The notes below the pieces were generated by a model. That model was not told where the DNA came from. It did no database searches and saw only the letters and a program-made list of their open reading frames with translations. Both the position numbers and the translations under genes were made by a program. Of a DNA stretch of 64,000 nucleotides, positions 1 through 64,000 are shown piece by piece (positions within the stretch are counted from its first letter, which is position 1; each line of letters starts with the position of its first letter). The stretch spans positions 10,679-74,678 of the forward strand of contig MNWP01000006.1 in assembly GCA_001872575.1 (NCBI GenBank), given 5' to 3'. The stretch comes from Candidatus Peregrinibacteria bacterium CG1_02_54_53 (GTDB lineage Bacteria > Patescibacteriota > Gracilibacteria > Peribacterales > Peribacteraceae).

Positions 1-1
1 C

Positions 2-904
2 GAGGAATTTGATCCTGAAGCCTATGAGCAGGAGCTCAAGAAGCGGGGACTCTCTTTTATCACCATCGATGATCCCGAATTTCCCCAGCAGCTACGAGAG
101 ATTCCCGACGCTCCGGTTTTTCTCTACTGGCGTGGCGATCTGGCAATTCTTGAACAACCCTGCCTCGCGCTCGTGGGAACGCGGGAGATGAGTGACTACG
201 GCAGACGCGTGACAGAGAGTTTCGTTCCGGAGTTCATACGTGCCGGCATGGTGACGGTGAGCGGCCTTGCGTTGGGTATCGATGCCACCGTCGCGCGAGA
301 AACACTATCCTCAAGCGGCAAGACCGTCGCTGTTCTGGGTCATGGGTTGGCGAAAATCTATCCGACTGAAAATGCCCGACTGGCCGAAGAAATCGTTTCG
401 GGTGGAGGGCTTATTCTCTCGGAATTTCCTCTCGATGTGAAACCCGGAAAATTCACATTCCCGGCGCGTAATCGCATTATTGCCGGGCTCTCGCTCGGCA
501 CGGTTGTTCTGGAAGCCCCTCTGGGAAGCGGCGCACTCATTACCGCCGATCTGGCGCTGGATTACGGTCGTGAGGTCTTCGTCGTGCCGGGTCCGATCTT
601 TGATCCCAACTACGCCGGCTGCCATCAAATACTTGGAAAAGGGCATGCCAAGCTGGTCAGTTCCGCCGCCGATATTCTCTCGGAGCTCGGTGTGGTAGTG
701 CCCGAACATGCGCCGTCATCCTATGATCCGCGTAGCGCGGCCGAAGAAACCCTTCTGCGCGTACTGACGACGATGCCCCAGACAGCCGATGATCTGACGG
801 AGCGTGCCGGACTTTCTGCATCGGTTATTGCCTCATCACTCACCATGATGGAACTGGCCGGCGCCGTAAAGCAGGTGGAGAACGGGCAGTGGGTACGACG
901 ATAG
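2..904 (+). CDS. dprA: DNA-processing protein DprA (5' end outside window)
   Basis: Frame is open from base 2 (FPQQLREIPDAPVFLYWRG). Motifs VGTR, VSGLALGID, FPARNRIIAGLS, SGALITA; C-terminal winged helix. Confidence 0.96.
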   Translation, partial: EEFDPEAYEQELKKRGLSFITIDDPEFPQQLREIPDAPVFLYWRGDLAILEQPCLALVGTREMSDYGRRVTESFVPEFIRAGMVTVSGLALGIDATVARETLSSSGKTVAVLGHGLAKIYPTENARLAEEIVSGGGLILSEFPLDVKPGKFTFPARNRIIAGLSLGTVVLEAPLGSGALITADLALDYGREVFVVPGPIFDPNYAGCHQILGKGHAKLVSSAADILSELGVVVPEHAPSSYDPRSAAEETLLRVLTTMPQTADDLTERAGLSASVIASSLTMMELAGAVKQVENGQWVRR

Positions 905-1057
905 GTTTGAGAAGCTGTAGAGGTTAGAGAGGCGGGAGAGGTTATACTTCAGAGAGTTATGGAGGAATCAAACCTCTCAGGCTTCCCTAACCTCTTCAAC
1001 CTCATAAACCCCTCCTCTCAGGCTTCCCTAACCTCTCAAACCTTTACAACCTTCTCC
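905..1057. repeat. 9-nt-period degenerate repeats (GGTTAGAGA-like) in inverted arrangement, with a 23-bp direct repeat
   Basis: ggtttgaga agctgtaga ggttagaga ggcgggaga followed by aacctct-type units; cctctcaggcttccctaacctct at 973 and 1014. Confidence 0.8.
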
Positions 1058-1113
1058 GGACTTGGGCAAAGAATTGGCAGTGGTGTACACTTCCCTCAAT
1101 TTCCCCTCATTTC

Positions 1114-1944
1114 ATGACTGCTTCTCTCGGTACATTGCTCACAGATTCCTGGGGCTCATTCCGTCGTGCGCTGACGCCCATTCTCGTCGGTGCTGTACTC
1201 TTCGGTCTCGTCATGGCGATCGGCCAATCATTCGTCGGCCAGCGTGTTGCTCAGAAGGCCGGATCCGTTTTTGAAAACATGGGGTTCGATCCGCAGCAAA
1301 TGCAGGAGCTCCAGCAGCGTATACAGATGGGCGATGAAGCTGCGATGAATGAATTGGCCCAGCAAATGGAGAAGTTGGGTGGATCCGAAGGTGAGGCCAT
1401 GGCCGGGGCAGTGGGATCGATGTATACGAGTCTTCTGCCCATGCTCGGCGCTTCTATGCTGATTATGTGGGTGATTTCTCTGATCGCCTCGGCGTATTTC
1501 CTTCTCATCGGTCTCAACGACAAGATCACGTTTCAGGCGGCCCGCGCACGAACGCCGGGTCTCATTATTCCGCTCTTCCTCCTTTCGTTGTGGGTGATGA
1601 TCCGCTCGTTCATCTGGATTCCTATCATCGGCATCATCATCGCCATCATTCTCGGTCCGCGCTTCGTCTGTGCGCCTCTCTTGCTCGTACGTGATCACAA
1701 GGGAGTGCTCGAGAGTGCCAGCATGAGCTACGCCAAGACGCGTGGCTTCTGGGGAAAGATCTTCGGCAACATTTTCGTTGCCGCCCTCTGCGCCATGATC
1801 GCTTTTATGGTGCTTGGATTTGTCGTCGGTTTCTTCGGTATGGGCGCTGCTAGCATTCTCATGCCGATGGTCAATATGCTCGCTACGGCGTTCCTTACGA
1901 TCTTCGTGGTAAAACTGGGCACGACGATCCTGTCCAAGGCGTAA
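1114..1944 (+). CDS. Hypothetical multi-pass membrane protein
   Basis: Several hydrophobic segments with a Q/M-rich soluble loop; 276 aa. Confidence 0.8.
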   Translation: MTASLGTLLTDSWGSFRRALTPILVGAVLFGLVMAIGQSFVGQRVAQKAGSVFENMGFDPQQMQELQQRIQMGDEAAMNELAQQMEKLGGSEGEAMAGAVGSMYTSLLPMLGASMLIMWVISLIASAYFLLIGLNDKITFQAARARTPGLIIPLFLLSLWVMIRSFIWIPIIGIIIAIILGPRFVCAPLLLVRDHKGVLESASMSYAKTRGFWGKIFGNIFVAALCAMIAFMVLGFVVGFFGMGAASILMPMVNMLATAFLTIFVVKLGTTILSKA

Positions 1945-1954
1945 AAGCCTTGCA

Positions 1955-2671
1955 TCAGTTGCGCGCCTGAATGGCTGCGAGCACGATCTTCGCAAAATTG
2001 TCGGGGCCAAGTGATATTTTGCCCACGAGGCCTCCGTCGATATCCGGTTGCTGGAGCAGCTCAAGAGCATTCTCAGGGTTCAGAGAACCGCCGTAGAGGA
2101 TACGTGTGGTCTCGCGCCTTGCCTCGGGAATGAGTGATCGGATGAACGCGTGCATATCTTGCGCCTGCTCGGGGGTGGGGGTAACGCCCGTGCCGATGGC
2201 CCAAACAGGCTCATAAGCAATCGTAACGGCCTCTCGCAGCGGGAGCACGCGTACCTGTCGCTCAACGACCTGCTTGTGGCGCTTGGTCTTACGCTCCGCC
2301 TCGGTCTCGCCTACGCAGATCACGGGATGCAGTCCGTTGCGCAGTGCTGCTTCGGCCTGAGCAACGACGTCAGAATCCTCCTCGCCGTGATCGCGACGGC
2401 GCTCGCTATGTCCGCAGAGCACAAACTGACACCCTACTTTTTTGAGCATGGTCATGCTCACATCACCCGTATGGGCGCCAGTGGAGTCTGCATGCCCGTA
2501 CTGGGCACCAGTAGGCAGACCTTCTCCAATGCAGGAGATGAGTTCCAGAAATGTCGGAAAGACGATCGTGTCGACTCCGTGTTGCGGGTGAAATGGTGAG
2601 TCGGATGTCAGTGCTCCGTCGGGCACGGGATTCATCTTCCAGTTGGCGGCAATGAGAGGAGTTCTAGACAT
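1955..2671 (-). CDS. tpiA: Triosephosphate isomerase
   Basis: AANWKMN, GHSERR, AYEPVWAIGTG, YGGS, GGLVG; start taken at MSRTPLIA. Confidence 0.97.
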   Translation of the reverse strand: MSRTPLIAANWKMNPVPDGALTSDSPFHPQHGVDTIVFPTFLELISCIGEGLPTGAQYGHADSTGAHTGDVSMTMLKKVGCQFVLCGHSERRRDHGEEDSDVVAQAEAALRNGLHPVICVGETEAERKTKRHKQVVERQVRVLPLREAVTIAYEPVWAIGTGVTPTPEQAQDMHAFIRSLIPEARRETTRILYGGSLNPENALELLQQPDIDGGLVGKISLGPDNFAKIVLAAIQARN

Positions 2672-2703
2672 AGATCGTATGGAGGAGGAAAACAGCTGAG
2701 GAA

Positions 2704-2789
2704 ATCCTGCCCTCGGCCCTGAGAGGGCTCGGGCCCTCGAACGGGAGCGAAGCCGAAGGGTCGAAGATCCTGAGCGAAGCCGAAGGATT
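2704..2789. repeat. Nested REP-like TGAG-hairpin-CGAA palindromes
   Basis: ccctgagagggctcgggccctcgaacggg, gagcgaagccgaaggg and atcctgagcgaagccgaaggat. Confidence 0.75.
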
Positions 2790-2874
2790 GGTGGCAATGA
2801 GAGGAGTGCGTGGCATACGGGAAGTGTAGCAGACAGCTTTCTCCTGAGGCCAAGCCGCGCTACCATCCAAGCGT

Positions 2875-3312
2875 ATGAAGAAATTCACGCGCATCGTTCT
2901 CGCAGCCGACCACGCCGGTTTTTCTCTTAAAGAAGCCGTAAAGGCTCATTTACAAACGCAAGGAATCGATACGATCGATGTAGGGACGTTCTCAGAAGAG
3001 TCCGTCGACTACCCCGCAATCATTCGCAAGGGTTGTGCGGCTGCTCTCGAACAGAATACTTACGCAATCGTTTTCGGGGGCAGCGGAAACGGCGAGGCCA
3101 TGGCGGCCAATAAGGTCCGTGGTATTCGTGCGGCCCTCGTCTATAGTGACGAGACAGCCAGGCTTGCCCGCGCCCATAACAATGCCAACGTTATGAGCCT
3201 GGGCGGAAGGTTGACGAAACCCGAAGACGCACTGCGTTTCGTCGACCTCTTTCTCTTAACGGATTTCGAGGGCGGCCGGCATGAACGTCGCGTGGAAGAT
3301 TTGGAACCGTGA
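2875..3312 (+). CDS. rpiB: Ribose-5-phosphate isomerase B
   Basis: ADHAG, SVDYP, GGSGNGEAMAANKVRGIRAA, ARAHNNAN, FEGGRHERR. Confidence 0.96.
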   Translation: MKKFTRIVLAADHAGFSLKEAVKAHLQTQGIDTIDVGTFSEESVDYPAIIRKGCAAALEQNTYAIVFGGSGNGEAMAANKVRGIRAALVYSDETARLARAHNNANVMSLGGRLTKPEDALRFVDLFLLTDFEGGRHERRVEDLEP

Positions 3313-3315
3313 GCG

Positions 3316-4242
3316 ATGACGATTTTTTTCGCCCTCATCGGAAAGCTTCTGCCGCTCTATCTTTTTATCGTGGCGGGGTACGCACTCGGCGTGCTGCTTC
3401 ATCTGAAGCGTCGGCCCGTTGCCGTTCTGCTTCTCTATATTCTCTCGCCCATTGTCGTTCTTGAGGGCGGATGGACGGCACCCGTAAGTCGCGGCACACT
3501 TGCGCTTCCGTTGCTTTTTCTTGTGATTTGCAGCGTTCTCTGCGGGTGTTTTTATCTTGTGAGCGCCTTTGTATGGAAGCGGGGTGATACGATGCGCAAT
3601 CTTGCCGCCTTCGCTTCTGCCGACGGCAACAGCGGCTACTTCGGCATTCCCGCGGGTCTCGCACTCTTCGGTCCGCAGTCGCTTGGAATCATCGTGCTCT
3701 GTTCACTGGGATTCTTACTCTACGAGTGTTCCGTGGGATTCTTTACGCTGGCACGAGGCAACTTCACGATTCGCGAGAGTCTGCGCAAGGCCATCGCCCT
3801 CCCTCTGCTCTACGCTTTCGGCTTGGGTATGGCGGCGAATATCTGGCATTTGCAAGAGCCTGCGGTTCTGGTGGCCGTCTTTCGTGATGTTCGCAGTGCG
3901 TACAGCGTAATGGGAATGCTTCTCATCGGCATCAGTCTCGCAGGAGAGCGTCTGTCGGCAGTCGACGGCAGATTGCTTGCATTTACGACAGTGGCCAAGA
4001 CGATCGTCTGGCCCGGACTTATGTTGTTCCTCATCGCACTGGACCGGCATGTACTCCACATCTTCGGCAATGATGTTCACGGCGTGATACTGCTGATGGG
4101 CATGGTGCCTCTTGCCGTGAATACCGTGGTGTACTCTTCGGTACTTAAGGTTCATCCCGAGAGAGCGGCAGTCGCCGTTATGGTGAGCACGCTTCTCGCT
4201 CTGCCGTTCATTCCGCTTCTCTCGGCGTTCTTTCCGGCCTAG
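3316..4242 (+). CDS. AEC-family (auxin efflux carrier-like) transporter
   Basis: About 10 TM helices, GNSGYFGIP, VPLAVNT; 308 aa. Confidence 0.85.
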   Translation: MTIFFALIGKLLPLYLFIVAGYALGVLLHLKRRPVAVLLLYILSPIVVLEGGWTAPVSRGTLALPLLFLVICSVLCGCFYLVSAFVWKRGDTMRNLAAFASADGNSGYFGIPAGLALFGPQSLGIIVLCSLGFLLYECSVGFFTLARGNFTIRESLRKAIALPLLYAFGLGMAANIWHLQEPAVLVAVFRDVRSAYSVMGMLLIGISLAGERLSAVDGRLLAFTTVAKTIVWPGLMLFLIALDRHVLHIFGNDVHGVILLMGMVPLAVNTVVYSSVLKVHPERAAVAVMVSTLLALPFIPLLSAFFPA

Positions 4243-4285
4243 TCCGTCGCTCCCCAAGACCGTCTGCCGATGCTACGATGGTTGC

Positions 4286-4933
4286 ATGTCGTCGCCTGTT
4301 CTCATTGCTCCCTCCATTCTTTCGGCGGATCTCTCGCATTTGCAGGAGGAGGTTGCAAGCATCGAACCGTTTGCCGATTGGCTGCAGATCGATGTGATGG
4401 ACGGCCGTTTTGTGCCGAACACGGCTTTCCCTGTCGAGATGGTGCGTACCATTGAGACGTCGTTGCCGCTCGATGTTCATCTCATGGTGCAAGATCCTGC
4501 AAAGTATGTGCAGGAATTTCTTCCTCTCCATCCACAGAACATCACTTTTCACGCGGAGGCGGCAGCAGACACAGCGTCTCGCCGAGCCCTGATGCAAGCC
4601 ATCCGTGCCGGCGGAGCGACCGTAGGAATCGCCACCAATCCCCCCACGCCTTTGCAGGCGATCGATGATGTATTGGGCGAAGTGGATCTGCTGCTTGTCA
4701 TGTCGGTGAATCCCGGGTTCGGCGGTCAGGCCTTTATTCCGTCCGTCCTCAAAAAAGTCGAGGAAGCACGAAAACGATATCCTCAACTGATGATTCAGAT
4801 GGATGGCGGCGTTGATGCGCAAACTGCACCGCTCTGCATCCGTGCCGGAGCCAACAATCTCGTGGCCGGCAGCTTCATCTTTCGTGCCCCCGACAGGGCC
4901 TCGGCCATCGCTTCTCTCCGTTCCTCCTCATGA
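4286..4933 (+). CDS. rpe: Ribulose-phosphate 3-epimerase
   Basis: APSILSAD, DVMDGRFVPN, DVHLMV, MSVNPGFGGQAF, MDGGV. Confidence 0.97.
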   Translation: MSSPVLIAPSILSADLSHLQEEVASIEPFADWLQIDVMDGRFVPNTAFPVEMVRTIETSLPLDVHLMVQDPAKYVQEFLPLHPQNITFHAEAAADTASRRALMQAIRAGGATVGIATNPPTPLQAIDDVLGEVDLLLVMSVNPGFGGQAFIPSVLKKVEEARKRYPQLMIQMDGGVDAQTAPLCIRAGANNLVAGSFIFRAPDRASAIASLRSSS

Positions 4934-5418
4934 CGTACTCTCGCATATTCATCGGCCTTTCCGTCCTCTTGGTCTTAGCCGGTTGCGGACAAGCACCCGC
5001 CGCTGAATCTGATCAAGGTGCGTCCGCATCCATACAGCTGGCCGCCCCCGACGGGCACGTTGTTGGGCTCTCGGTGGAGCTGGCACGTACAGCCGCCGAA
5101 CAACAGCAGGGCCTCATGGGTCGCACGTCCATGGCGTACGGTGCCGGCATGCTCTTCATCTTTCCCGACAGTGTTCAGCATTCCTTCTGGATGAAAGATA
5201 CGGTGCTTCCGCTCGATATCATCTTCTTCGACGGTGAGGGAAACGTCGTCTCGATGGCTTCGATGGAACCGTGTATCGCTGAGGCGGATACCTCTTGTCC
5301 TTCCACTTTTTCTGATGGCCCGGCCCGTTTCGCTCTCGAGGTGCCCAAGGGCTACCTCGCGGCGGCAGGTGTCGGCCCGGACTGGCGACTGGTCTTGGGT
5401 CCGTGGGCCTCGCGGTAG
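4930..5418 (+). CDS. DUF192 domain lipoprotein
   Basis: Lipobox LAGC; GLMGR, GMLFIF, FWMKDTVLPLDIIF, ALEVPKG. Confidence 0.9.
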   Translation: MTYSRIFIGLSVLLVLAGCGQAPAAESDQGASASIQLAAPDGHVVGLSVELARTAAEQQQGLMGRTSMAYGAGMLFIFPDSVQHSFWMKDTVLPLDIIFFDGEGNVVSMASMEPCIAEADTSCPSTFSDGPARFALEVPKGYLAAAGVGPDWRLVLGPWASR

Positions 5419-5424
5419 CACTGT

Positions 5425-6684
5425 ATGTCTCATCTTCATTCCTCCTCAGCCGGCCTGCGTACGATCATCGAGAGGGGGCTCGCCATCCTGACGGCAATCG
5501 CCATCGCATTGGTGTACATCGCGCTCAAAGATTCGCCTCTGCTCTACGATGAGGTCTTTCATTTTCAGCGTATCGAGAAGTTACTGACAGGGAGCATCGA
5601 ACTTCGTGACTGGGGCGTGATGTTGCCGGGATACCATCTGCTGCTTACAGGATTGTTGAAACTGAGCGGTTCCGCATCCGTTTCGATGGCGCGATTCATC
5701 TCGTTGCTCTTCAGTCTTACGGCTTGCGCGGGTGCTTTTCTTGCAGCCCGTTCTCTGCACAAGTCTTCTGCGCTGCTGCGCACGATCGAGATCGCCACGC
5801 TGCCTATTCTGTTGCCGTTCTTTCCGCTTCTCTACACCGATACCCTCTCGCTCGCACTCGTCCTCTTTGCCCTGGCTGCCGTGCTGCGCAAGCGTGCGTT
5901 ACTCTCGGGCGCCTTTTTCATGTGTGCGGTCCTTGTGCGTCAGAACAACGTCCTGTGGGGGCCTCTATTACTCGCTCTTGCATTACAAGATGAGCCGACG
6001 TGGCACATTACATCGATCGAGCCTTTACGATGGTTTGGTGCCGTCCTGCATCGTTTCTCGCAACCAGCAGCCCTGTGGTCCCTTCTGCGTACAGGATGGT
6101 TCTTTCTCGTGCCGGTTGCCCTCTTCGCGCTGTTCATCGTTATCGCCGGTCGCGCTTCGCTCAACCCCGATCTGGCTTCGGCACATCCCTTTCCCTCGTT
6201 CTCGCTGGGCAATGTCTTTTTCACGCTCTCTCTTTTCACGGTGCTTTTCATTCCACTCGTCGGCGTGCGCGCACGATCATTGCCCGGCCTTCTGCAGCGC
6301 CCGTGGGTTCTTGTGATCCTTGTAATACTCTTCATCCTGTTTTCCGTCGGGTTTTATGTCGATCATCCTGCCAATAGTGAAACCGGCCGTTTACGCGATG
6401 CCATTCTCATGGCTGCAGCAGCGGGAGGAGCACAAGGATTTCTCTTCTGGTGCACGGGTGCGTTGGGCCTATTGACGATATTCGTTACGCCGCTTGAGCG
6501 AAGGATCTTTCTTCTGCTCTATCCGCTCGCGCTGTTGTATCTGGGCGGGAGCTGGCTCATCGAAATACGGTACGCCATCGTACCGCTGGTCCTGTTTCTG
6601 CTCGTGCGCCGTCCGCTCTCGTGGAGGCTGGAGGTGTCACAGGTCATCTTCAATTTGATGCTCTGTTTGTGGGTCTTCACCTGA
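5425..6684 (+). CDS. GT-C membrane glycosyltransferase, ALG10/DIE2-like
   Basis: Multi-TM; YDEVFH, LPGYH, LYTD, RQNNVLW, EIRYAIVP resemble ALG10 motifs in the same order. Confidence 0.72.
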   Translation: MSHLHSSSAGLRTIIERGLAILTAIAIALVYIALKDSPLLYDEVFHFQRIEKLLTGSIELRDWGVMLPGYHLLLTGLLKLSGSASVSMARFISLLFSLTACAGAFLAARSLHKSSALLRTIEIATLPILLPFFPLLYTDTLSLALVLFALAAVLRKRALLSGAFFMCAVLVRQNNVLWGPLLLALALQDEPTWHITSIEPLRWFGAVLHRFSQPAALWSLLRTGWFFLVPVALFALFIVIAGRASLNPDLASAHPFPSFSLGNVFFTLSLFTVLFIPLVGVRARSLPGLLQRPWVLVILVILFILFSVGFYVDHPANSETGRLRDAILMAAAAGGAQGFLFWCTGALGLLTIFVTPLERRIFLLLYPLALLYLGGSWLIEIRYAIVPLVLFLLVRRPLSWRLEVSQVIFNLMLCLWVFT

Positions 6685-7047
6685 TCACGGAAAAACGAAT
6701 GTGTAGTGATGAATGACGGTCAGTGCTCCGATGACTAGTGCGAAGAGTGAGAGCAGCAATACAACACCTGCAGTGACATCCTTGAGCCGGCCCACATGCA
6801 CCGAATAGTGCGGCTCCACCACATCGAGAATTTCTTCAATGATGCTGTTGAAAAGCTCCGCTCCCAGCACGACTGACACGGCGACGAGAATCGAGATCAC
6901 CTCGGTGTAGGTCAAGCCCAGGAGGATGACGATAAGCACCACGAATGTGCCAATCACCACTTCGATGCGGAAGTTGCGTTCTCGTTGCCAGACGAAGGTG
7001 ATCCCTCGCAGGGCGTTTGCCGCACTCTTGGCAAAGAGTCGGACCAT
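6685..7047 (-). CDS. dgkA: Diacylglycerol/undecaprenol kinase (DgkA family)
   Basis: ALRGI..ERNFRI, ELFNSIIEEILD, KDVTAG; three TM helices. Confidence 0.9.
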   Translation of the reverse strand: MVRLFAKSAANALRGITFVWQRERNFRIEVVIGTFVVLIVILLGLTYTEVISILVAVSVVLGAELFNSIIEEILDVVEPHYSVHVGRLKDVTAGVVLLLSLFALVIGALTVIHHYTFVFP

Positions 7048-7054
7048 AAGAAAA

Positions 7055-8023
7055 TTACAGACGGAAAGGAGCAAGATTGCGTTCGATGCGCTCGGCCACC
7101 TTGGCATCGGAGGGAATAACGAAGGGTTTGCCCGTCATGCGCTCGTAGAGATCCAGATACTTGCTCGCGAGCATCAAGCGCACCTCGTCGGTGATGTCGG
7201 GATGTTTGCCTCCGTACTCGAATCCCTGGCTGCGCAACCACAGGCGAAAGAATTCCTTATCCAGACTCTCGGGCTCTTCGCCCTTTGTAAACCGCTCCTC
7301 ATAGGTGTCTTTAACCCAGTAGCGCGATGAATCCGGCGTATGCACTTCATCGGCGATGGTCAGCGTGCCTGCTTCGTCGTATCCCATTTCGTACTTGGTG
7401 TCGACGAGAATGAGTCCGCGCAGAGCAGCGATCTCCTGACCTTTCTTGAACAGAGCGAATGCGCGGTCTGCAATTTCTTCCCACTGTTCCTTCGTTGCAA
7501 ATCCGCGTTCCACAATGCCTTTCGGATCAATCAATTCATCCTCTGCGCCTTTGGTTGTCGGTGTGACAATGGCAGTGGCGAAGCGCTGGTTTTTCACCAT
7601 ACCTTCCGGGAGTGTATTGCCGCAGAAATCTCGTACGCCTTTGTTATAGTTCACCCAGGCGGAGGTGCCGGTTGAACCCGTAAGGTAGTCACGCACGACG
7701 ATTTCTACTTTTAACATCTTCAAATCCTTCACCACCATGGCGTTTGGATCGGGCACGGCAATGATGTGATTGGGCATGACATCTTTCACCTGTCCAAACC
7801 ACCAGGTGCTCAATTGATTCAATGCCTGGCCTTTAAGGGGGATGGAGCACCACCGGATATCGAAGGCCGACTGACGATCCGTGGCAATGAGAATGGCCTG
7901 CCCTTTTTCTTTTTGGATGTAGACGTCACGCACTTTGCCGGCGTATTTCTCGCCGAGTCCTTTGAAATCGGTTTTCTCGAGTGCGGTAGGTAAAAAGGGT
8001 TTGAGGGCTGCAGGGGTGATCAT
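7055..8023 (-). CDS. purC: SAICAR synthetase
   Basis: GKVRDVY, TDRQSAFD, KGQALN, DTKYEMG, DEVHTPDSSRYW, LDKEFFRLW. Confidence 0.97.
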   Translation of the reverse strand: MITPAALKPFLPTALEKTDFKGLGEKYAGKVRDVYIQKEKGQAILIATDRQSAFDIRWCSIPLKGQALNQLSTWWFGQVKDVMPNHIIAVPDPNAMVVKDLKMLKVEIVVRDYLTGSTGTSAWVNYNKGVRDFCGNTLPEGMVKNQRFATAIVTPTTKGAEDELIDPKGIVERGFATKEQWEEIADRAFALFKKGQEIAALRGLILVDTKYEMGYDEAGTLTIADEVHTPDSSRYWVKDTYEERFTKGEEPESLDKEFFRLWLRSQGFEYGGKHPDITDEVRLMLASKYLDLYERMTGKPFVIPSDAKVAERIERNLAPFRL

Positions 8024-8045
8024 GGCCTGATCATACCATGGGTTC

Positions 8046-8762
8046 TCAGAGCGTTTCGTAGGCCGGCAAGCCTTCGGGAGCCTGCAGAGGAGCGTGAACA
8101 GCCCTAAGGGCGGCAGACAGTTTCAGGAGGCTCAGCAGGCGTCTGCCGGAACGAAATTTGCTGCTGCCGTTACGGCGTGGCCGATGATGTGTCGGCACTT
8201 CAGCGATCTTCAGTTCTCGTTTGGCAAGAACGAAGGGCAGAAAGCGAAAGAGTCCGCTTGTGAGCGGCACGGAGATCGCCGTCTCGCGCCGCAGCACCTT
8301 GAGACCCGTATTGGCGTCACGAAGGCGTTTTTGAAATACGGCACTCATGCAGGCATTAAAGAGCCACGACGAGAGTCGTTTCATAAGGTTGTCGGCACGT
8401 TTTTTTCTCCATCCGAGCGCAAGATCGGCGCCTTGTTCCAGAGCTGCGAGAAGTAGTGGAATATCAGCAGGATCATTCTGCAGATCGCCATCCATCATGA
8501 TGCAGATGTCGCCGCGTGCTTCTTTCACTCCCACCGCAAGCGCGCCGCCTTTATCGGTGTTGTGCTCGAGGCGGAATCCTCGGATGCGGGGATCGCTCGT
8601 TTGGAGCTCCCGGATTATCGTTGATGTTTCATCGGTGCTGGCATCGTCGACGAAGAGAATTTCTGTTGCCCGGTGCAGGTGTGTGAGCACTTCGCTCAAT
8701 TCCCGGCAGAGCGGTACGAGGTTGTTTGCTTCGTTGAAGACCGGAATAATGATGGAAAGCAC
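8046..8762 (-). CDS. GT2 glycosyltransferase (polyprenol-P-sugar synthase/ArnC-like)
   Basis: SIIIPVFNE, VDDASTD, MDGDLQNDP; GTG start inferred so that it does not overlap the divergent gene. Confidence 0.9.
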   Translation of the reverse strand: MLSIIIPVFNEANNLVPLCRELSEVLTHLHRATEILFVDDASTDETSTIIRELQTSDPRIRGFRLEHNTDKGGALAVGVKEARGDICIMMDGDLQNDPADIPLLLAALEQGADLALGWRKKRADNLMKRLSSWLFNACMSAVFQKRLRDANTGLKVLRRETAISVPLTSGLFRFLPFVLAKRELKIAEVPTHHRPRRNGSSKFRSGRRLLSLLKLSAALRAVHAPLQAPEGLPAYETL

Positions 8763-8837
8763 GTCAGCAGAATACCCCCGAAATTGCCTCTTGGCAGGCT
8801 TTCGTTCGGGCACGATGCGGGTAGAATAACCGGTCCT

Positions 8838-9293
8838 ATGCGTACGAAATGGCTTGATCTGGCCCCATTCGTCGGCGTAATCCTGCTCGCGATCGTCTGC
8901 GGGTACCTGTTGGGGCGTCTCATCACCGAGCGTCACACTTTGCCGGCATCACCCATGGTGATGCGCGATCTCAGTCGCCCAACCATTCCGACGGTGCATC
9001 TGAACGGCGTCTATAACGGCTCACTTAGGGGTTCGATGCTTGGTGAGGCACGGCTCTTTCTCGGCGGATCTCAGATTACTCCGGATGCGAGCGGCGCCTT
9101 TCTCGTCCCTGCCGGTACACTCCTCACCAATCATATCGAAATCACCATTCCTGCAGGCATGCGTTTTGTCGCTTCACGTCGTGGCCAAAAATACTACCCG
9201 GTTGATTCCGCGTCGGCCTCGGCTCTCTCGCCCGCGAATCGAGTGTACTTTCGTACGGCTCAGGAAGCGGAGGGGGCGGGGTATAGGAAGTGA
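8838..9293 (+). CDS. Membrane-anchored protein with C-terminal Ada metal-binding-like domain
   Basis: N-terminal TM; FVASRRGQKYY...NRVYFRTAQEAEGAGYR. Confidence 0.75.
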   Translation: MRTKWLDLAPFVGVILLAIVCGYLLGRLITERHTLPASPMVMRDLSRPTIPTVHLNGVYNGSLRGSMLGEARLFLGGSQITPDASGAFLVPAGTLLTNHIEITIPAGMRFVASRRGQKYYPVDSASASALSPANRVYFRTAQEAEGAGYRK

Positions 9294-9326
9294 AACGTTT
9301 TATGAAACGTGGTATGCGGTTTCGGG

Positions 9327-9866
9327 CTATATAAGCTGCGTCTCTACTCCCGCCTGTGTTCCTGCCTGAAGGTCTTCTGATGCATTACCGAAGAAATATG
9401 CCTGTGAAGCTGGAATACCAATCATCTTGAGGATCAAAAGTAAGGCGTCAGGATGCGGCTTGAGTATTGGGCAGTCATCACTTCCCACAACGATTGAGAA
9501 CACGTCTTCCAGATGTAGATGTCGCAGCACTGCGATTATCGTGGCATGTGTATTGGATGAACAAATGGCAAACGTGTAAGAATCCTTATGTTCCCGAATG
9601 AACGCGTTGATCGGATCATTTGTTACCAGTTGCTCCAGTTTGGCGATTTCTGCGCGATGGAGCAGATTGAAGCCGCAGGCGATTTCTGAGGGAGAGCATC
9701 GATCACACATTTGACCGATTCCACGATTGAGTGATGAGAAATCAATGGAGGGAAAGTGCGATTGCATGGTTCGTTTAAGGGCACCCCAATCAACGGCGAG
9801 TGATGCAATTGTTCCGTCGAAGTCGAAAATGAGCAGATTTTTGCCCTTGGGAACGGAAAGTCTCAT
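9327..9866 (-). CDS. HAD-family phosphatase
   Basis: FDFDGT motif I, KPHPD; ATGA overlap with the upstream gene. Confidence 0.88.
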   Translation of the reverse strand: MRLSVPKGKNLLIFDFDGTIASLAVDWGALKRTMQSHFPSIDFSSLNRGIGQMCDRCSPSEIACGFNLLHRAEIAKLEQLVTNDPINAFIREHKDSYTFAICSSNTHATIIAVLRHLHLEDVFSIVVGSDDCPILKPHPDALLLILKMIGIPASQAYFFGNASEDLQAGTQAGVETQLI

Positions 9867-10918
9867 TGCCATTCTTTAACGAGAATGCCGGGACAATCAA
9901 TGTGACGGCACCAGTACCAATCGGGCGGGATCGGGTTGTATTGAGGGTAGGGAGGAGTTTCTTCATTGAATGCCACTTTGATGTAGGCGTAGGGCATATT
10001 GATTCCTGCAGCAGTGAAGAAGTAGCTCGTAGTAAAGAACCTGCCTGCGTTGATCTCTGTGGGAATAGGTGTTCCCTGTGCGTTATCTCTGAGATCAACA
10101 CAGAAAACGCCGGTTGCCTGCGGATCAATTGCGCGTACAGCCCGGGTTGCCATTTCGTTCACGTCGTCGCGATGAACTGTACGCGCAATCACGGGCGTTC
10201 CGGTGATGCCCGATGGTGACAGATATGGATAGATATATTCGACCCTCTCTCGCGCTTGCGAACAGACGATCACTCCGTTTTTCCATACACTCTGAAATGC
10301 CACAATCGATCCCGGCAAAAATTGCTGGGCGATGAATTGCCAGCCGACCCTTTTCGCCTCCCAGTATCGGAGCCAGAATTCGGCGGTTTCCCGATTCTCT
10401 ACAAGGCAGCTTCCCTTTCCTGAAGCTCCCTGACTGGCTCTGACCCAGTAGGGGTAATTAAATTTTTCTTCGGCGCTGAGAAGTGCCTGGGTATCGCTGC
10501 TGATGCGTAAGGTTTCCTGAATGGGTATTCCTGCGGCTTTCCATGCCTCGGCGGAGAGATGCTTATCTTGGCATATGGCAATAGTTTTCTCTGCGGGGAG
10601 GCATACGGGGGCTTCGAGCTCGTTTCGATGTTCAGAATGAAAACACACCTCAGCATCCGTTTGGGGATAAATGAGATCTATCTTTTCTCGTTTTACGATG
10701 TCGTTCAGGCATTGCAGATATGTCGGGTCATTGCAACGTGGAACGGTGTAGGCGCTATCCACGCGGTTTTCAGGATGTGCATCGTCACGAATCCAGGCAA
10801 GATGGTACGGGTTTGAGTCGGTACCGATGAGAAAATATTTTTCAGGTGCAGATCGGAGTGAGCGGATGAAGTTCACGCCTGCTGGGCCAGCCGCGCCGGC
10901 AATCAGAATGCGCTTCAT
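9863..10918 (-). CDS. ATP-grasp domain protein
   Basis: ICQDKH, GASGKG, QQFLPG, TEINAGRF. Confidence 0.85.
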   Translation of the reverse strand: MKRILIAGAAGPAGVNFIRSLRSAPEKYFLIGTDSNPYHLAWIRDDAHPENRVDSAYTVPRCNDPTYLQCLNDIVKREKIDLIYPQTDAEVCFHSEHRNELEAPVCLPAEKTIAICQDKHLSAEAWKAAGIPIQETLRISSDTQALLSAEEKFNYPYWVRASQGASGKGSCLVENRETAEFWLRYWEAKRVGWQFIAQQFLPGSIVAFQSVWKNGVIVCSQARERVEYIYPYLSPSGITGTPVIARTVHRDDVNEMATRAVRAIDPQATGVFCVDLRDNAQGTPIPTEINAGRFFTTSYFFTAAGINMPYAYIKVAFNEETPPYPQYNPIPPDWYWCRHIDCPGILVKEWQ

Positions 10919-10920
10919 AG

Positions 10921-11631
10921 TTAGCGGGAAGAGGGCGTGATTCGTGGAAGTATAACCAAATAGAAGTAGAGCTTAAGCATATCGAACAATCCAACGAGGA
11001 CCAGACGTACGTTTGCGCCACTATTATTGCCAGCGGGGTGTGCAACGATATCAACACTGCCAATGCGATATCCGTGTTTTTTTGCTCTGATAATCCGTTC
11101 TGCCTCTCGAAAGACCCCATTCGAAATGAGGGGAATATTCACAATTTCCTTCCTTTGAAGCTTTGCACATCCCGGGTCAATGGTGTCGATTCCAAAGAGG
11201 AGGCGTGGAAGAAGACGAAAACAGTACGATACGAATGTACGCATCCATCCGTAGTGTGTTTCAGTTCTTCTGCAGATGATCATGTCGTGCTCTGGAATGA
11301 GCGGTAGCATCTTTTGCAGAATGTGTGGATCGACTTGGCCATCTGCCGCGAAATCTACCACATACTCCATTCGTGCGGCGCAATAGAGGTCTTCGTATGT
11401 TCGAGCAATGCCCTGGTTGGTGTCGTGTCGAAGCATTCGTATTACAGATGGAAAGCGCGTTAACAGAAAAGCAATGACGTGCTCTGTTCCGTCAGAACTG
11501 CCATCATTGAGAATGATTATTTCATATGGAATTTGATACGCACTCAGACAATCCACCACTGCCCGCACCGTTGATTCGATGCAGGCTTCCTCATTGTATG
11601 CCGGTATCAATACCGATATTGATGGCAGCAT
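10921..11631 (-). CDS. GT2 glycosyltransferase
   Basis: SVLIPAYNEE, NDGSSD, ADGQ. Confidence 0.9.
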   Translation of the reverse strand: MLPSISVLIPAYNEEACIESTVRAVVDCLSAYQIPYEIIILNDGSSDGTEHVIAFLLTRFPSVIRMLRHDTNQGIARTYEDLYCAARMEYVVDFAADGQVDPHILQKMLPLIPEHDMIICRRTETHYGWMRTFVSYCFRLLPRLLFGIDTIDPGCAKLQRKEIVNIPLISNGVFREAERIIRAKKHGYRIGSVDIVAHPAGNNSGANVRLVLVGLFDMLKLYFYLVILPRITPSSR

Positions 11632-11702
11632 TCGATCCTCTGCAGCCTAGCACATGCTCCACGCATTCCAGAAATATTCAACAATTTCCTGATTTCTATA
11701 AG

Positions 11703-12701
11703 TCACGTCATGGTCACAACACGATGCTCTTTGCCTGAAAGCTGAATTTTTTGAGCAATTATGAGCGCAGTAAGACTGTCGTGCCCTGTTACTGGCACTT
11801 CGCATCGACCGTGTATGGCGTCGAGGAAGATTTCGATCTCTCGTCGCAGGGGCTCTGTCTTTGTAATTGCATTGCGAATCATTTTGCCTTCACTGACTCC
11901 ACGCAGGATTCCAAGCGTGTCCCACGTTGTACTTGGAGCTGATGCGTTTTCAAAGAATATGAGATCTTGTGTGATGTAGTTGACCATGTACAGACCTCTC
12001 TCGCAATGAACGCGTATTTCGCGAATTTTTGTTGGCGTGATCCAATCGATATTAAGAGAAGCAACGATTCCTCCTTTCAGGCGGAGGACGCTCGACAGCA
12101 GATCATCAGAAGCATCAGAGAAACGATTGATTTCGGCAAATACTCGTTCAACCTCGTCATCCGTGAGGTAGCGGATGATATCAATATCATGTACGGCAAG
12201 ATCGATGATAACGCCACTGTCTTTATGGCGAGGAGGGAAAGGGCCTTGGCGGAATGCTTCAATATTGAATATCTTTCCCGCGCGGTTTTCACGCAACAGT
12301 TTGCGTAGTTCTTGGATGGCAGGATTGAAGCGTTCGATGTGACCGATCATGAGTATCAGTTTCCTGCGTCGAGCCTCTTCAATAATCTCCTGGGCTTCTT
12401 GCACACTTGGTGCAATGGGTTTTTCGATAAGCAGATGACATCCGTACTTCATGACATCCATGGCAACACGGTGATGCGCTAGTGTAGGAACGACAATGCT
12501 GACGGCATCCGGATGTGTTTCTTCAAGGAGGCGGCGATAATCGGTATATGCGGGTACACCGTAGCGTTTGGCAATAATTTGAACAGTCTCATCATTTGTG
12601 TCTGCGATACCCACAAGATCCACATCATCAATTTCATGGAGAGTTCGCACGTGGTGTTTACCCATAGAGCCGACGCCAATCACAGCAATACGTATACTCA
12701 T
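11703..12701 (-). CDS. Gfo/Idh/MocA oxidoreductase (WbpB/GnnA-like sugar 3-dehydrogenase)
   Basis: GVGSMGKHH, IEKPIA, GHIERFNPA, DLAVHDID. Confidence 0.9.
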   Translation of the reverse strand: MSIRIAVIGVGSMGKHHVRTLHEIDDVDLVGIADTNDETVQIIAKRYGVPAYTDYRRLLEETHPDAVSIVVPTLAHHRVAMDVMKYGCHLLIEKPIAPSVQEAQEIIEEARRRKLILMIGHIERFNPAIQELRKLLRENRAGKIFNIEAFRQGPFPPRHKDSGVIIDLAVHDIDIIRYLTDDEVERVFAEINRFSDASDDLLSSVLRLKGGIVASLNIDWITPTKIREIRVHCERGLYMVNYITQDLIFFENASAPSTTWDTLGILRGVSEGKMIRNAITKTEPLRREIEIFLDAIHGRCEVPVTGHDSLTALIIAQKIQLSGKEHRVVTMT

Positions 12702-13798
12702 ATGCGGTTCACAACTGCGGTAATCCTCTCGAGTTCGTCCAGAGAAAGATGTGGATGAATTGGAAGAGAGAACACGCGATCGGCCATTTCTTCGGCAACA
12801 GAAAACGATTGACCAGAAAATTCACCGACCAAATATGCCTGACGATGCACGGGGAGAGGATAAAAAATTCCTGCTTCAATGCCGTTTTTTCGGAGATCAT
12901 CGACAATGACATTACGTTTTACGGCATCCTGGAACGGGGTTTTCACTGTAAATTGATGCCACGCATGCGTGTAATTATCTCGTACGATTGGCACGCCAAC
13001 ATTGTAAAGATGTGATTGAAGGAATTCGGCATTTTGCGCACGGCATCGCTGCATCTTGTCGAATTGTGCAAGCTGGCACAGCCCGATTGCTGCAGAGATT
13101 TCATTCATGCGGTAATTAAATCCCAGCATTTCATGGTGATACCGCTGACGCATACCATGGTTACGCACCATGCGACAGCGTTCCGCAATCGTGTCATCAT
13201 CGGTGATGACGGCCCCCCCTTCTCCGCATGTGAGATTTTTTGTAGCGTAAAAACTGAAACATCCGGTCCCGAATGTCCCGGCATGTCTTTCCCGCAGTTT
13301 TGCACCGGCAGCCTGTGCAGCATCTTCAATAACAACAAGATGATGTTTCTGTGCGATGTCGAGGATATCATCCATGGCACAGAGATGCCCGAAGAGATGT
13401 ACAGGCATGATTGCGCGTGTTCGAGGGGATATTGCGCGCTCGATCAGTGCAGGATTGATATTAAATGTCTCTGATTCAATATCGACAAGAATAGGAGTAG
13501 CGCCAACTGAGAGGATGCTATTGATCGTAGCGATGAATGTGAATGGTGTGGTGATCACTTCGTCTCCTCTCCCAATGCCATGAGCCAGGAGGGCCGTACA
13601 GAGAGCGGTTGTTCCAGATGATGTGGCCACTGCGTGCCGTGTTCCACAGAGAGCGGCGAACTCATGTTCGAATCGGGAGACTACTTTTCCTTGAGCAATC
13701 TGTCCTGTGCGAAGCACGGCAATCACAGCTTCAGTCTCCGCGTCTCCCATGACGGGTCGTGACAAGCGGATAAGTTCGGAGACGACAGTGGGTTGCAT
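12698..13798 (-). CDS. DegT/DnrJ/EryC1/StrS aminotransferase (WbpE/GnnB-like)
   Basis: SSGTTAL, VHLFG, EDAAQA, SFYATKN, GEGG, GFNYRM. Confidence 0.93.
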   Translation of the reverse strand: MQPTVVSELIRLSRPVMGDAETEAVIAVLRTGQIAQGKVVSRFEHEFAALCGTRHAVATSSGTTALCTALLAHGIGRGDEVITTPFTFIATINSILSVGATPILVDIESETFNINPALIERAISPRTRAIMPVHLFGHLCAMDDILDIAQKHHLVVIEDAAQAAGAKLRERHAGTFGTGCFSFYATKNLTCGEGGAVITDDDTIAERCRMVRNHGMRQRYHHEMLGFNYRMNEISAAIGLCQLAQFDKMQRCRAQNAEFLQSHLYNVGVPIVRDNYTHAWHQFTVKTPFQDAVKRNVIVDDLRKNGIEAGIFYPLPVHRQAYLVGEFSGQSFSVAEEMADRVFSLPIHPHLSLDELERITAVVNRI

Positions 13799-13817
13799 GA
13801 AATGGGCCAGCTTTAGC

Positions 13818-15599
13818 TCATAGTACTGCGAAAATTGCCAGTGACGCAATGAGCATCACAAAGCTTGCCCAGTCAGAGAAGTGCTGCTGCGGAGAGATGT
13901 TCCACGTTACAGGAAGTCCATTGCGGAAATTCTCAAAGTTCTGCAAATCATTCACAGCAATGCGTGATCCCGGCGTACAACCATTGGCCTCAGGATAGGC
14001 ATCGCATGCCGGGTTTATGAGATTAAACGTGTTTTCCTTAGTTTGGAATACATTGCCGGTACTCAAAACGGTACTGTGCGGAAAATTTTGAATCCAATAG
14101 AGGGCAATGGGACATCGCATTCCCGTTGCTCCATCGATGTATTGTTGCCACTTTGGTGACACCTTTGAAACAGGAAGTAACGCCCGGCCACGATCAAATT
14201 TCTGTTCAATGGATTTGCAATCATTGTAGGAACGGCTGAGCTCGAATATCGAAGCTATGGCATTTGCATATCCCACATAGAAGCTTGCGAGGGTGATAAG
14301 TGACAAAAGGGCGACGATTACCCCTTCCCAGCGGCGAAAGCAAAACGGAAGAACGATACTGAGAACCCAGATACTAGCTGCAGAAAGAAATAAAAGCAGG
14401 ACGTAGAGAAATCGCAAATTAACTCTCCAAGATGAGAGAATAGGAAGTTCGTGCAGAAATGGCATGACTTCCCCTTTTCCCAGTATCATTTGTTGCATAA
14501 GCCATAGATAGAGGATCGTAAATACTGAGAATGCAAACAAGCGAGCCACCTTCCAAATCTGCCATTTTTGCGATGTTTTATTTATTCCCACCTTAATGAG
14601 GACTAAAGGGGCAAGAAGTGTACCTAAGAACGTTACAGGAGATACCAGCATCGATTTTTCGTGAAATCCTCCTGGAATGACCATAGTGGCAATGCTTGAT
14701 TGAGGAATCCTCCAGAAAACACTGAGTATTGGAAAAGAAACTATGCTTCCTCCTGTCATCCATACATCGACCTTTCGCGGATAGAATCTCATGACGCTGT
14801 AAATGGCCATGAGTTTACTTGCTCCAATAAGAAGGCTGGCGACGATGAAGCCCATTGAACGAATAACGAGTGTGCGTGAACGTGCGGAATGCAATCCGTT
14901 CCAGAGTATTTCTGCCGGAATTGCGTACAACATGCCCACAAAAAAAGACATGAGTACAAAGTAGCCACCCGCATACAGAATCCATCCGCAGGTGAGTGCG
15001 AAGAGGGCAGTGCGCGTTAGTAGTGTGCGTACGGTGTCGGTTCTTCGGTCCAAGAGGCACCAAGCAAGGATGCCGATAAGTGGGAATGTAAGAAATGTAG
15101 CGTGTCCGAGAATGATGTGCGAAAGGTAGAAACCGTTTGAAATGATGATCAGTGCAAAGAGATGAGCCCAGCTGCGCTTGAGGTGCAGAACATCCCGACC
15201 GACAAACATCCATGCGATGTATCCGATAATGAGATGGAAAACAATCGTGATGTTGTAGGCAATCCAAAAGTCCATTAAGTATGCGAGTGCCTGTAACAGA
15301 GAGAAGAAAATATCTTCGGGATCTCCGTAGAGGGGCGCCCCTCCGCAGAGGTATGGCGAATACCGCAGGGGGGTAGGGCCGTTGAGGTGCAGGTGCCAGT
15401 TTCCAATAAGAAGCTTGTCACAGAACATGGGAAAATCCCCTCCATGAAAGGGGAACCTGTAGCTGATAAACCAGAGGAAGATGGAGACAAATGCCGTGAA
15501 AACAAACCAAAAGTACCAACGTGACGGACTCAGGAACGCAGAGGCGATATTATACTTCGCTTTTTTGCCGCTCTTTCGAAGATCATTTCCACGACGCAT
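13818..15599 (-). CDS. Multi-pass membrane protein, probable GT-C fold
   Basis: About 12 TM, SPYLCGGAPLYGDP loop, soluble C-terminal domain; lies in the glycosylation operon. Confidence 0.65.
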   Translation of the reverse strand: MRRGNDLRKSGKKAKYNIASAFLSPSRWYFWFVFTAFVSIFLWFISYRFPFHGGDFPMFCDKLLIGNWHLHLNGPTPLRYSPYLCGGAPLYGDPEDIFFSLLQALAYLMDFWIAYNITIVFHLIIGYIAWMFVGRDVLHLKRSWAHLFALIIISNGFYLSHIILGHATFLTFPLIGILAWCLLDRRTDTVRTLLTRTALFALTCGWILYAGGYFVLMSFFVGMLYAIPAEILWNGLHSARSRTLVIRSMGFIVASLLIGASKLMAIYSVMRFYPRKVDVWMTGGSIVSFPILSVFWRIPQSSIATMVIPGGFHEKSMLVSPVTFLGTLLAPLVLIKVGINKTSQKWQIWKVARLFAFSVFTILYLWLMQQMILGKGEVMPFLHELPILSSWRVNLRFLYVLLLFLSAASIWVLSIVLPFCFRRWEGVIVALLSLITLASFYVGYANAIASIFELSRSYNDCKSIEQKFDRGRALLPVSKVSPKWQQYIDGATGMRCPIALYWIQNFPHSTVLSTGNVFQTKENTFNLINPACDAYPEANGCTPGSRIAVNDLQNFENFRNGLPVTWNISPQQHFSDWASFVMLIASLAIFAVL

Positions 15600-15608
15600 G
15601 ATGTGAGT

Positions 15609-17447
15609 TTAGGACGAGAAAAATCCCAAGAAGAAAAGAAAGATTGTTGTCAGTGAAAAGAGAGCGTAGATCAAATAGATACCCACAGGCCGGAGAGCTT
15701 GTGGCCCCTCTCGAATTCCTGCTACTACATAGAATGCGAGTAAAGGAAGTATAGCAAGTGAGAACCGGAAATCCTGATTTGCTGAGAAGGGGGCGTAAAT
15801 GCGATAGAAGAAGTGCGCGGCCAGAACGAAAATCACAGTGATGCCGAGAGGGAACACTTCGTGTGAATGATAGAGAGTGAGTTTTACCAAACCGTATACC
15901 AGAAAGAGGAGAAGTGCGAGTGAACATGCAAGAATCAGTACGGCAACGGCACGCAATTCGTCAGCGTATGAGAACTCACCGAAAAATGCCGATCGAAAGA
16001 AATACTCCCAAAAGAATTCTCGTGATGATGTTTCCTTCCAGGGTTCCGCGTAGGGAGATTGCAGAATACGAATAGGATTAAAAATAAGAAATGTTCGTGC
16101 ATCAGTTGGTACTGCAAGCTTCGAGTTCATAGTTTGGCTGCTGAATGTCAGACTGTTCGTTGGATTTTTTTCGACAACAAAACGAACAAAGGGGAGCCAG
16201 CCAATGAGCAGAAGGAGCAAAATGGTGGAGAACAATGCCTGAGAGCACTTTTGTCTCCAGGAGATTTTGTTATGAAATAGAAGCGAAAAACCCAGAACCG
16301 GTACGAAAACCAATGCACTTACTCGCGTTATGAATGTGAGAGCGAGGCACAAAATAAGAAGATACCACGAGCGGAGTGTCGGCCTCTTCCACCATTGGAT
16401 CAGTAATACAATCAGGAGAAAAACAAAGAAGATATAGAGGCTATTGTTCGTGATACTCACGGAGTGAAAAATCAATGAAGGGAATGAGGCAACAAGGCAT
16501 GCGAAAAGCAATCGCTCCTGTTTCTGTTTGCGTGGAAAAAGCAGAGTACCAATCCAAACGCCCAGAACGAGCGTTCCCAGTGAAAAAATCAGAGATTCGA
16601 ACTGGATAATTCTTGCAAGAGCCTCTTTTTCAAATTGAAGCCACTGCCCCAATTTCATCCACACAGCAGACAGAAAATAAAATAGGGGTGCTTGATGAAA
16701 CTCCCACCCGTCACTTGCGGGTGGAATACTCCAGTGTGATGCGACGTGCGTTACATAATCCAAGTGTGCCTGAATGTCGTTTCCTCGTGCAGAATACGGC
16801 GTTACAAGAAAATAGAATATTCGCAGGAGCGCACCTCCGATACCGATAATCCACAGAGGATGAGAAGAAGATTTTTTGTAAATCGGCCACAAGAGCGCAA
16901 GCATGTAGAGAAACGTCAAGAGCAGGGGGCTGAGATTCAATAGGATAAATGGCGGTGTTGTGTAATGCGGAGCAATGCGGAGGCCGGCTTTCCCGCCAGT
17001 ATCTTTCAGGCGGAAGACGAAGGTGTTTTCTCCGGTTTTGAGGTAGGAAGAGAGATCAAGTGCGCGGCCGTACTTTGTATAGTCACAGTACTTTGCAATA
17101 TCGGGATTCACTTCTCTGTCATTGATCATCAGTGTTTCGATGCAGTCATCCGGTTTGATTTTGAAGGTCGTCGGCTGGCCGATAGGCAGCAAAAGGGAAA
17201 GACGCATGTAGAGGTACTCCCCTTCAGATTTCACGAAGAGGGGATTTGAGCCAGTGCCGGATTGCTTCCCGTCGAATCGGTAGGCTATCTCGCCGATTTG
17301 CGGTCGAACAGCAAGACATGCTGCAATCGAAATAACAAGCAGAACGGCATATGCAAATGTCAGTCCAAACGTCCGCCTGGTCAAAAACATTCTGCGAATC
17401 GGCTTGGTGCGCGATTGAGCCGGTTTACGATGGGTACGAGTGGCCAT
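15609..17447 (-). CDS. GT-C (ArnT/PMT-like) glycosyltransferase with N-terminal beta domain
   Basis: NDIQAHLDY, WEFHQAPLFY, QDFRFS; paralog of the adjacent gene. Confidence 0.78.
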   Translation of the reverse strand: MATRTHRKPAQSRTKPIRRMFLTRRTFGLTFAYAVLLVISIAACLAVRPQIGEIAYRFDGKQSGTGSNPLFVKSEGEYLYMRLSLLLPIGQPTTFKIKPDDCIETLMINDREVNPDIAKYCDYTKYGRALDLSSYLKTGENTFVFRLKDTGGKAGLRIAPHYTTPPFILLNLSPLLLTFLYMLALLWPIYKKSSSHPLWIIGIGGALLRIFYFLVTPYSARGNDIQAHLDYVTHVASHWSIPPASDGWEFHQAPLFYFLSAVWMKLGQWLQFEKEALARIIQFESLIFSLGTLVLGVWIGTLLFPRKQKQERLLFACLVASFPSLIFHSVSITNNSLYIFFVFLLIVLLIQWWKRPTLRSWYLLILCLALTFITRVSALVFVPVLGFSLLFHNKISWRQKCSQALFSTILLLLLIGWLPFVRFVVEKNPTNSLTFSSQTMNSKLAVPTDARTFLIFNPIRILQSPYAEPWKETSSREFFWEYFFRSAFFGEFSYADELRAVAVLILACSLALLLFLVYGLVKLTLYHSHEVFPLGITVIFVLAAHFFYRIYAPFSANQDFRFSLAILPLLAFYVVAGIREGPQALRPVGIYLIYALFSLTTIFLFFLGFFSS

Positions 17448-17449
17448 AG

Positions 17450-19231
17450 TTACATTGTGACAATGATTCCGCCAACGAAGACCACCTGAAGCACTATCGA
17501 TGCGAGAACCACAACAATACCCAGCAATCGGCGAAAAGGAGAGCGAATGAAGTGCAGTCCCCGTATTGCAAAGAAGGTCACGGGCACACTCACGAGAAGC
17601 GAGAACCGGAAATCCTGTGCGCAACTGTGGGGTGTTGTAAAGCGATGAAGGGCGTGCCCAAGCAGCAGCCATCCGGCCGTGCTCCAGAGTGGTAAGGTAC
17701 GCAGTCCTTCGCGGCGTATGCACATCCAAGCGCCGCAGACTGCGTAGAGGAGCATCAGAAGCCCGCAGGTGAGAACGGCAGAAGCGAGGGGTCTGAGTGC
17801 TAGTCCGAAGTCAAATTCGCCGAAGAATGCCGACTTAAAGAAGTACTCCCAGAAGTACTGGCGGCCAGAGGCATCGTCCCACGGATTATTGTACGGGCGC
17901 ACAATCATGCGCAGTGGATTGAACTCTGTGAATGTTTCGACGGTGTTATTCACAAAGAGCCCGGGACTCAAGTTCCCCGTATTCACTACGAGAGGCTGAT
18001 CCAGCGACATGCCGTCACGCAGCGTGAAGATCCAACCGGTGAGCAGGATGAGGGCAAACACACTCGTCACGCCGACGAATGTTTTGGTCTTCAAAGCCAG
18101 TTTTCGTTTGAAGATAAGGAGTGTGAATGCGGCAGGAACCAGTAGCAACCCATTTGTTTTCGTGAGAATGGCAAGAGCGAGCATGGCGATTGCCAACCAC
18201 CATGTGATCCACCGTCCCTTCTGCCACCAAGCAATGAGGAATCCAAAACAGAGCACCTCCCACAAAAAGAGCAGTACGTCGTTATTGATTCTTGCCGAGA
18301 GAAAGAGCAGGCTCGGCAGAACGGCAAGAGATCCAAAGAAGAGCACGCGCTCCAGTTTTTCCTTCGGCTTGAACAAGGTCGTTGCTATCCATGCGATTCC
18401 TGCAAGCGTAAGGACGGAAGCGAAGAAGGCGAACCACTGCGTATCGCGTGTGAGGATCGGTAAAGCTCTTCCGAACGCCGTTCCCACATGGAGCCAAAGC
18501 CCCGTGAGCATGTAGTACAGAGGGGCTTGGTAGAACTCCCATCCGTCCCGAACCGAAGGGAGTGCGAGATGCTGGGCCACGTAGCGGATGTACTCGAGAT
18601 GTCCGTCGGCATCGTAGGCACGGACTTCGTAGGATGTTGCGAAGATGTAGAACAGGCGCAGGAAAACGCCAAAACAGAATGTACCAAAGAAGAGATTCTG
18701 CCAGCGCGAGAATGAAAGCCCTTTGGCTATCAGTACGGCACCCGATAGGAGCCCCGCAAGCAGAAGAATGCGCAAACTGAGAAGGAGCGGATCCCACCAG
18801 GCAATGCGCCATGTGAAGGAGGCCGGTCCTCCAACGTTCTGAATAGTCATGGCGACCACGTTGTTCCCCGAATGAATCGCAGAACCAAGATCGAATGTTC
18901 GTCCTCGTGAGAGATCGCAGAAAGGAATAACCCCTTCCCCTATAAGCTGTTCATTGACCGCGAGTGCTTCGATGCAGTCATCGGCAATGAGCTGATAATA
19001 CCGTGTATGCAGAGGATTGAGCTGCAGAACAAATGCAAGGTCAAGATACTGCGGTGTATCCGAAGGAGGCAGAGTATCGGTGAACGGAATCCATTCTCCG
19101 TTCTCTATATGAAACCGCCCGTCGGTGAGGCGTGGAGTGAGCTGGTGCGAGATGGCGACGTACAGAACAGTCGTGAGGAGCAGCAGAACTGTTCCCGTTG
19201 ACACCAGTAGAGGAGAGGATTTCGATGACAT
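17450..19231 (-). CDS. GT-C (ArnT/PMT-like) glycosyltransferase, tandem paralog
   Basis: YDADGHLEY, WEFYQAPLYY, RINND, LTKTNG, QDFRFS. Confidence 0.8.
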   Translation of the reverse strand: MSSKSSPLLVSTGTVLLLLTTVLYVAISHQLTPRLTDGRFHIENGEWIPFTDTLPPSDTPQYLDLAFVLQLNPLHTRYYQLIADDCIEALAVNEQLIGEGVIPFCDLSRGRTFDLGSAIHSGNNVVAMTIQNVGGPASFTWRIAWWDPLLLSLRILLLAGLLSGAVLIAKGLSFSRWQNLFFGTFCFGVFLRLFYIFATSYEVRAYDADGHLEYIRYVAQHLALPSVRDGWEFYQAPLYYMLTGLWLHVGTAFGRALPILTRDTQWFAFFASVLTLAGIAWIATTLFKPKEKLERVLFFGSLAVLPSLLFLSARINNDVLLFLWEVLCFGFLIAWWQKGRWITWWLAIAMLALAILTKTNGLLLVPAAFTLLIFKRKLALKTKTFVGVTSVFALILLTGWIFTLRDGMSLDQPLVVNTGNLSPGLFVNNTVETFTEFNPLRMIVRPYNNPWDDASGRQYFWEYFFKSAFFGEFDFGLALRPLASAVLTCGLLMLLYAVCGAWMCIRREGLRTLPLWSTAGWLLLGHALHRFTTPHSCAQDFRFSLLVSVPVTFFAIRGLHFIRSPFRRLLGIVVVLASIVLQVVFVGGIIVTM

Positions 19232-19288
19232 GCGTGCGCAAGATCCCCAGCATCATAATGGATCTCAGGCAGAGAAAACACCCGTCCC

Positions 19289-20326
19289 TTACGAAAGCCA
19301 CTTGAGCAGACGGATGATTCCCATTTTCGCCGGTTGACGATGTGCCGACGCGTTGCTCCGATGTTTCAGTTCTTCGCGATGCTGCGCGAAGTACTCGTAG
19401 GCCTTCCAGAGCATCTCTTCGTTGCGGAGTGTGGGTTGCCACGAGAGCATGCGTTTGATTTTGCTCGTGTCGAACTCAAAGTTCTCGGCGATCATTTTGT
19501 AGTGGTAGGGGCCGAGCGGTGAGCACTTGAGCCAATAGGCGATGCGCATGCCAAAAAGAGTCGGGAGCTTGGGGAGTGAGGCGATGCGCGCTCCGGTTCC
19601 CGCTTTTGTGGTGACATACTCATACACGTCTCTCAGTGACTTCACGTCATCCGAGCCTATGTGCAATATTTCCGATGAGGTTAGCTCCGTTGCTTTTTGA
19701 AAGGCGGCAATGAGGTCACCTGCATAGATGAACTGATAACGATTGTCCCCTTTGCCAACGACCCAGACCTTGCGGCCATCGGCGATGAATTCAAACAAGA
19801 TGGCGAGCAGTCCCAGCCGCTCGGCATCCATAATCGTCGGGCAGCGGATGGACGTGATATTCAGGTGGTTTTGAAAAGGCTCCAATACCCGTTCGCCTTC
19901 CCACTTCGATCGACCGTAGAGCTCAATAGGATGCGGAGGATCATCTTCTCTAATGGGACGATTCATGCTCTCTCCCCAGAGACAATTAGATGATGTATAT
20001 ACCATCGATTTCACGCCGTGGCGTGCCGCCGCTTCGGCAATATTGCGCGTTCCATCAACATTGGAGGTCCAGAGAAAACGCTTATCCGGTGCACCGTGTG
20101 CGAGAATAGCGGCACAGTGAAAGACGCTATCGAAGCGGTTGGCCCCGAAGACCGTCTCCAAAAGACTCTTATCGCGAATATCACCCTGAATACTGGTGAG
20201 TGCAGGGTCCTGATCTTCGTCCTTCACCAAATCGATATTCGTACATTCCCATCCTTGTTTCAGTAAATGGCGCTTGAGCAGGCCGCCGAAGAACCCCGAT
20301 CCTCCGGTGATGAGTGCAGACGGCAT
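19289..20326 (-). CDS. NAD-dependent epimerase/dehydratase
   Basis: TGGSGFFG, HCAA, YGRSK. Confidence 0.92.
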   Translation of the reverse strand: MPSALITGGSGFFGGLLKRHLLKQGWECTNIDLVKDEDQDPALTSIQGDIRDKSLLETVFGANRFDSVFHCAAILAHGAPDKRFLWTSNVDGTRNIAEAAARHGVKSMVYTSSNCLWGESMNRPIREDDPPHPIELYGRSKWEGERVLEPFQNHLNITSIRCPTIMDAERLGLLAILFEFIADGRKVWVVGKGDNRYQFIYAGDLIAAFQKATELTSSEILHIGSDDVKSLRDVYEYVTTKAGTGARIASLPKLPTLFGMRIAYWLKCSPLGPYHYKMIAENFEFDTSKIKRMLSWQPTLRNEEMLWKAYEYFAQHREELKHRSNASAHRQPAKMGIIRLLKWLS

Positions 20327-20416
20327 GATTGCAGTCTAGCGGTCAATGTGCATCGGATCCATGGAGCGTTTTCATTGCGTCAAAGCCTCCTCCATGGTTA
20401 CAGTGGCCATGTTCCC

Positions 20417-21109
20417 ATGCGTCTTTCCATCGTGCTTCCGTGTTTTAACGAGGAGCAGAACATTGCAGGCACGGTTGCCGATCTGCGTTCTTGGTACATG
20501 CGCGAAGGAATTTCATGTGAAATTGTGGCTGTGGATGACGGATCTATCGATGGCACATGGCGCGTGCTGCAGGAACTTGCGGCACAGAAGCAGGATATCC
20601 GCCTTGTGCAGCATGAGCATAATCAGGGCTATGGCAGTGCCGTGCGCTCGGGTTGCGATGCCGCGACAATGGACTTCGTTGGATTTATGGATAGTGACGG
20701 CCAGTTCAAGGCGGAGGATTGGAGCAAGCTCCTTCCGTTTCTACAGGAGTATCAGTACGTGACAGGTCGGCGACTGCATCGGGCAGATCCATTCATTCGC
20801 AAACTCAATGCAAAGCTCTTTGGCATTCTCACCTTTTTCGTATTAGGTGTATGGATTCGGGATATCAACTGTGCCATGAAAGTGTGGCACCGAGAGATCT
20901 GGCCGCGTATTCGTCCCGTGCACGCCACCGGGGCACTCATTAATGCCGAAATGTTCTATCAGCTTCACTGCTTGAAGATCCCGTGGAAAACGGTACCGGT
21001 AGGCCACTATCCGCGACTCAAAGGCGTTCAAACCGGAGCAAACCTGGGCGTAATTCTGCGCATGTTCCGTGATCTTCTGGCATTGCGGTGGAAGGGCTTT
21101 CGGCGCTAG
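20417..21109 (+). CDS. GT2 glycosyltransferase (DPM synthase-like)
   Basis: SIVLPCFNEE, DDGSID, NQGYG, MDSDGQF, DINCAMK. Confidence 0.92.
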   Translation: MRLSIVLPCFNEEQNIAGTVADLRSWYMREGISCEIVAVDDGSIDGTWRVLQELAAQKQDIRLVQHEHNQGYGSAVRSGCDAATMDFVGFMDSDGQFKAEDWSKLLPFLQEYQYVTGRRLHRADPFIRKLNAKLFGILTFFVLGVWIRDINCAMKVWHREIWPRIRPVHATGALINAEMFYQLHCLKIPWKTVPVGHYPRLKGVQTGANLGVILRMFRDLLALRWKGFRR

Positions 21110-22645
21110 TTACTTGTCTTGGCAGGGAACGGCAAGGCTACTCGTTTTGTCACACTTCACGCACGAGAGCTCCCAGAGATTGAAGAATGCGCGTCGTTTG
21201 AACTGCACGTCCGTTAAGGGCTGGTAGTACGTCAATGGCCGGTAAAATTGGAAGGCGCCGAAGATGAGCAGGCCCAGCACAAGCAGCCCCATTTTTTTAC
21301 CCTGCGTGCTGAAATCCCACTTCCAGAAACGCTTGAGTTCTAAGAAGACCAATCCCAGAATGATGAAGCTGAAGAAAAGCGGAGGAAAGTAGTGATACAG
21401 GTACATCACGCGGTCCAGTTGGCTGATGGCGATCATGTAGCAGACGTACAGCGTGACGAAGGTAGTCAGTAGGAACCGGTGTCTGAGGGGTTCCCTGAAT
21501 GGGAAGAAGAGCTGCGACAACAACATGCCGATGGCAAGCAGTATTGTGGCAAAGCTCACCCACCAAACGACAGGGTTCACCTGCAGGTAGAGGTAGCGGT
21601 AGTCGGTACCGTCGGGTGTCTCCCACCGGAAGTTGATGGATCGTGCGCCGAGTGGCCAGAAGTAGAAGGGGCTGCCGTTCTCATCTCCTTTACAAAGATC
21701 CAATCGTGGCACACCGCGGGCGTAGTGCGAGGTGAACTTGAGCGAATCACGCAGCATAACGGGGAACGAGCTGATCGAACGCGTGAGACCCTGATCAAGA
21801 ATGACTTTATACTCATCGGATGCCTGGTAATAACCGTTATCCGGCAGCGACGGGTTCACAATGTTCCCGATGGAAAAGTGCGCATACCACACGCCACAGA
21901 ACACCACGGCGAATGCGAGTGCCATGGCCCCGAGCATGCGGCCGATTTTCTGCTGTGCTGCCCGCAGATCCGCATGGCCTTCTGACCACAGTTTCCACAG
22001 GAGAAACGGCACGAGCAGAATCAAAATGAGGGCGGTGTCTTTCGTCGTCATGGCCGCACCGAAAGCGGCGCCAAAAAACGCCGCAGCAGTGAAGAATGCA
22101 TTGAAACGATCCCGGGTTTCCAAAAGGAGGAAGAATGCCAGAATGGTGAGCGCCATGAAAAAGAGCAGTGTCGAATCAAGCATGGCGCCACGGGCGTGCA
22201 CGATGAAGGCGTTGTCGAATATATAGAGGAATGAAAGAAGTGTGGATTGTTGCGGTTTTCGCGTCATGAGCAGGAATATCAAGTACAGCACCGGTGCGGT
22301 GAGCCATGCCAGCAAGGTGGGGAAAAACCGGTAGCCGACGAAGGAGAATCCTTCGGGTAAATCGCGGGCGTAATCGGTGTTGATGAACTGATTGCCGAAG
22401 GGGTTGGGGTGATAAATTTTCTCGCCCAATGCGATGAGAAGCTTGGCGAGGGGAGGATGCGGTTCCATGAAATACACACCGTTCAGGTACTTCTGTGCAC
22501 TGGCGATGTGGTAGTTCTCATCCCAGAAGAGTTGTGGGGGATAATTGTAATTCTGGAAATAGGTGAGGTAACTCAAGAGGAGTACCAGGAGACCGAAGAG
22601 CACGGCCGGGCGCGCGATGGCTTCTTTAATTTTGGCAACGTTCAT
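21110..22645 (-). CDS. Protein O-mannosyltransferase-like (PMT/GT39)
   Basis: FWDENYH, HPPLAK, NPVVWW, RVMYLYHYFP; an alternative start at 22729 is possible. Confidence 0.88.
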   Translation of the reverse strand: MNVAKIKEAIARPAVLFGLLVLLLSYLTYFQNYNYPPQLFWDENYHIASAQKYLNGVYFMEPHPPLAKLLIALGEKIYHPNPFGNQFINTDYARDLPEGFSFVGYRFFPTLLAWLTAPVLYLIFLLMTRKPQQSTLLSFLYIFDNAFIVHARGAMLDSTLLFFMALTILAFFLLLETRDRFNAFFTAAAFFGAAFGAAMTTKDTALILILLVPFLLWKLWSEGHADLRAAQQKIGRMLGAMALAFAVVFCGVWYAHFSIGNIVNPSLPDNGYYQASDEYKVILDQGLTRSISSFPVMLRDSLKFTSHYARGVPRLDLCKGDENGSPFYFWPLGARSINFRWETPDGTDYRYLYLQVNPVVWWVSFATILLAIGMLLSQLFFPFREPLRHRFLLTTFVTLYVCYMIAISQLDRVMYLYHYFPPLFFSFIILGLVFLELKRFWKWDFSTQGKKMGLLVLGLLIFGAFQFYRPLTYYQPLTDVQFKRRAFFNLWELSCVKCDKTSSLAVPCQDK

Positions 22646-22787
22646 GCCGGCCAGTGTAAATGGTTCCTCACTATCCGCCAATTGCCAATTGGGGAAATAT
22701 TCCGTTGCAGATGTCTCTGACGGCTCCATGGAGCGTATTTTGCAGAAATCACGTGCCAGCCGGCATCTGCTTCGCTATTCTGTAGCC

Positions 22788-24713
22788 ATGGCTGTAGCGC
22801 GCGGACGACCCCCCGGAGGCAGACAGCAGATTCTCGGAATTCTGCTCTTTGTCATTCTCGTGGGGATGTCGATTTACTCCATCATGTCTCCCGCACGTTC
22901 CGATCAGGCGCAGGAGGCGCAGGCACGCGAGGTGCCTTTGAGCGAGATCACGCGGGGGTATGCCGATAAAGCTTTCACCAAGATCGCCATTCGCGACAAC
23001 AAGGTCTTTGCCACCATGTCCTCGGGCTCCCTCTTAAGTTCATACAAAGAATCCACCGATTCTGTGAGCGATTTGGGCTGGAACGACCCCAGGAATCCCA
23101 CGGTTGTCGAGGTTGAAAATCGCGAAGCCGCGAATATCTTTTTGGCGATTCTTCCGGATCTTCTCTTCTTTCTGCTTATCATCGGCGGGGTGATCTGGCT
23201 CTTTCGTGGCATTGCACGCAGTCAGAGTACGGCGCTCTCTTTCGGCAAATCACGTGCTCGTGTGGCAGATGCCACACAGGTGAAGTCACGCTTCGTCGAT
23301 GTCGCCGGATGCAAAGAGGCCAAAGAAGATCTGGTGGAAGTGGTGGATTTTCTCAAGAATCCGCGCAAGTACATCAATCTGGGGGCAAAAATTCCCAAGG
23401 GGGTTCTTCTCGTGGGATCTCCGGGCACCGGCAAGACGCTGCTTGCCCGTGCCGTAGCCGGTGAAGCGGGCGTGCCGTTCTTTTCGATGGCGGGTTCCGA
23501 GTTCGTCGAGATGTTCGTTGGCGTGGGGGCCAGCCGCGTGCGGGATCTCTTTCTTCGTGCCAAACGCAATTCGCCGAGCATCATCTTCATCGATGAGATC
23601 GATGCCGTGGGGCGCCAGCGCGGCGGAGCGGGATTTGGCGGCGGGCACGATGAGCGCGAGCAGACGCTCAATCAGATTCTTACCGAGATGGATGGTTTTG
23701 AGCAGGGGACGAATGTAATCGTCATTGCCGCGACCAATCGGCCGGATGTGCTGGATATCGCACTGCTCCGGCCCGGGCGCTTCGACCGCCGCATTTTCAT
23801 CGACAAGCCCGATCTCGAGGCACGCGAGCAGATTCTGCGGGTGCATTGTCGCAATAAGAAGCTGGCCAAGGGCGTGCGGCTGCACGACATCGCCAAGCAG
23901 ACCGTGGGGCTTACCGGTGCGGATCTCGAGAACATCATGAACGAGGCGGCGATCTTCGCCGCCAAGCGCCAGCATGTCTCGCTCACGCAGCGTGACCTGG
24001 TGGATGCCACCGAGAAGGTGACGGTGGGTCCCGAAAAGCGCTCACGCAAGCTGACCCCGCACGAGAAAGAGATTACGGCCTATCACGAGCTCGGCCATGC
24101 GATTGTGGGGCATCTGTGTCCCCAGAGTGATCAACTGCACAAGATTTCGATTGTTTCGCGCGGCGCGGCATTGGGCGTGACATGGTTCCTGCCACAAGAA
24201 GACACTTACACGACCAGTCGCAGCAAGTTTCTCGATGAGATTTGCGGGCTCCTCGGCGGTCGCGCCGCCGAGAAACTCGTCTTCGACGAGATTACGACCG
24301 GTGCAAGTTCCGATATTGAGCGCGCATCGCAAATTGCCCGTGCAATGGCCATGCGTTACGGAATGGGCGATGGCGACCTTGGTCCGGTTTCGTATGGAGA
24401 GAAGCAGGGGACGATGTTCCTTGGCGCGGAGGCGGCGGTTGCCCGCAACTACTCCGAGGAGATGGCTCGCAAGATCGACGAATTCGTGAAGAAAACCCTT
24501 CAGGATCAGTACGAGCGGGCGGTGGAATTTTTGCAGCAACATGAGAGCAAACTGGAGTCACTGGCAAAAGTTCTGATGAAGAAAGAGACCATGACCGTCG
24601 ACGAGTTCCTCGATATTTTCGAGGGGCGCAAAGAGGTCCCCGATACGCCAGAAGAGCCGGAAGTCGAAGAATCGTTATCTGAGGAAGAAACCGAGGGAAC
24701 CGCCACGGTCTGA
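22788..24713 (+). CDS. ftsH: ATP-dependent zinc metalloprotease FtsH
   Basis: Two [33 protein letters not shown]. Confidence 0.98.
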
Positions 24714-25628
24714 CCTCAGATTCCCCCGTGATGTGCGAGGAGCATCGTGCTTCCGAAGTGTGCGATGCGCGCGGGTGGCCGGTGTGAGGTTTGCCGGTTT
24801 TTTTGCCAGAATATAGAGGCATGTGGTGAACCAGAGTAGTGGCCAACTCAAGGGCCAGAGAACAAGGTGCCGCAGGGAGAACAAATCAATGGTGTTATGA
24901 CGTTTCCGTTTCTTGAGCAGAGCGCGAATCACACACTGCGCAATGTATGTCCGGTAGATGCGATGTAATTCAATGAGCGTGTAGAGCATCAAATGCCATC
25001 GGAGGCTGCTTCTGGTTTTTCGCTGTAAAACGCGCAATTCTCCGATGCGGTTGCCACGGACCATTGCGCGGAACAGCACTTCCACATCGAAGGCGTAACT
25101 GGTTGTCTGGAGCCTGGAGAACGCCGCTTTCGCCACGGATGCGCGGAAGATCTTCATCGGTGCCTGCGTATCATGGTAGGGCATGCGAAAGAGCAGGAAT
25201 GCGATCATGTGGAAAATCGTATGGGCCAGACGTCGCATCCAGTTCGTATGGTAGATTTTGCGCCAGGCGATGACGGCTTTCAGTGAGTAATCGCGCTCAA
25301 GCCATTTGAGTCCCCGCGTGACGTTGGATGGATCGATAGCCATATCGGCATCGATGAAAGCGATTAATTGCCCGCGTGCGGAAAGTACACCGCTCCGCAC
25401 CGCGACACCCTTGCCCCGGCGCATGCGATGGTGGATGACACGCACATGCTGTCGCTGTGCAGTGATGCGCGAGAGAAAGCGTGTCGTTTCATCCGTACTC
25501 CCGTCCACTACGATAATCACCTCGGTGTCTTTCGGACACACGCGACGGATACGCTCAATCGTGGCCGGCAGGCACTCCCCATTGTTATAGGAGGGGAGGA
25601 TGATCGAGAGCAAAGGAGTGTTAGTCAT
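24675..25628 (-). CDS. GT2 glycosyltransferase (ALG5/DPM-like)
   Basis: SIILPSYN, VDGSTD, GKGVAV, IDADM, DTQAPMK, FDVEVL. Confidence 0.88.
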   Translation of the reverse strand: MTNTPLLSIILPSYNNGECLPATIERIRRVCPKDTEVIIVVDGSTDETTRFLSRITAQRQHVRVIHHRMRRGKGVAVRSGVLSARGQLIAFIDADMAIDPSNVTRGLKWLERDYSLKAVIAWRKIYHTNWMRRLAHTIFHMIAFLLFRMPYHDTQAPMKIFRASVAKAAFSRLQTTSYAFDVEVLFRAMVRGNRIGELRVLQRKTRSSLRWHLMLYTLIELHRIYRTYIAQCVIRALLKKRKRHNTIDLFSLRHLVLWPLSWPLLWFTTCLYILAKKPANLTPATRAHRTLRKHDAPRTSRGNLRSDRGGSLGFFLR

Positions 25629-25750
25629 GTGTTTGGTTAATTATAACATATTATTAGATAATTGTTAATTATTCGCTATTTACACACTCCTGAACGATAT
25701 ACGTGATTTCACCTTGGGAATTGCCCGTTTTCTTGGTACACTGTCAGCCC

Positions 25751-27064
25751 ATGGACGAGCTTTCTCCTCTGGATGGGCGCTACCGCAGGAAGACCGAGGT
25801 GCTGCGTCCGTTTTTCAGCGAAGAAGCCCTCATGCGCGCGAGAGCGGAGGTGGAAATGCGCTATTTTCTTGCGCTCGCCGCAGAACCGCGTATCCGTGAT
25901 CTGCCAAGACTCAAGGCAAAGCAAGTGAATGCTCTCATGAAAATTATTGAGCGCTTTTCTGCGAAAGATGCTGCCGCCATTCGCGGATTCGAACGTAAGA
26001 CGAATCACGATGTGAAGGCGGTGGAATATTTCCTTCAGTCGAAGCTTGCGCGCATTGCCGGCCTTAAGGCACGCACATCATTTCTGCACTTCGCCCTTAC
26101 CAGTGAAGACGTAAACAATCTTGCCTACGGAATCCTCGTTCATCGTGCCGTCAAAACTGTCATCCTCCCAGATTTGAACGTGCTTCATCGCACTCTGGCG
26201 GCTATGGCCAAACGTTTGCGTAATGTGCCCATGCTCAGTTTTACACACGGCCAACCCGCCACACCTACGACGCCGGGCAAAGAGATCGCCGTTTTCGCCG
26301 ATCGGTTAAAACGGCAAATTATGCAATTGAAATCTTTCCGCATGCAGGGAAAATTTGGCGGAGCCGTGGGGAACTACGCCGCACACCGTATCGCCTACCC
26401 TGACGTGCAGTGGGAGGTTTTTGGTCGCAAATTCATGCGTTCTCTCGGCCTTGATCCGCTCACTCACACGACGCAGATCAATCCGCACGACGATCTGGCA
26501 GAGCTCAGTCACATTATGGTTCGTATGAACACGATTCTGCTCGACTACAGTCGCGATGCCTGGCTCTACATCTCCCGCGGGGTCTTTGCACAGAAGCTGG
26601 TGGCAGGGGAGGTTGGCTCCTCCACCATGCCGCACAAGGTGAACCCCATTGATTTTGAAAATGCCGAAGGCAATCTGGGCCTCTCGACGGCACTCTTCTC
26701 ACATTTTGCTCAGAAACTTCCGGTGAGCAGGTTGCAGCGCGATCTTTCTGATTCCACAGTCCAACGCAACATTGGTGTCGCTTTCGGCTATCACCTGTTG
26801 GCTGTGGCTTCTCTGCTCAAGGGCATTGGTAAACTTACTGTGGACCGCGGCACACTGAAGCACGAGCTCGATATGCATCCGGAGGTGCTGGCCGAGGCGA
26901 TACAGATTCTCCTGCGTAAGCACGGCGTAGACAGCGCCTACGAGCAGCTCAAGAAGGTCACACGGGGGGCAAAAGTTACACGTGCGTCGCTTCTGGAGTT
27001 TGCCGCGACGCTCCCGCTTACCAAGGCGGAACTTCAGCAGCTGAAGCACTGGCCGGTTGTCTGA
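25751..27064 (+). CDS. purB: Adenylosuccinate lyase
   Basis: LSPLDGRY, TNHDVKAVEY, THGQPATPTT, GSSTMPHKVNPIDFEN. Confidence 0.97.
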   Translation: MDELSPLDGRYRRKTEVLRPFFSEEALMRARAEVEMRYFLALAAEPRIRDLPRLKAKQVNALMKIIERFSAKDAAAIRGFERKTNHDVKAVEYFLQSKLARIAGLKARTSFLHFALTSEDVNNLAYGILVHRAVKTVILPDLNVLHRTLAAMAKRLRNVPMLSFTHGQPATPTTPGKEIAVFADRLKRQIMQLKSFRMQGKFGGAVGNYAAHRIAYPDVQWEVFGRKFMRSLGLDPLTHTTQINPHDDLAELSHIMVRMNTILLDYSRDAWLYISRGVFAQKLVAGEVGSSTMPHKVNPIDFENAEGNLGLSTALFSHFAQKLPVSRLQRDLSDSTVQRNIGVAFGYHLLAVASLLKGIGKLTVDRGTLKHELDMHPEVLAEAIQILLRKHGVDSAYEQLKKVTRGAKVTRASLLEFAATLPLTKAELQQLKHWPVV

Positions 27065-27079
27065 TTGACCTGTTTTCTG

Positions 27080-27107
27080 TTGCTCCCATCGGGCGCATTG
27101 GTATGCT
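27080..27107 (+). promoter_or_regulatory. Putative sigma70 promoter of tRNA-Leu
   Basis: TTGCTC-16 nt-TATGCT with an extended TG, 15 nt upstream of the tRNA. Confidence 0.35.
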
Positions 27108-27118
27108 GCTCTTAAGCC

Positions 27119-28846
27119 TCATGCCGTGGTGGCGGAATTGGTAGACGCGCTAGCTTGAGGGGCTAGTGTCCGTTCTAGGACATGGGAGTTCGAGTCTCCC
27201 CCACGGCACCAAAGTTTCAGAACAGGCGAAAAATGAGCCTCCGCCTGTTTTTCGTCATGTTCTATGGCATCGGAGACTGTTTCTAACCGCATGTTTTGCC
27301 GAGCGAAGATCGCCTTGGCATCAAAGATAGTGGCAAACGGCTCTGCCAAGCTGAAAGTCAGCTTTCTGTCTTTGAGTTCTAACCGTTGTCCGAGCAGACC
27401 GAGAATCTCAATCTTCACTTTCCGTGAACTGGTTGCATATTTCTCTTTGAGTTTCTGCGTGATGCTGAGCGCAGTGATGATCTCCTGTGTCCACTGTGAG
27501 GCATTGGCATCAAAGTCTTGAATGAGCGCTGCTTGGTGCTTCTTGTCCTTCTCCATCTGTTCCAGCTTCGGCTTGAACGTTTCTTCGGGCAGTGCGGTTG
27601 CTTCATCCAATTGTCTGTCCACCAATCTGTCTATCTTGCTCACAAGCCCCTTGTAGTCCTCTTGGTACTTCCTGAGGGTCTGCCTATGCTGATGCTTCCT
27701 GTCCGTCTGTGTCGCTCTGAGCTTCCTGAGTGTCCATTTCAACAGTGGCTCAGGAACATTCACAGTATCAACAACGGTAGCCAATTGCCGTTCAAGGTCG
27801 GGCTCCGTGGTGGAGCCCGACTGTTTGCACTGGCAACCCTTGCTGCGCTTTGAGCAGCGGTAGTACCTATACTCTCTCGTTTTGCCTTCTTGCTTGATGT
27901 ACTTCCTCTTCACATCCACGATGATCTTGCAGTTGCACTTGCCACAACACTCGCCGCAGTGGATGAGCCTGGAATAGGGAACCTCATTTTTGTGTGGTCG
28001 AGGTCTGCCTTTTCTCCCAAGTATTTCCTGCGCCTGATCGTATTCTGCAATGGAAATCATGGGTTTGTGCAGCCCTTGGCAGATTTCCCCATCCCACACA
28101 AACTCACCGTAGTAGAAAGGATTGGTGAAGACTTGGTAGAGAGTATTCCTGCTGAGCGGCCTTGACCCTTTTTTGCGCGAACCGAGAATAGTGAGTTTGA
28201 GTTTCTTCGTTGCATACGCAGTGATCTCAGGAACGGTCTTCGTTCCTGTGAGAAGCAAGTCCCAGCATGTTCGGACTTTCTCAAACCTTTCTGGGTCTAC
28301 AAACACCGCCCGTTCACCTTTGAGACCGTGGTAGTCGGGCAAGTAACCGATTGGAGAAACGCCGGGCTTCCAGCCCATCTTTGCTTTTTGCTTCATGCCT
28401 CGCTTCACATCCTTACCAAGGTCTATGGAGTACTGCGTTGCCATGCCGAACTCCAAGAGCATCATCAAGATGTTGTCACCGGGGAGATAGGTACGCTCTG
28501 GCGTGATGATGGCCTTGATGATTCCTTCTTGCAGCATCCACTGTATTTCGCCAGCCTCAATGGAGTTTCTAGCGAGTCGGTTGAGCTTCCAGCAGTAGAG
28601 CACCTCGATGATTCCCGCGAGGAAATCTTTGATCATCTGCTTATATTCATCTCGTTTACCGGGTTGCTTCGCTGACTTCTCCTCCGTGTACTTTTTGACG
28701 AGAGTATCTCCGGTTCGCTGGAGGATTTTCATGTTTTCCTCCTCCTGCCCCTCGGTGGAGAGGATTTGTTTCTCATCTCCTTCGGAGCTTTTACGGCAGT
28801 ACATCCCTGCCTTTCGGGATGCTTGGAATGTTGAGAACATGGTCAT
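27119..28846 (-). CDS. Large serine recombinase (integrase); 3' end runs antisense through the tRNA
   Basis: YCRKSS catalytic motif, WKLNRLARN, PIGY, NPFYYG, HKPMIS recombinase domain, Cys-rich Zn ribbon, coiled coil. Confidence 0.95.
   Translation of the reverse strand: MTMFSTFQASRKAGMYCRKSSEGDEKQILSTEGQEEENMKILQRTGDTLVKKYTEEKSAKQPGKRDEYKQMIKDFLAGIIEVLYCWKLNRLARNSIEAGEIQWMLQEGIIKAIITPERTYLPGDNILMMLLEFGMATQYSIDLGKDVKRGMKQKAKMGWKPGVSPIGYLPDYHGLKGERAVFVDPERFEKVRTCWDLLLTGTKTVPEITAYATKKLKLTILGSRKKGSRPLSRNTLYQVFTNPFYYGEFVWDGEICQGLHKPMISIAEYDQAQEILGRKGRPRPHKNEVPYSRLIHCGECCGKCNCKIIVDVKRKYIKQEGKTREYRYYRCSKRSKGCQCKQSGSTTEPDLERQLATVVDTVNVPEPLLKWTLRKLRATQTDRKHQHRQTLRKYQEDYKGLVSKIDRLVDRQLDEATALPEETFKPKLEQMEKDKKHQAALIQDFDANASQWTQEIITALSITQKLKEKYATSSRKVKIEILGLLGQRLELKDRKLTFSLAEPFATIFDAKAIFARQNMRLETVSDAIEHDEKQAEAHFSPVLKLWCRGGDSNSHVLERTLAPQASASTNSATTA
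27123..27211 (+). tRNA. tRNA-Leu (anticodon GAG), CCA encoded
   Basis: Acceptor stem gccgtgg/ccacggc, D-loop aattggtag, anticodon arm ctagc-ttGAGgg-gctag, long variable arm, T-loop gttcgag. Confidence 0.96.
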
Positions 28847-28868
28847 GGGGGGTAGTGATGTAGAAATG

Positions 28869-28980
28869 CCCAAAGAAGGCAGTCCTGGGACTCACATCAG
28901 CCAGAAGCCTCTGTGCAGGACTGCCATCTTTGGGGGCAGCAAAACACTGACTTCTGACGCGGTGATGTGAGTCCGCAGGA
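28869..28980 (-). promoter_or_regulatory. Structured leader with two interleaved stems upstream of the recombinase
   Basis: 28869-28887 pairs with 28916-28934 (18/19); 28888-28899 pairs with 28963-28974 (12/12). Confidence 0.65.
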
Positions 28981-28981
28981 A

Positions 28982-30235
28982 TCATAGCACAGGCGAGGGA
29001 AGAATGAGAGAGCGAAACTTGGGGTGTGGTTCGTATATCCACGTTTTCCCGTCAATATCCTTCACCCGTTGCAAAACACCGAGATAGACCAACTGGTCTA
29101 GGTGACGTTTCACGGTCTTGTAGTTTTTATCCAGGATGTCCGAGCCTTCCTTTGCGGTCACCTTTGATTCCGCATGGAAGACACTCAGTGCCTCTGCACG
29201 TTGCACTGGCATTGAAGATAGAGCCACTCGTTTGGCAGTAAGGAACTCCTGCTGCGTCACCTCTTCCTTGCCTTTGAGTATGGCAAGAGAACGACAGAGT
29301 GCTTTGAGTTGATGCAGCGCACGGAACGGTTCTTCTTTCTGTATTTCCTCGACCTCCTCAAATGTCTTCACTTCACCCTCTTCCGTTTCAAATTGTTGAG
29401 TGCGTGTACGCACCTCTCCACGGGCTCTTGCGACCAGTTCGGCAAGGAGGTTGAGTTGCCTCCGAATCTCCTCTGCTACTGGCTGCAACTGCACTCGGTA
29501 TTTACGGATTCCTCCACAAAGTGAAGTGATATAATCGGATGCAGTCTGCGATGCGGCAGTAATGCGCTCTTTGAGGTCTTCTGACCAAGCAATTCCAAAA
29601 CACTCTTCACGCTGCTCATCATTCAACTCTGAGACACGGATGGTGAGGAAACGAGCGCCCACTTGATTCATGTACCTTTGCCTCTGGCTGAGACCCATCG
29701 GAGTAACACAGCCGATGTGTGAAAAGGCAGCTTCATAGCGAATCGTGCCACGGGCTCCACTGTGTTTGGAAAAATTGCCATCGTAGATACTGACCAGATC
29801 GCTGAGAAGTTGTTTCACCGTCTCCTCACTGCGCCCGAAAAATGAGGTGTAGTCCTTCACGATGAAACACTTGCCATCGAGTTTCGGCAGCAAATCCTGG
29901 GGCTTTTCCTTGTTACTGAGTCCACTGATGAAAGGATTGGTGGTCAGCACGTCAATCATCACCGTGTCCACTGCCTTCGCAAGGAGCGTGACAAGTTGCG
30001 TCTTATTGGACGAAGGATTGCCGACCAGCATGATCCATATAGGGTTACGCTTCTCTATCTCCTTGCTAATGTAGGCGGCAAGTACGACCTCAACCAAGTC
30101 ATCATCCAGGAGACCGATTGTGCGTGTGCGTTCCAGCACATCCTCCAAGAGGAGGGGCGGGGTAGTGCCGCCCTTAGGAGTTTCTGTCCTTTGCGTTGGC
30201 AATGGTGAACTACCTATGGTCTGCGACTCTGACAT
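28982..30235 (-). CDS. MCM-like AAA+ ATPase/helicase with C-terminal wHTH
   Basis: Walker A-like GNPSSNKT, IVKD, IYDG..KHSG, GARF arginine-finger region, terminal KNYKTVKRHLDQLVYLGVL. Confidence 0.7.
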   Translation of the reverse strand: MSESQTIGSSPLPTQRTETPKGGTTPPLLLEDVLERTRTIGLLDDDLVEVVLAAYISKEIEKRNPIWIMLVGNPSSNKTQLVTLLAKAVDTVMIDVLTTNPFISGLSNKEKPQDLLPKLDGKCFIVKDYTSFFGRSEETVKQLLSDLVSIYDGNFSKHSGARGTIRYEAAFSHIGCVTPMGLSQRQRYMNQVGARFLTIRVSELNDEQREECFGIAWSEDLKERITAASQTASDYITSLCGGIRKYRVQLQPVAEEIRRQLNLLAELVARARGEVRTRTQQFETEEGEVKTFEEVEEIQKEEPFRALHQLKALCRSLAILKGKEEVTQQEFLTAKRVALSSMPVQRAEALSVFHAESKVTAKEGSDILDKNYKTVKRHLDQLVYLGVLQRVKDIDGKTWIYEPHPKFRSLILPSPVL

Positions 30236-30375
30236 TGAAGGAGTTGGGAAAGGGGAACGAGTTTCCATCTCTTGAATCGAGGGCTGGTTGCACCCGTGTA
30301 CGCTTCCGTCCATGTCAGTTCTTCGTCAAGGACAAGGACTTTTGGCTCTATGGTGTCTGAGCTAAAATGGGGCAT
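30214..30375 (-). CDS. Possible small hypothetical protein (53 aa)
   Basis: MPHFSSDTIEPKVLVLDEELTW... fills a gap in the co-directional operon. Confidence 0.3.
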   Translation of the reverse strand: MPHFSSDTIEPKVLVLDEELTWTEAYTGATSPRFKRWKLVPLSQLLQCQSRRP

Positions 30376-30430
30376 GTTCAATAGGGAAAAGAATCAAAGA
30401 TGCTAACTCCATCGGGGTTCTTTTCCTGTG

Positions 30431-30595
30431 CTAAGGAGGCTCTTCGTGATCGGGAATAGAGGGGTCAATCGCAAACTGCACCAACGCAATGAGCTTGGTT
30501 GCATAAGTCCTCGCCTGATCGTCGGTGATCTGCTTACCCGTGGCTTGTAACCAGGCCTCCTTGAAACTGCCGATGTCTGTATCGGTCAGGTTCAT
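30431..30595 (-). CDS. Small hypothetical protein (54 aa), not in the ORF track
   Basis: MNLTDTDIGSFKEAWLQATGKQITDDQARTYATKLIALVQFA...; ATGA coupling to the upstream gene. Confidence 0.7.
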   Translation of the reverse strand: MNLTDTDIGSFKEAWLQATGKQITDDQARTYATKLIALVQFAIDPSIPDHEEPP

Positions 30596-30837
30596 GGCTG
30601 AGACCAGAGAAGGGATTTGAGATGCTTGTGTGATGCCAGCAGACGAGAAGGCACCATTGACACCTCCCTTCCGCTTGCGAAAATCTGCAACAGCTTTTGA
30701 ATGTCTGCCGTATGCTCAAACTGAAACTCACTCCTCCTTTCATCAATCCTTTCAATCTTTACCAGTGGGATTCCTGCTGCATGGAGGAACGATGCCTGTG
30801 GTAAATCTGACGTATTGTACGTCTCATGTGTACTCAT
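30592..30837 (-). CDS. DUF5659-like small protein
   Basis: YNTSDLPQASFL...FQFE...HKHLKSLL pattern. Confidence 0.7.
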   Translation of the reverse strand: MSTHETYNTSDLPQASFLHAAGIPLVKIERIDERRSEFQFEHTADIQKLLQIFASGREVSMVPSRLLASHKHLKSLLWSQP

Positions 30838-30882
30838 GCCCGGCAGCATGAGCGGGAAACTTTTTGACCGAGAAAGAACCTT

Positions 30883-31641
30883 CTAGGGAATCTTTTTGAC
30901 CTCGATTCCGATACCCTCCCTGAAAGATATCCACTCCTCTTTGAGGTTCCTCAATGGAACATCAGAAAAACGGGAAACCAATTCAAGAAGTTTCTTCACA
31001 TCGTCTTTGGTCACATGTATTCGCATATCTTTTCGCAGATTGAGTTTCGATGTGACGTAATCATCCAGCTCTCGTTGCGTTTGATGTCCTTTGTCGCAAT
31101 GTTCCCAACAGAACTCCCAAATATATCGTCTTTTGGCCTTATTCAATGTTTGTCCGTTCTCTTCTTCTCCCTCCTTCCATATTCGATATGTTCGGAAATT
31201 AGTAATGCTATTACCAACTCGGAAAAAATTATCGTCATTATTTGCGGTTTCCTTACCCTTGCCCTGTGTTTGAAGCTGCTGAGATTGCTCTGTTCCGAGT
31301 CTATAACAAGTACTCAGATAATCACGGTAGCGAGTGAAGAACTCCTTTCTGCCCTCTCGTTGGTGCTTCTGTATGTCAGCTTCAATTGCGTCTGCTTTTG
31401 GTTCGGGCAAGATTACATCTCTCACAGATTGCAAATTAGGATGCCTGTAATCCTCTTCAAAAGTGAAACCCAAAAGCTCTACGAAGTCTTTTGGCACAGG
31501 AACAATCTCATTCGCATATCGTAGAAATATTGTGACCCCATCAAGCCAACTCCTCTCCTCCAAAGAACCTCTCTGCAAAGAATCCACTTGTGCAGCAAGT
31601 GCATCCAGCTCAGCAATAATCTGGTCTTTGTTCATGCTCAT
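30883..31641 (-). CDS. Hypothetical protein
   Basis: About 250-aa ORF co-directional with the element core genes. Confidence 0.7.
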   Translation of the reverse strand: MSMNKDQIIAELDALAAQVDSLQRGSLEERSWLDGVTIFLRYANEIVPVPKDFVELLGFTFEEDYRHPNLQSVRDVILPEPKADAIEADIQKHQREGRKEFFTRYRDYLSTCYRLGTEQSQQLQTQGKGKETANNDDNFFRVGNSITNFRTYRIWKEGEEENGQTLNKAKRRYIWEFCWEHCDKGHQTQRELDDYVTSKLNLRKDMRIHVTKDDVKKLLELVSRFSDVPLRNLKEEWISFREGIGIEVKKIP

Positions 31642-31676
31642 AATGCTCAAATCCTAGCCCATTGGTTCAGAAGAGA

Positions 31677-31964
31677 CTACATCTGTTCCTGTGAAACTTT
31701 TGCAGAGCTTGCGTACATCAGACCCAAGCAATTGCGGCATTTGAAATGCCCGAAGTCGGTGCTGTATAGGGACTCAAATAGTTCCTGGCAGTCTGCACAC
31801 AGAAAGAAATACCGATAACCATTCTTCAGGTTCGTGACTCGACCAACCACCTTGATAGCCTGTGAGCCAACCTGCAACACAGCACCTATTGCCTGGTTGG
31901 GAATGGCAGCCCTCACATCACCGATATGCAGCCTGTCACACTGTTCCAGGATGGGCTTTCTCAT
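31677..31964 (-). CDS. Small zinc-finger protein
   Basis: GYRYFFLCADC...LY...FKCRNCLGLMYAS (two CxxC). Confidence 0.72.
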   Translation of the reverse strand: MRKPILEQCDRLHIGDVRAAIPNQAIGAVLQVGSQAIKVVGRVTNLKNGYRYFFLCADCQELFESLYSTDFGHFKCRNCLGLMYASSAKVSQEQM

Positions 31965-32553
31965 GGTTGGATTGAGTAGGTGGAATACCCTGGTTGATCT
32001 GCATGTTCTGCGCCACAATTGCATTTTTTGCCCTCACCTGAATCTGTGGCATGGAGAGATTTTGGAGTGCCTGTGCTAGCCGAATGATCTGATCGTTGGA
32101 GCTTTCCATTCCCTTCCGAACTTCTGCCAAGTACTTCGTTCTTTCTGGGCTACAATCGAAAGCAAGGCCTCCCTCCTCTTGCTTATACTTGATTGCTGCA
32201 AACATACGTTCGTATGACCAGGCCTGGTTCCAAGCAGAGACAAGACGATGGATAAGGAGCTTTTTCTGCGGTGTATCGGAACCGAATTGATCTTCCAACT
32301 CATTGTAGATTCGCTCTATGCCATTCTTCATGTCTGCATCGGCAAGAGACATGGGAAGCTGCGGACTGTTGACGGAAGCATAGGCAAGGAGAGATGTTTG
32401 CAATTCTTGGTATTTCTTCTCCTCTTCTTTGGTGCGCTTACCCTTGTCGTGCAACTGGAAAAAAGTCTCTCTCTGCACACGATCTTGGGATTGGAGTTTG
32501 GACTCCTTCTTCTGCAACTGCTCACCTTTGACGAGTGCAAGTGTCGAAGACAT
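31936..32553 (-). CDS. Hypothetical helical protein of the element core
   Basis: 205 aa, helical, Q/N-rich tail; first gene of the leftward operon. Confidence 0.72.
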   Translation of the reverse strand: MSSTLALVKGEQLQKKESKLQSQDRVQRETFFQLHDKGKRTKEEEKKYQELQTSLLAYASVNSPQLPMSLADADMKNGIERIYNELEDQFGSDTPQKKLLIHRLVSAWNQAWSYERMFAAIKYKQEEGGLAFDCSPERTKYLAEVRKGMESSNDQIIRLAQALQNLSMPQIQVRAKNAIVAQNMQINQGIPPTQSNHEKAHPGTV

Positions 32554-32670
32554 GCGTAAATTGTATCTAAATCCTTAGGAGACCCTTCTCATGGACAGAA
32601 AGTCCTAGGAGAGAGAAGGCAATTCCTTTCGGCTTCAATACCGAGCCCCAAGAGACGTTCCATCAGTACA

Positions 32671-32702
32671 TGGTAACTTCGCGCTTTGCGCGAAGGTTAC
32701 CA
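32671..32702. promoter_or_regulatory. Strong hairpin in the divergent intergenic region
   Basis: tggtaacttcgcgc-ttt-gcgcgaaggttacca, 14 bp with one bulge. Confidence 0.55.
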
Positions 32703-32765
32703 GAAGAGTGAATGGTCTATCGAACCGCTCTCTTATCAAATCTGATCTGATAGACTGTACAACGA

Positions 32766-33755
32766 GTGAGTAGCGCACTGAAAATTGTTGGCTTGGTGAT
32801 CCGTTGGCCTCTCAGCGTTTTCCTGCTCCTCCTGAGCGTAACTGGCGTGATTACCGGGGATGTCATGGCAGGAATCGGTATTGCACTCATGGGGGCGGTG
32901 CTCTTGCCAGTGCTTCGACAGGTTGGGGGGATCAAGCTCACACCTTGGGTGCGTGTCGGTGTCGTTGCCGTGGGATTCATCGTTTTCGCCATCGGAGTTC
33001 CACGAAAGAGTTCATTGCCCACTCCGGTTGTTGAGACAGAGAGCATGTCATCCGCCACGTTCTCCGGCGGATCGCAGGGGAGCGTCGGTGAGTCGCAGCA
33101 AGTCTCTCAGACGGCGGAAGTTGTCTCCGTCATAGACGGTGACACCATCAGAGTGAAACTTGCCGATGGGAAGGAGCAGAAGGTGCGTGTCATCGGGCTC
33201 GATGCGCCGGAAGTAAGCCCCTTACAATGCTTCGGCAAGGAATCATCGAATCATCTCTCTTCGTTCATCGCAGGAAAGGGCGTGACGCTCGAAAGCGAAC
33301 CTCAGGATGACCGGGACATCTACGGTCGGCTTCTGCGCTATATCTCGTTCAATGGACAGGATATCGGCGCTGCGATGATTCGTGACGGCTATGCCGAGAG
33401 CTATCGCAAGTACCCGCATCCGCGCATTGAGTCCTACAACTCCCTTGAGGCGAGCGCCAAGGAGCGCAAGGCGGGTCTGTGGAGCGCCTGTGCGGCTCCG
33501 GTGGCCGTATCGAGCAAAGCTGCCGTGGCGACACCCCTCACTCAGCCGACGAGTCCGCAGCCCCAAGCGCAAACAGGAAATGGGGAGTGCGTCATCAAGG
33601 GAAATGTGAATGCCAAGAAAGATAGGATTTATCACCTTCCCGGTTGCGGGTCATACACACAAACGCAGATCAGACCGGGGGAAGGAGATAGATGGTTCTG
33701 TACAGAAGCGGAGGCGCAAGCGGCGGGGTTCCGAAAGGCTGGGAATTGTCGGTAG
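32766..33755 (+). CDS. Membrane-anchored thermonuclease (SNase) with C-terminal IKGN/Ada-like domain
   Basis: VIDGDT, VRVIGLDAPE, DIYGRLLRY, KAGLW; CVIKGN..IYHLPG..WFCTEAEAQAAGFR. Confidence 0.92.
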   Translation: MSSALKIVGLVIRWPLSVFLLLLSVTGVITGDVMAGIGIALMGAVLLPVLRQVGGIKLTPWVRVGVVAVGFIVFAIGVPRKSSLPTPVVETESMSSATFSGGSQGSVGESQQVSQTAEVVSVIDGDTIRVKLADGKEQKVRVIGLDAPEVSPLQCFGKESSNHLSSFIAGKGVTLESEPQDDRDIYGRLLRYISFNGQDIGAAMIRDGYAESYRKYPHPRIESYNSLEASAKERKAGLWSACAAPVAVSSKAAVATPLTQPTSPQPQAQTGNGECVIKGNVNAKKDRIYHLPGCGSYTQTQIRPGEGDRWFCTEAEAQAAGFRKAGNCR

Positions 33756-33757
33756 GT

Positions 33758-34351
33758 TTACTGGCTCAGGTATTCCTCTGCCTCTTCTTCGCTCATCAGA
33801 TGCATGAAGTCCTCCTTCCGTGGCGGTCGCATAGGCCTCTCCGTGGCCTTCAGACCGTTCTTCAGGACGTGGAGGAGTAATTCCCCGTACTGACCCCTTG
33901 AAACGTCCTTGTCCGCAATGAGGATGCCCTCCACGTCCCTCCATGTGGCGAATGGGAACGGGACTTCCGAGAGCAAGGATCGCATGTCCTGAAGGAAGAC
34001 GGAGGCACAGTTCTCAAAGAGTCCGTCACCACCGCGTTTTCCTCTGAGCAGAACCCAAGGATTCGCATGTGTACCCGTGATCCCGTATTCCACTTTCGGG
34101 AACATCGTGAGGTATCGAAAGTCGGTATAACCACCGGAAAAATGTGTGAATATCACTTCGTCCATGAGTACGCCGAGGGCGCAGAGGCACACAAAGAGAG
34201 AGCGGTATTTTCCATCTGCGACACTCGGAACGCGTTCTGCGAAGTCTTGAACATGGAAGTAGTCCTCATCCCCAAAATTGTGAGAGTACCGCCTGACGGC
34301 CTCTTGCAGGTCGAGGGGGAAGCGCCGATGGTAGTAGGTTTCTAGGGTCAT
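33758..34351 (-). CDS. Hypothetical protein
   Basis: 197-aa ORF with no recognised motif. Confidence 0.65.
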   Translation of the reverse strand: MTLETYYHRRFPLDLQEAVRRYSHNFGDEDYFHVQDFAERVPSVADGKYRSLFVCLCALGVLMDEVIFTHFSGGYTDFRYLTMFPKVEYGITGTHANPWVLLRGKRGGDGLFENCASVFLQDMRSLLSEVPFPFATWRDVEGILIADKDVSRGQYGELLLHVLKNGLKATERPMRPPRKEDFMHLMSEEEAEEYLSQ

Positions 34352-34387
34352 CAGGTGTCAGTACGAAAGATGCATCATCGCCGGATT

Positions 34388-35287
34388 CTACGGTAGCCAT
34401 CCGCGCAGCCGAGCGGCAATCTTCGCTGCTAACTTCACTGTCTCCGGTGTGATGTAGCCGAGTCTCACATTGCGTTCGTAGAAGCCAATGATGTAGTAGG
34501 TCATACGAGAGGTGTGGTATCCGTAATACAGTGGAGAACCAAAGCCCAAGTACACAGCCACAAGGTCAGTCAGTATCTCATTCTGCGCCGGATCGGGGGC
34601 ATCCATTCTATGCTCATGCATGTAGTGATGTGTGGATTCGTGAGCGAGGATTGCGACGATGTTCTCGATTCTAAACTCCTTGTTTCGTCGTATGCAGATT
34701 TCCCTTTGCCATTGGTTCTTTGCCTGATAAGAACCTGCGTGATTCTCATTATCATTCCAATCCGTCACACGGACTTTCACAGGAACGTGGATGCCGAGAA
34801 AGGCAGCCATGTGTTCAGCAATGCGCTGAAGTGAAGGCTCCGCAAAGTCTGAGTCCTGTGCCTCGGTTTCCATCCATCGTGGAAGTTCGTACAGACCGTT
34901 GACTGATGTCGGGGGCTGCGGTGTTTGCTCATGTATTCGCTTCAACAGAGCTTCAATTTCTTCCTGTGGAATCTGTTTTCGCTTTCCCGAAAATAATTCA
35001 TCAAGACCGGGTTGCCCCGGAAACATCGCTTGAAAGACCTTTGAGAAGTCCTGGCTCGGATCGTATGCCCAACTTCGACGCATATCGTCTACAGCCCTCA
35101 TAAGACCGCGCCAGATATTCAATAATCTTGATCGAAAACGGCGGAAGTGATTCTCGAAAGAATAGACGCGCAAGTTTCGCCTAAAGTTGTAAGCGGCCTC
35201 CTTGAGTGGCTCCGACATTGTGCTGAGCAGCTTCCTCATTCGCTGCTCACTTCTTTCCGCCGATTCCGACTCTTTGGAAGACTTCAT
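34388..35287 (-). CDS. HExxH zinc metallopeptidase-like protein
   Basis: HAGSY, ILAHESTHHY, NEILTDLVAVYLGFG. Confidence 0.75.
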   Translation of the reverse strand: MKSSKESESAERSEQRMRKLLSTMSEPLKEAAYNFRRNLRVYSFENHFRRFRSRLLNIWRGLMRAVDDMRRSWAYDPSQDFSKVFQAMFPGQPGLDELFSGKRKQIPQEEIEALLKRIHEQTPQPPTSVNGLYELPRWMETEAQDSDFAEPSLQRIAEHMAAFLGIHVPVKVRVTDWNDNENHAGSYQAKNQWQREICIRRNKEFRIENIVAILAHESTHHYMHEHRMDAPDPAQNEILTDLVAVYLGFGSPLYYGYHTSRMTYYIIGFYERNVRLGYITPETVKLAAKIAARLRGWLP

Positions 35288-35303
35288 TGTTGAAGGAAAT
35301 GGC

Positions 35304-36509
35304 TCAATAACAAACCGCCGGAGCCGCACGGAACTCCTTTTCGATTTCCGACACATCATGCTCGATTCGTTCGTAATCGAATCGCCAAGGATCGCGTTGA
35401 ACATTCAACGTGTTATCAAACTGTTCCGACCACTCCGACCAGTAATAATCCGTAAGGGGTATCTCGGTGGGATTGATGGCTCGGTATATGGCGAGGTAAT
35501 CGTTGAACAGTGGGATGAACCGTCCCTCAATCTCATCGAGGATGGTGATGCAACGAGACCCGTTCTCCTGCCGAGCCAGTTCTTGGGCTTGCGCGACCAT
35601 CCTCTCATGGAGCTTGTCCCATGCGGCGATCTTGCCCTTCATGCGTTCGAGCAGAAGCGGATCAGGTGAACATGTCTGAGATTGAGGTTCTGTTCCATCT
35701 GGGAAGAGGCAGGAAGCGTTTTTGAGTGTGCAGGTGACGCTTTGTTGCCCATCAATGCACAGAGAAACAGGTTCACATTCCCAGTCATACTGTGTACACC
35801 GATAGTAAGTTGTTCCTGAGGTCTTCGACGATGTAGAGGGAGCAGAAGTCCCGCGCTGGGCAGGAGCAGTCGGCAGTTGATAAGCCTTCCCTTCCGCAGC
35901 ACAGTTCGGATACACCAAACCCCTTTTCAGTCGGTCGAGCATCACCACCATCTCCGCGCGGTTCATATTGTTGGAGGGGCGCACTTTTTCTGTCCCAGCA
36001 TCACCTTGCAAGATGCAGTTCGAGGCGGCGAGGCGTATAGCCTCCGTGAACCACTGACCCTCAGGGTTATCTTGGAAGGCAGGGGCTTCTCCTTGGAGAC
36101 CGATGCCGAAGGCACGTTGGAGGATCGCAGAGGCCTCAGCACGATTGATAGGGCTTTCGGGCTTCGCAAGACAAGGGTGAGTACCCAGGCAGCTTCCTGC
36201 CCCCTTCATCCATCCTGAGGCTGCTGCTTGCTCAAAGGGAGCGTAGTAGACAGCGTTCGGGCTCACGTCATCGAAGCTCTGTCCCGTAGAAGCCACGGTG
36301 ACCCCGCCTTGCAGTTTGACGATGAGTTCGATGAACTCCGCTCGCGTGGCGTTATCTCCCGGCCTGAAGGCCGTGTTGCCGGGGAAGTATCCGGCATCCG
36401 TGAATGCGGAGACCGTATGGGCATACCACGCGCCCTGAGACACGTCCGGCGGGGCGGCGAAGACCGTGAAGGGAAGAAGACCAATAATGAGAAGAAGTGC
36501 AGTTCTCAT
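35304..36509 (-). CDS. Secreted SLH (S-layer homology) domain protein
   Basis: Signal peptide; three SLH repeats (TRAEF, NRAEA, NRAEM); Cys-rich C-terminal part. Confidence 0.9.
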   Translation of the reverse strand: MRTALLLIIGLLPFTVFAAPPDVSQGAWYAHTVSAFTDAGYFPGNTAFRPGDNATRAEFIELIVKLQGGVTVASTGQSFDDVSPNAVYYAPFEQAAASGWMKGAGSCLGTHPCLAKPESPINRAEASAILQRAFGIGLQGEAPAFQDNPEGQWFTEAIRLAASNCILQGDAGTEKVRPSNNMNRAEMVVMLDRLKRGLVYPNCAAEGKAYQLPTAPAQRGTSAPSTSSKTSGTTYYRCTQYDWECEPVSLCIDGQQSVTCTLKNASCLFPDGTEPQSQTCSPDPLLLERMKGKIAAWDKLHERMVAQAQELARQENGSRCITILDEIEGRFIPLFNDYLAIYRAINPTEIPLTDYYWSEWSEQFDNTLNVQRDPWRFDYERIEHDVSEIEKEFRAAPAVCY

Positions 36510-36540
36510 GGAAAGAGGGGAAGTGTAGGTGGATATACCC

Positions 36541-36672
36541 AAGCGGGCATCCAACCTGGCACTCCTACTGCACCGCTCCTTGCGGAGATCGGACGGTAGG
36601 CAGGCGGATGCCCGCTAAGACCGTCGTTTCTCCGTGGGGAAAATCCCCAAGGGTGCGATGCCGTAGGAGTGC
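36541..36672 (-). promoter_or_regulatory. Structured leader (multi-stem hairpin plus pseudoknot) upstream of the SLH gene
   Basis: agcgggcatcc/ggatgcccgct, gcactcctac/gtaggagtgc, gacggt/accgtc, cggaga/tctccg, gggga-aaa-tcccc. Confidence 0.65.
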
Positions 36673-36732
36673 GTCAGTATGTTACTACTGCTTCACAGGC
36701 TTTGCACTGCATCAATCCTGTAAAATGAAGGC

Positions 36733-37630
36733 ATGTGTGCGATCACCATCCGTCATCACTACCTCCCACAGTGCTACCTCAGAGGATTTCTTGATGAAGA
36801 GGGATACCTGCATGTCTACGACAAACAAGAGCAACGCTTTTTCTCTACCAAAGGAACCAATGACGTTTTTCAAGAGAAGCACCGGAACTCGATACAATCT
36901 CCCCTCACAGGAGAAAGGCATGATGTGTTTGAGGGGCTCTATTCAGACTTTGATTCTCTGATGGCACCACTGTTGAAGAAGATCATTGATTCCAAGTCTA
37001 CCGAACCTCCACCTCTCGACTTGGAAGAAAGATGGAAAATGATGCTCTGTCTGGGCTTTCTTTACTGGCGTGTTCCTTCCAGGGATGCACAGGGCAAGGA
37101 ACTGGTAAACAGGTTTGGATTCAGAAGTGACTTCTTCAACATTCACGACAAAAAAACAGGTAAGCCCATTTCCGATGAAGAGATGCGGAAAATTGCAGGT
37201 TTTGACGGCATGGACACCGCCTACAAGATGGGGCTTTCTTTTGCACCGTTTTACAGCGCAGAAAGCTACAAAACTGCACAGCATTGGAAGTTCTTGTACC
37301 AAGACCCAGGTTTTCACATCACTGGTGACAACCCGATACTGTGTCGAAAAGACGCGCAGGATTTCAAAGAGATTCTTGATGAGTTCATTTTTCCCGTCTC
37401 ATCAGGGATGAGTTATCATCAGCAACAAACATTACCCAAACCAAAACCCTGGGCGCGATTTCTGCTTCAAGTTGAGTGTGGCGATCATTGAGCAAGCTCA
37501 TCGTTTTGTCTGCGCCAGGAACATGGATTATTTGAAACTATTGGTCAATTTGCATCAACGGTCTCATCAGGTATTTTCAAAGGCAGGAACAAATGTGATG
37601 GAGTACCTATACGATGAGAAGAGGTTTTGA
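36733..37630 (+). pseudogene. DUF4238 domain protein with an apparent frameshift near 37410
   Basis: RHHYLPQCYLRGF, WRVP, ITGDNP. A shifted frame continues VIISNKH...VAIIEQAHRFVC to a stop at 37630. Confidence 0.72.
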
Positions 37631-37664
37631 GTCGGAATGCTCCACTGTTCCGATCTTACATTTC

Positions 37665-38162
37665 ATGGCTATACTGGATGTGATGAAAAAAATCATTGAG
37701 ATTTTGGGCAAAGTAGTAGTCGCAGTGGTCAGCATCGGTTTTTTTGCGGCATGGTTGGCACTGCCAATCTACAATGATTACTCATGGGATGATGCGGTCA
37801 TTCGGCAAAGAGAGACAGAAGGATGGGCAGTTGCATCCACCCTTGGCAATGTAATTGACATAACTGCACCGTGGACAATCTTCAAACAACCGATTGACCA
37901 GATCGCCTTTGTAAAACCCGATGAGATTAGCATTGCGCCAACGGGATTCATCTTCATAGATGTTCTGTGGGTACGACGCGGGATGAGAAAAGAGACTGAG
38001 AGCGAAACATCCTTTACTGCCTTTGATTGTGAACGGGGCATGAGTGCGTATGTGGATTTGGATGAAAAAGATTTGGGCAAAGCATTGCAGTTTGAGTGGC
38101 GCAGTTTCAATGAAGGTCTGCCAGGTCACGATGTGATTTCTTTTGTTTGCAGCCATGTATAG
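37665..38162 (+). CDS. Hypothetical membrane-anchored protein
   Basis: N-terminal TM, then a soluble domain with two Cys. Confidence 0.7.
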   Translation: MAILDVMKKIIEILGKVVVAVVSIGFFAAWLALPIYNDYSWDDAVIRQRETEGWAVASTLGNVIDITAPWTIFKQPIDQIAFVKPDEISIAPTGFIFIDVLWVRRGMRKETESETSFTAFDCERGMSAYVDLDEKDLGKALQFEWRSFNEGLPGHDVISFVCSHV

Positions 38163-38409
38163 AGTCCTCGCCATTCTTTGCAAAATCTTCTACATCATCT
38201 GGGGTGCGGGTTATGCTTTCCTTTTTCTTTTTTCGCTCTACGTTCGTTTCGTAGCCGAGCCAACAATCACTCACGGAATTGGGGCGGTTCTGTCAGCAAA
38301 CGATCCCCTCAGTACCGCGCAAACTATTACCTCCATTCTTCTCCTACTACCTGCGATACTGGCGTATCAGGGTGAGCAATTTTTCACAAAAAAAGCCAAT
38401 GGTAGATGA
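38155..38409 (+). CDS. Small two-TM membrane protein
   Basis: Two hydrophobic segments; overlaps both neighbours in operon fashion. Confidence 0.6.
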   Translation: MYRVLAILCKIFYIIWGAGYAFLFLFSLYVRFVAEPTITHGIGAVLSANDPLSTAQTITSILLLLPAILAYQGEQFFTKKANGR

Positions 38410-38989
38410 ACTGAAACAGTTACTCCCTCCTCCTGGGTGTTGGCTGTTTGGGAAAGATGCCCCAAAGCCTGATGAGAACGGGAAGTTTCTTGAAATGTTC
38501 AAGGAACCAGAGGAGGCAAAGATCGTGATTGAGAAATACCAAGGCAGCCATGCCAATGCCGTTGATCTCCTGGGAGAGGCAAAACTGCTTTACCAGAATA
38601 AACGATATGCCAGAGCGGTTGCGTTGGGTATCTCAGCCTGGGAAGAGTTGGGCAAGTCACAGATGGCTGCTGACTACTACACGGGCGTGATACCTGAACC
38701 TGTATATAAGAAGGCATTTACGGATCACAGAGCCAAAACCTCATATCTGCACCGAACAGCAGTGGTGAAATCTACTGGCAAGATGGGCGTTGTCTATGAC
38801 AAGCAATCAGGAGAAGCCCTGGAAAAAATACGGCAGGACGCACTGTACATTTCCGATTCAAGCACCCCAGACAAATACACCAAGGAAGATGCTGAGTTCA
38901 TCATGCAAAGAGTCTTTGAGCATCTGCACTTCATTCACTACGCAGAGGAATTGAATGATCGCATCGGGTCAAAAGGGATATTCAAATAG
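38399..38989 (+). CDS. AbiV-family abortive infection protein
   Basis: NAVDLLGEAKLL..YARAVALGISAWEELGK, DHRAK, RQDALY. Confidence 0.85.
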   Translation: MVDELKQLLPPPGCWLFGKDAPKPDENGKFLEMFKEPEEAKIVIEKYQGSHANAVDLLGEAKLLYQNKRYARAVALGISAWEELGKSQMAADYYTGVIPEPVYKKAFTDHRAKTSYLHRTAVVKSTGKMGVVYDKQSGEALEKIRQDALYISDSSTPDKYTKEDAEFIMQRVFEHLHFIHYAEELNDRIGSKGIFK

Positions 38990-39080
38990 CTCTCTATGGA
39001 CACCAACTCCTAGGTCAGGTTGAGGCTTTGGAACCTACTCAGAGAGCCCACCACGGTTCTAACTTCGTACAGTCTGGCGC

Positions 39081-39612
39081 ACCATTCGTCCCGCAATTGC
39101 GGGACTCATGGCAAGCCATATGTTGCATGTCTACATCCTTGAACTGGAAAATGACTCCTATTATGTCGGTCATACCGACAACCTACGACGAAGACTGATG
39201 GAGCATGAACAAGGAATTGCATGTTCACATACGAAAAAATATCCGATGAAGCAACTCCTTTGGTCAGAGTCACAGCCAAATCGGAATGCTGCTCGCATGA
39301 GGGAAATTGAGATCAAGGGTTGGCGACGCAAAAAGAAGGAACGTCTCTGGCAGAAAGTGAGCTTGCCCTGACGAGAGAAGCGAGGAAGGGTCTCCCCCAC
39401 GGCACCATTCGTCGGCCCTTTGGGCCTCCTCATGGTGAACCATTCTACTGCTTCTCTTGAATAAGCCCGATATTTCCTACAAGCAGCCGAGGCGAATGAC
39501 AGTGAGCGTAGCGAAGCGAAGCCGGGCATATCGATTTCAACTGAAACCAGATAGTAAGCTGTTCTATCCTCGTTACCATTCGTCCCGCAATTGCGGGACT
39601 CATGGCAAGCCA
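39081..39612. repeat. Three CCA-TTCG-hairpin-CTCA-TGG units plus a duplicated tRNA 3' end
   Basis: accattcgtcccgcaattgcgggactcatggcaagcca at 39081 and 39575, a variant at 39404; gtctcccccacggcacca at 39390-39407 is identical to 27194-27211. Confidence 0.88.
39120..39371 (+). CDS. Stand-alone GIY-YIG nuclease
   Basis: HVYIL, YYVGHTDNLRRRLMEH, AARMREIEIKGW. Confidence 0.92.
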   Translation: MLHVYILELENDSYYVGHTDNLRRRLMEHEQGIACSHTKKYPMKQLLWSESQPNRNAARMREIEIKGWRRKKKERLWQKVSLP

Positions 39613-39645
39613 CATGTTTCATGTTTACATTCATTCACTCAATAG
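39602..39645 (+). pseudogene. 5' remnant of a second GIY-YIG gene
   Basis: atggcaagccacatgtttcatgtttacatt (MASHMFHVYI) parallels the start at 39108 and is cut off at the convergent gene. Confidence 0.6.
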
Positions 39646-41021
39646 CTCAGATCATCCAATAACAGGTACTGCTCGCCGTTCTGTTCCGCAATTTCTTTGC
39701 GTTCGCGGTATTTCTCAATGAGAGGAGCAGACAACTCAAGCACGCGCAGCAGAGGCTCCACATTTTCTCTATATTGCGCAGAGATAGCTGGAGGACGGAT
39801 TTCAAAGGGAATGGTTTCAATAGGAGTGAGTGTGCTGTCTGGGTTGAGTTGCAGAAGGTGGAAGTCCCCGGATTGCATTGGATGTAATTGATTTTCGTAC
39901 CAGAAGGATCGCAGTGCTTCTCGAATACCCGTTTGTTCAATGGCATTGAAGGACTCTACCTTAATGACACGCCTAAAGTGCAGGAAAGCAGCATCAGGAT
40001 CTTCGAAGAGGAATGCAAATATTCGGGTATTCTGCTCGCGTGGGCCGGTCATTGCCTCAATGGTTTGCACAGGGAATCCTTGTTTTTGTTTCAAGAGTGC
40101 GATGGAACCGAAAGGAATATTGGTCTCTCCGTTGAAAAAGCTCTGTTGCAGGATGATTTTTCCCGACAGTGTGTGATAGGCATGATCGGTAAAATTCGAC
40201 GAGAGTATTTCGTAGGCTCCGGTACGCAGGTGATACCGCACTGTCCCCCAGTGATTGCGATCAAGTACACTGAAGAGAAGCGTCTGATTGTCGATGAAAA
40301 ACGGCGAAAAGTGGAGTTGCTCAGAATCGAATGAGGGGGCAGAAAGTGTGCGACTGTCCCAGCTGAGCGTATCAATAAGTGTAATGCGTGAAAGCGTGTT
40401 ATGGCTTAAGAGAGCAAGGGACATTTCTGTCGGAGAAAGAACGATTGTGTGTTGCATAGGGATACCCAACCTTTCAAAAAGTTGTTCTGGCGAATACCAT
40501 TCTTCCCTCGCCGGAAGGGAGATATTTTCGATTTCTCCACATTCAGAATATCGAACATGAAGATGTGGATGATCCTCTTCGTCCGTAAGGAAGTAGACAA
40601 AGTTGGTATCACGACTGAGGTACACGAGTGGACTATTCTCTTCGTCCGTAAGCAGCTTGTAGTTGTACGGAGATCCCATATCTTGTACATGTGCCTGGTT
40701 GCCAGAACCGATGAGCGTTGCTCTCGGCGAAACAAGGCGAAGTTCTGTGGAATACTCGTTGCTACTTTGCAGTATTTTTCTTGAGTACACCAGTCCTGTT
40801 CTAAACGTATGAGTGGCATAGACGTCCTGGTCAGTGCCTTTCCGAAAGAGCAATGCCTGCAATGTTACTTTAGCCCGGATTTCATTTGGATCGTTGACAG
40901 GCTGCATCAGTGATGAAATCAGAACGAACGTTGAATATGCGAAAGCGCACAAAAGAACAACACATACGATCACATGTTTCCAGGTGCGGAACACGGCCAA
41001 GATGTATGGGGGCACACGCAT
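39639..41021 (-). CDS. Hypothetical membrane-anchored beta-rich protein
   Basis: N-terminal TM; 460 aa. Confidence 0.75.
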   Translation of the reverse strand: MRVPPYILAVFRTWKHVIVCVVLLCAFAYSTFVLISSLMQPVNDPNEIRAKVTLQALLFRKGTDQDVYATHTFRTGLVYSRKILQSSNEYSTELRLVSPRATLIGSGNQAHVQDMGSPYNYKLLTDEENSPLVYLSRDTNFVYFLTDEEDHPHLHVRYSECGEIENISLPAREEWYSPEQLFERLGIPMQHTIVLSPTEMSLALLSHNTLSRITLIDTLSWDSRTLSAPSFDSEQLHFSPFFIDNQTLLFSVLDRNHWGTVRYHLRTGAYEILSSNFTDHAYHTLSGKIILQQSFFNGETNIPFGSIALLKQKQGFPVQTIEAMTGPREQNTRIFAFLFEDPDAAFLHFRRVIKVESFNAIEQTGIREALRSFWYENQLHPMQSGDFHLLQLNPDSTLTPIETIPFEIRPPAISAQYRENVEPLLRVLELSAPLIEKYRERKEIAEQNGEQYLLLDDLSY

Positions 41022-41025
41022 GGAA

Positions 41026-43866
41026 TTATGTATTTGTTGCAGAAAATCCCTCCGGATCGGTGAGACGTATTTCAGGTGGAATAACAGTATTGTCTGCAGA
41101 TTTTTTGACCAAGAAAAGAAGAATTCCTTCGACGACGAGAGGATTGTCGTCTTGTTTTATCAGATGTAACCAGCGTTGTCCCTTGTGGAGAGCAACCACG
41201 CCAAGGGAAGTATAACTGAATGTATTGGTGACCGGTGCAATGCTGTTCGGGATGGATTTCGAGACAGTTTCAGGCGTTTCCCCCGAGACATCCACAGGAA
41301 GCTTTTTTCCAAAGGATGCGCTATTGCTCAAGACATAGTGTGTCGGTGAAGAACGGGTATCGAGTGGGACTGAAAATGATTCCTGATGATCGATCTGAAA
41401 CGACAGTCTGTTCATTGTTGTCATTCCCCGGAGGAAAAGCTCATATGTACCAGATTCATTCACCGCGATAGGAAAACGAATCGTGGTTTTCTTTGGTAAG
41501 CCAACAAAAGAAGTGGTTATTGTATCAAATGGGCCAGGGAAGATAATGCTCATAGAATTATATTTGTTCGTTGTCAGGAAATTGAACATGGAGGCCGGAG
41601 TATTAAAGTACTGAGAGCTTGGCACGTGGTCAGCGTTAAATGCGAAACTGGTTGGGTCAGGTCGTACAAATTGTGCCGGATGTGATATGGCGAACCAATC
41701 GAGAAGTGTTTTCTCTCTGTTGTTCGAAAGAACAGTGAGAGAACCTGACGAATGCCTCATTTCGACACTATTGAGGAAACGCATTTTCCACTCTTTGGAG
41801 AAGACGGGATTTCTCTGAAGGCATACGAAAGAGCTCCAGTCGATATCCATAAGTACTTCCTGGGCATCTGGTGATTGTGGATCTATGAATTCATACAATG
41901 CGAAGCTTTCATTTTCTTTGAGTAGCGTAAGGAATTGTGGAAGCTGACGAGGCTGGTTCACAGTGAATCGGCCTACTTGCTGCAGAAATTGGCTGATATC
42001 CGGATTATTCCATTGTAATTCTTTGTTGATGATGAGGTAGTGGATTTTCAGGTTACGAAGCACGTTGATCCAACCCAGATCATTGCGCAATAAAGATTGC
42101 ATCATGAGAAAGAAATAATATTTATTTTGTATCTCGCCAGTGGCACCGGAGTAGTAACTGGGCCGGTTCAGGAAATAGATGTAGAACTTGTCGATGAATT
42201 TATATTCTCCCCCCCCTGGATCCTGCAACGTCCAATTGGCATCACTTGAAGGAAGAACGATGATTCTATCTCTGGGTAACGTACTGAGAACGTCCTTTAT
42301 TTCGCGGATATTATTGAGGTTGTACGGACGAACCAGACCACCGACATCCCCTGAAATAAGCGCGACTCTGTCTTCCCAGTGTGCAAGAAGAGGAACAAAG
42401 AAGAGGAGTGTTAAGAGGCAAGTAAACGTCGTTTTCACTCTCGGTTGCAGACGGGAAGAAATCGGATGGAAACTCTGTCGCAGAGTAATGATGCCGAGTG
42501 GCATCAGGATGCTCACTATTGCAAGATAGATGAATTGGAACCGGTGAGGGAATCTTAGAACATGGATGATTTGAGAAATTATATTTCCTCCAGCCTCCGC
42601 GAGTGGGGATTGCATGAGGTAAAATCGATTGAACAGGGCGGCCAATATTTGATGGAATGTGGGTGCCCATTGAATGCTTGTGTAGCCCAGGCTGCACCAC
42701 ATAGCGAAGAAAAGTGGGCCCGCAATCAATCCGAGAAACAGGCGAATACGATGGTGTGAGCGATCTTGGCAGGGAATGGCGATGAAAAACGGAAGAAAGA
42801 CCACGAGGGAGTAGAAGATTTTTCCATAACGGGGAGTACTCGAGACGTATTGGCCAATCAGATTGTTATCTGAGACGGATCCCAAGCTAAAGGTAAGCTG
42901 GTTCAGTAGGGAAAGGGAGCTTGTTCGAATAGCCTGAAAGGTGTCTGGGACAAGGTCAGAAAGATCGGTAATACCCTGCAGAACAAATGATTTCACGAAT
43001 AACGCATACGGAATGACGGTGAAGAGCAACGTACAGAAAAGAGCTGCCAGCAGACGTTTCCAAATCATCCCTATATCACTCTGCGATGAAGTTGGTTTCC
43101 GCTTTTTTTGACGAGCGACGAGAAGTACGAGAGCAATGCTAACGAATAGCAAAGCAACAGTGATTGGATAGAGAACCAAATAATGGACACCTGGGTTCAG
43201 GAGCATAATCACGCTGGCTGCAAATATTTTTTGAATTGGTCGGCGTTGTTCGACAAAAATTCCTGTCAATAAGAGAACAATGGCAATAGTGAAAACATAG
43301 AAGCCAAGAATTAAGGTGTAAAAGTGTGTGAGTTTTGCCGGGAGCAGGATGAGCTCAATTAATAGTGTGCTGACAGCAGTGCCATGAAGAATGCGCTGCC
43401 ATGAAACATCTGGTATAAGCTTTCGAAGAAACGCGTACACGACGAGGAACGCCAGAAATGCGCCGACGAGAGGAGAAAACACGACGGCAAAAGGCAAAAT
43501 GAGGTAATAGCGCATCCACGTGGTAAGGATGGAGTAGCGCACGCGAAATTCAGGTCCATTTGTGAGTTCGCTGAACTTCCCTCCGGCCTGCTCAAAAAGC
43601 TGCGTAGAAGGGTCGAAGAACGGTACGAGCTCGCTGGTGTTCAATACCGCTTTCCCGGCAAAGATATCGGGAATTTTCACAAGCACTCCACGGAACATGA
43701 AGAGATGGACGCACAGGAATATCAGAAAAACCCATAATATTGATCTACGCTCACGTCGTTTTTCATCAATGGTGATCGCTGTTTCGATCGCGGCATGTTC
43801 TGCCACCGGAACAGCAATTGTCGTATCTGATTCCTGCGTGCCGATCTGAACCGGTTGCTCGTTCAC
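41026..43866 (-). CDS. Large membrane protein, GT-C/AftD-like
   Basis: About 13 TM, LRFPHRF motif, large soluble C-terminal region. Confidence 0.65.
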   Translation of the reverse strand: MNEQPVQIGTQESDTTIAVPVAEHAAIETAITIDEKRRERRSILWVFLIFLCVHLFMFRGVLVKIPDIFAGKAVLNTSELVPFFDPSTQLFEQAGGKFSELTNGPEFRVRYSILTTWMRYYLILPFAVVFSPLVGAFLAFLVVYAFLRKLIPDVSWQRILHGTAVSTLLIELILLPAKLTHFYTLILGFYVFTIAIVLLLTGIFVEQRRPIQKIFAASVIMLLNPGVHYLVLYPITVALLFVSIALVLLVARQKKRKPTSSQSDIGMIWKRLLAALFCTLLFTVIPYALFVKSFVLQGITDLSDLVPDTFQAIRTSSLSLLNQLTFSLGSVSDNNLIGQYVSSTPRYGKIFYSLVVFLPFFIAIPCQDRSHHRIRLFLGLIAGPLFFAMWCSLGYTSIQWAPTFHQILAALFNRFYLMQSPLAEAGGNIISQIIHVLRFPHRFQFIYLAIVSILMPLGIITLRQSFHPISSRLQPRVKTTFTCLLTLLFFVPLLAHWEDRVALISGDVGGLVRPYNLNNIREIKDVLSTLPRDRIIVLPSSDANWTLQDPGGGEYKFIDKFYIYFLNRPSYYSGATGEIQNKYYFFLMMQSLLRNDLGWINVLRNLKIHYLIINKELQWNNPDISQFLQQVGRFTVNQPRQLPQFLTLLKENESFALYEFIDPQSPDAQEVLMDIDWSSFVCLQRNPVFSKEWKMRFLNSVEMRHSSGSLTVLSNNREKTLLDWFAISHPAQFVRPDPTSFAFNADHVPSSQYFNTPASMFNFLTTNKYNSMSIIFPGPFDTITTSFVGLPKKTTIRFPIAVNESGTYELFLRGMTTMNRLSFQIDHQESFSVPLDTRSSPTHYVLSNSASFGKKLPVDVSGETPETVSKSIPNSIAPVTNTFSYTSLGVVALHKGQRWLHLIKQDDNPLVVEGILLFLVKKSADNTVIPPEIRLTDPEGFSATNT

Positions 43867-46337
43867 GATGCGGTGTGGTGATGATTGAAATCAGGCGTTC
43901 TGGCCCTGAGAATGTGATTGAGCTCTGGCGCGGGAAGATCTTCGACGTCCTTCGCAATATCCATGAGCAACTCTTCATTTATTTGCGCGCGGGCCATTAG
44001 GCGTTCTGCCTGTTTTTGCAGATGGTGCCGGACATCAGCAAAATGATTGACGAGTTCTGTATGGAGGGCGAAAAGTTTCTCAGAAGAGAAAGAATCGTCC
44101 AAGGTGATACCCCACGAAGTGCAGTCGATTTCCTCGAGGAATTTTTTCACTTTTACATCGTAAATGAGGGCAACGAAAGGTATGGCATACAAACAGGCGA
44201 GAATAATCGAGTGCAGCCGCATACCCCAGAGCACATCAATGGATGAGTAGATTTCATCTATGCGGTCCATGCCAAACGGCTCTGCGATGCGACAGCGGTG
44301 ACGCTGCCCCACATGCGCGAGCATTTCGTTACTCACAATGATGTCATTGTGGGCATTAAAGCCCGTTTGGAAAGGCAGAAAAAGTGCCGATTGTTTCGGA
44401 TTCATTCCCAAAAAACTATCTATCGCTTTTCCAGTTTCTTGTGTGATGCGTGTGTATTGTTCTGCGTGATCGATATTGAAAACGGGCGCGATTCCCAACA
44501 GGTGTGTCTCTGAAGGTGTCTTGTGCCGATGCGTTGCTGTGTTGAGAAAGGCAAGATCGGCAGCAAGAAACGCATGTGCACGAGGAGCGAATTTGCGACA
44601 GAAATTGTAACTTTCCTGTTCTCGAAAACTTACGGCAGTTGCCAATTGGAGAGTGCGTATCGTGAGAAATCGTGCGGTAAATGTTGAAACATTGCCAATC
44701 CCCACACTAATGAACAGAACGGATTTCTGTAATACACGCCCAAAGAGCGTTAGAAGAAAACACCGGAGCAGGAGTGAATAACGAGCCCTATTCATTGAAC
44801 GTTTCAATAACTTGAATTGATCGCCGCCTCCAACCACGACGATACGGGCCCGAAGGAAGTGTCGCAAAAGAGAAAAAAGCCTTTTGTGGGAGTGCACAGA
44901 GAATACGTGGTGCTGATCTTCGGTGAGTGATGGTTGTGATGACGCTACGGTACAGCGTTCGCGTGGCAGGAGAGACAAGCATTGATGCAGCAGCAGTTCA
45001 TCGCCTGTATTCTGTTGTCCGTATGCTCCAACCAGCAGGATGTCTGTTTGGTGGGTGGTGCGCTCGCGAGAACGTTCGTATGCTCGGATCGTTAATCCAG
45101 CCACCGCATTCCATCGATGCCCCTCCCGAAGATCTCTGAGAGGGCTTGTGAGCGCCTCTCTCTGTAACGGCGTGAGCGAAGAAAACGCATCCAGTTTTTC
45201 TGTGAGAGCGCCACTCTGCAGAGGGAACAGCAAGCCATCGTAGGGCACGAGTGGCCGCAGGGCTTCGGATGCGAGAAACGGTGTCGAACTTCCAATGGCA
45301 TAAGACAGAGGGCCACTCGATGCGAAGCAGAGCCGGTAAGGCAGGACAAGGCAGTCGATCAGCCGGAAGAATGGACCTACGTGCGTATCTTGTACTGCTC
45401 CGTACCAGATGACCCGTCCCGGCACAGTGCGCTCCGCTCGTTGATGGAGATCGTGAACGTAGGAGCTATAGGATGTTTTCCCGTCATGCACATAATTGGG
45501 CATGCCCCCAATAAGCAGAACGCTTTTGGGAAACTTACGTGCATGTTTACCAAATTCATCCAACAGGAACTCGATTCCTTTGTATCCCGTAAAGTACCCA
45601 AAAAATCCAAAAATTGTTCCTGCATCTTGCGGAATATTGAATTGCCGGAATAGAGCATGTTTGTCTCGTGTGGCGACGGAGGCGGTTAGATCTTCCGCGC
45701 CATGTGGAATCACAACAATGTGTTCACTGGGAATATCATATTCTTGTATCAGTGTTTCCTTGAAGAGATTGTCGTGCACGATGATTGACGGCGCAAAAAG
45801 GCCGAGAAGTCGATAGAAAATTACATAACCCCACCGAATGATTATCGGGGGAATGTGTGTGTGATGCATATGGGCAAATGTCCTATCAACCTGATTGGGG
45901 CGGACGACGTGATGCAGTGTGACGACGGGCACAGTGTATCTGCGTACCAATCCGATGAAGAATGGGAAAAGTACCATACTCAATGGTCCGCCGTACAGGT
46001 GCGTTTCGTGTTGAAAATGGACAAGGTCAAAACGCCGACGTCGAATGGCCAGAAGCAACTGGACGAATCCCAGGCTGCTTTTCCTGAAGCATCGCTCAAT
46101 ACGTATGGGAGGCGATGTGAGCGTTTCTGTCGTGGGCGGTGTTGCCTGATCTGAACGTGTATGTTTGCGGTCACTGAGAATGGTAAGGGTCCAGGAAGGC
46201 GGCATCGACGAATAGATTTGCGCTAAGAGGTGCAAAGCATATGCCGTTACTGCATTCATGGAAGTATGCGCTTTCGGTAGCGCGATATGAGGACAGACGT
46301 AGGCAACCTTGAGTGGGTGAGAGGGGGGAGTTTGCAC
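43863..46337 (-). CDS. GT4 glycosyltransferase fused to a polysaccharide pyruvyl transferase
   Basis: IPHG, FFGYFTGYKG, LPY..SSGPL; then GAYGQQNTGDE, GGGD, FREQES, GMRLHS. Confidence 0.88.
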   Translation of the reverse strand: MQTPPSHPLKVAYVCPHIALPKAHTSMNAVTAYALHLLAQIYSSMPPSWTLTILSDRKHTRSDQATPPTTETLTSPPIRIERCFRKSSLGFVQLLLAIRRRRFDLVHFQHETHLYGGPLSMVLFPFFIGLVRRYTVPVVTLHHVVRPNQVDRTFAHMHHTHIPPIIIRWGYVIFYRLLGLFAPSIIVHDNLFKETLIQEYDIPSEHIVVIPHGAEDLTASVATRDKHALFRQFNIPQDAGTIFGFFGYFTGYKGIEFLLDEFGKHARKFPKSVLLIGGMPNYVHDGKTSYSSYVHDLHQRAERTVPGRVIWYGAVQDTHVGPFFRLIDCLVLPYRLCFASSGPLSYAIGSSTPFLASEALRPLVPYDGLLFPLQSGALTEKLDAFSSLTPLQREALTSPLRDLREGHRWNAVAGLTIRAYERSRERTTHQTDILLVGAYGQQNTGDELLLHQCLSLLPRERCTVASSQPSLTEDQHHVFSVHSHKRLFSLLRHFLRARIVVVGGGDQFKLLKRSMNRARYSLLLRCFLLTLFGRVLQKSVLFISVGIGNVSTFTARFLTIRTLQLATAVSFREQESYNFCRKFAPRAHAFLAADLAFLNTATHRHKTPSETHLLGIAPVFNIDHAEQYTRITQETGKAIDSFLGMNPKQSALFLPFQTGFNAHNDIIVSNEMLAHVGQRHRCRIAEPFGMDRIDEIYSSIDVLWGMRLHSIILACLYAIPFVALIYDVKVKKFLEEIDCTSWGITLDDSFSSEKLFALHTELVNHFADVRHHLQKQAERLMARAQINEELLMDIAKDVEDLPAPELNHILRARTPDFNHHHTAS

Positions 46338-46422
46338 GGGTTTTGATGTGAGTGTCTTCTATCAGATTCTACACCATTTTGCGCTTTAATGCAATATTCC
46401 TCAAAGGAGCCGCACGGTGACA

Positions 46423-49400
46423 TCACCGATCCAATGGGGGGAGTGTATTATTCTTCACACGAAAACCAATGGCCCGATAGAGGTCCCCTTTTAGCACAGG
46501 GGTTTGCAGGAGATTACTTGCCGACAGATTCTTCAGTTTGTCGTCGAGGAGCCCCAGTTGTTTGCTCTTCGCGACCAATGCTTCGCCTTCCAGATTTTCT
46601 CCTATGGCAACAGGTAGCAATGCCTGATAGGTGAGGACGCCATCATGATGCTCCAGAAGTTGCGTAACGATGCTGTCATCGGAGGCAGAGAGTGCCTGAT
46701 TGCTATCAATGCTGTAGTTCAGCCTGTCAACGCTGAGAGGGGGCACATGTACACGGGGGATGAGTGAACCAGTCAAGATGAGGTACTGAGTGCCAAGGAG
46801 CAGGAGAGGATCATTACTGATATTGTCGATGGGATAGAGCACCGTTCCCTCACGAATCATTGCCAGCTGAAGTTGACGCAACGGTGTTCCCTCCAATGCA
46901 AAGGGATTCTGATCTGTTGCGAGGCAGTAACTGAGCACGCGGCCAATGGCCTGACCGATAGCTATTTCATTCACGTGGGTGCGATAGAAACTATTGGCGA
47001 TCTGGCTCACCCCGGTATTCAAAGATGCAGGAAAAATATTGGCCCCATTCGCGGGGAGCAGCATGTTCAACGATACTTCTGCAGGTTTGGACAGAGAAAA
47101 GACACTCGCAATTTCAAGAATGCTTGGGAAATTATTCAATAATTGCCTATTTGCCTCGAGAAGAGGAAGTACAGAAGCGTAATACTCCTCGGTTGTATAG
47201 ATCCCATGGAAATCAAGTTGGTACTGCACGGCTGCCAGCGCATCCTCGAACAGGACGGCAGTTTGGTTTTTTGCCACACACCAATCAGGAAAATTCTTAC
47301 CGGTGAAGCAGTCACTTGGGCATTTCTTGTCGGGGCAATATTTTGTATCGATACGAAGGTCTTCCTGTGTAACTATTTTTTTCGAAACGAGCCGTCTGCC
47401 CTCCCGAATGTATGGCTGATTGAAAAAGGGGCTATAGTGGTCCGTAGCAAGCCCAATCACCAGTTGCATACGTTTTGGAGTACAAGTGAAGTGCGAAGGG
47501 TCGCATCCGTATTTCTCAGGTAAAGGTGCAGCAGCATAACGCATCCAATATGCATATGCCGCAGCACGCTCGCGCGATTGTTCAATGAGTTTCGGTGAAT
47601 CGATGTCCGCGACAGATACAGTTTTCAAATCACTTGCGGGAGTGACTACCAGCGTTATTCCCATAGTGTTTTTCCCTATATTAGAGGGAATGAGCCCCAC
47701 AGGTTCGCCCTTGAGTACATTGGCCGGAGAAACAATATTGCGGTGCGTGAAGAGTGAGACGGAGAGAGGATTCTGCTCACTTGTCATCGGAGGGAAGAAG
47801 TCAAAGGTCCAGGTAGTGGACAATGGAGGAATATCTTCAAAGAGATAGAGAAAGCTCTCTTTCTGCTCGGAACCGGTGTGCGTATCAAATTGGATAGGAT
47901 CCTGTCGAATGATGAATGGCCTCTCTAATATGCAAATATCGTTTCCCTCCACATGAGTCCAGGCAAATGTGGTATTGATAGAACCATTCTCCTCACGAAT
48001 CGTAGCCTGTGAGGGACAGGGGGCGTCGTGTGAGAACATGGCTGACCGATACAACCCCGGAGGGAGTGCTGCGAAGGTAGATGAAAGGGGGGGCTGGAGA
48101 GAATTACTGTTTCTTCTGTACACATCGACCGATGGCGAAGGAACTGCGATCATCTGTGCAAAAATATCCGAGGCCCTGATCGTAACGCCCGGAAACAGAA
48201 AGGCCTTGCCGGCATACTCATATTGTTTCGTTCTTCGTATTGTGTGATGGAGAGGTGTGGGGGTGGTAGAAGGTTGAGTGGCGATCGTGAGTGCTTGCTG
48301 CTTGGCAGATCGAATCCAGATATCATAGATGCCGGCAGGGGTGGGCAGAGCTTTAGAGGCATTGTCAGAGAAGTATGTCGATGAGTTTTCAACAGAGTCA
48401 ATAATCAGTTGGACATTACCCCATGGCCTGTCATTCGAGGATGCCAGCCGTAGCTTGTATTTTTTCCCTTTTGCAAGCGAAGAGAGGAACAATGGTTGTA
48501 ATAGTCGATTCTCCATTTGAGTCGAGAAGACTTGAGATTGTATTTTTGTGTTGGAGTCTGCATCGAGAAGCTCCATGGCCCACCAGCGGGATATGGTGTC
48601 GCTGATTGAAGATAGGTAGAGCGCATCTTCGGTCACTGAAAAATCCCACTCATGCACGGGCTGTTTGATGTTTCTGAATGGGGAGTTATATGCCCATTTT
48701 TCGTTCGTGAGCACACGGCTTGATCGGGTGAGGTCGAAAACCTGCGAGCCTGCCGAGACTTTGGTGGGAATAATGACGATCGCCGATGGTTCCAGTTGCT
48801 CCACCGCAAGGTCGGTAAGAGTCATTCCATTCCGCAGTTCAGGAATTTGGATACGGGCGAGAAACGGGCTGAGCTGTTGCATCTCAAGATGGTGACCCCG
48901 GAAGGTGAGTTTCGGTAGGGTTACGGGCAAGCGCTCTCGCGTCATGATCAGAGCCTCTGCTGCATAGGCGGGAAATCCTTTCCACTGAATGCTGCTTCGG
49001 ATGAACGGAGGGCGCAGAACCAGTGCCTGTTCGTGGAGGATGTTTTTTTTCACCAAAATCAATCCTTCGATTTTAGTGGAGGTGCCATGCTGTGCCACGA
49101 GAGAAAACGAGACGGTGCGTCCGGCCTCGATTGGGAATGCCCCGACGCGTGTGTACTGCTCATTGGCAGGAAGTGCGAGGTCAAATGAGAGCGGCAGATC
49201 CTGCCAGAGGGGCGAGGCAGCAAATACTCTTACCGAGCCACCCTGATGCACGAGGTACACGTCAAAGATATCGGAGCTTTCTGTGGTAACGGGGATTTCG
49301 AGTGGGCAGGGAATGTCGGATGACACCAGTACAGAGGCATCTGCAATGGCACTTCCGCTTCCCGCCTTTTTCCAGCACCTTTGCTGTTCTTTTGGAGGAA

Positions 49401-50199
49401 AAAATTCACCGGGGTATCCACGATCCAGCAGAAAAAAAGCCGAGGTCATTGCCTGAGTACGATTTCCCAATCCCCCAATCACCTGTCCCTTTTCGTTTGT
49501 TTCTCCTTCAATAAATCCACGCCGCACTTTATCATGAAGGGCAGAAATCTCTTCTGTGGCGCTCTGTGCATCGATGCCAAGATTGAAAGGAGTTTCTGTC
49601 ATTGCCAGCAGCTTTCCGGTTGTTGTTCCATCAACCAGATAGTGATAGCGAATGCGGATAACATCATGCGTTTGAATATCCCTGAGCAGCGCTTCACTCC
49701 AGAGTCCCCCCTTTTTTCGCACTTCAATGAGCCGTTGTCCTGTCAGGAGATTGATATTCTCGTGCTGCAGTCGGGAACGGAAGAATTCCTCGAAATCATC
49801 GGGGATGCTGGCCGCTCTGCCGACCACTGCTTTGCCCAGACCAACGTTGCTGCCGGTACCGCCTCTTTTCTTTTGAAGAAAGAGAAGAAGATCCCCGTAG
49901 ATTCCATTATCTTCCCAATTTCTTCTTACGTCGTCGAAGGCACTCATGCCTGCTTCGGTTGCCTGCCCTCCCACCGTTTCGCTTTCTGTAGCCAGTACGA
50001 CCTTCGCTCCGTGCTCTGCTGCGGTTATAGCGGCACTTGTGCCGCCGAGGCTGGCACCGTAGATCAAAATGTCAGTCTCTATGGTTGTTGTAACGGGGAT
50101 TCTGTTTCGTATTAGATTAAGACCTACAACGATGCAGGTTGTTGCAATCAGAAGTACCGACAAGATGAGAGCGATTTTTCGAAACATAGCCGCAGACAT
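46423..50199 (-). CDS. Exported FAD-dependent oxidoreductase with a very large internal insertion
   Basis: DILIYGASLGGTSAA, GGQAT, VDGT..G; C-terminal PYIREGRRL, DFH, YRTHVNEIAIGQAIG. Confidence 0.82.
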   Translation of the reverse strand: MSAAMFRKIALILSVLLIATTCIVVGLNLIRNRIPVTTTIETDILIYGASLGGTSAAITAAEHGAKVVLATESETVGGQATEAGMSAFDDVRRNWEDNGIYGDLLLFLQKKRGGTGSNVGLGKAVVGRAASIPDDFEEFFRSRLQHENINLLTGQRLIEVRKKGGLWSEALLRDIQTHDVIRIRYHYLVDGTTTGKLLAMTETPFNLGIDAQSATEEISALHDKVRRGFIEGETNEKGQVIGGLGNRTQAMTSAFFLLDRGYPGEFFPPKEQQRCWKKAGSGSAIADASVLVSSDIPCPLEIPVTTESSDIFDVYLVHQGGSVRVFAASPLWQDLPLSFDLALPANEQYTRVGAFPIEAGRTVSFSLVAQHGTSTKIEGLILVKKNILHEQALVLRPPFIRSSIQWKGFPAYAAEALIMTRERLPVTLPKLTFRGHHLEMQQLSPFLARIQIPELRNGMTLTDLAVEQLEPSAIVIIPTKVSAGSQVFDLTRSSRVLTNEKWAYNSPFRNIKQPVHEWDFSVTEDALYLSSISDTISRWWAMELLDADSNTKIQSQVFSTQMENRLLQPLFLSSLAKGKKYKLRLASSNDRPWGNVQLIIDSVENSSTYFSDNASKALPTPAGIYDIWIRSAKQQALTIATQPSTTPTPLHHTIRRTKQYEYAGKAFLFPGVTIRASDIFAQMIAVPSPSVDVYRRNSNSLQPPLSSTFAALPPGLYRSAMFSHDAPCPSQATIREENGSINTTFAWTHVEGNDICILERPFIIRQDPIQFDTHTGSEQKESFLYLFEDIPPLSTTWTFDFFPPMTSEQNPLSVSLFTHRNIVSPANVLKGEPVGLIPSNIGKNTMGITLVVTPASDLKTVSVADIDSPKLIEQSRERAAAYAYWMRYAAAPLPEKYGCDPSHFTCTPKRMQLVIGLATDHYSPFFNQPYIREGRRLVSKKIVTQEDLRIDTKYCPDKKCPSDCFTGKNFPDWCVAKNQTAVLFEDALAAVQYQLDFHGIYTTEEYYASVLPLLEANRQLLNNFPSILEIASVFSLSKPAEVSLNMLLPANGANIFPASLNTGVSQIANSFYRTHVNEIAIGQAIGRVLSYCLATDQNPFALEGTPLRQLQLAMIREGTVLYPIDNISNDPLLLLGTQYLILTGSLIPRVHVPPLSVDRLNYSIDSNQALSASDDSIVTQLLEHHDGVLTYQALLPVAIGENLEGEALVAKSKQLGLLDDKLKNLSASNLLQTPVLKGDLYRAIGFRVKNNTLPPLDR

Positions 50200-50315
50200 C
50201 AGATTACCAGTAACTTCTAATAGTTACCATTTATGGACTGATTGAACGCATTTTCCCTCATCACAACGAGACGGTAAACCCTCGCATTCTCTCAACCAAT
50301 AACACGGTAGTGAGG

Positions 50316-52793
50316 TTATCTCTTTCGTCCGTTCTTTTGCAGGGGAATGACATGCCCATCGAGCAGCTCTACAGAGCCACCGCCTACGCCCAATGCCCAT
50401 GGCGCTCCAGCCTGTGCGGGCATGCGCTTTTTCTCCTTGTTCTCAAAAAGCAGAGGATCACCACTTACAGTTGGGGGTGCGGCTAACGAGACATGCGCAA
50501 GAGGCTTGGAATCGCCGTTTCCTGCAATCTGTGCATCAATCGCCATGCCCCCCGGAACTACTCGAACCGTCACGAGACACATGTATTCCCGGCCATCTTC
50601 AGTGATAACAGGCTGTTGATGATCGCCGAATGCTGCGGTATCGCGCCTCTGACTACTGAAGAATGACGTCCCTTCCAGATCAAAACCTGATCGGTACGCG
50701 CCAGCTGCTTTCTTGTCCATGTTTCCATCCCAATAGAGACTAATGCTCCTGCCATTGGGAAGGGGAACCGCGAACGCGGTCACGCCTTGCATGCCATCTG
50801 GCCAGCGACCATTTGCAGTGCGTTTGAAAACGAAACGAAATGCATACTGCCCGCTTTGAATAACCTTTTGGCTTTCAGCAGACAACGGAAGATTGATGGC
50901 GGCAACCCAGGCGTGAGTTCCGGAACTTCCTTGCAGGAGTTTTAATTGTCCTTCTTTATTTTTTACCTGCCATCGTTCGCGCGCAACAAATCCTTTCTTG
51001 ATGAGAGCTTCGAGATCTTCGCCTAACAGATCCACGGCTCCAGGAGGCAGTATATTCGGCACATCAACGCGAACGTCAGGTGGTTCTGTCTGTGCAACTT
51101 CAACCGGTGGACGCATCGGTGCACCTCTGAAGAAGCCCAGATCACCGGAATGCTCATGCAGGAGCCTACGTTTCATGTCTTTGACGCGTGCCGTGAGGAT
51201 CGCAGAATCCGATTTCGGCTCTGCAAGCTCCAGACAGTGTACTGCCATGGCTACTGCTCCAGGACCTGCCATATCGGCAGAGACGAGGTCTTGTGCGAGC
51301 TGATAGAGATCAGTTGCCGGAAGGGTGTCACTCTGGTCAACACGTGCCGCCAGATTGCCGAGTACAGAGCCTTTTTGGGTTTGTAATGCAGTAGAGAACG
51401 ACCAGTCTCCCTGTTCAAGACAGCGATACGCACCCACTGCCCCATTTGCCTCAGGATCGTCGGGATTTGAGGCCAATGTCTGTCGGTGAGCGGCGATTCC
51501 CTGCGATGCGAATGTTTTTTCAAGCTGGGTCACCAAGCGGAGCATGTCAGCGCATTCCTCCGTATCGGCTGAGGGGCTCCTTCTCAGAGAAGCCAGGAAT
51601 CGCTTCGCTCCATCGAAATCATCCTGCGCACACAGACTGCGGGCCACTCCGGAGGCATGTGTCATAACCTGTTCAATGTTTCCACCCTTCTGTTTGGCGG
51701 CCTCCTGCACGGCAGCAATGGCCTGCCCAATCATCGAATCATCAACATCAAACAGGCGCTGCATTTCTGCAAGCACGGTCATGACGGTGCCGAGGTTGTT
51801 TTCGCCACGCGCTTTTTCAAGAGCGACCTGGAGCAAAACCCACTGTTCCACGGGTTTCTCAGTTCGCTGTATCTGTTCCAGTAACTGCTCCACGCTCTGC
51901 TTACGCAATGTGGGGCTCCGGAACAGGTCGTTGTAGGGAGCCAGTTCTTCGTCAGTGGGCTGCGCCCGGCGCTTGGGAGGCGAAGGCTCGATGGGGGCGG
52001 CCTCCTTCGATTCGGGAGTAACGGGGGTAACATCAGCAGGCTCCGGCCTTATTTGCGGCTCAGCAGGTGATTCGGGTTGGAAGAGAGGAGGAAGTGTCGG
52101 TTCCTCCTGCTGAGGGATGACCTGCGGTTCCGGCTCAACAATGTCGACAGGTTCTGCGGGGACTGCAGGTTCTTTAGTCACCGGTTGTGGCTGCGTGAGT
52201 TCCGGTGTGTTCGGTGGCAACATTCTCTCAGCAGATACTGTCGGTTGCTTGTCGGGAATCGATGATTTATTCGCCAGAACTCCGCCGACTGTAGCGGCGA
52301 TACCCGCAGCCGCAGCGGTTATCCACGGGTGGCGCTTGATTCTTTCGGCTATGCCTGCGAGCGGCTTCGTCGGGCGACGGACGACAGCTGGGGTCAATTC
52401 GGCGATCGTATCGTGGGTCGCTGATGTTTCGCTGTTTACATTCTTTCCGTTGCCATTTCCGTTACCCAGGCGACTGAGTTTTTCGTCGTACTTCCCTCGT
52501 TTTTCTGTCGTCAAAAGAACTTCTGCTGCGGCGTTCACTTCATCGAGAATATGACCTGCTAAATGCGCATGTTTGGGATCTTCTTTCTGCTCCCTCGCAA
52601 GAAGATCTCTGCGCGCGTGAACCGCCATAGCAATGGTGCTCTCATCGGCACCATTTGTAATTCCAAGCAGCTCATAGTATGAGCAAGGTCTGTGATCCTT
52701 TGGAATATTGAGCCATTCAGAATACGGATCAAAGCCATTCCCGTGCTCGTGGCGTCCGTGTGCCCCGTCTGTCGGATGATCAGTGGTGGCCAT
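50316..52793 (-). CDS. Membrane protein with N-terminal J-domain-like region, Pro-rich linker and helical/beta extracellular part
   Basis: FDPYSEWLNIP..YYELLGI..EVNAAAEVL..RGKYD; TM; PE/PQ-rich linker. Confidence 0.75.
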   Translation of the reverse strand: MATTDHPTDGAHGRHEHGNGFDPYSEWLNIPKDHRPCSYYELLGITNGADESTIAMAVHARRDLLAREQKEDPKHAHLAGHILDEVNAAAEVLLTTEKRGKYDEKLSRLGNGNGNGKNVNSETSATHDTIAELTPAVVRRPTKPLAGIAERIKRHPWITAAAAGIAATVGGVLANKSSIPDKQPTVSAERMLPPNTPELTQPQPVTKEPAVPAEPVDIVEPEPQVIPQQEEPTLPPLFQPESPAEPQIRPEPADVTPVTPESKEAAPIEPSPPKRRAQPTDEELAPYNDLFRSPTLRKQSVEQLLEQIQRTEKPVEQWVLLQVALEKARGENNLGTVMTVLAEMQRLFDVDDSMIGQAIAAVQEAAKQKGGNIEQVMTHASGVARSLCAQDDFDGAKRFLASLRRSPSADTEECADMLRLVTQLEKTFASQGIAAHRQTLASNPDDPEANGAVGAYRCLEQGDWSFSTALQTQKGSVLGNLAARVDQSDTLPATDLYQLAQDLVSADMAGPGAVAMAVHCLELAEPKSDSAILTARVKDMKRRLLHEHSGDLGFFRGAPMRPPVEVAQTEPPDVRVDVPNILPPGAVDLLGEDLEALIKKGFVARERWQVKNKEGQLKLLQGSSGTHAWVAAINLPLSAESQKVIQSGQYAFRFVFKRTANGRWPDGMQGVTAFAVPLPNGRSISLYWDGNMDKKAAGAYRSGFDLEGTSFFSSQRRDTAAFGDHQQPVITEDGREYMCLVTVRVVPGGMAIDAQIAGNGDSKPLAHVSLAAPPTVSGDPLLFENKEKKRMPAQAGAPWALGVGGGSVELLDGHVIPLQKNGRKR

Positions 52794-52853
52794 CGGGTAC
52801 AGTCTCCCGCAGAACAGATGAATTGTCAAGTTATCTTCACATAGCCAATGCTA

Positions 52854-55170
<2,317 letters not shown>

Positions 55171-55245
55171 TGTCAATTGCATTCCATTTCGGAAGAGTGA
55201 AGATGCCGCCGACAGTTCATCCACCTTCCTTTTCGCCCCTCTTTT

Positions 55246-55482
55246 ATGATGATGACCGATGACATTCTGGCAACGCTTGAAAAGATCGACCAACAGATCG
55301 TTCGCCTTATTGCAGACCGTCGCGATCTCGTGGCACAGGTGCCGGGGGGCCTGAGTGCGGATCAGGAGGTGGAAGCCATGAGCTTGTGGATAGACGAGGC
55401 CGTAGAGCGTGAGCTGCCCGAGGACCCCATGGAGAAGATGGGCAAGCTGTTGAGCCAGGTGTGCCGGAAGAGAGGGGAGTAG
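55246..55482 (+). CDS. Small chorismate mutase type II-like protein
   Basis: LEKIDQQIVRLIADRRDL pattern; 78 aa; catalytic residues look incomplete. Confidence 0.6.
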   Translation: MMMTDDILATLEKIDQQIVRLIADRRDLVAQVPGGLSADQEVEAMSLWIDEAVERELPEDPMEKMGKLLSQVCRKRGE

Positions 55483-55560
55483 ATGGGGAACTTAGGCTTC
55501 GTTGCAAAATACGTTATAAAGATGTATAATTGCACTTACACATACAAACTTCCCCACCGT

Positions 55561-56319
55561 ATGCCGAAGCTCTCGATTATCCTTCCGTGCTACAACGAAG
55601 AACAGGTGATCGCCATGACGGTGCAGCGCGTCATGCAGTGGCTGGGAACAGGCCGCCATGATGCGGAAGTGATTGCGGTGGATAATGCCTCCACAGACAA
55701 CACCCCGTCCGTTCTGCGTGAGCTCTGCCAGAGATATCCGATTCTTCGCGTCGTCACGCGTGAGCTCAACGGGGGCTATGGTTCATCCGTACGTTCCGGA
55801 TGTGATGCCGCACAGGGAGAGATCATTGCCTGGATGGATGCGGACGGCCAATTCGATGTGCAGGATTTTGATACCCTCCTCCCCCATCTCGCCTCCGTTG
55901 ATTTCGTCTCGGGCATCCGCGCGAAGCGTTCTGATTCCTGGATGCGCCTGCTGCTCGGCCGCATGTGGGACGGTGTCATCCGCATCTGTTTCGGCATCCG
56001 CGCACGCGATATTGATTGCGGCATGAAGGCGTTTCGGCATGATGTCTGGCCGCTCATCCGCCCGACCATCACGGTCGGCGACGCGTTCAATTCAGAGTTG
56101 TTCTTCCGTTTGCAGCGGTGCGGTCTTACATGGCAGCAAAAGCCGGTCCGGCACTTGCCTCGTCTGACCGGAAAGTCAGGGAGTGTGCGACTTCCAGATA
56201 TTCTGAAGGCAGTCATCGACACAGTCAGACTGTTCTTTGCGGCACGGTTCGGCAGTCTCCGATGCCCTCCGCCACACCATCGTCCAGATCTTGCCGTCGT
56301 TCCCCCTATGCATACATGA
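55561..56319 (+). CDS. GT2 glycosyltransferase (paralog of 20417-21109)
   Basis: SIILPCYNEE, GYGSSVRSGCDAA, MDADGQF, DIDCGMK. Confidence 0.92.
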   Translation: MPKLSIILPCYNEEQVIAMTVQRVMQWLGTGRHDAEVIAVDNASTDNTPSVLRELCQRYPILRVVTRELNGGYGSSVRSGCDAAQGEIIAWMDADGQFDVQDFDTLLPHLASVDFVSGIRAKRSDSWMRLLLGRMWDGVIRICFGIRARDIDCGMKAFRHDVWPLIRPTITVGDAFNSELFFRLQRCGLTWQQKPVRHLPRLTGKSGSVRLPDILKAVIDTVRLFFAARFGSLRCPPPHHRPDLAVVPPMHT

Positions 56320-57143
56320 AAATTATTCTTCTCTGCGGCGGCAAAGGTACGCGACTTCATGAGGAGACGGAGTTCAGACCGAAACCGATGGTAACCATTG
56401 GCGGACGGCCCATTCTGTGGCACATCATGAAAACATTTGACTATTACGGTTTCTCCGATTTCATCTGTTGTCTTGGGTATCGTGGTGAGGTCATTAAAGA
56501 TTACTTTCTCAACTACGAATCAATGCACAGAGATTTGACCGTCTCACTCGACCGACAGAAGCCAGTTATCTATCACGGAGAGCCAAATGAACGACATTTT
56601 CAGGTAACCCTCGCGGAGACGGGATCGGAGAATAATTCGGGTTCCCGTGTGAAACAGACCCGAAAGTACGTCGATGGCGATGGCGATGATATTTTCATGG
56701 TGACGTATGGCGATGGAGTGGCCGATATCGACATTCCCAAGCTTCTCGCCTTTCATCGTTCCCACGGAAAGCTGGCCACGGTCACGACGGTGAATCCTGC
56801 CTCGCGTTTCGCGCTCATCCAGTTCGACGAGAGCGGCAAGGTGGTGACGTACAAAGAGAAGCCGAAAATGCACAGCTGGATCAGCGTGGGCTACTTCGTC
56901 TTCGACAAGCGCGTGTTCGACTATCTGAGCGAGGCGCCCGAAAGCATGCTCGAAAAGGAGCCGCTCGAGCGGCTCGCGCGGGAGGGGCAGCTGATGGCGT
57001 ACAAACATGACGGATTCTTCTATGCCATGGATACGTTCCGCGACTTCACTTTCCTCAATGACCTCTGGAACCAGAGCAAGGCCCCGTGGGCGGTCTGGGA
57101 CCAGGAGCGTCATGGTTCCTCCACGCTCGATGTCAGCCTCTGA
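56316..57143 (+). CDS. rfbF: Glucose-1-phosphate cytidylyltransferase
   Basis: [35 protein letters not shown]. Confidence 0.93.
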
Positions 57144-58131
57144 CCGATCCGCCTTCTGGCGCGACCGTCCCGTCCTCGTGACGGGAGGGACCGGCTTTGT
57201 GGGTTCCTGGCTTGTGGCACGGCTTCTGGAGCTTGGGGCGAACGTGGTCTGTCTGGTGCGCGATTGGGTGCCCGAGTCGGAATTGATCCGCTCCGGATCC
57301 ATCAGACGCGCGACACTGGTCCGCGGCGATCTGTGCGATGCATCACTGCTCGAGCGCACACTGGCGGAGTATCAGATCGATACGGTTTTCCACCTCGCCG
57401 CACAGGCGATCGTGGGCGTGGCGAACAAGAGTCCGGTGCCGACCTTCCACGCCAATATCGAGGGCACGTGGTTGCTGCTGGAGGCCTGCCGGCGCACGGA
57501 GGTGAAGTCCATTGTCATTGCGTCTTCGGACAAGGCCTACGGCGAGCACGACGTTTTGCCCTACACCGAGTCGATGGCCCTGCAGGGGCGGCACCCGTAC
57601 GACGTCAGCAAATCGTGTGCGGATCTGATCGCGCAGAGCTATGCCGTGTCTTTCGCCCTCCCCGTCGCCATCACGCGGTGTGCCAACTACTTCGGGGGCG
57701 GGGACCTGAACTGGAACCGCGTCGTGCCGGGCACGCTTCGATCCCTTCTGCACAATGAGCGTCCCAGTCTTCGCTCTGACGGCACGTTCGTGCGCGATTA
57801 CCTGTACGTGGAAGACGGCGTCGAGGCGTATCTGCTTACGGCGGAGAAACTCTCCGTTTCACCCGACCTCAAAGGACAAGCCTTCAACTTCTCGTACGAA
57901 ATGCCGCTCTCGGTACTGGATATCGTCCGGAAGATCATTGCCCTGATCGGATCTGACCTGAAGCCGGATATCCGCAACGAGGCCTCGAATGAAATTCCCC
58001 GGCAGTATCTGGATTCATCCAAGGCGCAGAAAGTATTGGGCTGGGCATCGCGCTTTGGATTCGACGAAGCGATGCAACGAACCATTCAGTGGTACCGGGA
58101 GTACTTCTCACGAAATACTTCTTCGCATTAA
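57130..58131 (+). CDS. CDP-glucose 4,6-dehydratase-like NAD-dependent enzyme
   Basis: [39 protein letters not shown]. Confidence 0.88.
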
Positions 58132-58135
58132 GCAC

Positions 58136-59155
58136 ATGAAACTCACTCCACAAGTCGTCTTTGCACAGGCACGCGAACGCAACGCATCCGATGTGCACGT
58201 GACGGCGGGGTATCCCATCTTTATCCGCGTCGACGGCGAGCTCGTGCCCTTAAGCGACGAGAAGATGATGCCCGAGGCTACGGAGGCGTTCGTGCGTGCG
58301 GTGCTGGGGCCCGAGGTGTGGAAGCGTTTCGAGCACGACCGCGAGATCGACCTGTCGTTCGCCGCGGAAGGTGACGGTCGGCTGCGCGTGAACTGCCACT
58401 TCGAACGGGGGCAGCCGGGCCTCGTCGCCCGCCTCATTCCCACGCAGGTTCCCTCACTCAACGCAGTCGGCCTGCAGGGGATTGCAGAACCGCTCTGTGC
58501 GCTCTTAGAAGGGCTGATCCTGCTCACGGGTCCCACGGGCTCGGGCAAATCGACCTCGCTTGCCGCCATGATCCAGCACATCAATACGGAGCGCGCGGCG
58601 AGCATCGTCACGCTCGAAGATCCCATCGAGTTTCTCTTCCCCGAAGGCAGGAGCGTCATCCGCCAGCGCGAGCTGGGTTCCGATTTCACCACCTTTCCCG
58701 AGGCGCTGCGGCATGTGCTGCGGCAGGACCCCAACGTGATCATGGTGGGCGAAATGCGCGACCTTAAGACCGTTGCATCGGTGCTCACGCTCGCTGAGAC
58801 GGGGCACCTCATCCTCGCGACTCTCCACACGCCCAATACCGTGCAGACCATCGACCGCATCGTGGATGTCTTCCCCCCGCACCAGCAATCACAGGTGAGG
58901 TCGCAGCTCTCGCTCTCGCTCAGGGCCGTGATCGCGCAGAAGCTGGTTCCGTCTTCGAAGGGAGGGCGCGTAGCGGTACGCGAGATCCTCATGAATACGC
59001 CGGCCGTGGCCAATATCATCCGCGATCACCGGCTGCAGGAGCTGCCTTCCGTGCTTCAGACGGGCGGTGAGCAGGGGATGCGGATGTTCGAAAAAGATGC
59101 GGAGCGTCTGGTGAAAGAGGGGATCATCACGAAAGAAGTGGCGAAGGGGATGTAG
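58136..59155 (+). CDS. pilT: Type IV pilus retraction ATPase PilT
   Basis: ASDVH, TGPTGSGKSTS, EDPIE, LRQDP, GEMRD, TGHL, TLHT. Confidence 0.93.
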   Translation: MKLTPQVVFAQARERNASDVHVTAGYPIFIRVDGELVPLSDEKMMPEATEAFVRAVLGPEVWKRFEHDREIDLSFAAEGDGRLRVNCHFERGQPGLVARLIPTQVPSLNAVGLQGIAEPLCALLEGLILLTGPTGSGKSTSLAAMIQHINTERAASIVTLEDPIEFLFPEGRSVIRQRELGSDFTTFPEALRHVLRQDPNVIMVGEMRDLKTVASVLTLAETGHLILATLHTPNTVQTIDRIVDVFPPHQQSQVRSQLSLSLRAVIAQKLVPSSKGGRVAVREILMNTPAVANIIRDHRLQELPSVLQTGGEQGMRMFEKDAERLVKEGIITKEVAKGM

Positions 59156-59258
59156 GGGAAGGTGAGGAAAGTAAGGAAGGTAAGGAAAGGCAGGAAAGTA
59201 AGGAAGGGAAGGAAGGGCAGAAAAGAAAGGAGAATGAAGAAAGCAAGGATAAGGAAAA
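59156..59258 (+). repeat. Purine-rich 9-nt-period repeat (GTAAGGAAR); 30-bp copy at 60161-60190
   Basis: gtaaggaaaggcaggaaagtaaggaaggga is identical at 59180 and 60161. Confidence 0.85.
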
Positions 59259-59262
59259 CACT

Positions 59263-59643
59263 TCATTTCTTTCCATGAGACTCCCATCCGGGTGGTGGTG
59301 GCCTATCTCGCCAGCCCGGAGGTCCCTCTTTGGTACCGATCATGATCGGTGGGGATCCGGTGCACTCGCGCATCTCCATGCCGTCGCGGCTGCAGTTGAT
59401 GATCCTGAAGTTCTCGAAGCGGCAGCGGACGAAATCAACATCGTCCATGTAGATATTCTCGAACGTCGTGTTGCGGAAGGTGCAATCCTCGAAGAGGGAG
59501 CCAGTCATACTTCCGCCGGTAACATGGGCTTCGATAAATTCCCTGTTTTTCCATGGATAATCCAGACTGTATCCCTTTTCGGAAAGTATGAATTCTCCAC
59601 TGAAATGTTGCCGACTCAAGACTGCATCCAGATTTTCCATCAT
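59263..59643 (-). CDS. Pentapeptide-repeat protein
   Basis: GSLFE DCTFR NTTFE NIYMD DVDFV RCRFE. Confidence 0.8.
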   Translation of the reverse strand: MMENLDAVLSRQHFSGEFILSEKGYSLDYPWKNREFIEAHVTGGSMTGSLFEDCTFRNTTFENIYMDDVDFVRCRFENFRIINCSRDGMEMRECTGSPPIMIGTKEGPPGWRDRPPPPGWESHGKK

Positions 59644-59750
59644 TGACAATGGTACAGAGAGAGAGCTAGTCCGCAAAGCTCAAGTTGCAAGGCTTGAGGA
59701 TTCGAGAGCTGTTCTTTGAAAAGAATCCGAGGAGAAAGGAGGTGATATTC

Positions 59751-59966
59751 ATGGCTGATGCTATTAAGCGCAACAATGGTGAGTGGCTGATTCCACTCCC
59801 CGGTGCGACGAATACTCATCTTAACCACTACCATGTGGCCGCAGATGGGACGATTCTGTCGATCGTGGAGAACGGAGTCCATCAGTACAATCGCCAGGAA
59901 ATTCGCGACAATATCAGCACAGCGACAGGAATGACTTTCCCGCCACATGACTTCCGTAGGGAGTAG
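59751..59966 (+). CDS. Small hypothetical protein (71 aa)
   Basis: Perfect SD aaggaggtga, upstream TTGACA and a downstream terminator. Confidence 0.7.
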   Translation: MADAIKRNNGEWLIPLPGATNTHLNHYHVAADGTILSIVENGVHQYNRQEIRDNISTATGMTFPPHDFRRE

Positions 59967-60018
59967 CCTTGCCGCTCTGACTTGAGATGAGCAGCATCTC
60001 ATCAGCTGAATAGCTCTC

Positions 60019-60050
60019 TAGGCCCGCCTCCTCGGTGCGGGTCTATTTTT
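60019..60050 (+). terminator. Intrinsic terminator
   Basis: taggcccgc-loop-gcgggtcta followed by ttttt. Confidence 0.7.
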
Positions 60051-60201
60051 GTGCAATGGAGTTATTGGTTTTATAAGGGCGTGATCATCAAAGAGGCCTG
60101 CCCGGCGTAGCTCCGCAGTTGTAGAGAGGAGTCGGGTGGCGAAGGAGATGTAAAAGATAAGTAAGGAAAGGCAGGAAAGTAAGGAAGGGACATTACCAAT
60201 T

Positions 60202-60410
60202 TGTCATGCTGAGGAATCCCGCGTAGCGGGATGTCTCGAAGCATGAGTACAAGACGATTAGCTCTTTCTTAGAAGTAACCACCCGCTTGTCACACTGAGG
60301 AGCCCGCAGGGCGTCTCGAAGTGCGACCGAGAGTTCCTCGGAGCCACTGCCCGTTGACGGTGTCGCCCTTCGAGACGTCGTCCCCCGGGACTCCTCCTCA
60401 GGGTGACACC
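60202..60410. repeat. Three REP-like GTCA..CTGAGG-hairpin-GTCTCGAAG units
   Basis: Units at 60202-60246 and 60288-60327, plus an inverted unit at 60359-60410. Confidence 0.85.
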
Positions 60411-60715
60411 TTTATCTGTTTCTTGAAGGCAGTTCTTCTTCGGGAGAGCTCCGGAAGTTGTTCATATTCTCGTCTGATCAACGCCTCTTTCTTCTTTCTG
60501 CTCCATCTCTTGACTTTCTTTTCCCAGCTGATCGCCTCGTTGATATCCTGAAAATCAGCAAGGTAGACCAGTTTTACGGGTCTTCGGCTATGTGTGTAAC
60601 TCGAAGGGTCCAGACCATCACCGTGTTCCGTGAGTCTTCGCTCATCATCATTCGTTACGCCGGTGTAGTAGCTCCCATCTGAGCAACGAAGAATATAAAC
60701 GAAGTATTCATACAT
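60398..60715 (-). CDS. Stand-alone GIY-YIG nuclease
   Basis: FVYILRCSDGSYYTGVTND..RRLTEH, RRPVKLVY, AISWEKKVKRWSRKKKEALI. Confidence 0.95.
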   Translation of the reverse strand: MYEYFVYILRCSDGSYYTGVTNDDERRLTEHGDGLDPSSYTHSRRPVKLVYLADFQDINEAISWEKKVKRWSRKKKEALIRREYEQLPELSRRRTAFKKQIKVSP

Positions 60716-60918
60716 GGTTCCATTTTCCTGCGATATCTTTGAGTGTCTTTGTTCGTCTGCGAAGACATTTCTTTCGGATACGTATCTTTGGCTTCACAAA
60801 GCCAAAATCAGACGTTCCATACCATCGCAGAACGCCCGCGTTTTCTCATGTCTCCCGCTGGATGAAATGCGCAAGGAGCTTTACATAGCCAAAAAGTCGG
60901 GTAGAGTGCAGGTTTGGA

Positions 60919-63171
60919 ATGACTGATCTCCCCGCCAGTATCGAGGCGTATCTTACGGATGCGGGCTTCTCTGCCACCGAGATCCTGGTGCTCAAGAAAC
61001 TTCTTGAGGGCGAGGCGCTTACATTGCGTGAACTTGCTGCGAAAACAGGTAAATCGACCGGGGTATTAGATCTTGCAGTGAAGAAACTGCTGCAGCGTCG
61101 CATCATCAGTCGCGAGATGGTGAATGACACACCCAAGGTATTGCTCAAGTCGCTCAACGCCGTTATGCAGTGGATGCAGGATGATACGGAACAGAAACTT
61201 AAAGCCATGAAGAGTCGCGCACAAGACTTCGAGTCGTTCATCAATTCTCTCGAGCGGGAGAGTAGGCGGCCCGGGATGGAACACTTCGAAGGGGAAGAGG
61301 GTATCAAGAAGGCGTATCTTAAACTTCTTGATCTTGGCGCGAAGGAGTTTCTGCACTACCGGCCCATAACAACAAAGGAGGAGGAGGACCCGCTTCGTGA
61401 TTTTCGTGTGCAGTATTTTCGTGCGCGGTACAAGCGCGGCATCTTTTCCAGAGTGTTGGCGCCTGAACATTCTCTCGGTCGCAGATTTCAATCGCGAGAT
61501 CCCTTCGAGTATCGCGAGACGCAGCTGGTGCCCGATGCCGTGTTTCCCATCACGTTCGAGAAGATCATCGCCGGCGAGACGGTGGCCTGCTTTAACCATG
61601 CGGAACAGCGCGCATGCATTCTTAAATATCCTGAGTTGGCGCAATGTGAGCGAACCGTATTCGAGCTTCTGTGGCGCCGCGCCAAAGAACCGGCAAGTCA
61701 GCCGCAGACGGTAGCGGTGGCTCTTTCGCAAACACCAGAGTCCTTCATCCCTTTGAGCACGCGATCGCTCTCAAGCCTGCGGGAGTTCTTTTTGAGTAAG
61801 AAGAGTGTGGTGATCTTTCTGATGGGTGCGGTGCTGGCTGCAGGGGTCACGTACGGGCTGTGGAGGCATACGTACAATCTGAATCGGGAACGAGTTAAGG
61901 AGCGGGCCATGGCCATCGCCGCGACGGCTGCCATGGAGTTTGACGTGCGGGATATCGATCAGCTTCGTACGAAGGAGGATGTAAAGAAGCCGGAATTCAT
62001 GAAGCTCGTGACGCACCTGCGCGAGATCAAGACGCGCAATGAGAACATCCGATTCGTCTACATCGATCGTCCGGCAGAGGCGGAGGGTGCGTCGTGGGAG
62101 GTAGTGGCGGATGCCGATTACGGCACGCCGGATGATGATCTGAACGGGGACGGCATCATCGAGGATTTCGAACAGCTCACCATGCCCGGACAGGTGTATC
62201 CGCACGTGGATCCGTTATTTCAAGAGAGGTTACAAAAACCGGCGGCAGATTTTCTCAGTGATGAATGGGGAGAGTATTGCGATGCATCTGCCCCTATTTT
62301 TGATGCTCAGGGCCATGCGGTGGCGGTGCTTTTCGTTGATATCGATCTGCAGCAGGTCCGTGATCTTACTTCACAGTCGTTCAAGGTGGTGTATGCCTTC
62401 CTTGGCTTATTTCTCCTCTTTGTCTTCATCCGTCTCGCGGCCTTCAATCGGCCGCTTTTCTTTGAGTTGCTGAAAATTTTTCGGTCCAAGACGGTGCTTT
62501 CGGTGCTGGGGCTGTGTGCCGTTATCGCCCTTGGAGTGACGTATGGGATGTATCGGTACACTTTAGGTTTGATGAAAGAGCAGGTGGGACAGCGGTTGAT
62601 GGCAATTGCCACAACGGCAGCTGTAGAGATTGATGCGAAAGATCTGGAGCCCCTTCGATTCGCGCGTGATATGGAGAGATTGGAATACCAGAGGGTATTT
62701 AAGAAACTTAATGAGATTCGGGATAGAAACCCCGATAGTCACATTATGTATGCCTATATTTTCCGGCCAACATCTGATCCCACTCTCTGGGAATTTGTAG
62801 CAGATGCAGATTCGAATTATGACATCCCACTCCTGTCGGGGGATCATAATGGCGACGGAGTGATGGATGAGGGGGACGAGAATATTTGGCCTGGAGTGAT
62901 CTATTATGCAGGAGGGCAAAAATTCGTTACTGAGGGCCTAAAGAAGCCCATGGTCGAAGACTTTGCCAGTGATCAATGGGGAACGTTTTTGACAGGAGAT
63001 GCCCCAATTCGTGATGAAAATGGAGATGCAGTTGCCATCCTAGGGTTGGACATGAATGTTACTGATTTATATCGTGAGGTGAAAAGTAAATATGATCCAT
63101 ACATGTGGTTCTTTTCGGTCTTCGGAGTTCTGATGATTGTGGGAGTGGGTTTTTCTTTTAGGAAACGGTGA
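60919..63171 (+). CDS. TrmB-family regulator fused to two membrane-anchored extracytoplasmic sensor domains
   Basis: N-terminal wHTH, FEGEEGIK linker, four TM helices, duplicated Cache-like domains (DEWG..API.D..G..VA.L..D). Confidence 0.8.
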   Translation: MTDLPASIEAYLTDAGFSATEILVLKKLLEGEALTLRELAAKTGKSTGVLDLAVKKLLQRRIISREMVNDTPKVLLKSLNAVMQWMQDDTEQKLKAMKSRAQDFESFINSLERESRRPGMEHFEGEEGIKKAYLKLLDLGAKEFLHYRPITTKEEEDPLRDFRVQYFRARYKRGIFSRVLAPEHSLGRRFQSRDPFEYRETQLVPDAVFPITFEKIIAGETVACFNHAEQRACILKYPELAQCERTVFELLWRRAKEPASQPQTVAVALSQTPESFIPLSTRSLSSLREFFLSKKSVVIFLMGAVLAAGVTYGLWRHTYNLNRERVKERAMAIAATAAMEFDVRDIDQLRTKEDVKKPEFMKLVTHLREIKTRNENIRFVYIDRPAEAEGASWEVVADADYGTPDDDLNGDGIIEDFEQLTMPGQVYPHVDPLFQERLQKPAADFLSDEWGEYCDASAPIFDAQGHAVAVLFVDIDLQQVRDLTSQSFKVVYAFLGLFLLFVFIRLAAFNRPLFFELLKIFRSKTVLSVLGLCAVIALGVTYGMYRYTLGLMKEQVGQRLMAIATTAAVEIDAKDLEPLRFARDMERLEYQRVFKKLNEIRDRNPDSHIMYAYIFRPTSDPTLWEFVADADSNYDIPLLSGDHNGDGVMDEGDENIWPGVIYYAGGQKFVTEGLKKPMVEDFASDQWGTFLTGDAPIRDENGDAVAILGLDMNVTDLYREVKSKYDPYMWFFSVFGVLMIVGVGFSFRKR

Positions 63172-63180
63172 GAGAAGATT

Positions 63181-63282
63181 GTGTTGTATTGGTGGCTTGA
63201 AGGAGTTTTTGTAGTACTTATCATAATATTGATTCTTTTTCAGGTTCTGCTATTCCGTAGAAAAGTATCCGTGAGGCAGTAA
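63181..63282 (+). CDS. Possible 33-aa single-TM peptide
   Basis: GTG start; LYWWLEGVFVVLIIILILFQVLLFRRK; exactly fills the intergenic gap. Confidence 0.3.
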   Translation: MLYWWLEGVFVVLIIILILFQVLLFRRKVSVRQ

Positions 63283-63675
63283 CTAGCCCCTCTTAATTTT
63301 CGTCACTCGAAGTTTTTTCGAGCCAAATACCTTTGCGAGATATTTAAATCCGATAGTGTGTCGCATTTTTCCACAAGAAAACAAATCGACGGCTGCGTAT
63401 TGATATTCAGGCCATGTATGAATGGCGAAGTGGGACTCTTTGATGACAACCACGCCTGAAAGGCCATACGGATTAAATTTATGGAACAGTGATTGCACCA
63501 CATGAGCACCCATCAGTTGAGCTGCTTTTTGCATGTGAATCTGCAATGATTTCAGGTTGTCAGGGAGTGTCGAGCAATTCGCGAACTCCCCCAGTATCAG
63601 ATATCCCGGACGGTGCTCCAACGGGCGAAGGGTCGTTCCTTTTGGCCGTTTACTTGCGGAGCGCTTCTTATGCAC
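63283..63675 (-). CDS. speD: S-adenosylmethionine decarboxylase proenzyme
   Basis: [32 protein letters not shown]. Confidence 0.95.
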
Positions 63676-63726
63676 TAAAGTTAAGAATACATTTCAAATT
63701 CACCATTGTAAAGTTACATTATTACC

Positions 63727-64000
63727 GTGATTGCAATTATTGCACCCATGCAGGAAGAACTGGAGGAGTATCTCAAGAATATTCCGCATCTTGTTCATAG
63801 TGATCTTCTGAATACTATTTCGTATAAAGGGGAATGGAAGGGCAGGCCTTTGATCGTTGTGAAGTCCGGTGTTGGCAAAGTCAATGCCGCAATGGCAACC
63901 CAATATTTAATCAGCCATTTTCCTCTCAGTGCGGTGATCAGTCAGGGGGTGGCCGGTGCGGTGCATCCGGCGTTGAATATCGGGGATATTGTCCTTGGAG
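63727..64000 (+). CDS. mtnN: MTA/SAH nucleosidase (3' end outside window)
   Basis: IAIIAPMQEE, SGVGKVNAAMATQ, GVAGA, IGDIV. Confidence 0.9.
   Translation, partial: MIAIIAPMQEELEEYLKNIPHLVHSDLLNTISYKGEWKGRPLIVVKSGVGKVNAAMATQYLISHFPLSAVISQGVAGAVHPALNIGDIVLG

Follow-up and report, generated by a model that had tools for sequence, protein, structure and literature searches.

An integrative element at the CCA end of a tRNA-Leu gene in a Peregrinibacteria genome and the predicted split of its large serine recombinase gene

The DNA studied here (hereafter the window) is a stretch of 64 kb from contig MNWP01000006.1 of Candidatus Peregrinibacteria bacterium CG1_02_54_53. ARAGORN identified a single tRNA gene in it, for tRNA-Leu(GAG), at the 3' CCA end of which lies an 11.9-kb integrative element occupying positions 27212-39084 (Table 1). 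The tRNA gene forms the B arm of attB and is unbroken after integration. The gene adjoining it encodes a large serine recombinase (LSR), whose reading frame on the minus strand (27119..28873, 584 aa, open from 28873) ends in ...VLKLWCRGGDSNSHVLERTLAPQASASTNSATTA*. This frame crosses the CCA end as TGG-TGC, the W codon being the complement of CCA at 27209-27211 and the C codon that of 27206-27208, and continues antisense through the entire tRNA gene, a left junction that had been predicted and that ARAGORN and the translation confirm. At the far end of the element a second GCACCA is accompanied on the minus strand by 22 split-off LSR codons (39013-39078). Translated on the minus strand, 39007-39108 gives *VPQLRDEWCARLYEVRTVVGSLSRFQSLNLT*E, which bears out the orphan in-frame tail described in the original prediction. 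From 39085 onward the sequence is of the kind typically found downstream of tRNA CCA ends in the source genome.

Table 1. Coordinates and supporting evidence of the features at the tRNA-Leu(GAG) locus.
Feature	Position in window	Strand	Evidence or remark
tRNA-Leu(GAG)	27123..27211	+	ARAGORN; Rfam RF00005, 54 bits
T-loop GTTCGAGT of tRNA-Leu(GAG)	27188-27195		Within tRNA; sequence
attL core GCACCA, final 6 nt of tRNA-Leu	27206..27211		LSR minus-strand reading is W-C
LSR gene, integrated state, 561 aa (P0002)	27119..28804	-	Met at 28802-28804
LSR, tRNA-antisense tail	27122-27205	-	Stop 27119-27121
LSR, native part	27212-28804	-	
Inverted repeat, 19-nt arms, 95% complementary	28869..28934		Upstream of LSR start
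orf443, backbone gene	28982..30313	-	Weak P-loop (Parvo_NS1) and C-terminal winged-helix matches
orf54, candidate recombination directionality factor, 54 aa	30431..30595	-	tblastn; alignment; complex model
Remaining backbone and cargo genes	30592..38989		Pfam
DUF5659	30592-30849	-	Pfam
orf255	Within 30592..38989		
orf115 and orf205	31677-32553	-	
SNase-domain protein	32766-33755	+	Pfam
orf197, orf338	Within 30592..38989		Listed between SNase and SLH genes
SLH-domain protein	35304-36554	-	Pfam
DUF4238	36733-37491	+	Pfam
orf182	Within 30592..38989		Listed between DUF4238 and HEPN_AbiV
HEPN_AbiV	38279-38989	+	Pfam
Orphan LSR 3' end, W-C codons, 22 codons ARLYEVRTVVGSLSRFQSLNLT and stop	39010..39084	-	W-C 39079-39084; stop 39010-39012
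T-loop-like motif GTTCTAAC, P arm	39056..39063	+	Complement encodes V-R-T of orphan tail
attR core GCACCA, right end of element	39079..39084		Sequence; comparison of islands
GIY-YIG full-length unit, outside LSR element	39085..39407	+	Pfam GIY-YIG E 4.6e-13; family ends
GIY-YIG unit, parts	Gene 39108-39371; tRNA-Leu copy 39390-39407		5' hairpin; gene; 3' end ...GAAGG; 18-nt copy
Older remnants downstream of tRNA	39408..39638	+	Comparison with genus relatives
Unit homologous to sequence after tRNA-Leu in G004	39408-39513		
Truncated GIY-YIG 5' copy	39575-39639		
Conserved chromosomal gene	Starts 39639		

The product of the conserved backbone gene orf443 is 67% identical to its counterpart in the G116 island and 23% to those in three others, and it may be a replication or initiator-like protein, although its Pfam matches (E 0.0038-0.054) fall short of the cut-offs. 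Genes orf115, orf205 and the SNase gene are common to 4-6 other islands. Pfam found no relaxase, coupling protein or VirB4 among the 17 ORFs scanned, nor a second resolvase, ParB or Mom, and no PHROG function was assigned.

According to its domains, the LSR consists of a resolvase-type catalytic domain with the nucleophilic serine (PF00239, residues 24-167, E 2.1e-14) and a recombinase domain (PF07508, residues 200-286, E 1.7e-06), followed by a zinc ribbon into which a coiled coil is inserted. Most homologues have a precomputed PF13408 match, a family that did not reach E 0.001 in the window's own LSR. No variation was seen at R4 and S6 (numbered as in P0002) among 36 aligned relatives, nor at C283, C286, C317 and C326 in the family alignment, which itself contains the window's LSR. 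Its AF2 model has long helices at 352-399 and 407-450. A Foldseek search with the AF2 model of homologue P0048, 43% identical to the window's LSR, matched the SPbeta integrase (9dxd_A, E 1.6e-17) as well as 9tep_A, 9iu2_A and 4kis_C, with phiC31, Bxb1 and LI integrases among the matches, and thus a whole-length LSR fold. Judged from these comparisons the enzyme is a large serine recombinase with putative attP x attB activity, which shares with SPbeta SprA/SprB, phiC31 Int/gp3, Bxb1 and A118/LI (folds 9dxd, 9tep, 9iu2, 4kis) the resolvase, recombinase and zinc-ribbon domains, the coiled-coil insert and probably a short core.

The overlap with a tRNA gene recurs in the family. We took the best 29 LSR loci other than the window's own from 121 same-family genomes. 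The LSR 3' end adjoins a tRNA in 24 of them, and in 23 of these 24 the ORF enters it with TGG in frame; the targets are tRNAs for Leu, Thr, Gly, Cys, Glu, Phe, Lys and Ser. Across species genomes of many phyla, LSR and tRNA overlap in 53 of 80 loci, 30 in phase 0, 23 in phase 2 and none in phase 1. Since the T-loop is read as D/E-S-N in both phase 0 and phase 2, the frame relative to the tRNA is identical. The original prediction regarded tRNA targeting as less typical of serine than of tyrosine integrases; in this clade it is the rule and no exception, and the split-tail layout is probably its normal design.

GCACCA alone is uninformative, since it occurs 36 times in the window where 32.7 occurrences are expected by chance, so the site at 39079-39084 carries meaning through comparative evidence only and not as a repeat. 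Spans of 40 kb were searched in each of 11 related islands. In 10 of the 11 the far end carries a tRNA-end copy of 6-10 nt with an in-frame tail motif W-x6-[IV]-R-T, and when both a tRNA 3' end copy of at least 6 nt and an in-frame W-x6-[IVL][RT][TSK] are demanded, one site is found in each of these 10, that of the window being 39084. Such joint matches number 11 against 0.83 expected, the eleventh being a second, chance-looking one in G141, and the opposite-strand control gave 0 of 161. The G130 island has no attR within 40 kb. Other LSRs carry the tail naturally contiguous with the body, for example P0005 (52% identical, ending ...WCTVLDDVRT), P0025, P0048 and L080. Hence the prediction of a conserved reconstructed tail stands, in 10 of 11 islands and in contiguous homologues, with W-x6-[IV]-R-T in place of the W-x5-VRT spacing it had proposed. 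The contiguous-tail relatives L123, L149 and L164 sit in contigs of more than 100 kb, an observation that we counted against the explanation proposed below.

We consider it likely, taken as a whole, that the LSR inserts the element exactly at the 3' CCA end by means of a 6-bp GCACCA core and with attP in its own gene. Since the attP core would lie inside the 3' end of that gene, integration would keep the tRNA whole and part the last 22 codons from the gene body, and the chromosomal enzyme would end in 28 tRNA-antisense residues instead. Judging from the reading frames, the orphan tail would join the LSR body in frame in the circular form only, which alone would encode the complete gene, with a C-terminal helix bearing W-x6-[IV]-R-T; the layout supports the earlier expectation that excision yields a different enzyme tail. 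The tRNA T-arm would serve as B half-site and the T-loop-like copy, 5 bp further out, as P half-site, the same bases encoding [IV]-R-T. Whereas the anatomy, the frame fixed across the clade, the conserved tail and the 5-bp offset are observed, the control of excision is inferred: its direction would most likely be governed, as in other systems, by a small recombination directionality factor (RDF), for which orf54 is the candidate, and the tail swap would be a consequence of the position of attP that may modulate activity.

Measured to the CCA end, the start of the GTTC-type motif is 29 nt away in the P arm and, in the tRNA, 24 nt, a spacing common to 10 of 10 islands; no matching motif was found in the P' or B' arms of the islands examined. 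The common cores measure 6-10 nt, that of the window 6 bp. In canonical LSRs the zinc-ribbon motif is displaced by 5 bp between the attP and attB half-sites (PMC3783163), and in the islands compared here it is the T-loop-like motif that lies 5 bp further out in attP. The bases of this motif double as the [IV]-R-T codons, and their conservation could reflect DNA binding alone: the enzyme would bind the T-loop mimic, the ORF would simply run on to the next stop and the peptide would be without a role. The identity of the bases (complement of GTTCKAAY) and their constant 29-nt distance to the CCA end, the invariable use of GTT for Val (6 of 6) and the prevalence of GTT-CGA-AC in contiguous relatives agree with such a half-site, but conservation spans 20-27 codons, past the approximately 25 bp that a half-site would take, and the motif Arg is kept by means of AGA, AGG or CGA. 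Furthermore, the tails of G009 and G041 differ at five places in 22 codons, all synonymous, versus 15 synonymous and 15 non-synonymous differences in the last 100 codons of the LSR body, and those of G134 and G090 show 3, 4 and 12 differences at codon positions 1, 2 and 3, with similarity stopping at the stop codon, although this evidence comes from two closely related pairs only. The tail similarity of G134 and G141 accompanies an 87% identical right-end module and may be due to recent exchange rather than selection. Finally, the stretch is predicted to form a continuous helix with the preceding residues: in the AF2 model of the contiguous homologue P0048, W530 lies within C-terminal helix 520-547 (pLDDT 76-78), and in that of the window's integrated LSR the helix ends at W532 and residues 534-561 have pLDDT below 50, hence the 28 tRNA-antisense residues are predicted to be disordered. 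That the tail is a half-site and nothing else is rather unlikely.

The tail swap could also be a control device, in which recombination toggles the behaviour of the enzyme itself: the full-length enzyme of the circle would integrate, and the prophage would make a helix-truncated enzyme whose directionality, response to the RDF or half-life is not the same. In its favour are the conservation of the tail with signs of coding constraint, and its place in a predicted helix that the integrated form loses. In the SPbeta system the essential C-terminal helix of the RDF flanks Int F532, which is near the C-terminus and is said, with reference to Abe et al., to be important for directionality, and McMurdie et al. 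proposed the same idea for dsiB (PMC3146451). On the other hand, the constraint on the motif may act on the DNA, and integrated tails among the relatives vary from 2 residues (WSR*, WSG*) to more than 80, such that no particular integrated tail is conserved and an effect could come only from losing the native tail, not from acquiring another. A conserved RDF candidate moreover makes a built-in switch unneeded. We regard a control device as doubtful, and a toggle that sets directionality or commitment, for instance with integration reserved to the full-length enzyme and the response to a small RDF reserved to the truncated one, as slightly more doubtful still.

That candidate is orf54. The original prediction recognised no RDF gene, which now seems questionable, since tblastn matches orf54 in nine of the ten islands compared and the complex model places it on the LSR coiled-coil hinge. 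It has no Pfam family at E<=1. The complex model scored 0.75 (runs 0.75, 0.75 and 0.77) versus 0.32 for the best of three controls; at least 84% of contacts are common to the runs, with a partner pLDDT of at least 79, and the modelled contacts involve LSR residues 348-365, 441-471 and 487-493, which belong to the coiled-coil base and the zinc-ribbon domain. Of 80 solved complexes 58 attain the mark applied, as do 2 of 110 mismatched pairs, rates that hold only roughly here since we used our own alignments, and, as solved LSR-RDF complexes exist, the pass may reflect likeness to these. RDFs bind the LSR coiled-coil hinge (PMC11722253), and the modelled position of orf54 resembles that of the small protein in canonical LSR-RDF pairs.

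Alternatively, the element could be a fixed, immobile remnant and the split gene a decaying integrase. Contigs of four runs contain the integrated form only and bridge both junctions in it, and the island has the same contig depth in run X1 (36.5) as its flanks (37.5 and 34). Decay is nevertheless hard to reconcile with an intact 561-aa frame, with the retention of R4, S6 and the four Cys (as defined on an alignment that includes this LSR) and with an orphan tail that is intact and in frame. In addition, the closest relatives, G005 and G003, are without the element, which makes the insertion recent on the genus scale. We consider a remnant improbable.

An exact 18-bp copy of the tRNA-Leu 3' end lies at 39390-39407, and this 18-mer occurs twice in the window versus 0.04 expected. 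The motif CCATTCG[AT]C-hairpin-CTCATGG occurs 17 times in the genome, its reversed control 0 times; seven of the 17 begin at the CCA of an annotated tRNA, and tandem GIY-YIG units end in ...GAAGG followed by a 17-19-nt tRNA 3' end copy, like 39385-39407. Going by these copies, the 18-bp repeat belongs to a separate family of GIY-YIG mini-elements that sit at tRNA 3' ends without an LSR. Within the genus, G004 alone has homologous sequence immediately behind the tRNA, but it possesses neither the LSR element nor the first GIY-YIG unit and cannot discriminate 39084 from 39407. The original prediction had named a right boundary elsewhere, for example at 39407, as one that would count against it. 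An element that includes the GIY-YIG gene and ends there, with GCACCA at 39084 as a chance match, is very unlikely. In its favour, the 18-mer exceeds expectation, the homologue of 39408-39513 follows the tRNA in G004, and the ssrA islands of Dehalococcoides, which carry serine integrases, have 20-bp repeats from the T-loop (PMC3146451). Against it, the tail read from 39407 would be 45 aa, antisense to the GIY-YIG gene and without the family motif, the ...GAAGG end with its tRNA copy recurs at LSR-free tRNAs of the genome, the unit starting at 39085 has both family-typical ends and the other nine islands with an identified right end have 6-10-nt cores only. The predicted right boundary at 39084, with its in-frame motif tail, accordingly held.

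To our knowledge, canonical LSRs insert into protein-coding genes or intergenic sequence rather than at a tRNA CCA end, and their attP lies outside the integrase reading frame, the protein being the same before and after integration. Archaeal tyrosine integrases of the SSV type do have attP in the integrase gene and a tRNA target, and integration splits the gene into two large parts, which is inactivating, whereas the enzyme of the window is a serine recombinase from an unrelated family of which only the last 22 codons would be removed. In mycobacteriophage BPs, with its tyrosine integrase, attP lies in the repressor gene and integration changes the C-terminus of the repressor; here the altered protein is the integrase itself.

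The novelty of the split-tail layout had been overstated: the same architecture is already in print for Dehalococcoides dsiB (PMC3146451) and streptococcal rumA ICEs (PMC4701971). DsiB, a serine integrase of approximately 540 aa, adjoins attL and faces a tRNA-like 3' end (McMurdie et al. 2011, PMC3146451), and its authors suggested that it may be fully functional on the circular element only. As in DsiB, the integrase ORF of the window overlaps attL and has its stop codon outside the island. DsiB islands, as described in PMC3146451, target the tmRNA gene (ssrA) with a 20-bp repeat from the T-loop, unlike the ordinary tRNAs and 6-10-nt CCA-end cores of the present clade; their integration module comprises six genes (including DsiA, RecF-like, ParB and Mom) with a second small serine recombinase, and was not found among the scanned ORFs of the window; and their tails were given there as divergent, a conserved excised-form tail not being recovered. 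The rumA ICEs carry a single serine integrase, with one repeat in the target and the other in the integrase gene (Ambroset et al. 2016, PMC4701971), and integration alters the sequence and length of the integrase C-terminus as in the element of the window. Their target is, by the same account, a protein-coding gene that has its own 3' end exchanged, in contrast to the tRNA that stays intact here, and they are conjugative, in contrast to an element without a conjugation family in the 17 ORFs scanned. The clade of the window targets at least 13 tRNA identities.

The strictly one-way action of serine integrases is what makes them prized in genome engineering, and the way in which their direction is set is still under structural study. 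The LSR clade is common in CPR bacteria, for which, as far as we know, few genetic tools or mobile elements have been described. It constitutes a natural case in which the extreme C-terminus of an integrase differs between the free and the integrated element, in a region that adjoins where directionality factors act in the SPbeta integrase. The speculation made for dsiB in 2011 thereby becomes directly testable, as both isoforms are defined and an RDF candidate is at hand. And since the universally conserved tRNA T-arm appears to be read as attB half-site across so many tRNA identities, the choice of target by these enzymes may be predictable.

The minus-strand frame of the large serine recombinase (LSR) is stop-free up to the tRNA-Leu gene, where the codons TGG-TGC span the last six tRNA bases, and then runs for 28 further codons antisense across the entire tRNA. 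The database form of the enzyme (P0002, 561 aa) starts at the Met codon at 28802-28804; four invariant cysteines and two long helices, seen in the alignment and the AF2 model, are typical of the zinc-ribbon/coiled-coil part of LSRs. At the other end of the element a second copy of the six-base core opens an orphan tail (Table) and, since its W is preceded, seven codons upstream, by a stop codon, this tail is outside any sizeable ORF in the chromosome. The tRNA call, the ORF and the translation of both ends were rechecked, and all sequence statements of the original prediction, namely an LSR frame entering the tRNA and an in-frame tail left behind at a second core, were correct, confirming the observation. 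An Rfam scan of 26900-39900 gave nothing beyond the tRNA and base composition did not distinguish the island from its surroundings. A 19-nt inverted repeat (95% complementary) between the LSR start and the backbone gene orf443 could be a terminator or operator.

LSR relatives were found in 75 of 121 genomes of the same family. At 24 of the 29 best loci outside the own genome (G000) the LSR 3' end adjoins a tRNA, and most of the remaining five are at contig ends. In 23 of these 24 the frame crosses into the tRNA through a TGG codon giving W, the exception being L043, which is in another phase. Targets among the family loci are tRNAs for Leu, Thr (three anticodons), Gly (two), Cys, Glu (two), Phe, Lys and Ser, and the integrated tails range from two residues past W (WSR or WSG, then a stop) to more than 80. 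A wider scan with one genome per species yielded 575 relatives, the best 80 of which were examined. Their sources are CPR groups (Peribacteria/Peregrinibacteria, Saccharibacteria, Moraniibacteriota, Paceibacterota and others) and, beyond CPR, MAGs labelled Gammaproteobacteria, Bdellovibrionales, Elusimicrobiota, Omnitrophota, Verrucomicrobiota, Planctomycetia and others. Of these 80 loci, 53 have an LSR frame that continues into an ARAGORN tRNA, 30 times in phase 0, 23 times in phase 2 and never in phase 1. The phase-2 class has L, V, I or M at the W position and still reads the T-loop as D/E-S-N; in our reading the frame relative to the tRNA body would be unchanged, the called tRNA end differing where CCA is unencoded. 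The remaining 27 include L092, L093 and L098, with a downstream tRNA-Thr missed by the script, about ten loci with tRNA-antisense-looking tails at contig ends and at least seven with a contiguous tail.

Ten relatives with long contigs and the window, 40 kb each on the island side, were screened for sites where 6 or more nt of the tRNA 3' end recur together with an in-frame W-x6-[IVL][RT][TSK]. In 10 of the 11 islands one such site each fits the family consensus (Table), delimiting islands of 6.7 to 39 kb; G130 has no such site within 40 kb. Core and motif coincide at 11 sites against 0.83 expected from their separate frequencies, the eleventh being a second one in G141 that looks like chance, and on the opposite strand 0 of 161 core sites carry the motif. 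The conservation among homologs that had been expected of the reconstructed tail is thus borne out by the W-x6 motif at the far island ends.

Features of the island, its ends and the far-end tails of related islands (positions in the window; G numbers are genomes of relatives)
Feature	Position	Strand	Details
LSR open frame	27119-28873	-	584 codons; Pfam Resolvase E 2.1e-14, Recombinase E 1.7e-06
tRNA-Leu(GAG)	27123-27211	+	sole tRNA gene in the window; ARAGORN; Rfam tRNA 54 bits
tRNA T-loop	27188-27195		GTTCGAGT
Inverted repeat, 19 nt	28869-28887 / 28916-28934		putative terminator or operator
orf443	28982-30313	-	backbone gene; candidate replication initiator
orf54	30431-30595	-	54 aa; RDF candidate
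SNase-domain protein	32766-33755		cargo
DUF4238 protein	36733-37491		cargo
HEPN_AbiV protein	38279-38989		cargo
Orphan tail	core 39079-39084; stop 39010-39012	-	second copy of six-base core, then 22 sense codons
T-loop mimic	39056-39063		GTTCTAAC
Full-length GIY-YIG unit	39085-39407		hairpin, GIY-YIG gene (Pfam E 4.6e-13), ...GAGGAAGG end, 18-nt tRNA-Leu copy
Further GIY-YIG-family units	39404-39574 and 39575-39639		
Far-end tail, window	39084		WCARLYEVRTVVGS...; core 6 nt
Far-end tail, G009, G041			WSSLVEEVRTILTGS...; core 6 nt
Far-end tail, G048			WSSWIEEVRT...; core 6 nt
Far-end tail, G075			WSSLLEQVRK...; core 6 nt
Far-end tail, G012			WSSKLEEVRT...; core 6 nt
Far-end tail, G116			WSGLLESITT...; core 10 nt
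Far-end tail, G134, G090			WQPL(V/G)E(T/M)IRTFWA...; core 10 nt
Far-end tail, G141			WWPVVEAIRTFWA...; core 9 nt

Most of 120 database homologs have tRNA-antisense tails. The strict pattern identified a contiguous tail in P0005, P0025 and P0048, that of P0005 (52% identical to the window's LSR) reading ...WCTVLDDVRT...; variants were recognised by eye in P0020, P0042, P0044 and P0104, and more distant homologs have tail forms without W. A like mixture occurs in 150 profile-found representatives (e.g. P0172, P0185, P0187, P0190, P0206, P0220), sorted by rough regular expressions into 20 short after W, 47 tRNA-antisense, 12 with the motif and 71 other, proportions that are not firm as many of the 71 belong by eye to the first three classes. 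Among viral contigs the window protein alone found no relative and the profile seven distant ones, of which only L080 (...LGDLDDVRT...) was informative; in the PDB sequence search, alignments stop short of the tail. Contiguous [VF]-R-T tails also lie inside contigs of 112-409 kb (L123, L149, L164), which may represent tandem islands where the neighbour gives the tail, elements with attP elsewhere, or large extrachromosomal replicons.

The far-end tail may be conserved as part of a binding site, as a peptide, or as both. Its codons RTT-MGA-AC, read on the complementary strand, give GTTCKAAY, which resembles a T-loop. In 10 of 10 islands the distance from the CCA end to the start of this motif is 29 nt in the element arm, compared with 24 nt for the real T-loop in the tRNA. 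For LI integrase, Rutherford et al. (PMC3783163) describe a zinc-ribbon-domain motif that is shifted by 5 bp in attP versus attB, and an attB about 10 bp shorter than attP. The 29- versus 24-nt offset together with this 5-bp rule is good evidence that the sites would be genuine LSR att sites, with the tRNA T-arm as the putative recognised B half-site; with a crossover roughly midway through the 6-nt core, the arms would be about 25 and 20 bp. As to the peptide, 5 of 66 tail bases differ between G009 and G041, all at third positions and synonymous; in the final 100 codons of the two LSR bodies, synonymous and non-synonymous differences number 15 each. Between G134 and G090 the tail is identical at 64 of 84 bases, with 3, 4 and 12 differences at codon positions 1, 2 and 3, and similarity ends at the stop codon, the next 150 nt being unrelated. 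The motif Arg is retained via AGA, AGG and CGA codons, and tail conservation spans 20-27 codons, exceeding a half-site. These results, in a small sample, point to a peptide role too; tail as peptide and tail as binding site both find support, the same bases being involved.

A shared tail may also have arisen by exchange rather than selection. This concerns G134 and G141, elements in tRNA-Glu and tRNA-Phe respectively, whose right-end modules (tail plus next 150 nt) are 80-87% identical and whose LSR bodies are only about 60% identical over their last 300 nt. Element ends appear to have been swapped between islands as modules.

The main competitor for the right boundary of the element is an 18-bp repeat. 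The core six-mer is at chance level (36 copies in the window vs 32.7 expected), and the last 18 nt of tRNA-Leu recur exactly at 39390-39407 (0.04 expected); 39407 had been given in the original prediction as an example of a right end that would speak against it. Read from 39407, the tail would have 45 residues antisense to the GIY-YIG gene and without the family motif; a motif-bearing tail is found only from 39084, the boundary of the original prediction, which is therefore upheld. We take 39084 as settled by the far-end tail motif across the islands. The 18-bp repeat was rejected as the element end and attributed to the terminal duplication of a GIY-YIG unit, because units of that family elsewhere end alike without an LSR. 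A longest-repeat search for attR gave misleading candidates in G048, G075, G012 and G130 and was superseded by the motif-guided search. An inverted GTTCT...AGAAC pair considered as the attP dyad was set aside, its centre being about 8 nt off the core.

This GIY-YIG family is recognised from 39082 by the pattern CCATTCG[AT]C, hairpin, CTCATGG, dispersed in 17 copies in the 1.37-Mb genome versus 0 in the reversed control. Seven of the 17 begin exactly at the CCA of an ARAGORN tRNA (Arg-tcg, Val-cac, Met, Ile-tat, Arg-tct, Pro-tgg, Ala-tgc) and several further copies at tRNA-3'-like fragments; the sequence from 39085 on is accordingly the usual one after tRNA CCA ends in this genome. Three tandem pairs place the unit end at ...GAAGG, after which 17-19 nt of the tRNA 3' end are repeated; none of the other copies in the genome adjoins an LSR. 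From its arrangement, the GIY-YIG unit would have stood directly behind tRNA-Leu before the LSR element arrived. Family copies are located on contigs C5, C8, C12, C17, C20, C27, C32 and C36, some in tandem 82-90 bp apart and one of full length with an 87-aa GIY-YIG nuclease gene. The extended pattern is CCA followed by TTCG[AT]C-hairpin-CTCATGG(C/T)RA(G/A)CCA..., with the end ...CTTG(T/C)CCTGA...GAAGG plus the tRNA copy, and the family has the look of a mobile GIY-YIG unit aimed at tRNAs, together with deleted derivatives.

G005 and G003 are the nearest relatives, with 87% and 86% identity across purB and the tRNA; in both, the tRNA CCA is directly joined to the end of the conserved gene whose start in the window is at 39639. 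In G004 a homolog of 39408-39513 comes after the tRNA, with a GIY-YIG gene behind it. From these layouts, 27212 to about 39631 is all variable in the genus. No genus relative has 39085-39407 without the LSR element; the genus genomes mark the locus as a hot spot and do not discriminate between 39084 and 39407. By tblastn of the island proteins, the tRNA-antisense tail was matched in all genus loci with a hit, the sole other match being the GIY-YIG protein in L008. In G001 (L006) 65 nt of the 3' part of the tRNA are present once more, at 1029-1093 (95% identical); in G001 and G007 (L005) the tRNA-Leu(GAG) is inverted relative to purB, and the sequence after it begins like the window's attL arm and encodes no LSR. 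The closest element, G118 (LSR 74% identical, also in tRNA-Leu), is on a 16,064-nt contig that ends within the island, its right end out of reach.

Contigs of four groundwater/aquifer sequencing runs (X1-X4, from 10 such runs found) were compared with 26800-39900. They showed no island-skipping joint and no circle joint, and are uninformative on excision, as contigs drop rare variants. Run X1 contains, at 36418-36419, another, equally deep contig (33.8 of 67.1) that carries TG>GA and diverges nearby, reflecting either two coexisting versions of that island part or a repeat elsewhere. In one contig of run X2, 39613 is connected back to 39085 through 8 other nucleotides, which points to a related population with its GIY-YIG units in another tandem layout.

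Structural models were compared for both forms of the C-terminus. In the AF2 model of P0048, a homolog with contiguous tail (46-row alignment, mean pLDDT 85.3), W530 is within helix 520-547 (pLDDT 76-78), whereas in the window's chromosomal form (mean pLDDT 80.7) the equivalent helix ends at W532 and residues 534-561 have pLDDT below 50. Integration would hence swap the second half of the predicted C-terminal helix for a disordered stretch. Full-length SPbeta integrase (9dxd_A, E 1.6e-17) is among the structures matched by the P0048 model, along with phiC31, Bxb1 and LI integrases.

The backbone of the element, as determined by tblastn versus ten other islands, comprises the LSR, orf443, orf115, orf205, the SNase-domain protein and orf54. 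Orf443 is 67% identical in G116 and lies beside the LSR in several islands; its weak hits to the Parvo_NS1 P-loop (76-120) and to winged-helix domains (371-432) indicate that it may be the element's own replication initiator. The cargo looks defence-related from its domain assignments (Table), and in G009, G041, G134, G090 and G141, whose islands measure 29-34 kb, the SNase gene and the adjacent orf115 and orf205 are again located near the right end. PHROGs gave a single hit for 10 island ORFs, of unassigned function (E 0.0087).

The original prediction recognised no recombination directionality factor (RDF) gene, a statement made doubtful by the candidate orf54. It is present in 9 of 10 islands, 3.3-5.9 kb from the tRNA, matches no Pfam family, and its homologs align over about 48 residues (alignment A3). 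Complex models of LSR 270-561 with orf54 scored 0.75, 0.75 and 0.77 versus 0.32 for the best of three controls. Of 80 solved complexes 58 attained that mark, as did 2 of 110 mismatched pairs, counts that apply here only roughly as own alignments were used. Contact agreement between runs was at least 84% and partner pLDDT at least 79. The modelled contacts at LSR 348-365, 441-471 and 487-493 involve both coiled-coil ends and the adjoining zinc-ribbon domain, and the SPbeta RDF binds at the coiled-coil/zinc-ribbon region likewise (PMC11722253). The modelling supports orf54 as a candidate RDF that would bind the LSR, and its score may mirror likeness to solved LSR-RDF complexes.

Archaeal SSV-type tyrosine integrases have their own gene split at tRNA targets. 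Among serine integrases, cases with an integration-altered C-terminus are known in print. McMurdie et al. (PMC3146451) proposed that the Dehalococcoides dsiB integrase is fully functional perhaps only on the circle, and Ambroset et al. (2016, PMC4701971) described streptococcal ICEs with a single serine integrase targeting rumA, in which one repeat is inside the integrase gene and integration alters the C-terminus of the enzyme. Durrant et al. (2022) make no mention of tRNA in their main text. A tRNA-CCA-targeting clade, the conserved excised-form tail and the T-loop mimic appear to be unpublished in the openly available main texts covered; any att-site tables in supplementary files may bear on this.

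The anatomy and conservation of the split design are established at the level of genome comparison, and we propose the following mechanism. The circular element would express full-length integrase, which would pair the T-loop mimic in the 3' end of its own gene with the T-arm of the tRNA. Strand exchange would take place within the last few tRNA bases, leaving the tRNA whole, and on integration the integrase gene would shed its last 22 codons and read on into the tRNA. Excision would presumably be performed by the tail-swapped enzyme together with orf54. The presence of this RDF candidate weakens the reading of the tail swap as a switch; a regulatory role for tail loss is plausible, and because integrated tails vary in length and sequence across the family, any effect would come from losing the native helix and not from the acquired tail. 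The structural reading is supported by these comparisons and extends to a large clade.

Follow-up and report, generated by a model that had tools for sequence, protein, structure and literature searches.

The 3′ end of the tRNA-Leu(GAG) gene analysed here probably carries a stack of small selfish cassettes, mobile and linked to a nuclease, which was later split by an unrelated integrase island. The locus belongs to a 64,000-nucleotide stretch of Candidatus Peregrinibacteria bacterium CG1_02_54_53 (contig MNWP01000006.1), hereafter called the window. We infer that cutting by the nuclease takes part in the mobility of the cassettes.

A stack of three units behind tRNA-Leu(GAG)

The features of the locus are listed below (window coordinates, strand, description, basis).

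27119..28873, minus strand: large serine recombinase gene, 584 codons as integrated (Pfam Resolvase, E 1.7e-14; Recombinase, E 1.5e-6)
27123..27211, plus strand: tRNA-Leu(GAG), intact, host and presumed target gene of the cassette (ARAGORN)
27212..39078, no strand assigned: large-serine-recombinase island, 11.9 kb, between the tRNA CCA and the cassette (Pfam and junctions)
39079..39084, plus strand: GCACCA, 6-nt repeat of the last six bases of the tRNA, attR core of the island (read from the sequence)
39082..39117, plus strand: unit 1, 5′ hairpin module, hairpin 39082-39111 (sequence and folding)
39120..39371, plus strand: GIY-YIG nuclease gene, single-domain, 83 aa (Pfam, PDB profile, fold)
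39366..39390, plus strand: 3′ hairpin module (folding and module comparison)
39390..39407, plus strand: exact 18-nt copy of the tRNA-Leu(GAG) 3′ end, T-loop position ~59 to CCA (match length 18)
39405..39573, plus strand: unit 2, gene-less "type B" leader, hairpin 39405-39435 (alignment, folding)
39576..39645, plus strand: unit 3, older type A cassette remnant, hairpin 39576-39605 (repeat D1)

The first unit is a type A cassette (39085-39407, 323-324 bp, a single 83-aa ORF). It starts with a 5′ hairpin module placed directly after the tRNA CCA, with which it pairs, and continues with the GIY-YIG gene, an inverted 3′ module and the 18-nt copy of the host tRNA end. Unit 2 has no gene: its 5′ module, with inner stem GGCCC/GGGCC, is followed by TGAACCAT and then by a GGCGAATGAC..TGAGCG motif (39491-39508). 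By alignment, it is homologous to the leaders found ahead of paralogous GIY-YIG genes behind tmRNA (contig C5) and tRNA-Leu(UAA) (contig C17), and the order of the window, type A cassette then type B leader, was found again at another locus (L124). Unit 3 consists of a 5′ module identical to that of unit 1 and a 14-codon ORF stump (39602-39645), and ends where the convergent gene 39639-41021 ends. The inner stem common to units 1 and 3 is part of a 65-nt repeat, 89% identical (D1).

The earlier note on this DNA had described three TTCG-hairpin-CTCATGG units, the third with the hairpin of the first and a truncated GIY-YIG start, as well as an 83-aa GIY-YIG gene and an 18-bp copy of the tRNA 3′ end. 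All of these were recovered, and the copy at 39390-39407 is identical to the last 18 nt of tRNA-Leu(GAG). Counting the 6-nt repeat, the tRNA end is present at the locus in three forms, full, 6 nt and 18 nt. Assembled contigs from four groundwater DNA runs contained, over 26900-39900, the arrangement of the window only, with no joint skipping island or cassette, such contigs missing rare variants. A consensus scan of 38800-39800 returned neither promoters nor terminators.

Hairpin modules

The 5′ module of unit 1 is made of an outer stem CCAT/ATGG, a TC/TC internal loop, an inner stem TCCCGC/GCGGGA and a loop AATT, and is followed by CAAGCC. The bottom-strand sequence is CCAT-GA-[hairpin]-GA-ATGG. 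Its DNA fold reached -10.5 kcal/mol, with z scores of -4.18 (top strand) and -3.84 (bottom strand), and none of 200 shuffles was as good; unit 2 folds more weakly (-6.4 kcal/mol, z -1.62, 13 of 200 shuffles as good). Comparison of 28 such modules, 24 of them distinct, showed fixed flanks and differing inner stems, the pattern that the earlier note had read from three units. Its proposal that the CCA belongs to the outer stem is supported by covariation, CCAT/ATGG in some modules versus CCAC/GTGG in others, while another leader type pairs GCCA with TGGC.

The 3′ module has the form CCCT-GA-[inner]-GA-AGGG, the inverted counterpart of the 5′ module. It is placed within the T loop of the tRNA copy, and the stop codon TGA of the GIY-YIG gene falls inside it. 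The fold of the copy in the window is weak: 9 of 200 shuffles did as well with RNA parameters, and 156 of 200 with DNA parameters. Of the 20 distinct 3′ modules, 19 gave folds in which the outer stem was closed, mostly with a GA on each side between this stem and the inner hairpin, and for 11 at most 5 of 200 shuffles were as good. The outer pair covaries here too: CCCT/CCCA forms were matched by AGGG in 13 of 13 cases, and TCCT forms by AGGA in 5 of 7. With both hairpins being one motif in opposite orientations, the layout resembles that of a transposon.

The pattern CCATTCG-N(4-34)-CTCATGGYRARCC occurs 16 times in this 1.37-Mb genome, and 44 of the 61 family genomes contain it; when the pattern was reversed as a control, none of the 61 had a match. 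Here, 10 of the 46 tRNA/tmRNA genes are directly followed by TTCG, for about 0.2 expected by chance (our estimate). The 30 loci sampled contained 32 modules, of which 19 begin precisely at a called tRNA or tmRNA CCA and 13 elsewhere; hairpins of the CCTGAGC..TCGAAGG type are also scattered away from tRNAs. Full, gene-less and truncated units are often stacked, and gene-less derivatives and solo hairpins are numerous. In one genome, four near-identical solo modules were found behind tRNA-Val, tRNA-Pro, tRNA-Ile and a tRNA-like end, from which it appears that the hairpin may spread without the gene.

Two other readings of the folded units were tried. A hammerhead-like core, prompted by CUGA..GAA, was dropped: the NGA part that belongs to the hammerhead consensus is absent, and a scan of 38900-39800 with the Rfam covariance models gave no match up to an E of 10. 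Folding of the unit into a tRNA-like minihelix, with an acceptor and a T arm, suits the tRNA-Met units but not the cassette of the window.

The nuclease

The full GIY-YIG ORF (39108-39371) encodes 87 aa, or 83 aa from its second ATG at 39120, the position at which the orthologs start. Residues 7-77 match the GIY-YIG domain (Pfam PF01541, E 4.6e-13), and no second domain was found by Pfam in the 83-87 aa protein, T5orf172 being below its cutoff. The PDB match was UPF0213 protein BH0048 (E 1.6e-8 with the single sequence, 1.6e-12 with a profile). In an alignment of 10 orthologs, residues Y5, Y14/Y15-V-G, R24, R25, E28, H29, E62 and E64 are invariant, which we take to be the GIY-YIG catalytic residues (Tyr of GIY, Tyr of YIG, Arg, His/Glu and the metal-binding Glu). 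An AlphaFold2 model (pLDDT 90.4, pTM 0.77) submitted to Foldseek matched 1zg2 (E 3.1e-5), 1ywl, HIGLE 7wme, Slx1 6seh, UvrC 1yd6 and I-TevI 1mk0, the nearest structures being UPF0213, HIGLE and SLX1. Profile, conserved residues and predicted fold all place the protein in the GIY-YIG superfamily, in its UPF0213/SLX1-like branch. It matched no PHROGs family, and its NCBIfam matches were all sub-threshold.

The gene is under purifying selection, with pN<pS in 55 of 55 ortholog pairs (median pN 0.23, median pS 0.81). It has 12 paralogs in this genome, and truncated and stop-lost copies occur.

Orthologous cassettes and the duplicated tRNA segment

Twelve orthologous cassettes, with 62-73% aa identity and the same anatomy, were found in 11 genomes. 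Eleven of them stand directly behind a tRNA with no integrase between, and seven tRNA species are used. That the unit is integrase-free, and that it inserts repeatedly at tRNA ends, had both been put forward from the window alone; the second claim is further backed by the stacking of full, gene-less and truncated units. In the species collection, where 60 of the 80 homolog loci were scanned for an upstream tRNA, a same-strand tRNA precedes each of the three closest homologs (67-73% identity) by 40-96 nt, and only 1 of the other 57 loci is so placed (L071). Of 8 close orthologs from the family sample, 7 follow a tRNA at 43-210 nt. When all fetched family GIY-YIG loci are taken together, 16 of 29 have a same-strand tRNA or tmRNA ending at most 300 nt upstream, for roughly 1% by chance (an estimate), and 13 have no tRNA within 300 nt.

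Occupied and empty loci could be compared, as the earlier note had suggested. In one relative (G031), the syntenic site has the same flanking genes and tRNA-Leu(GAG) only ~130 nt apart, and contains neither cassette nor island. Only 3 of 24 tRNA-Leu(GAG) loci of relatives carry a TTCG leader. Searched by tblastn against 29 tRNA-Leu loci of relatives, the recombinase gave no match and the GIY-YIG protein a single weak one (L103).

A perfect copy of the host's own tRNA end, 18-23 nt long, closes 11 of the 12 orthologous cassettes; among the 10 that were tabulated, the copy is 18 nt long in 9 and 23 nt in 1. In a cassette outside this table (L125), the end is 18 nt long and tRNA-Pro-like. In the twelfth cassette (L194), the second of G010, the copy is decayed. 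Just upstream of the 3′ module, the T-loop variant of the host (TTCGAG, TTCAAG, TTCGAA or TTCAA) recurs, and in the window a degraded T-loop 5′ half (AGTGAG) is found at that place. The duplicated tRNA segment is about 29 nt long, from T arm to CCA, and is interrupted in its T loop by the 3′ hairpin. The target duplication proposed in the earlier note stands as regards the perfect host copy, and fails as regards its length, which had been put at 18 nt. In the tRNA-Met units, the T arm differs from that of the resident tRNA.

Two simple schemes were rejected on these grounds. A plain 18-nt target duplication by staggered cuts leaves the host-derived, internal 5′ half of the T arm unexplained, and cut-and-paste in which the tRNA 3′ end comes from the donor is at odds with the tRNA-Met units, whose T arm is self-consistent but foreign. 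Synonymous sites are saturated and the orthologs therefore old, so that constraint or gene conversion, rather than recent insertion, could account for the perfect copies.

Alternative explanations

The nuclease could instead belong to an Ssn-like system kept by the host, that is, a ssDNA nuclease with scattered recognition hairpins which would, for example, modulate DNA uptake or recombination. The siting at tRNA ends would then come from accumulation of the hairpins, or from their service as trailers, terminators or processing sites, and not from mobility of the gene. Chenal et al. (2025, PMC11893778) describe 94-aa single-domain GIY-YIG ssDNA nucleases whose genes, in 42% of homologs, lie between hairpin repeats, and the dispersal of hairpins away from tRNAs, the identical solo hairpins at four tRNAs, the purifying selection and the 12 paralogs would all suit such a system. 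We nevertheless consider it unlikely. Orthologous genes are found at different tRNA loci from one genome to the next, each with a duplication of that very tRNA, and the gene itself therefore relocates. Moreover, the truncated and stop-lost copies and the stacks look like decay after invasion, and the nearest solved relatives are UPF0213 proteins. The published SRM consensus regex had no match beside the gene in 80 homolog loci, and its sole match in the window, at 3156, is far from the cassette. The host-kept and the selfish readings are not mutually exclusive.

Passive rearrangement, in which short tRNA-end repeats and palindromes would have undergone slippage or unequal recombination and the nuclease gene would have been duplicated as a bystander, is very improbable. 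It would account for the tandem, near-identical gene-less units (tRNA-Met x2), and for the two loci (L126, C15) where leader and tRNA-end repeats flank the ORF on both sides; E. coli tyrT, which is followed by repeats containing the 3′ end of the tRNA, was also counted in its favour. Slippage, however, cannot move one orthologous gene to seven tRNA species with new host-specific copies, and neither the fixed T-loop position of the 3′ hairpin nor the presence of the modules in 44 of 61 genomes is explained by it.

The serine-recombinase island

The last 31 codons of the recombinase gene are read through the antisense of tRNA-Leu(GAG), and the cargo of the island includes an AbiV-type HEPN protein (38279-38989), a DUF4238 protein (36733-37491) and an SLH-domain protein (35304-36554). 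At the left junction ACCA is directly followed by AAGTTTCAG, and the right end reads CTTCGTACAG, then the 6-nt core GCACCA. This end motif recurs in a second island of the genome (contig C20), at C3:199 and at L125. The second island, 11 kb long and integrated at tRNA-Pro(CGG), ends with TTCGTACAGGGA and a CGACCA core, after which comes a type A unit. At 8 of 11 loci of recombinase homologs, the C-terminal end of the recombinase points towards a tRNA 3′ end or overlaps it. At least one other island of this genome, at tRNA-Trp (contig C30), is bracketed by repeats of at least 24 nt. The island is no part of the cassette.

That the 18-nt copy is the attR of this island, and the GIY-YIG gene a cargo at its right end, as the earlier note had envisaged against its own reading, is hardly credible: tRNA-end repeats do bracket island and cassette together, the recombinase family does target tRNA 3′ ends and the tRNA-Trp island does have long repeats, but the island has its own 6-nt junction at 39079-39084, paralleled in C20, three tRNA-end copies need two events anyway, and 11 orthologous cassettes have a host-specific copy directly behind the tRNA with no recombinase between.

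Proposed mechanism

We return to the reading of the locus as a stack of mobile selfish cassettes. In the mechanism that we propose, the nuclease, of the structure-specific type and devoid of a DNA-binding domain, would act on the hairpin modules, on the T-arm/CCA region of the tRNA gene, or on both, when these are single-stranded or extruded. The break would be mended by copying an occupied locus, with the conserved T loop and the NCCA end serving as short homologies for repair. Such an event would leave the tRNA intact and its segment from T arm to CCA duplicated. Each newcomer would land beside the tRNA and push the older units outward, which would give the order seen here: full cassette, type B leader, truncated type A remnant. 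The serine-recombinase island would have integrated afterwards, at the last six bases of the tRNA. One point speaks against this scheme: since the intact tRNA keeps its T loop, an enzyme cutting T loops would go on cutting its own host.

More tentatively, the cassettes may form a distinct, transposon-like class. Their sole protein would be an 83-aa structure-specific GIY-YIG nuclease, their ends an inverted, GA-zippered hairpin (GCTTG-CCNT-GA-[free stem]-GA-ANGG) on opposite strands, and their target a structure rather than a sequence, the T-arm/NCCA end common to all tRNA and tmRNA genes; gene-less hairpin units would be non-autonomous riders. The T-arm/NCCA end resembles the hairpin of the element, both having TTCGA beside a short stem. 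An insertion would restore a functional tRNA, behind which a copy from T arm to CCA, plugged by a hairpin, would remain, with host repair standing in for a transposase. Were this so, the tRNA genes of ultra-small bacteria would house a nuclease-only mobile element.

If the selfish reading is right, no smaller type of autonomous selfish gene cassette would be known: about 320 bp long and with one 83-aa nuclease, it resides on tRNA gene ends in most of the genomes sampled from a whole family of ultra-small bacteria of groundwater. It would account for "orphan" GIY-YIG genes and tRNA-end fragments that mislead predictors of islands and att sites. It would also provide a natural nuclease that apparently finds the shape of a nucleic acid and not its sequence, and a route by which tRNA loci become landing pads, the serine-recombinase island having entered at the same junction.

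Comparison with known systems

No published description of such GIY-YIG cassettes at tRNA ends was found in searches of the open-access literature. The closest known systems are phage SegB and Ssn/SRM. SegB, a phage GIY-YIG enzyme, cuts inside tRNA genes at RAWTSGAAC and drives, via microhomology, the tandem amplification of a tRNA together with truncated segB, according to PMC13096335. The reverse complement of this site would be the T-loop coding sequence. SegB and other free-standing T-even GIY-YIG genes resemble the cassette in that a nuclease gene stands beside tRNA genes. Likewise shared are tandem repeats of tRNA plus truncated nuclease and a presence that varies among genomes, a hallmark of selfish nuclease genes. 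SegB is a phage protein, whereas the nuclease of the cassette has 83 aa, no second domain, and is found in bacterial chromosomes. SegB has over twice that length and includes a DNA-binding part at its C terminus. Compared with Seg-type homing endonucleases, the cassette has the variable presence beside its presumed target and lacks the joined DNA-binding domain. Its gene is bracketed by inverted hairpin modules and by a host-specific copy of the tRNA end, neither of which is reported for SegB loci.

Ssn enzymes, too, are GIY-YIG proteins with one domain and about 90 aa, and on either side of their gene stand hairpins repeated genome-wide; these are bound in ssDNA form, with cleavage a few nucleotides upstream (Chenal et al., Nat Commun 2025, PMC11893778). 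A cut of this type, if it applies to the cassette, would fall near the junction between CCA and TTCG. The cassette shares with Ssn the protein size, the single domain, and hairpins both flanking and dispersed, and lacks the SRM consensus. Inner stems are free to vary in the cassette, whereas Ssn needs the sequence of its palindrome, and the main text of that paper, in which tRNA has 0 occurrences, presents Ssn as a host function modulating transformation and not as a mobile cassette (PMC11893778). A hairpin-guided single-domain nuclease with free choice of stem would be of interest to builders of ssDNA tools, as the Ssn work showed.

Integrase-mediated tRNA islands are like the cassette in that their insert is delimited by a direct repeat of the 3′ end of the tRNA, which stays intact. 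They differ from it in that the 324-bp cassette has no integrase, and the serine-recombinase island of this very locus uses a 6-nt junction. IS200/IS605 elements and MITEs likewise are tiny, with subterminal hairpins at both ends, a short fixed target (NCCA for the cassette) and many gene-less derivatives. Unlike IS200/IS605, which make no long target duplication, the cassette makes one, and it has no HUH transposase; a GIY-YIG hydrolase alone cannot rejoin DNA. Mitochondrial GIY-YIG ORFs, unlike the cassette, have protein-coding targets in fungal mitochondria, with neither hairpin modules nor tRNAs, but like the cassette they are mobile ORFs placed at the 3′ end of a gene (e.g. Allomyces atp6), which leave one working and one displaced copy of that end.

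A GIY-YIG cassette behind tRNA-Leu(GAG)

The sole tRNA gene called by ARAGORN in the window, tRNA-Leu(GAG), is followed directly on its 3' side by 11.9 kb of DNA typical of mobile elements, here called the island, and then by a small GIY-YIG gene framed by hairpins, the cassette. The locus is composed as follows:

27119-28873, minus strand: large serine recombinase gene, 584 codons, Resolvase and Recombinase domains
27123-27211: tRNA-Leu(GAG)
27212-39078: island, with further genes for a DUF4238 protein, an SLH protein and an AbiV-type HEPN protein
From 39085: TTCG, a perfect 6-7-bp hairpin and CTCATGG CAAGCC (unit 1), then the GIY-YIG gene
GIY-YIG gene: 87 aa when counted from the first ATG; the orthologs begin at the second, which gives 83 aa (Pfam E 4.6e-13); its stop codon lies within a second small motif, CCCTGA..GAAGGG
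39390-39407: 18-nt copy, identical to the last 18 nt of tRNA-Leu(GAG)
39405-39435: unit 2, TTCG-hairpin-CTCATGG with an inner stem unlike that of unit 1, and a 130-nt tail
39576-39645: unit 3, identical to unit 1, plus 14 codons of the gene

A 65-nt repeat, 89% identical, includes units 1 and 3. The units, the gene and the tRNA copy are all found where an earlier note had placed them.

The cassette probably preceded the island

At its right junction (39079-39084) the island ends in CTTCGTACAG followed by GCACCA, the last 6 nt of tRNA-Leu(GAG), and its removal (27212-39078) restores a tRNA whose CCA runs straight into TTCG, as had been supposed. A second island of the source genome, on contig C20, is built alike, with tRNA-Pro(CGG), a recombinase, 11 kb of DNA and a right end made of TTCGTACAGGGA and CGACCA, the last 6 nt of tRNA-Pro(CGG); beyond it lies a TTCG unit ending in a tRNA-Pro end copy. 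The earlier note had left room for the 18-nt copy being simply the attR of the serine-recombinase element. This is largely ruled out, since the island has its own 6-nt core at 39079-39084, separate from the copy and with a parallel on C20. The separate junction, together with the C20 parallel, suggests that the cassette occupied the tRNA end first, and that the island later entered the junction between tRNA and cassette.

tRNA ends are the target of the recombinase family. Five of its seven paralogs in the source genome lie within ~180 nt of a tRNA 3' end, and at 8 of 11 homologous loci in relatives the C-terminal end faces or overlaps the 3' end of tRNA-Thr, tRNA-Cys or tRNA-Gly. Islands of this family were seen at the last bases of tRNA genes in the window (27119-39084), at C20:42502-53583 and on C39, C26 and C17. 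The recombinase gene crosses the junction into the tRNA in antisense, with 584 codons when integrated and 566 when the island ends are joined. The island-end motif was also seen ahead of the TTCG units of C3:199 and locus L125. All four island right ends examined (window, C20, the end of contig C27, L125) have a TTCG hairpin unit beyond the junction, so that the attachment site may include this unit. An island type with a long tRNA repeat was found at C30:1592-8894, where at least the last 24 nt of tRNA-Trp are repeated at two points downstream, 147 nt and 7.2 kb away, with another serine recombinase in the DNA that these repeats bracket.

Cassettes and paralogs elsewhere

The closest homologs of the GIY-YIG protein are Peregrinibacteria/Peribacteria records. 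The source genome (1.37 Mb in 42 contigs, 46 tRNA/tmRNA genes) gave 12 tblastn matches, with paralogs placed as follows:

C5: directly 3' of tmRNA
C15: 3' of tRNA-Ser(UGA)
C17: 3' of tRNA-Leu(UAA)
C27: 3' of tRNA-Gly(UCC)
C26:5400-6045: 5' of tRNA-Ile(GAU)
C42:2410-2616: in an insertion of the 23S rRNA gene

TTCG directly follows 10 of the 46 tRNA/tmRNA genes. A copy of the tRNA-Ile(GAU) 5' half, broken twice by GC-rich palindromes, precedes the C26 paralog and a further 5' fragment comes after it, an arrangement that looks like a 5'-side version of the cassette. The 23S rRNA insertion is closed by an 18-bp stem, like the rRNA insertions of candidate-phyla-radiation bacteria. The window holds a second paralog (60473-60706, minus strand, 41% identity), with no tRNA nearby and a CCCTGAGG..CGAAGGG hairpin just downstream, at ~60402.

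In a one-genome-per-species collection, 111 stretches encode a relative; 80 loci were kept and 60 of them scanned for tRNAs. In the three closest (67-73% identity, all Peregrinibacteria/Peribacteria) a tRNA on the same strand lies 40-96 nt ahead; of the remaining 57, only L071 has such a tRNA. Among 60 other genomes of the family, one per genus, 46 had a match at E 1e-6 or better. Twenty-nine loci were fetched: 7 of 8 close orthologs are 43-210 nt behind a tRNA, and 9 of 21 distant paralogs have a tRNA or tmRNA no more than 300 nt ahead of them. Orthologous cassettes amount to 12 in 11 genomes, including a second copy in G010. Their hosts are tRNA-Leu(GAG), Leu(UAG), Leu(CAA) and Pro(GGG), twice each, and Leu(CAG), Pro(UGG) and Lys(UUU); the twelfth, L125, sits behind an island end. 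The two G010 cassettes, behind tRNA-Pro(GGG) (L123) and tRNA-Leu(UAG) (L194), are ~65% identical across their aligned length, and their leader hairpins are nearly identical, which hints at homogenisation of hairpins within this genome.

Inverted hairpins and a duplicated tRNA end

Every cassette has the same order: a tRNA ending in NCCA, TTCG, a variable hairpin, CTCATGG CAAGCC, the gene, (GGTTCGAG) CTTGCCC TGA, a small hairpin, GAAGG, and the 3' end of the tRNA that serves as host. Of the 10 cassettes tabulated, 9 match their host tRNA perfectly over 18 nt and one over 23 nt. Perfect copies (18, 18 and 13 nt) were also seen in three out of four units of the source genome that lack the gene or are second copies; tRNA-Met units match over 11 nt only, with a T stem that differs from the host's yet is self-consistent. 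Each cassette also has, immediately before its 3' motif, the 5' half of its host's own T loop (TTCGAG, TTCAAG, TTCGAA or TTCAA), often with a T-stem strand. The tRNA-end duplication claimed earlier holds for the exact 18 nt at 39390-39407; the duplicated piece as a whole is longer, a ~29-nt segment that reaches from the T arm through CCA and has the 3' motif in its T loop. In two cases, L128 and C20, the motif is at other points of the T arm. The variable protein tail, ..(G)SSLP*, is the translated T-arm remnant and 3' motif.

Among 28 5' modules collected, 24 are distinct, all with flanks CCAT-TC..TC-ATGG and with inner stems unrelated in sequence, strong (4-8 bp) in gene-bearing cassettes and degenerate in many gene-less units. 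The outer stem opens with the tRNA CCA, and its pairing is kept in variants (CCAC/GTGG after tRNA-Leu(CAA), GCCA/TGGC after tRNA-Ser). In the 3' module the outer stem is closed in 19 of 20 distinct copies folded, mostly as CCCT-GA-(hairpin)-GA-AGGG; forms with CCCT or CCCA end in AGGG (13/13) and TCCT forms in AGGA (5/7). For 11 of the 20 copies, at most 5 of 200 shuffles folded as well. The window copy is poorly paired (156/200 shuffles as good with DNA parameters, 9/200 with RNA parameters), and the unit 2 hairpin is only moderately stable (13/200). Reverse-complemented with its conserved CAAGCC, the 5' module reads GGCTTG-CCAT-GA-(hairpin)-GA-ATGG, the same motif as the 3' end, GCTTG-CCCT-GA-(hairpin)-GA-AGGG. 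With one motif on opposite strands, the ends are inverted terminal hairpins with a direct target repeat outside, which makes the layout transposon-like.

Other unit types hold the same position after CCA (L096, L108, C19:81978 in the source genome, L117, L119, L127). They include a CCGGCTTCG-hairpin-CTACGCCGTG type and a 110-nt GAAT.. type, the latter also ending in CCTGAGCG..GAAGG and a tRNA-end copy. CCTGAGC-N-TCGAAGG hairpins are dispersed genome-wide away from tRNAs (window 2718-2790, C5:16849, C7:29319, C8:12099), often inside a longer stem GTGTCAC..GCGACAC and with (C)ATGGTTCG 10-20 nt after; they look like a separate tiny palindromic repeat family related to the cassette end motif.

Spread, decay and selection

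Of 61 family genomes, 44 contain the 5' module pattern and 0 the reversed-pattern control. Within 30 sampled loci, the start of 19 of 32 modules coincides with the CCA of a tRNA or tmRNA call, and many of the other 13 come after tRNA-end-like copies. Only 4 of the 32 have a GIY-YIG match downstream (single query), so that gene-less units dominate. In genome G003 (L197-L200), four near-identical 33-nt solo 5' modules stand directly behind tRNA-Val(GAC), tRNA-Pro(CGG), tRNA-Ile(GAU) and a tRNA-like end. Gene and tRNA-end copy are absent, and the four loci have nothing else in common; the hairpin may therefore spread by itself, without the nuclease gene. Signs of decay are a lost stop codon (L130), a decayed tRNA copy (G010) and truncated gene starts (window, C15). 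Intact orthologs are constrained, with a median pN of 0.23 against a pS of 0.81, and pN<pS in 55 of 55 pairs.

In G031, tRNA-Leu(GAG) is bracketed by homologs of the genes on both sides of this locus (a 453-aa protein upstream, with 76% identity, and a convergent 460-aa protein downstream, with 32%), and only ~130 nt separate the tRNA from the downstream gene. Island and GIY-YIG cassette are both missing from this syntenic site, which holds just another small hairpin type. Of 24 tRNA-Leu(GAG) loci in relatives, 3 carry the TTCG leader, a few other repeat types, and most unrelated sequence.

The protein and a possible mechanism

By sequence, the nearest solved relatives are the UPF0213 proteins BH0048 (profile E 1.6e-12) and EF2693 (4.1e-9), then SLX1. 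The AlphaFold2 model is confident (pLDDT 90.4) and best matches BH0048 and EF2693, then HIGLE, SLX1, the UvrC N-domain and the I-TevI catalytic domain; no second domain was found in the cassette protein. As SLX1 and HIGLE process branched DNA, according to the titles of their structure entries, it is reasonable to suppose that a small enzyme of that branch acts on hairpins or extruded structures. That the stems are free, the flanks fixed and the hairpins mirrored on opposite strands points to one protein recognising both ends in single-stranded or extruded form.

We propose that a break would arise in a tRNA gene, at its T arm/CCA region, and that its repair would copy an occupied locus through stretches common to all tRNAs, the T loop and NCCA. 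Repair would rebuild the tRNA and leave a plugged duplicate, with new arrivals inserting next to the tRNA. The stacks in the window, L124, L126 and C15 agree with such tRNA-proximal arrival; L127, with a type A cassette (the kind found at 39085-39407) as the distal unit, is contrary. The scheme does not explain how both host-specific pieces are obtained at the first insertion into a new tRNA species, how an intact T loop is tolerated, or how solo hairpins spread.

Literature searches, confined to the main texts of freely accessible papers, turned up no account of bacterial tRNA ends carrying small GIY-YIG cassettes. We file the cassette as a selfish nuclease gene with hairpin repeats; on a bolder reading, cassettes may be a nuclease-only transposon class. 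Two known systems come close. Ssn enzymes, as described in PMC11893778, bind a single-stranded DNA hairpin and cut a few bases upstream; the main text of that paper nowhere mentions tRNA. SegB, as described in PMC13096335, cuts tRNA genes at a motif, whose complement we infer to be T-loop sequence, and provokes tandem tRNA-nuclease repeats via microhomology.

Follow-up and report, generated by a model that had tools for sequence, protein, structure and literature searches.

A small GIY-YIG nuclease gene and TGAG/CGAA hairpins as a candidate Ssn-like pair in a Peregrinibacteria genome

Short palindromic repeats next to a gene for a very small nuclease raise the question of whether the two belong together and, if so, what the enzyme does with the repeats. 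The locus considered here is found in Candidatus Peregrinibacteria bacterium CG1_02_54_53, an ultra-small groundwater bacterium whose 1.37-Mb genome is available in 42 contigs, and lies within a window of 64,000 nucleotides of contig MNWP01000006.1. An earlier note on this DNA had compared the arrangement with the REP/RAYT systems and had proposed that nucleases of this type recognise and spread a structure-defined family of repeats. Judging from the comparisons presented below, we lean towards the view that the protein encoded at this locus is an Ssn-like single-domain GIY-YIG nuclease, with the TGAG/CGAA hairpins as the sites on DNA that it recognises.

The gene and its hairpins in the window

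The 105-aa protein (Table 1) matches PF01541 with E=6.5e-16, the sole family above the Pfam cut-off, and carries the C-terminal motif K-x-W-x-R-x-x-K-x-x-L-I, which we refer to as type I. By this gene, the closest named relatives are Candidatus Peregrinibacteria/Peribacteria, and NCBIfam holds no matching family for the 105-aa protein or for the 83-aa product of a second small GIY-YIG gene in the window. The Slx1-type label given to the protein in the earlier note was imprecise, as its nearest solved proteins, aligned over residues 3 to 83, are the UPF0213 proteins 1zg2 BH0048 (E=1e-17) and 1ywl EF2693 (E=4.8e-14). In Slx1-type proteins, the GIY-YIG domain is followed by a C-terminal zinc-finger domain and the partner is Slx4; this identity was rejected for the 105-aa protein, which stops 25 to 30 residues past the catalytic core and in which Pfam found no second domain.

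Table 1. Genes and hairpin units in the window (positions from the first letter of the window)
Feature	Positions	Strand	Description
Weaker unit without GTCA tag	2713-2764	plus	One G.T pair in stem
Clean unit without GTCA tag	2767-2788	plus	atcc TGAG cgaagc CGAA ggat
Unit directly upstream of second gene	39082-39115	minus	CTTG cca TGAG tcccgcaattgcggga CGAA tgg
Second small GIY-YIG gene, type I	39120-39374	plus	83 aa, ends KVSLP; PF01541 sole family above cut-off
Unit downstream of second gene	39403-39437	minus	TTCA cca TGAG gaggcccaaagggccga CGAA tgg
Third unit near second gene	39573-39608	minus	Core identical to that of the 39082-39115 unit
Hairpin unit 1	60203-60246	plus	GTCA tgc TGAG gaatcccgcgtagcgggatgtct CGAA gca
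Hairpin unit 2	60289-60327	plus	GTCA cac TGAG gagcccgcagggcgtct CGAA gtg
Hairpin unit 3	60359-60410	minus (gene strand)	GTCA ccc TGAG ...gtct CGAA ggg
Single-domain GIY-YIG gene, type I	60398-60715	minus	105-aa ORF, product ends KVSP
Possible decayed upstream unit (low confidence)	60744-60767	minus	TGTCTT cgcaga CGAA ca AAGACA; without TGAG; by eye, missed by every scan

The three palindromes that had been described downstream of the gene can be read directly at 60203-60410, and the stop codon that had been placed within the nearest of them is indeed the TGA of the TGAG in unit 3 (60398-60400). The general form of units 1 to 3 is GTCA, a 3-bp stem, TGAG, an interior with gtct at its end, CGAA, and the other half of the stem; all three are located 3′ of the gene, units 2 and 3 as a convergent doublet with a 42-nt spacer. 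The interior of unit 1 (TGAG ga-ATCCCGC-gta-GCGGGAT-gtct CGAA) includes an inner hairpin that is similar to the core of the published SRM/NTS hairpin, as compared with an Azospirillum SRM, while unit 2 has one A.C mismatch outside its 3-bp stem. Folded alone as DNA, unit 1 reaches −14.2 kcal/mol (z = −5.1 and −5.2 on the two strands), and units 2 and 3 have unexceptional energies (z = −0.6 to −2.2), so that the latter two are placed in the family because of the pattern that they have in common and not because of their fold energy. A search of the whole window with Rfam at gathering thresholds gave only one tRNA and no match at the hairpin units. That this copy has its three units on the downstream side, and upstream no more than a doubtful remnant, counts against a reading as a cognate nuclease/hairpin pair. 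A gene for a PilT-type ATPase adjoins the cassette.

The same TGAG/CGAA loop had been pointed out at 39081-39612 and 2704-2789, where we found, respectively, three units (39082-39608) around the second gene and a clean unit accompanied by a weaker one, both of which lie among GCGAAGC-like runs. On the plus strand, the unit directly upstream of the second gene comes after a tRNA-3′-end-like gcgcACCA, and the unit downstream of it is likewise preceded by ggcACCA and folds as DNA with z = −3.5 and −3.8. The third unit is followed by a decayed copy of approximately the 40 first bases of the second gene, up to 39650; thus, 39573-39650 represents a partial tandem duplicate of the left end of the cassette. 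It had also been claimed that the second gene likewise ends in CCCTGA. The ending is present (gCCCTGA), but CGAG comes after that TGA, which falls outside any unit, and the ending common to both window genes therefore looks coincidental rather than a feature of the system.

Linkage of gene and hairpin within the genome and across phyla

When the outer stem had to be perfect over 4 bp or more, 61 units were found genome-wide as compared with 0 to 16 for nine control tetramer pairs, and a stricter definition gave 43 units against 1 to 14 for 14 control pairs; a loose definition that allowed G.U pairs and one mismatch was dropped as too noisy (118 units vs 10 to 82 in controls). Even if pairing is not required, all three flanks are complementary at 58 of the 379 TGAG-N4-7-CGAA sites, as opposed to 2 of 282 for a control pair. 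The enrichment next to GIY-YIG genes that the earlier note had anticipated was also observed, as 5 of the 43 strict units have a small GIY-YIG gene at 300 bp or less, where 0.33 would be expected (around 15-fold), a number reached in 1 of 2000 permutations. The remaining 38 units lie more than 300 bp from every GIY-YIG gene of their own genome, which we count against a reading as a cognate pair.

The genome contains 13 matches to PF01541, namely, UvrC and 12 small genes, which can be divided by their C-terminal motif into five of type I, including both window genes, and seven of type II (E-K-Y-L-K..G-x-R). Units that satisfy a 3-bp definition adjoin four of the five type-I genes (nine units) and none of the seven type-II genes. 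The 5′ tags differ by paralogue, with GTCA three times at the 105-aa gene, CTTG twice and TTCA once at the second gene, and ATGA at the sister pair on contigs C5 and C17. The 12 paralogues are divergent (20 to 51% identity, with one pair at 71%), and hence there is no sign that the cassette with its gene has recently been copied in this genome.

Most units lie elsewhere in the genome. Adjacent GTCA-GTCA pairs are convergent (+,−) in eight of nine cases, like the ends of a cassette, with spacers of 12 to 51 nt. A typical gene-less doublet reads GTCAYCC-TGAG-ctctgt-CGAA-..., followed 12 to 51 nt on by an inverted GTCATGG unit, and, as judged by eye, clear GTCA units are located 10 to 70 nt from ORF ends. 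Stem mismatches do not indicate the folding strand, with five G.T vs seven A.C in the genome and 6 vs 10 in related loci. The comparison with REP/RAYT systems holds with respect to this layout, in which a gene stands between inverted hairpins and convergent doublets are found elsewhere without a gene. One could go further and suppose that these are ordinary REP-type hairpins moved by a Y1 (HUH) RAYT-like transposase and accumulated round poorly expressed, horizontally acquired genes, as the doublets resemble REPINs and the genome has two Y1 genes (PF01797), at C34:72-434 (E=1e-33) and C13:21314-21586 (E=2e-10). Nevertheless, TGAG/CGAA units are absent from the flanks of both Y1 genes; the C13 gene has a direct flanking hairpin of its own, cagcagcagccc-TTCG-tggctg, and the C34 gene a different terminal hairpin. 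Given also that the units adjoin type-I and not type-II paralogues, and that, over many phyla, 75 of the 80 loci examined have the hairpin next to their GIY-YIG gene, we regard this explanation as very improbable.

The strongest evidence for the pairing of gene and hairpin is the linkage between genomes. A search with one genome per species found 545 relatives of the 105-aa protein, and the loci of the best 80 of the 545 (53 to 74% identity, 314 kb of surrounding sequence) were taken for analysis. These belong to at least seven phyla, with Bacteroidota as the majority, together with Peregrinibacteria, Nitrospinota, Nitrospirota, Kiritimatiellales, Ignavibacteria, Saccharibacteria, one Acidiferrales genome, and others. 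The 314 kb hold 138 strict units vs 0 to 4 in nine controls, and 274 units by the 3-bp definition vs 0 to 8 in six control tetramer pairs. In 75 of the 80 loci, a unit is found close to the gene core, at most 250 bp upstream of it or 300 bp downstream, and farther from the genes, 208,711 bases of the same loci hold only 30 units. There is also a rule of orientation, as the upstream unit is on the gene strand in 62 of the 80 loci and the downstream unit is on the other strand in 41, with both arrangements present in 33.

The compensatory changes that had been noticed in the stems of the window are likewise found in these loci, in which 230 of 330 TGAG-N4-7-CGAA sites, selected with no requirement for pairing, have three complementary flanks made up of 19 different triplets; the 58 of 379 sites of the genome point in the same direction. 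A 5′ GTCA precedes 196 of the 230 paired units, followed in the alignment by C or T, and a matching 3′ TGAC is present in only 14. Varied complementary stems combined with a GTCA that has no partner define a structure-based hairpin whose 5′ tag is oriented and stays unpaired. The ORF of many relatives reads into the downstream unit, giving rise to tails such as ...PSTSSG, and nearly the same 25- to 27-nt unit, GTCACCC TGAG CTTGT CGAA GGGTGA, is found in loci of Chitinophagaceae and Nitrospinaceae.

Similar observations were made with the second protein, relatives of which are present in 159 of the 401 genomes that were sampled from the phylum. The 30 loci examined around such relatives contain 34 units vs 0 to 4 in controls, with at least one unit in 16 of the 30. 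The pattern GTCANNNTGAG-N4-7-CGAA occurs in 172 of the 401 genomes, as many as 92 times in a single genome and 17 times in the present one, while the same pattern reversed occurs 0 to 2 times per genome. A relative of the second protein is found in 44 of the 60 genomes with at least five copies of the pattern vs 115 of the 341 others (odds ratio 5.4, Fisher p 1.7e-8, with kinship ignored and the table based on hand-copied genome lists). Among the 16 hairpin-rich exceptions, 10 have a relative of the 105-aa protein, a query that was run on the exceptions only. We count against the linkage the six hairpin-rich genomes of the 60 that have a relative with neither query at a completeness of 75 to 99%, as well as the 115 hairpin-poor genomes that carry a relative of the second protein nevertheless.

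The surroundings of the small GIY-YIG genes of this genome suggest another explanation, in which the protein would be a free-standing homing-type endonuclease that cuts double-stranded DNA, for example, at the ends of tRNA genes, and the hairpins would be terminators or processing or stabilising signals at the transcript level that the nuclease does not recognise. Five of the 12 small genes abut tRNA or tmRNA genes, and one is found within an insertion in 23S rRNA. Partial duplicates of tRNA 3′ ends and of gene starts occur next to cassettes, and CCA-TTCG-hairpin-CTCA-TGG comes immediately 3′ of 8 of the 46 tRNA/tmRNA genes. However, since upstream and downstream units are mutually inverted, a transcript would present TGAG/CGAA at one end of the cassette and, at the opposite end, the complementary sequence, in which the mismatches are between pyrimidines, and the tag is asymmetric and conserved with no pairing partner. 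Runs of T follow few units (TTTT 11 of 230, CTTT 9 of 230), doublets are dispersed where there is no gene, the window units gave no match to Rfam, and the protein has no DNA-binding domain outside its 80-aa catalytic core. We thus consider this explanation improbable, and recognition of the hairpin by the nuclease, which these comparisons favour, likely.

Insertion site and a possible mechanism

Six genomes of the family, from genera other than the present one, have the pilT orthologue directly before the orthologue of a gene for a 750-aa protein, with gaps of around 110 to 470 bp. In the window, 1763 bp separate pilT from the 750-aa gene (start at 60919), cassette included. None of 11 orthologous loci, for each of which 1.5 kb was fetched, has a GIY-YIG gene, and in the closest of them the spacer between the two genes holds a lone GTCA-tagged unit. 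The cassette is, therefore, a lineage-specific insertion at this spacer. Among 12 groundwater/aquifer runs, contigs from four other groundwater runs cover the cassette with 0 to 1 differences, and groundwater contigs of other places or organisms match unit 2 alone with three differences. No contig from these runs joins across the cassette, a result that is silent on excision, as contigs lose rare variants.

The earlier note knew of no characterised mechanism for such a pair, but one has been described by Chenal et al. (2025; PMC11893778), who report that Ssn nucleases bind hairpin repeats located on either side of their own genes and cut single-stranded DNA, and not double-stranded DNA or RNA, beside the hairpin. 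In N. meningitidis, SsnA (94 aa, CDD cd10448) has a GIY-YIG domain as its only domain; it binds the NTS hairpin only as ssDNA, on one strand, and cuts upstream of it (PMC11893778). Ssn homologues in many bacteria are flanked by related hairpins, called SRM, and the conserved 5′ flank is required; this orienting, unpaired flank is CGTCAT in NTS and GTCWY in SRM (PMC11893778).

By analogy with SsnA, a TGAG/CGAA unit may fold once the DNA becomes single-stranded, be it during replication, transformation, or repair. Recognition by the nuclease would then involve the 5′ GTCA tag, which is unpaired, a short stem whose sequence is free, and the T-GA-G/C-GA-A segment, which is invariant and could form one T-A and one G-C pair with two G.A mismatches between them; the enzyme would nick the same strand nearby. 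In short units, the predicted order is T-A, G.A, A.G, and G-C beside a loop of 5 to 6 nt, whereas for the long units of the window the DNA fold offers an alternative in which GAG(G) pairs with (T)CTC and leaves a two-base bulge. The gene and its flanking inverted units would make up a compact cassette of around 0.5 kb that was inserted in the spacer between pilT and the 750-aa gene in this lineage and may have moved between phyla, and the scattered gene-less convergent doublets could be non-autonomous derivatives of it. Binding, the cutting of ssDNA, and, above all, nuclease-driven copying of cassettes and doublets are what we infer from these patterns.

The two ends have their tags on opposite strands and pointing outward, so that the element would be bracketed by cuts made 5′ of its units, which makes a mobile reading attractive. 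In the fullest form of this reading, a new class of mobile element would have a GIY-YIG nuclease of 80 to 105 residues as its sole protein. By nicking folded ssDNA hairpins at outward GTCA tags, this nuclease would move cassettes and doublets within a genome and carry the cassette from one phylum to another, often to tRNA 3′ ends, with paralogues that read different tags (GTCA, CTTG, ATGA). We put this forward tentatively, as a possibility of rather low probability. With respect to the earlier proposal that the nucleases recognise and spread the repeats, a specific and conserved pairing of gene and hairpin is observed, but neither our comparisons nor Chenal et al. (PMC11893778) demonstrate that such nucleases disseminate the repeats.

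The pair might instead have been domesticated for a host function, in which the nuclease would cut incoming or exposed ssDNA at hairpins and thus limit transformation or recombination near marked loci, while the hairpins would have spread by other means. Bacteria of this sort may take up DNA, a PilT-type ATPase is encoded beside the cassette, and identical cassette contigs are present in the four other groundwater runs. The sole role that has been shown by experiment in the family, that of Neisseria SsnA (PMC11893778), would also be in keeping with it. Set against these points are the lineage-specific insertion at the site, an identity of 53 to 74% across phyla, twelve divergent paralogues in a 1.37-Mb genome, and cassettes at tRNA ends and within 23S rRNA, all of which look selfish rather than housekeeping. 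We therefore consider domestication unlikely, but the selfish and domesticated readings are compatible and do not exclude each other.

Comparison with known systems

In the REP/REPIN and RAYT systems of Bertels and Rainey, a single-copy enzyme gene is reportedly flanked by palindromes on which the enzyme presumably acts. REPINs are dispersed, intergenic, inverted hairpin doublets whose stems are kept by compensatory change, and REP palindromes have a GTAG-type head. The present system is similar in that the gene is bounded by inverted hairpins, gene-less convergent doublets are dispersed, and stems change in a compensatory manner. It differs in that the flanked enzyme is a GIY-YIG nuclease and not an HUH/Y1 transposase, in that the hairpin has a GTCA tag and TGAG/CGAA, and in that the cassette is spread over phyla, whereas RAYT systems are inherited vertically. 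To our knowledge, no strand-transfer activity has been described for the GIY-YIG fold. A literature search that combined GIY-YIG with "repetitive extragenic palindromic" found nothing, and in a text search with four 12-mers of the hairpin the matches listed were unrelated by title.

The UPF0213/YhbQ proteins provide the best solved matches to the window protein, with the same size and one domain. The entry names of 1zg2 and 1ywl give no function or DNA partner, and no literature was found that links any two of UPF0213, YhbQ, and GIY-YIG. In the case of IS200/IS605, the resemblance is in the action on folded ssDNA hairpins at the ends of the element and in ends that are oriented and strand-specific (in part from PMC11893778). 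The catalytic fold is different, and the ends of IS200/IS605 are two different hairpins on one strand, while the ends here are inverted copies.

The closest precedent is Ssn, for which Chenal et al. remarked on an IS-like layout and a parallel with REP elements (PMC11893778); in our search for Ssn follow-ups since 2024, Chenal et al. 2025 was the only relevant paper among the matches listed. Their SRM search sequence, HGTCWYN(0-2)YYVSBRHN(0-5)WNVSBRGN(0-2)RNCYNB, was defined from 29 genomes, among which there is no candidate-phyla bacterium and Chlorobaculum is the sole member of Bacteroidota (PMC11893778). In six Bacteroidota species with relatives of the window protein, SRM is unenriched (0.27- to 2.07-fold), and the homologue flags are mixed (PMC11893778, Supplementary Data 4). 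In the present genome, the SRM consensus gave 11 matches vs 13 when reversed and 7 to 10 when shuffled, none of them near a GIY-YIG gene, and in 404 kb of related loci it gave one match vs two when reversed.

In a positive control, this expression recovered four SRMs, arranged as two inverted doublets, round a gene for a 97-aa GIY-YIG protein on plasmid AZO_p3 of Azospirillum lipoferum 4B, a genome that is among the 29 behind SRM. This protein is homologous to those of the window, with 35% identity to the 105-aa protein over 94 aa (E=1e-15) and 42% to the 83-aa protein over 76 aa, and has the type-I C-terminal motif in common with them. A homologue on a Sphingomonas plasmid is 44% identical to the window protein, and hence nearer than the Azospirillum one, and it is accompanied by TGAG/CGAA units and not by SRM. 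Thus, the class of hairpin changes with the branch of the protein.

If the pairing is functional, it would extend the only known family of site-specific ssDNA nucleases by a large second branch, adding a well-defined new recognition hairpin and hosts outside the published motif (candidate-phyla bacteria, Bacteroidota, and Nitrospinota). It would also offer new cutting specificities for single-stranded-DNA tools and a testable candidate for the origin of very short palindromic repeats in tiny genomes. The tag-by-paralogue pattern of this single genome is a natural specificity panel. Should the nuclease also move elements, its small size would be without precedent for the enzyme of a transposition system.

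Taken side by side, Ssn and the present system have in common a single-domain GIY-YIG protein of around 90 to 105 aa (105 and 83 aa here), tens to hundreds of dispersed hairpin copies, and an oriented, unpaired 5′ GTCWY tag, which is common to both classes of hairpin. Ssn genes are bounded on both sides by repeats, often as inverted doublets; in the clade of the window protein, oriented units stand on both sides in 33 of 80 loci and on at least one side in 75, and the window copy has a doubtful remnant as its only upstream unit. They differ in that the hairpin here consists of a 3-bp free stem and an invariant TGAG...CGAA, as opposed to the GC-rich YYVSBR stem of SRM, in that the window protein is nearer to UPF0213 proteins, and in that its hosts include ultra-small bacteria and Bacteroidota, a phylum represented by Chlorobaculum only in the SRM set. 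With Ssn as the precedent, the locus would, therefore, be best described as a candidate Ssn-like nuclease/hairpin pair with a different and very widespread hairpin and a UPF0213-like branch of the protein.

Hairpin units and nuclease genes at RNA genes

In the organism's own genome (G000), TTCG lies immediately 3′ of the CCA in 10 of the 46 tRNA/tmRNA genes, and 8 of those 10, including the tmRNA gene, carry the complete CCA-TTCG-hairpin-CTCA-TGG unit; two counterparts of this arrangement are present in the window (see table). GCAAGCCA often comes next after the complete unit, and several of the genes have behind them a duplicate of the tRNA 3′ part, in which a unit with the 5′ tag CTTG interrupts the T-loop-like GGTTCGAA...TCC.

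Two type-II GIY-YIG genes, which are distinguished by their C-terminal motif from the type-I genes of the window, lie within or run into RNA genes of the same genome. Outside the window, the 23S rRNA gene carries an insertion that houses one small type-II gene (G000:C42:2416-2685) and is closed by the inverted repeat ccccgcact ... agtgcgggg, which would lengthen an rRNA helix. The 5′ half of tRNA-Ile(GAU) is entered by the open frame of another (G000:C26:5650-6045), and two partial copies of this half lie upstream of the gene.

Repeats and partial duplicates beside the nuclease genes

With up to 4 mismatches allowed, the purine-rich 28-nt repeat AAGTAAGGAAAGGCAGGAAAGTAAGGAA occurs 9 times in the genome; it is also matched by other contigs in four groundwater runs. 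Its two window copies bracket ~950 bp of extra DNA adjoining the cassette (the 105-aa GIY-YIG gene and its hairpin units), and a further copy is found on contig C17, ~250 bp upstream of the GIY-YIG gene there.

Situated 200 bp downstream of the second, 83-aa GIY-YIG gene, a partial duplicate combines a copy of that gene's upstream unit with degenerate remains of its opening ~40 bases, and this duplicated left end suggests that insertion recurred at one site. The GIY-YIG gene at G000:C15:2978-3208 is trailed by the same pattern. Runs of GAGCGAAGC / CGAAGCCGAAGG accompany units at two window locations and contain GCGAAGC, a very stable DNA mini-hairpin.

Window positions of the hairpins, repeats and duplicates discussed
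Feature	Position	Detail
Counterpart of tRNA-end CCA-TTCG-hairpin	39076-39115	
Counterpart of tRNA-end CCA-TTCG-hairpin	39397-39437	
28-nt repeat	59178-59205	direct orientation
28-nt repeat	60159-60186	direct orientation
Inner hairpin of unit 1	60216-60236	ATCCCGC-gta-GCGGGAT
Inner hairpin	39089-39104	TCCCGC-aatt-GCGGGA
Partial duplicate	39573-39650	
GAGCGAAGC / CGAAGCCGAAGG runs	2735-2790	
GAGCGAAGC / CGAAGCCGAAGG runs	39497-39525	

Other candidate enzyme-hairpin systems

The genome contains a RAYT-like Y1 transposase gene (G000:C13:21314-21586) with its own small hairpin, cagcagcagccc TTCG tggctg, on both sides in direct orientation, and the two are a candidate for a separate enzyme-repeat pair. 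As for the units themselves, both tabulated inner hairpins resemble the stem of the NTS/SRM hairpins published for Ssn nucleases (Chenal et al. 2025), of which the copy beside an Azospirillum lipoferum GIY-YIG gene reads ATCCCCGC-gaag-GCGGGGAT; given this likeness, one hairpin class may be nested within the loop of the other.
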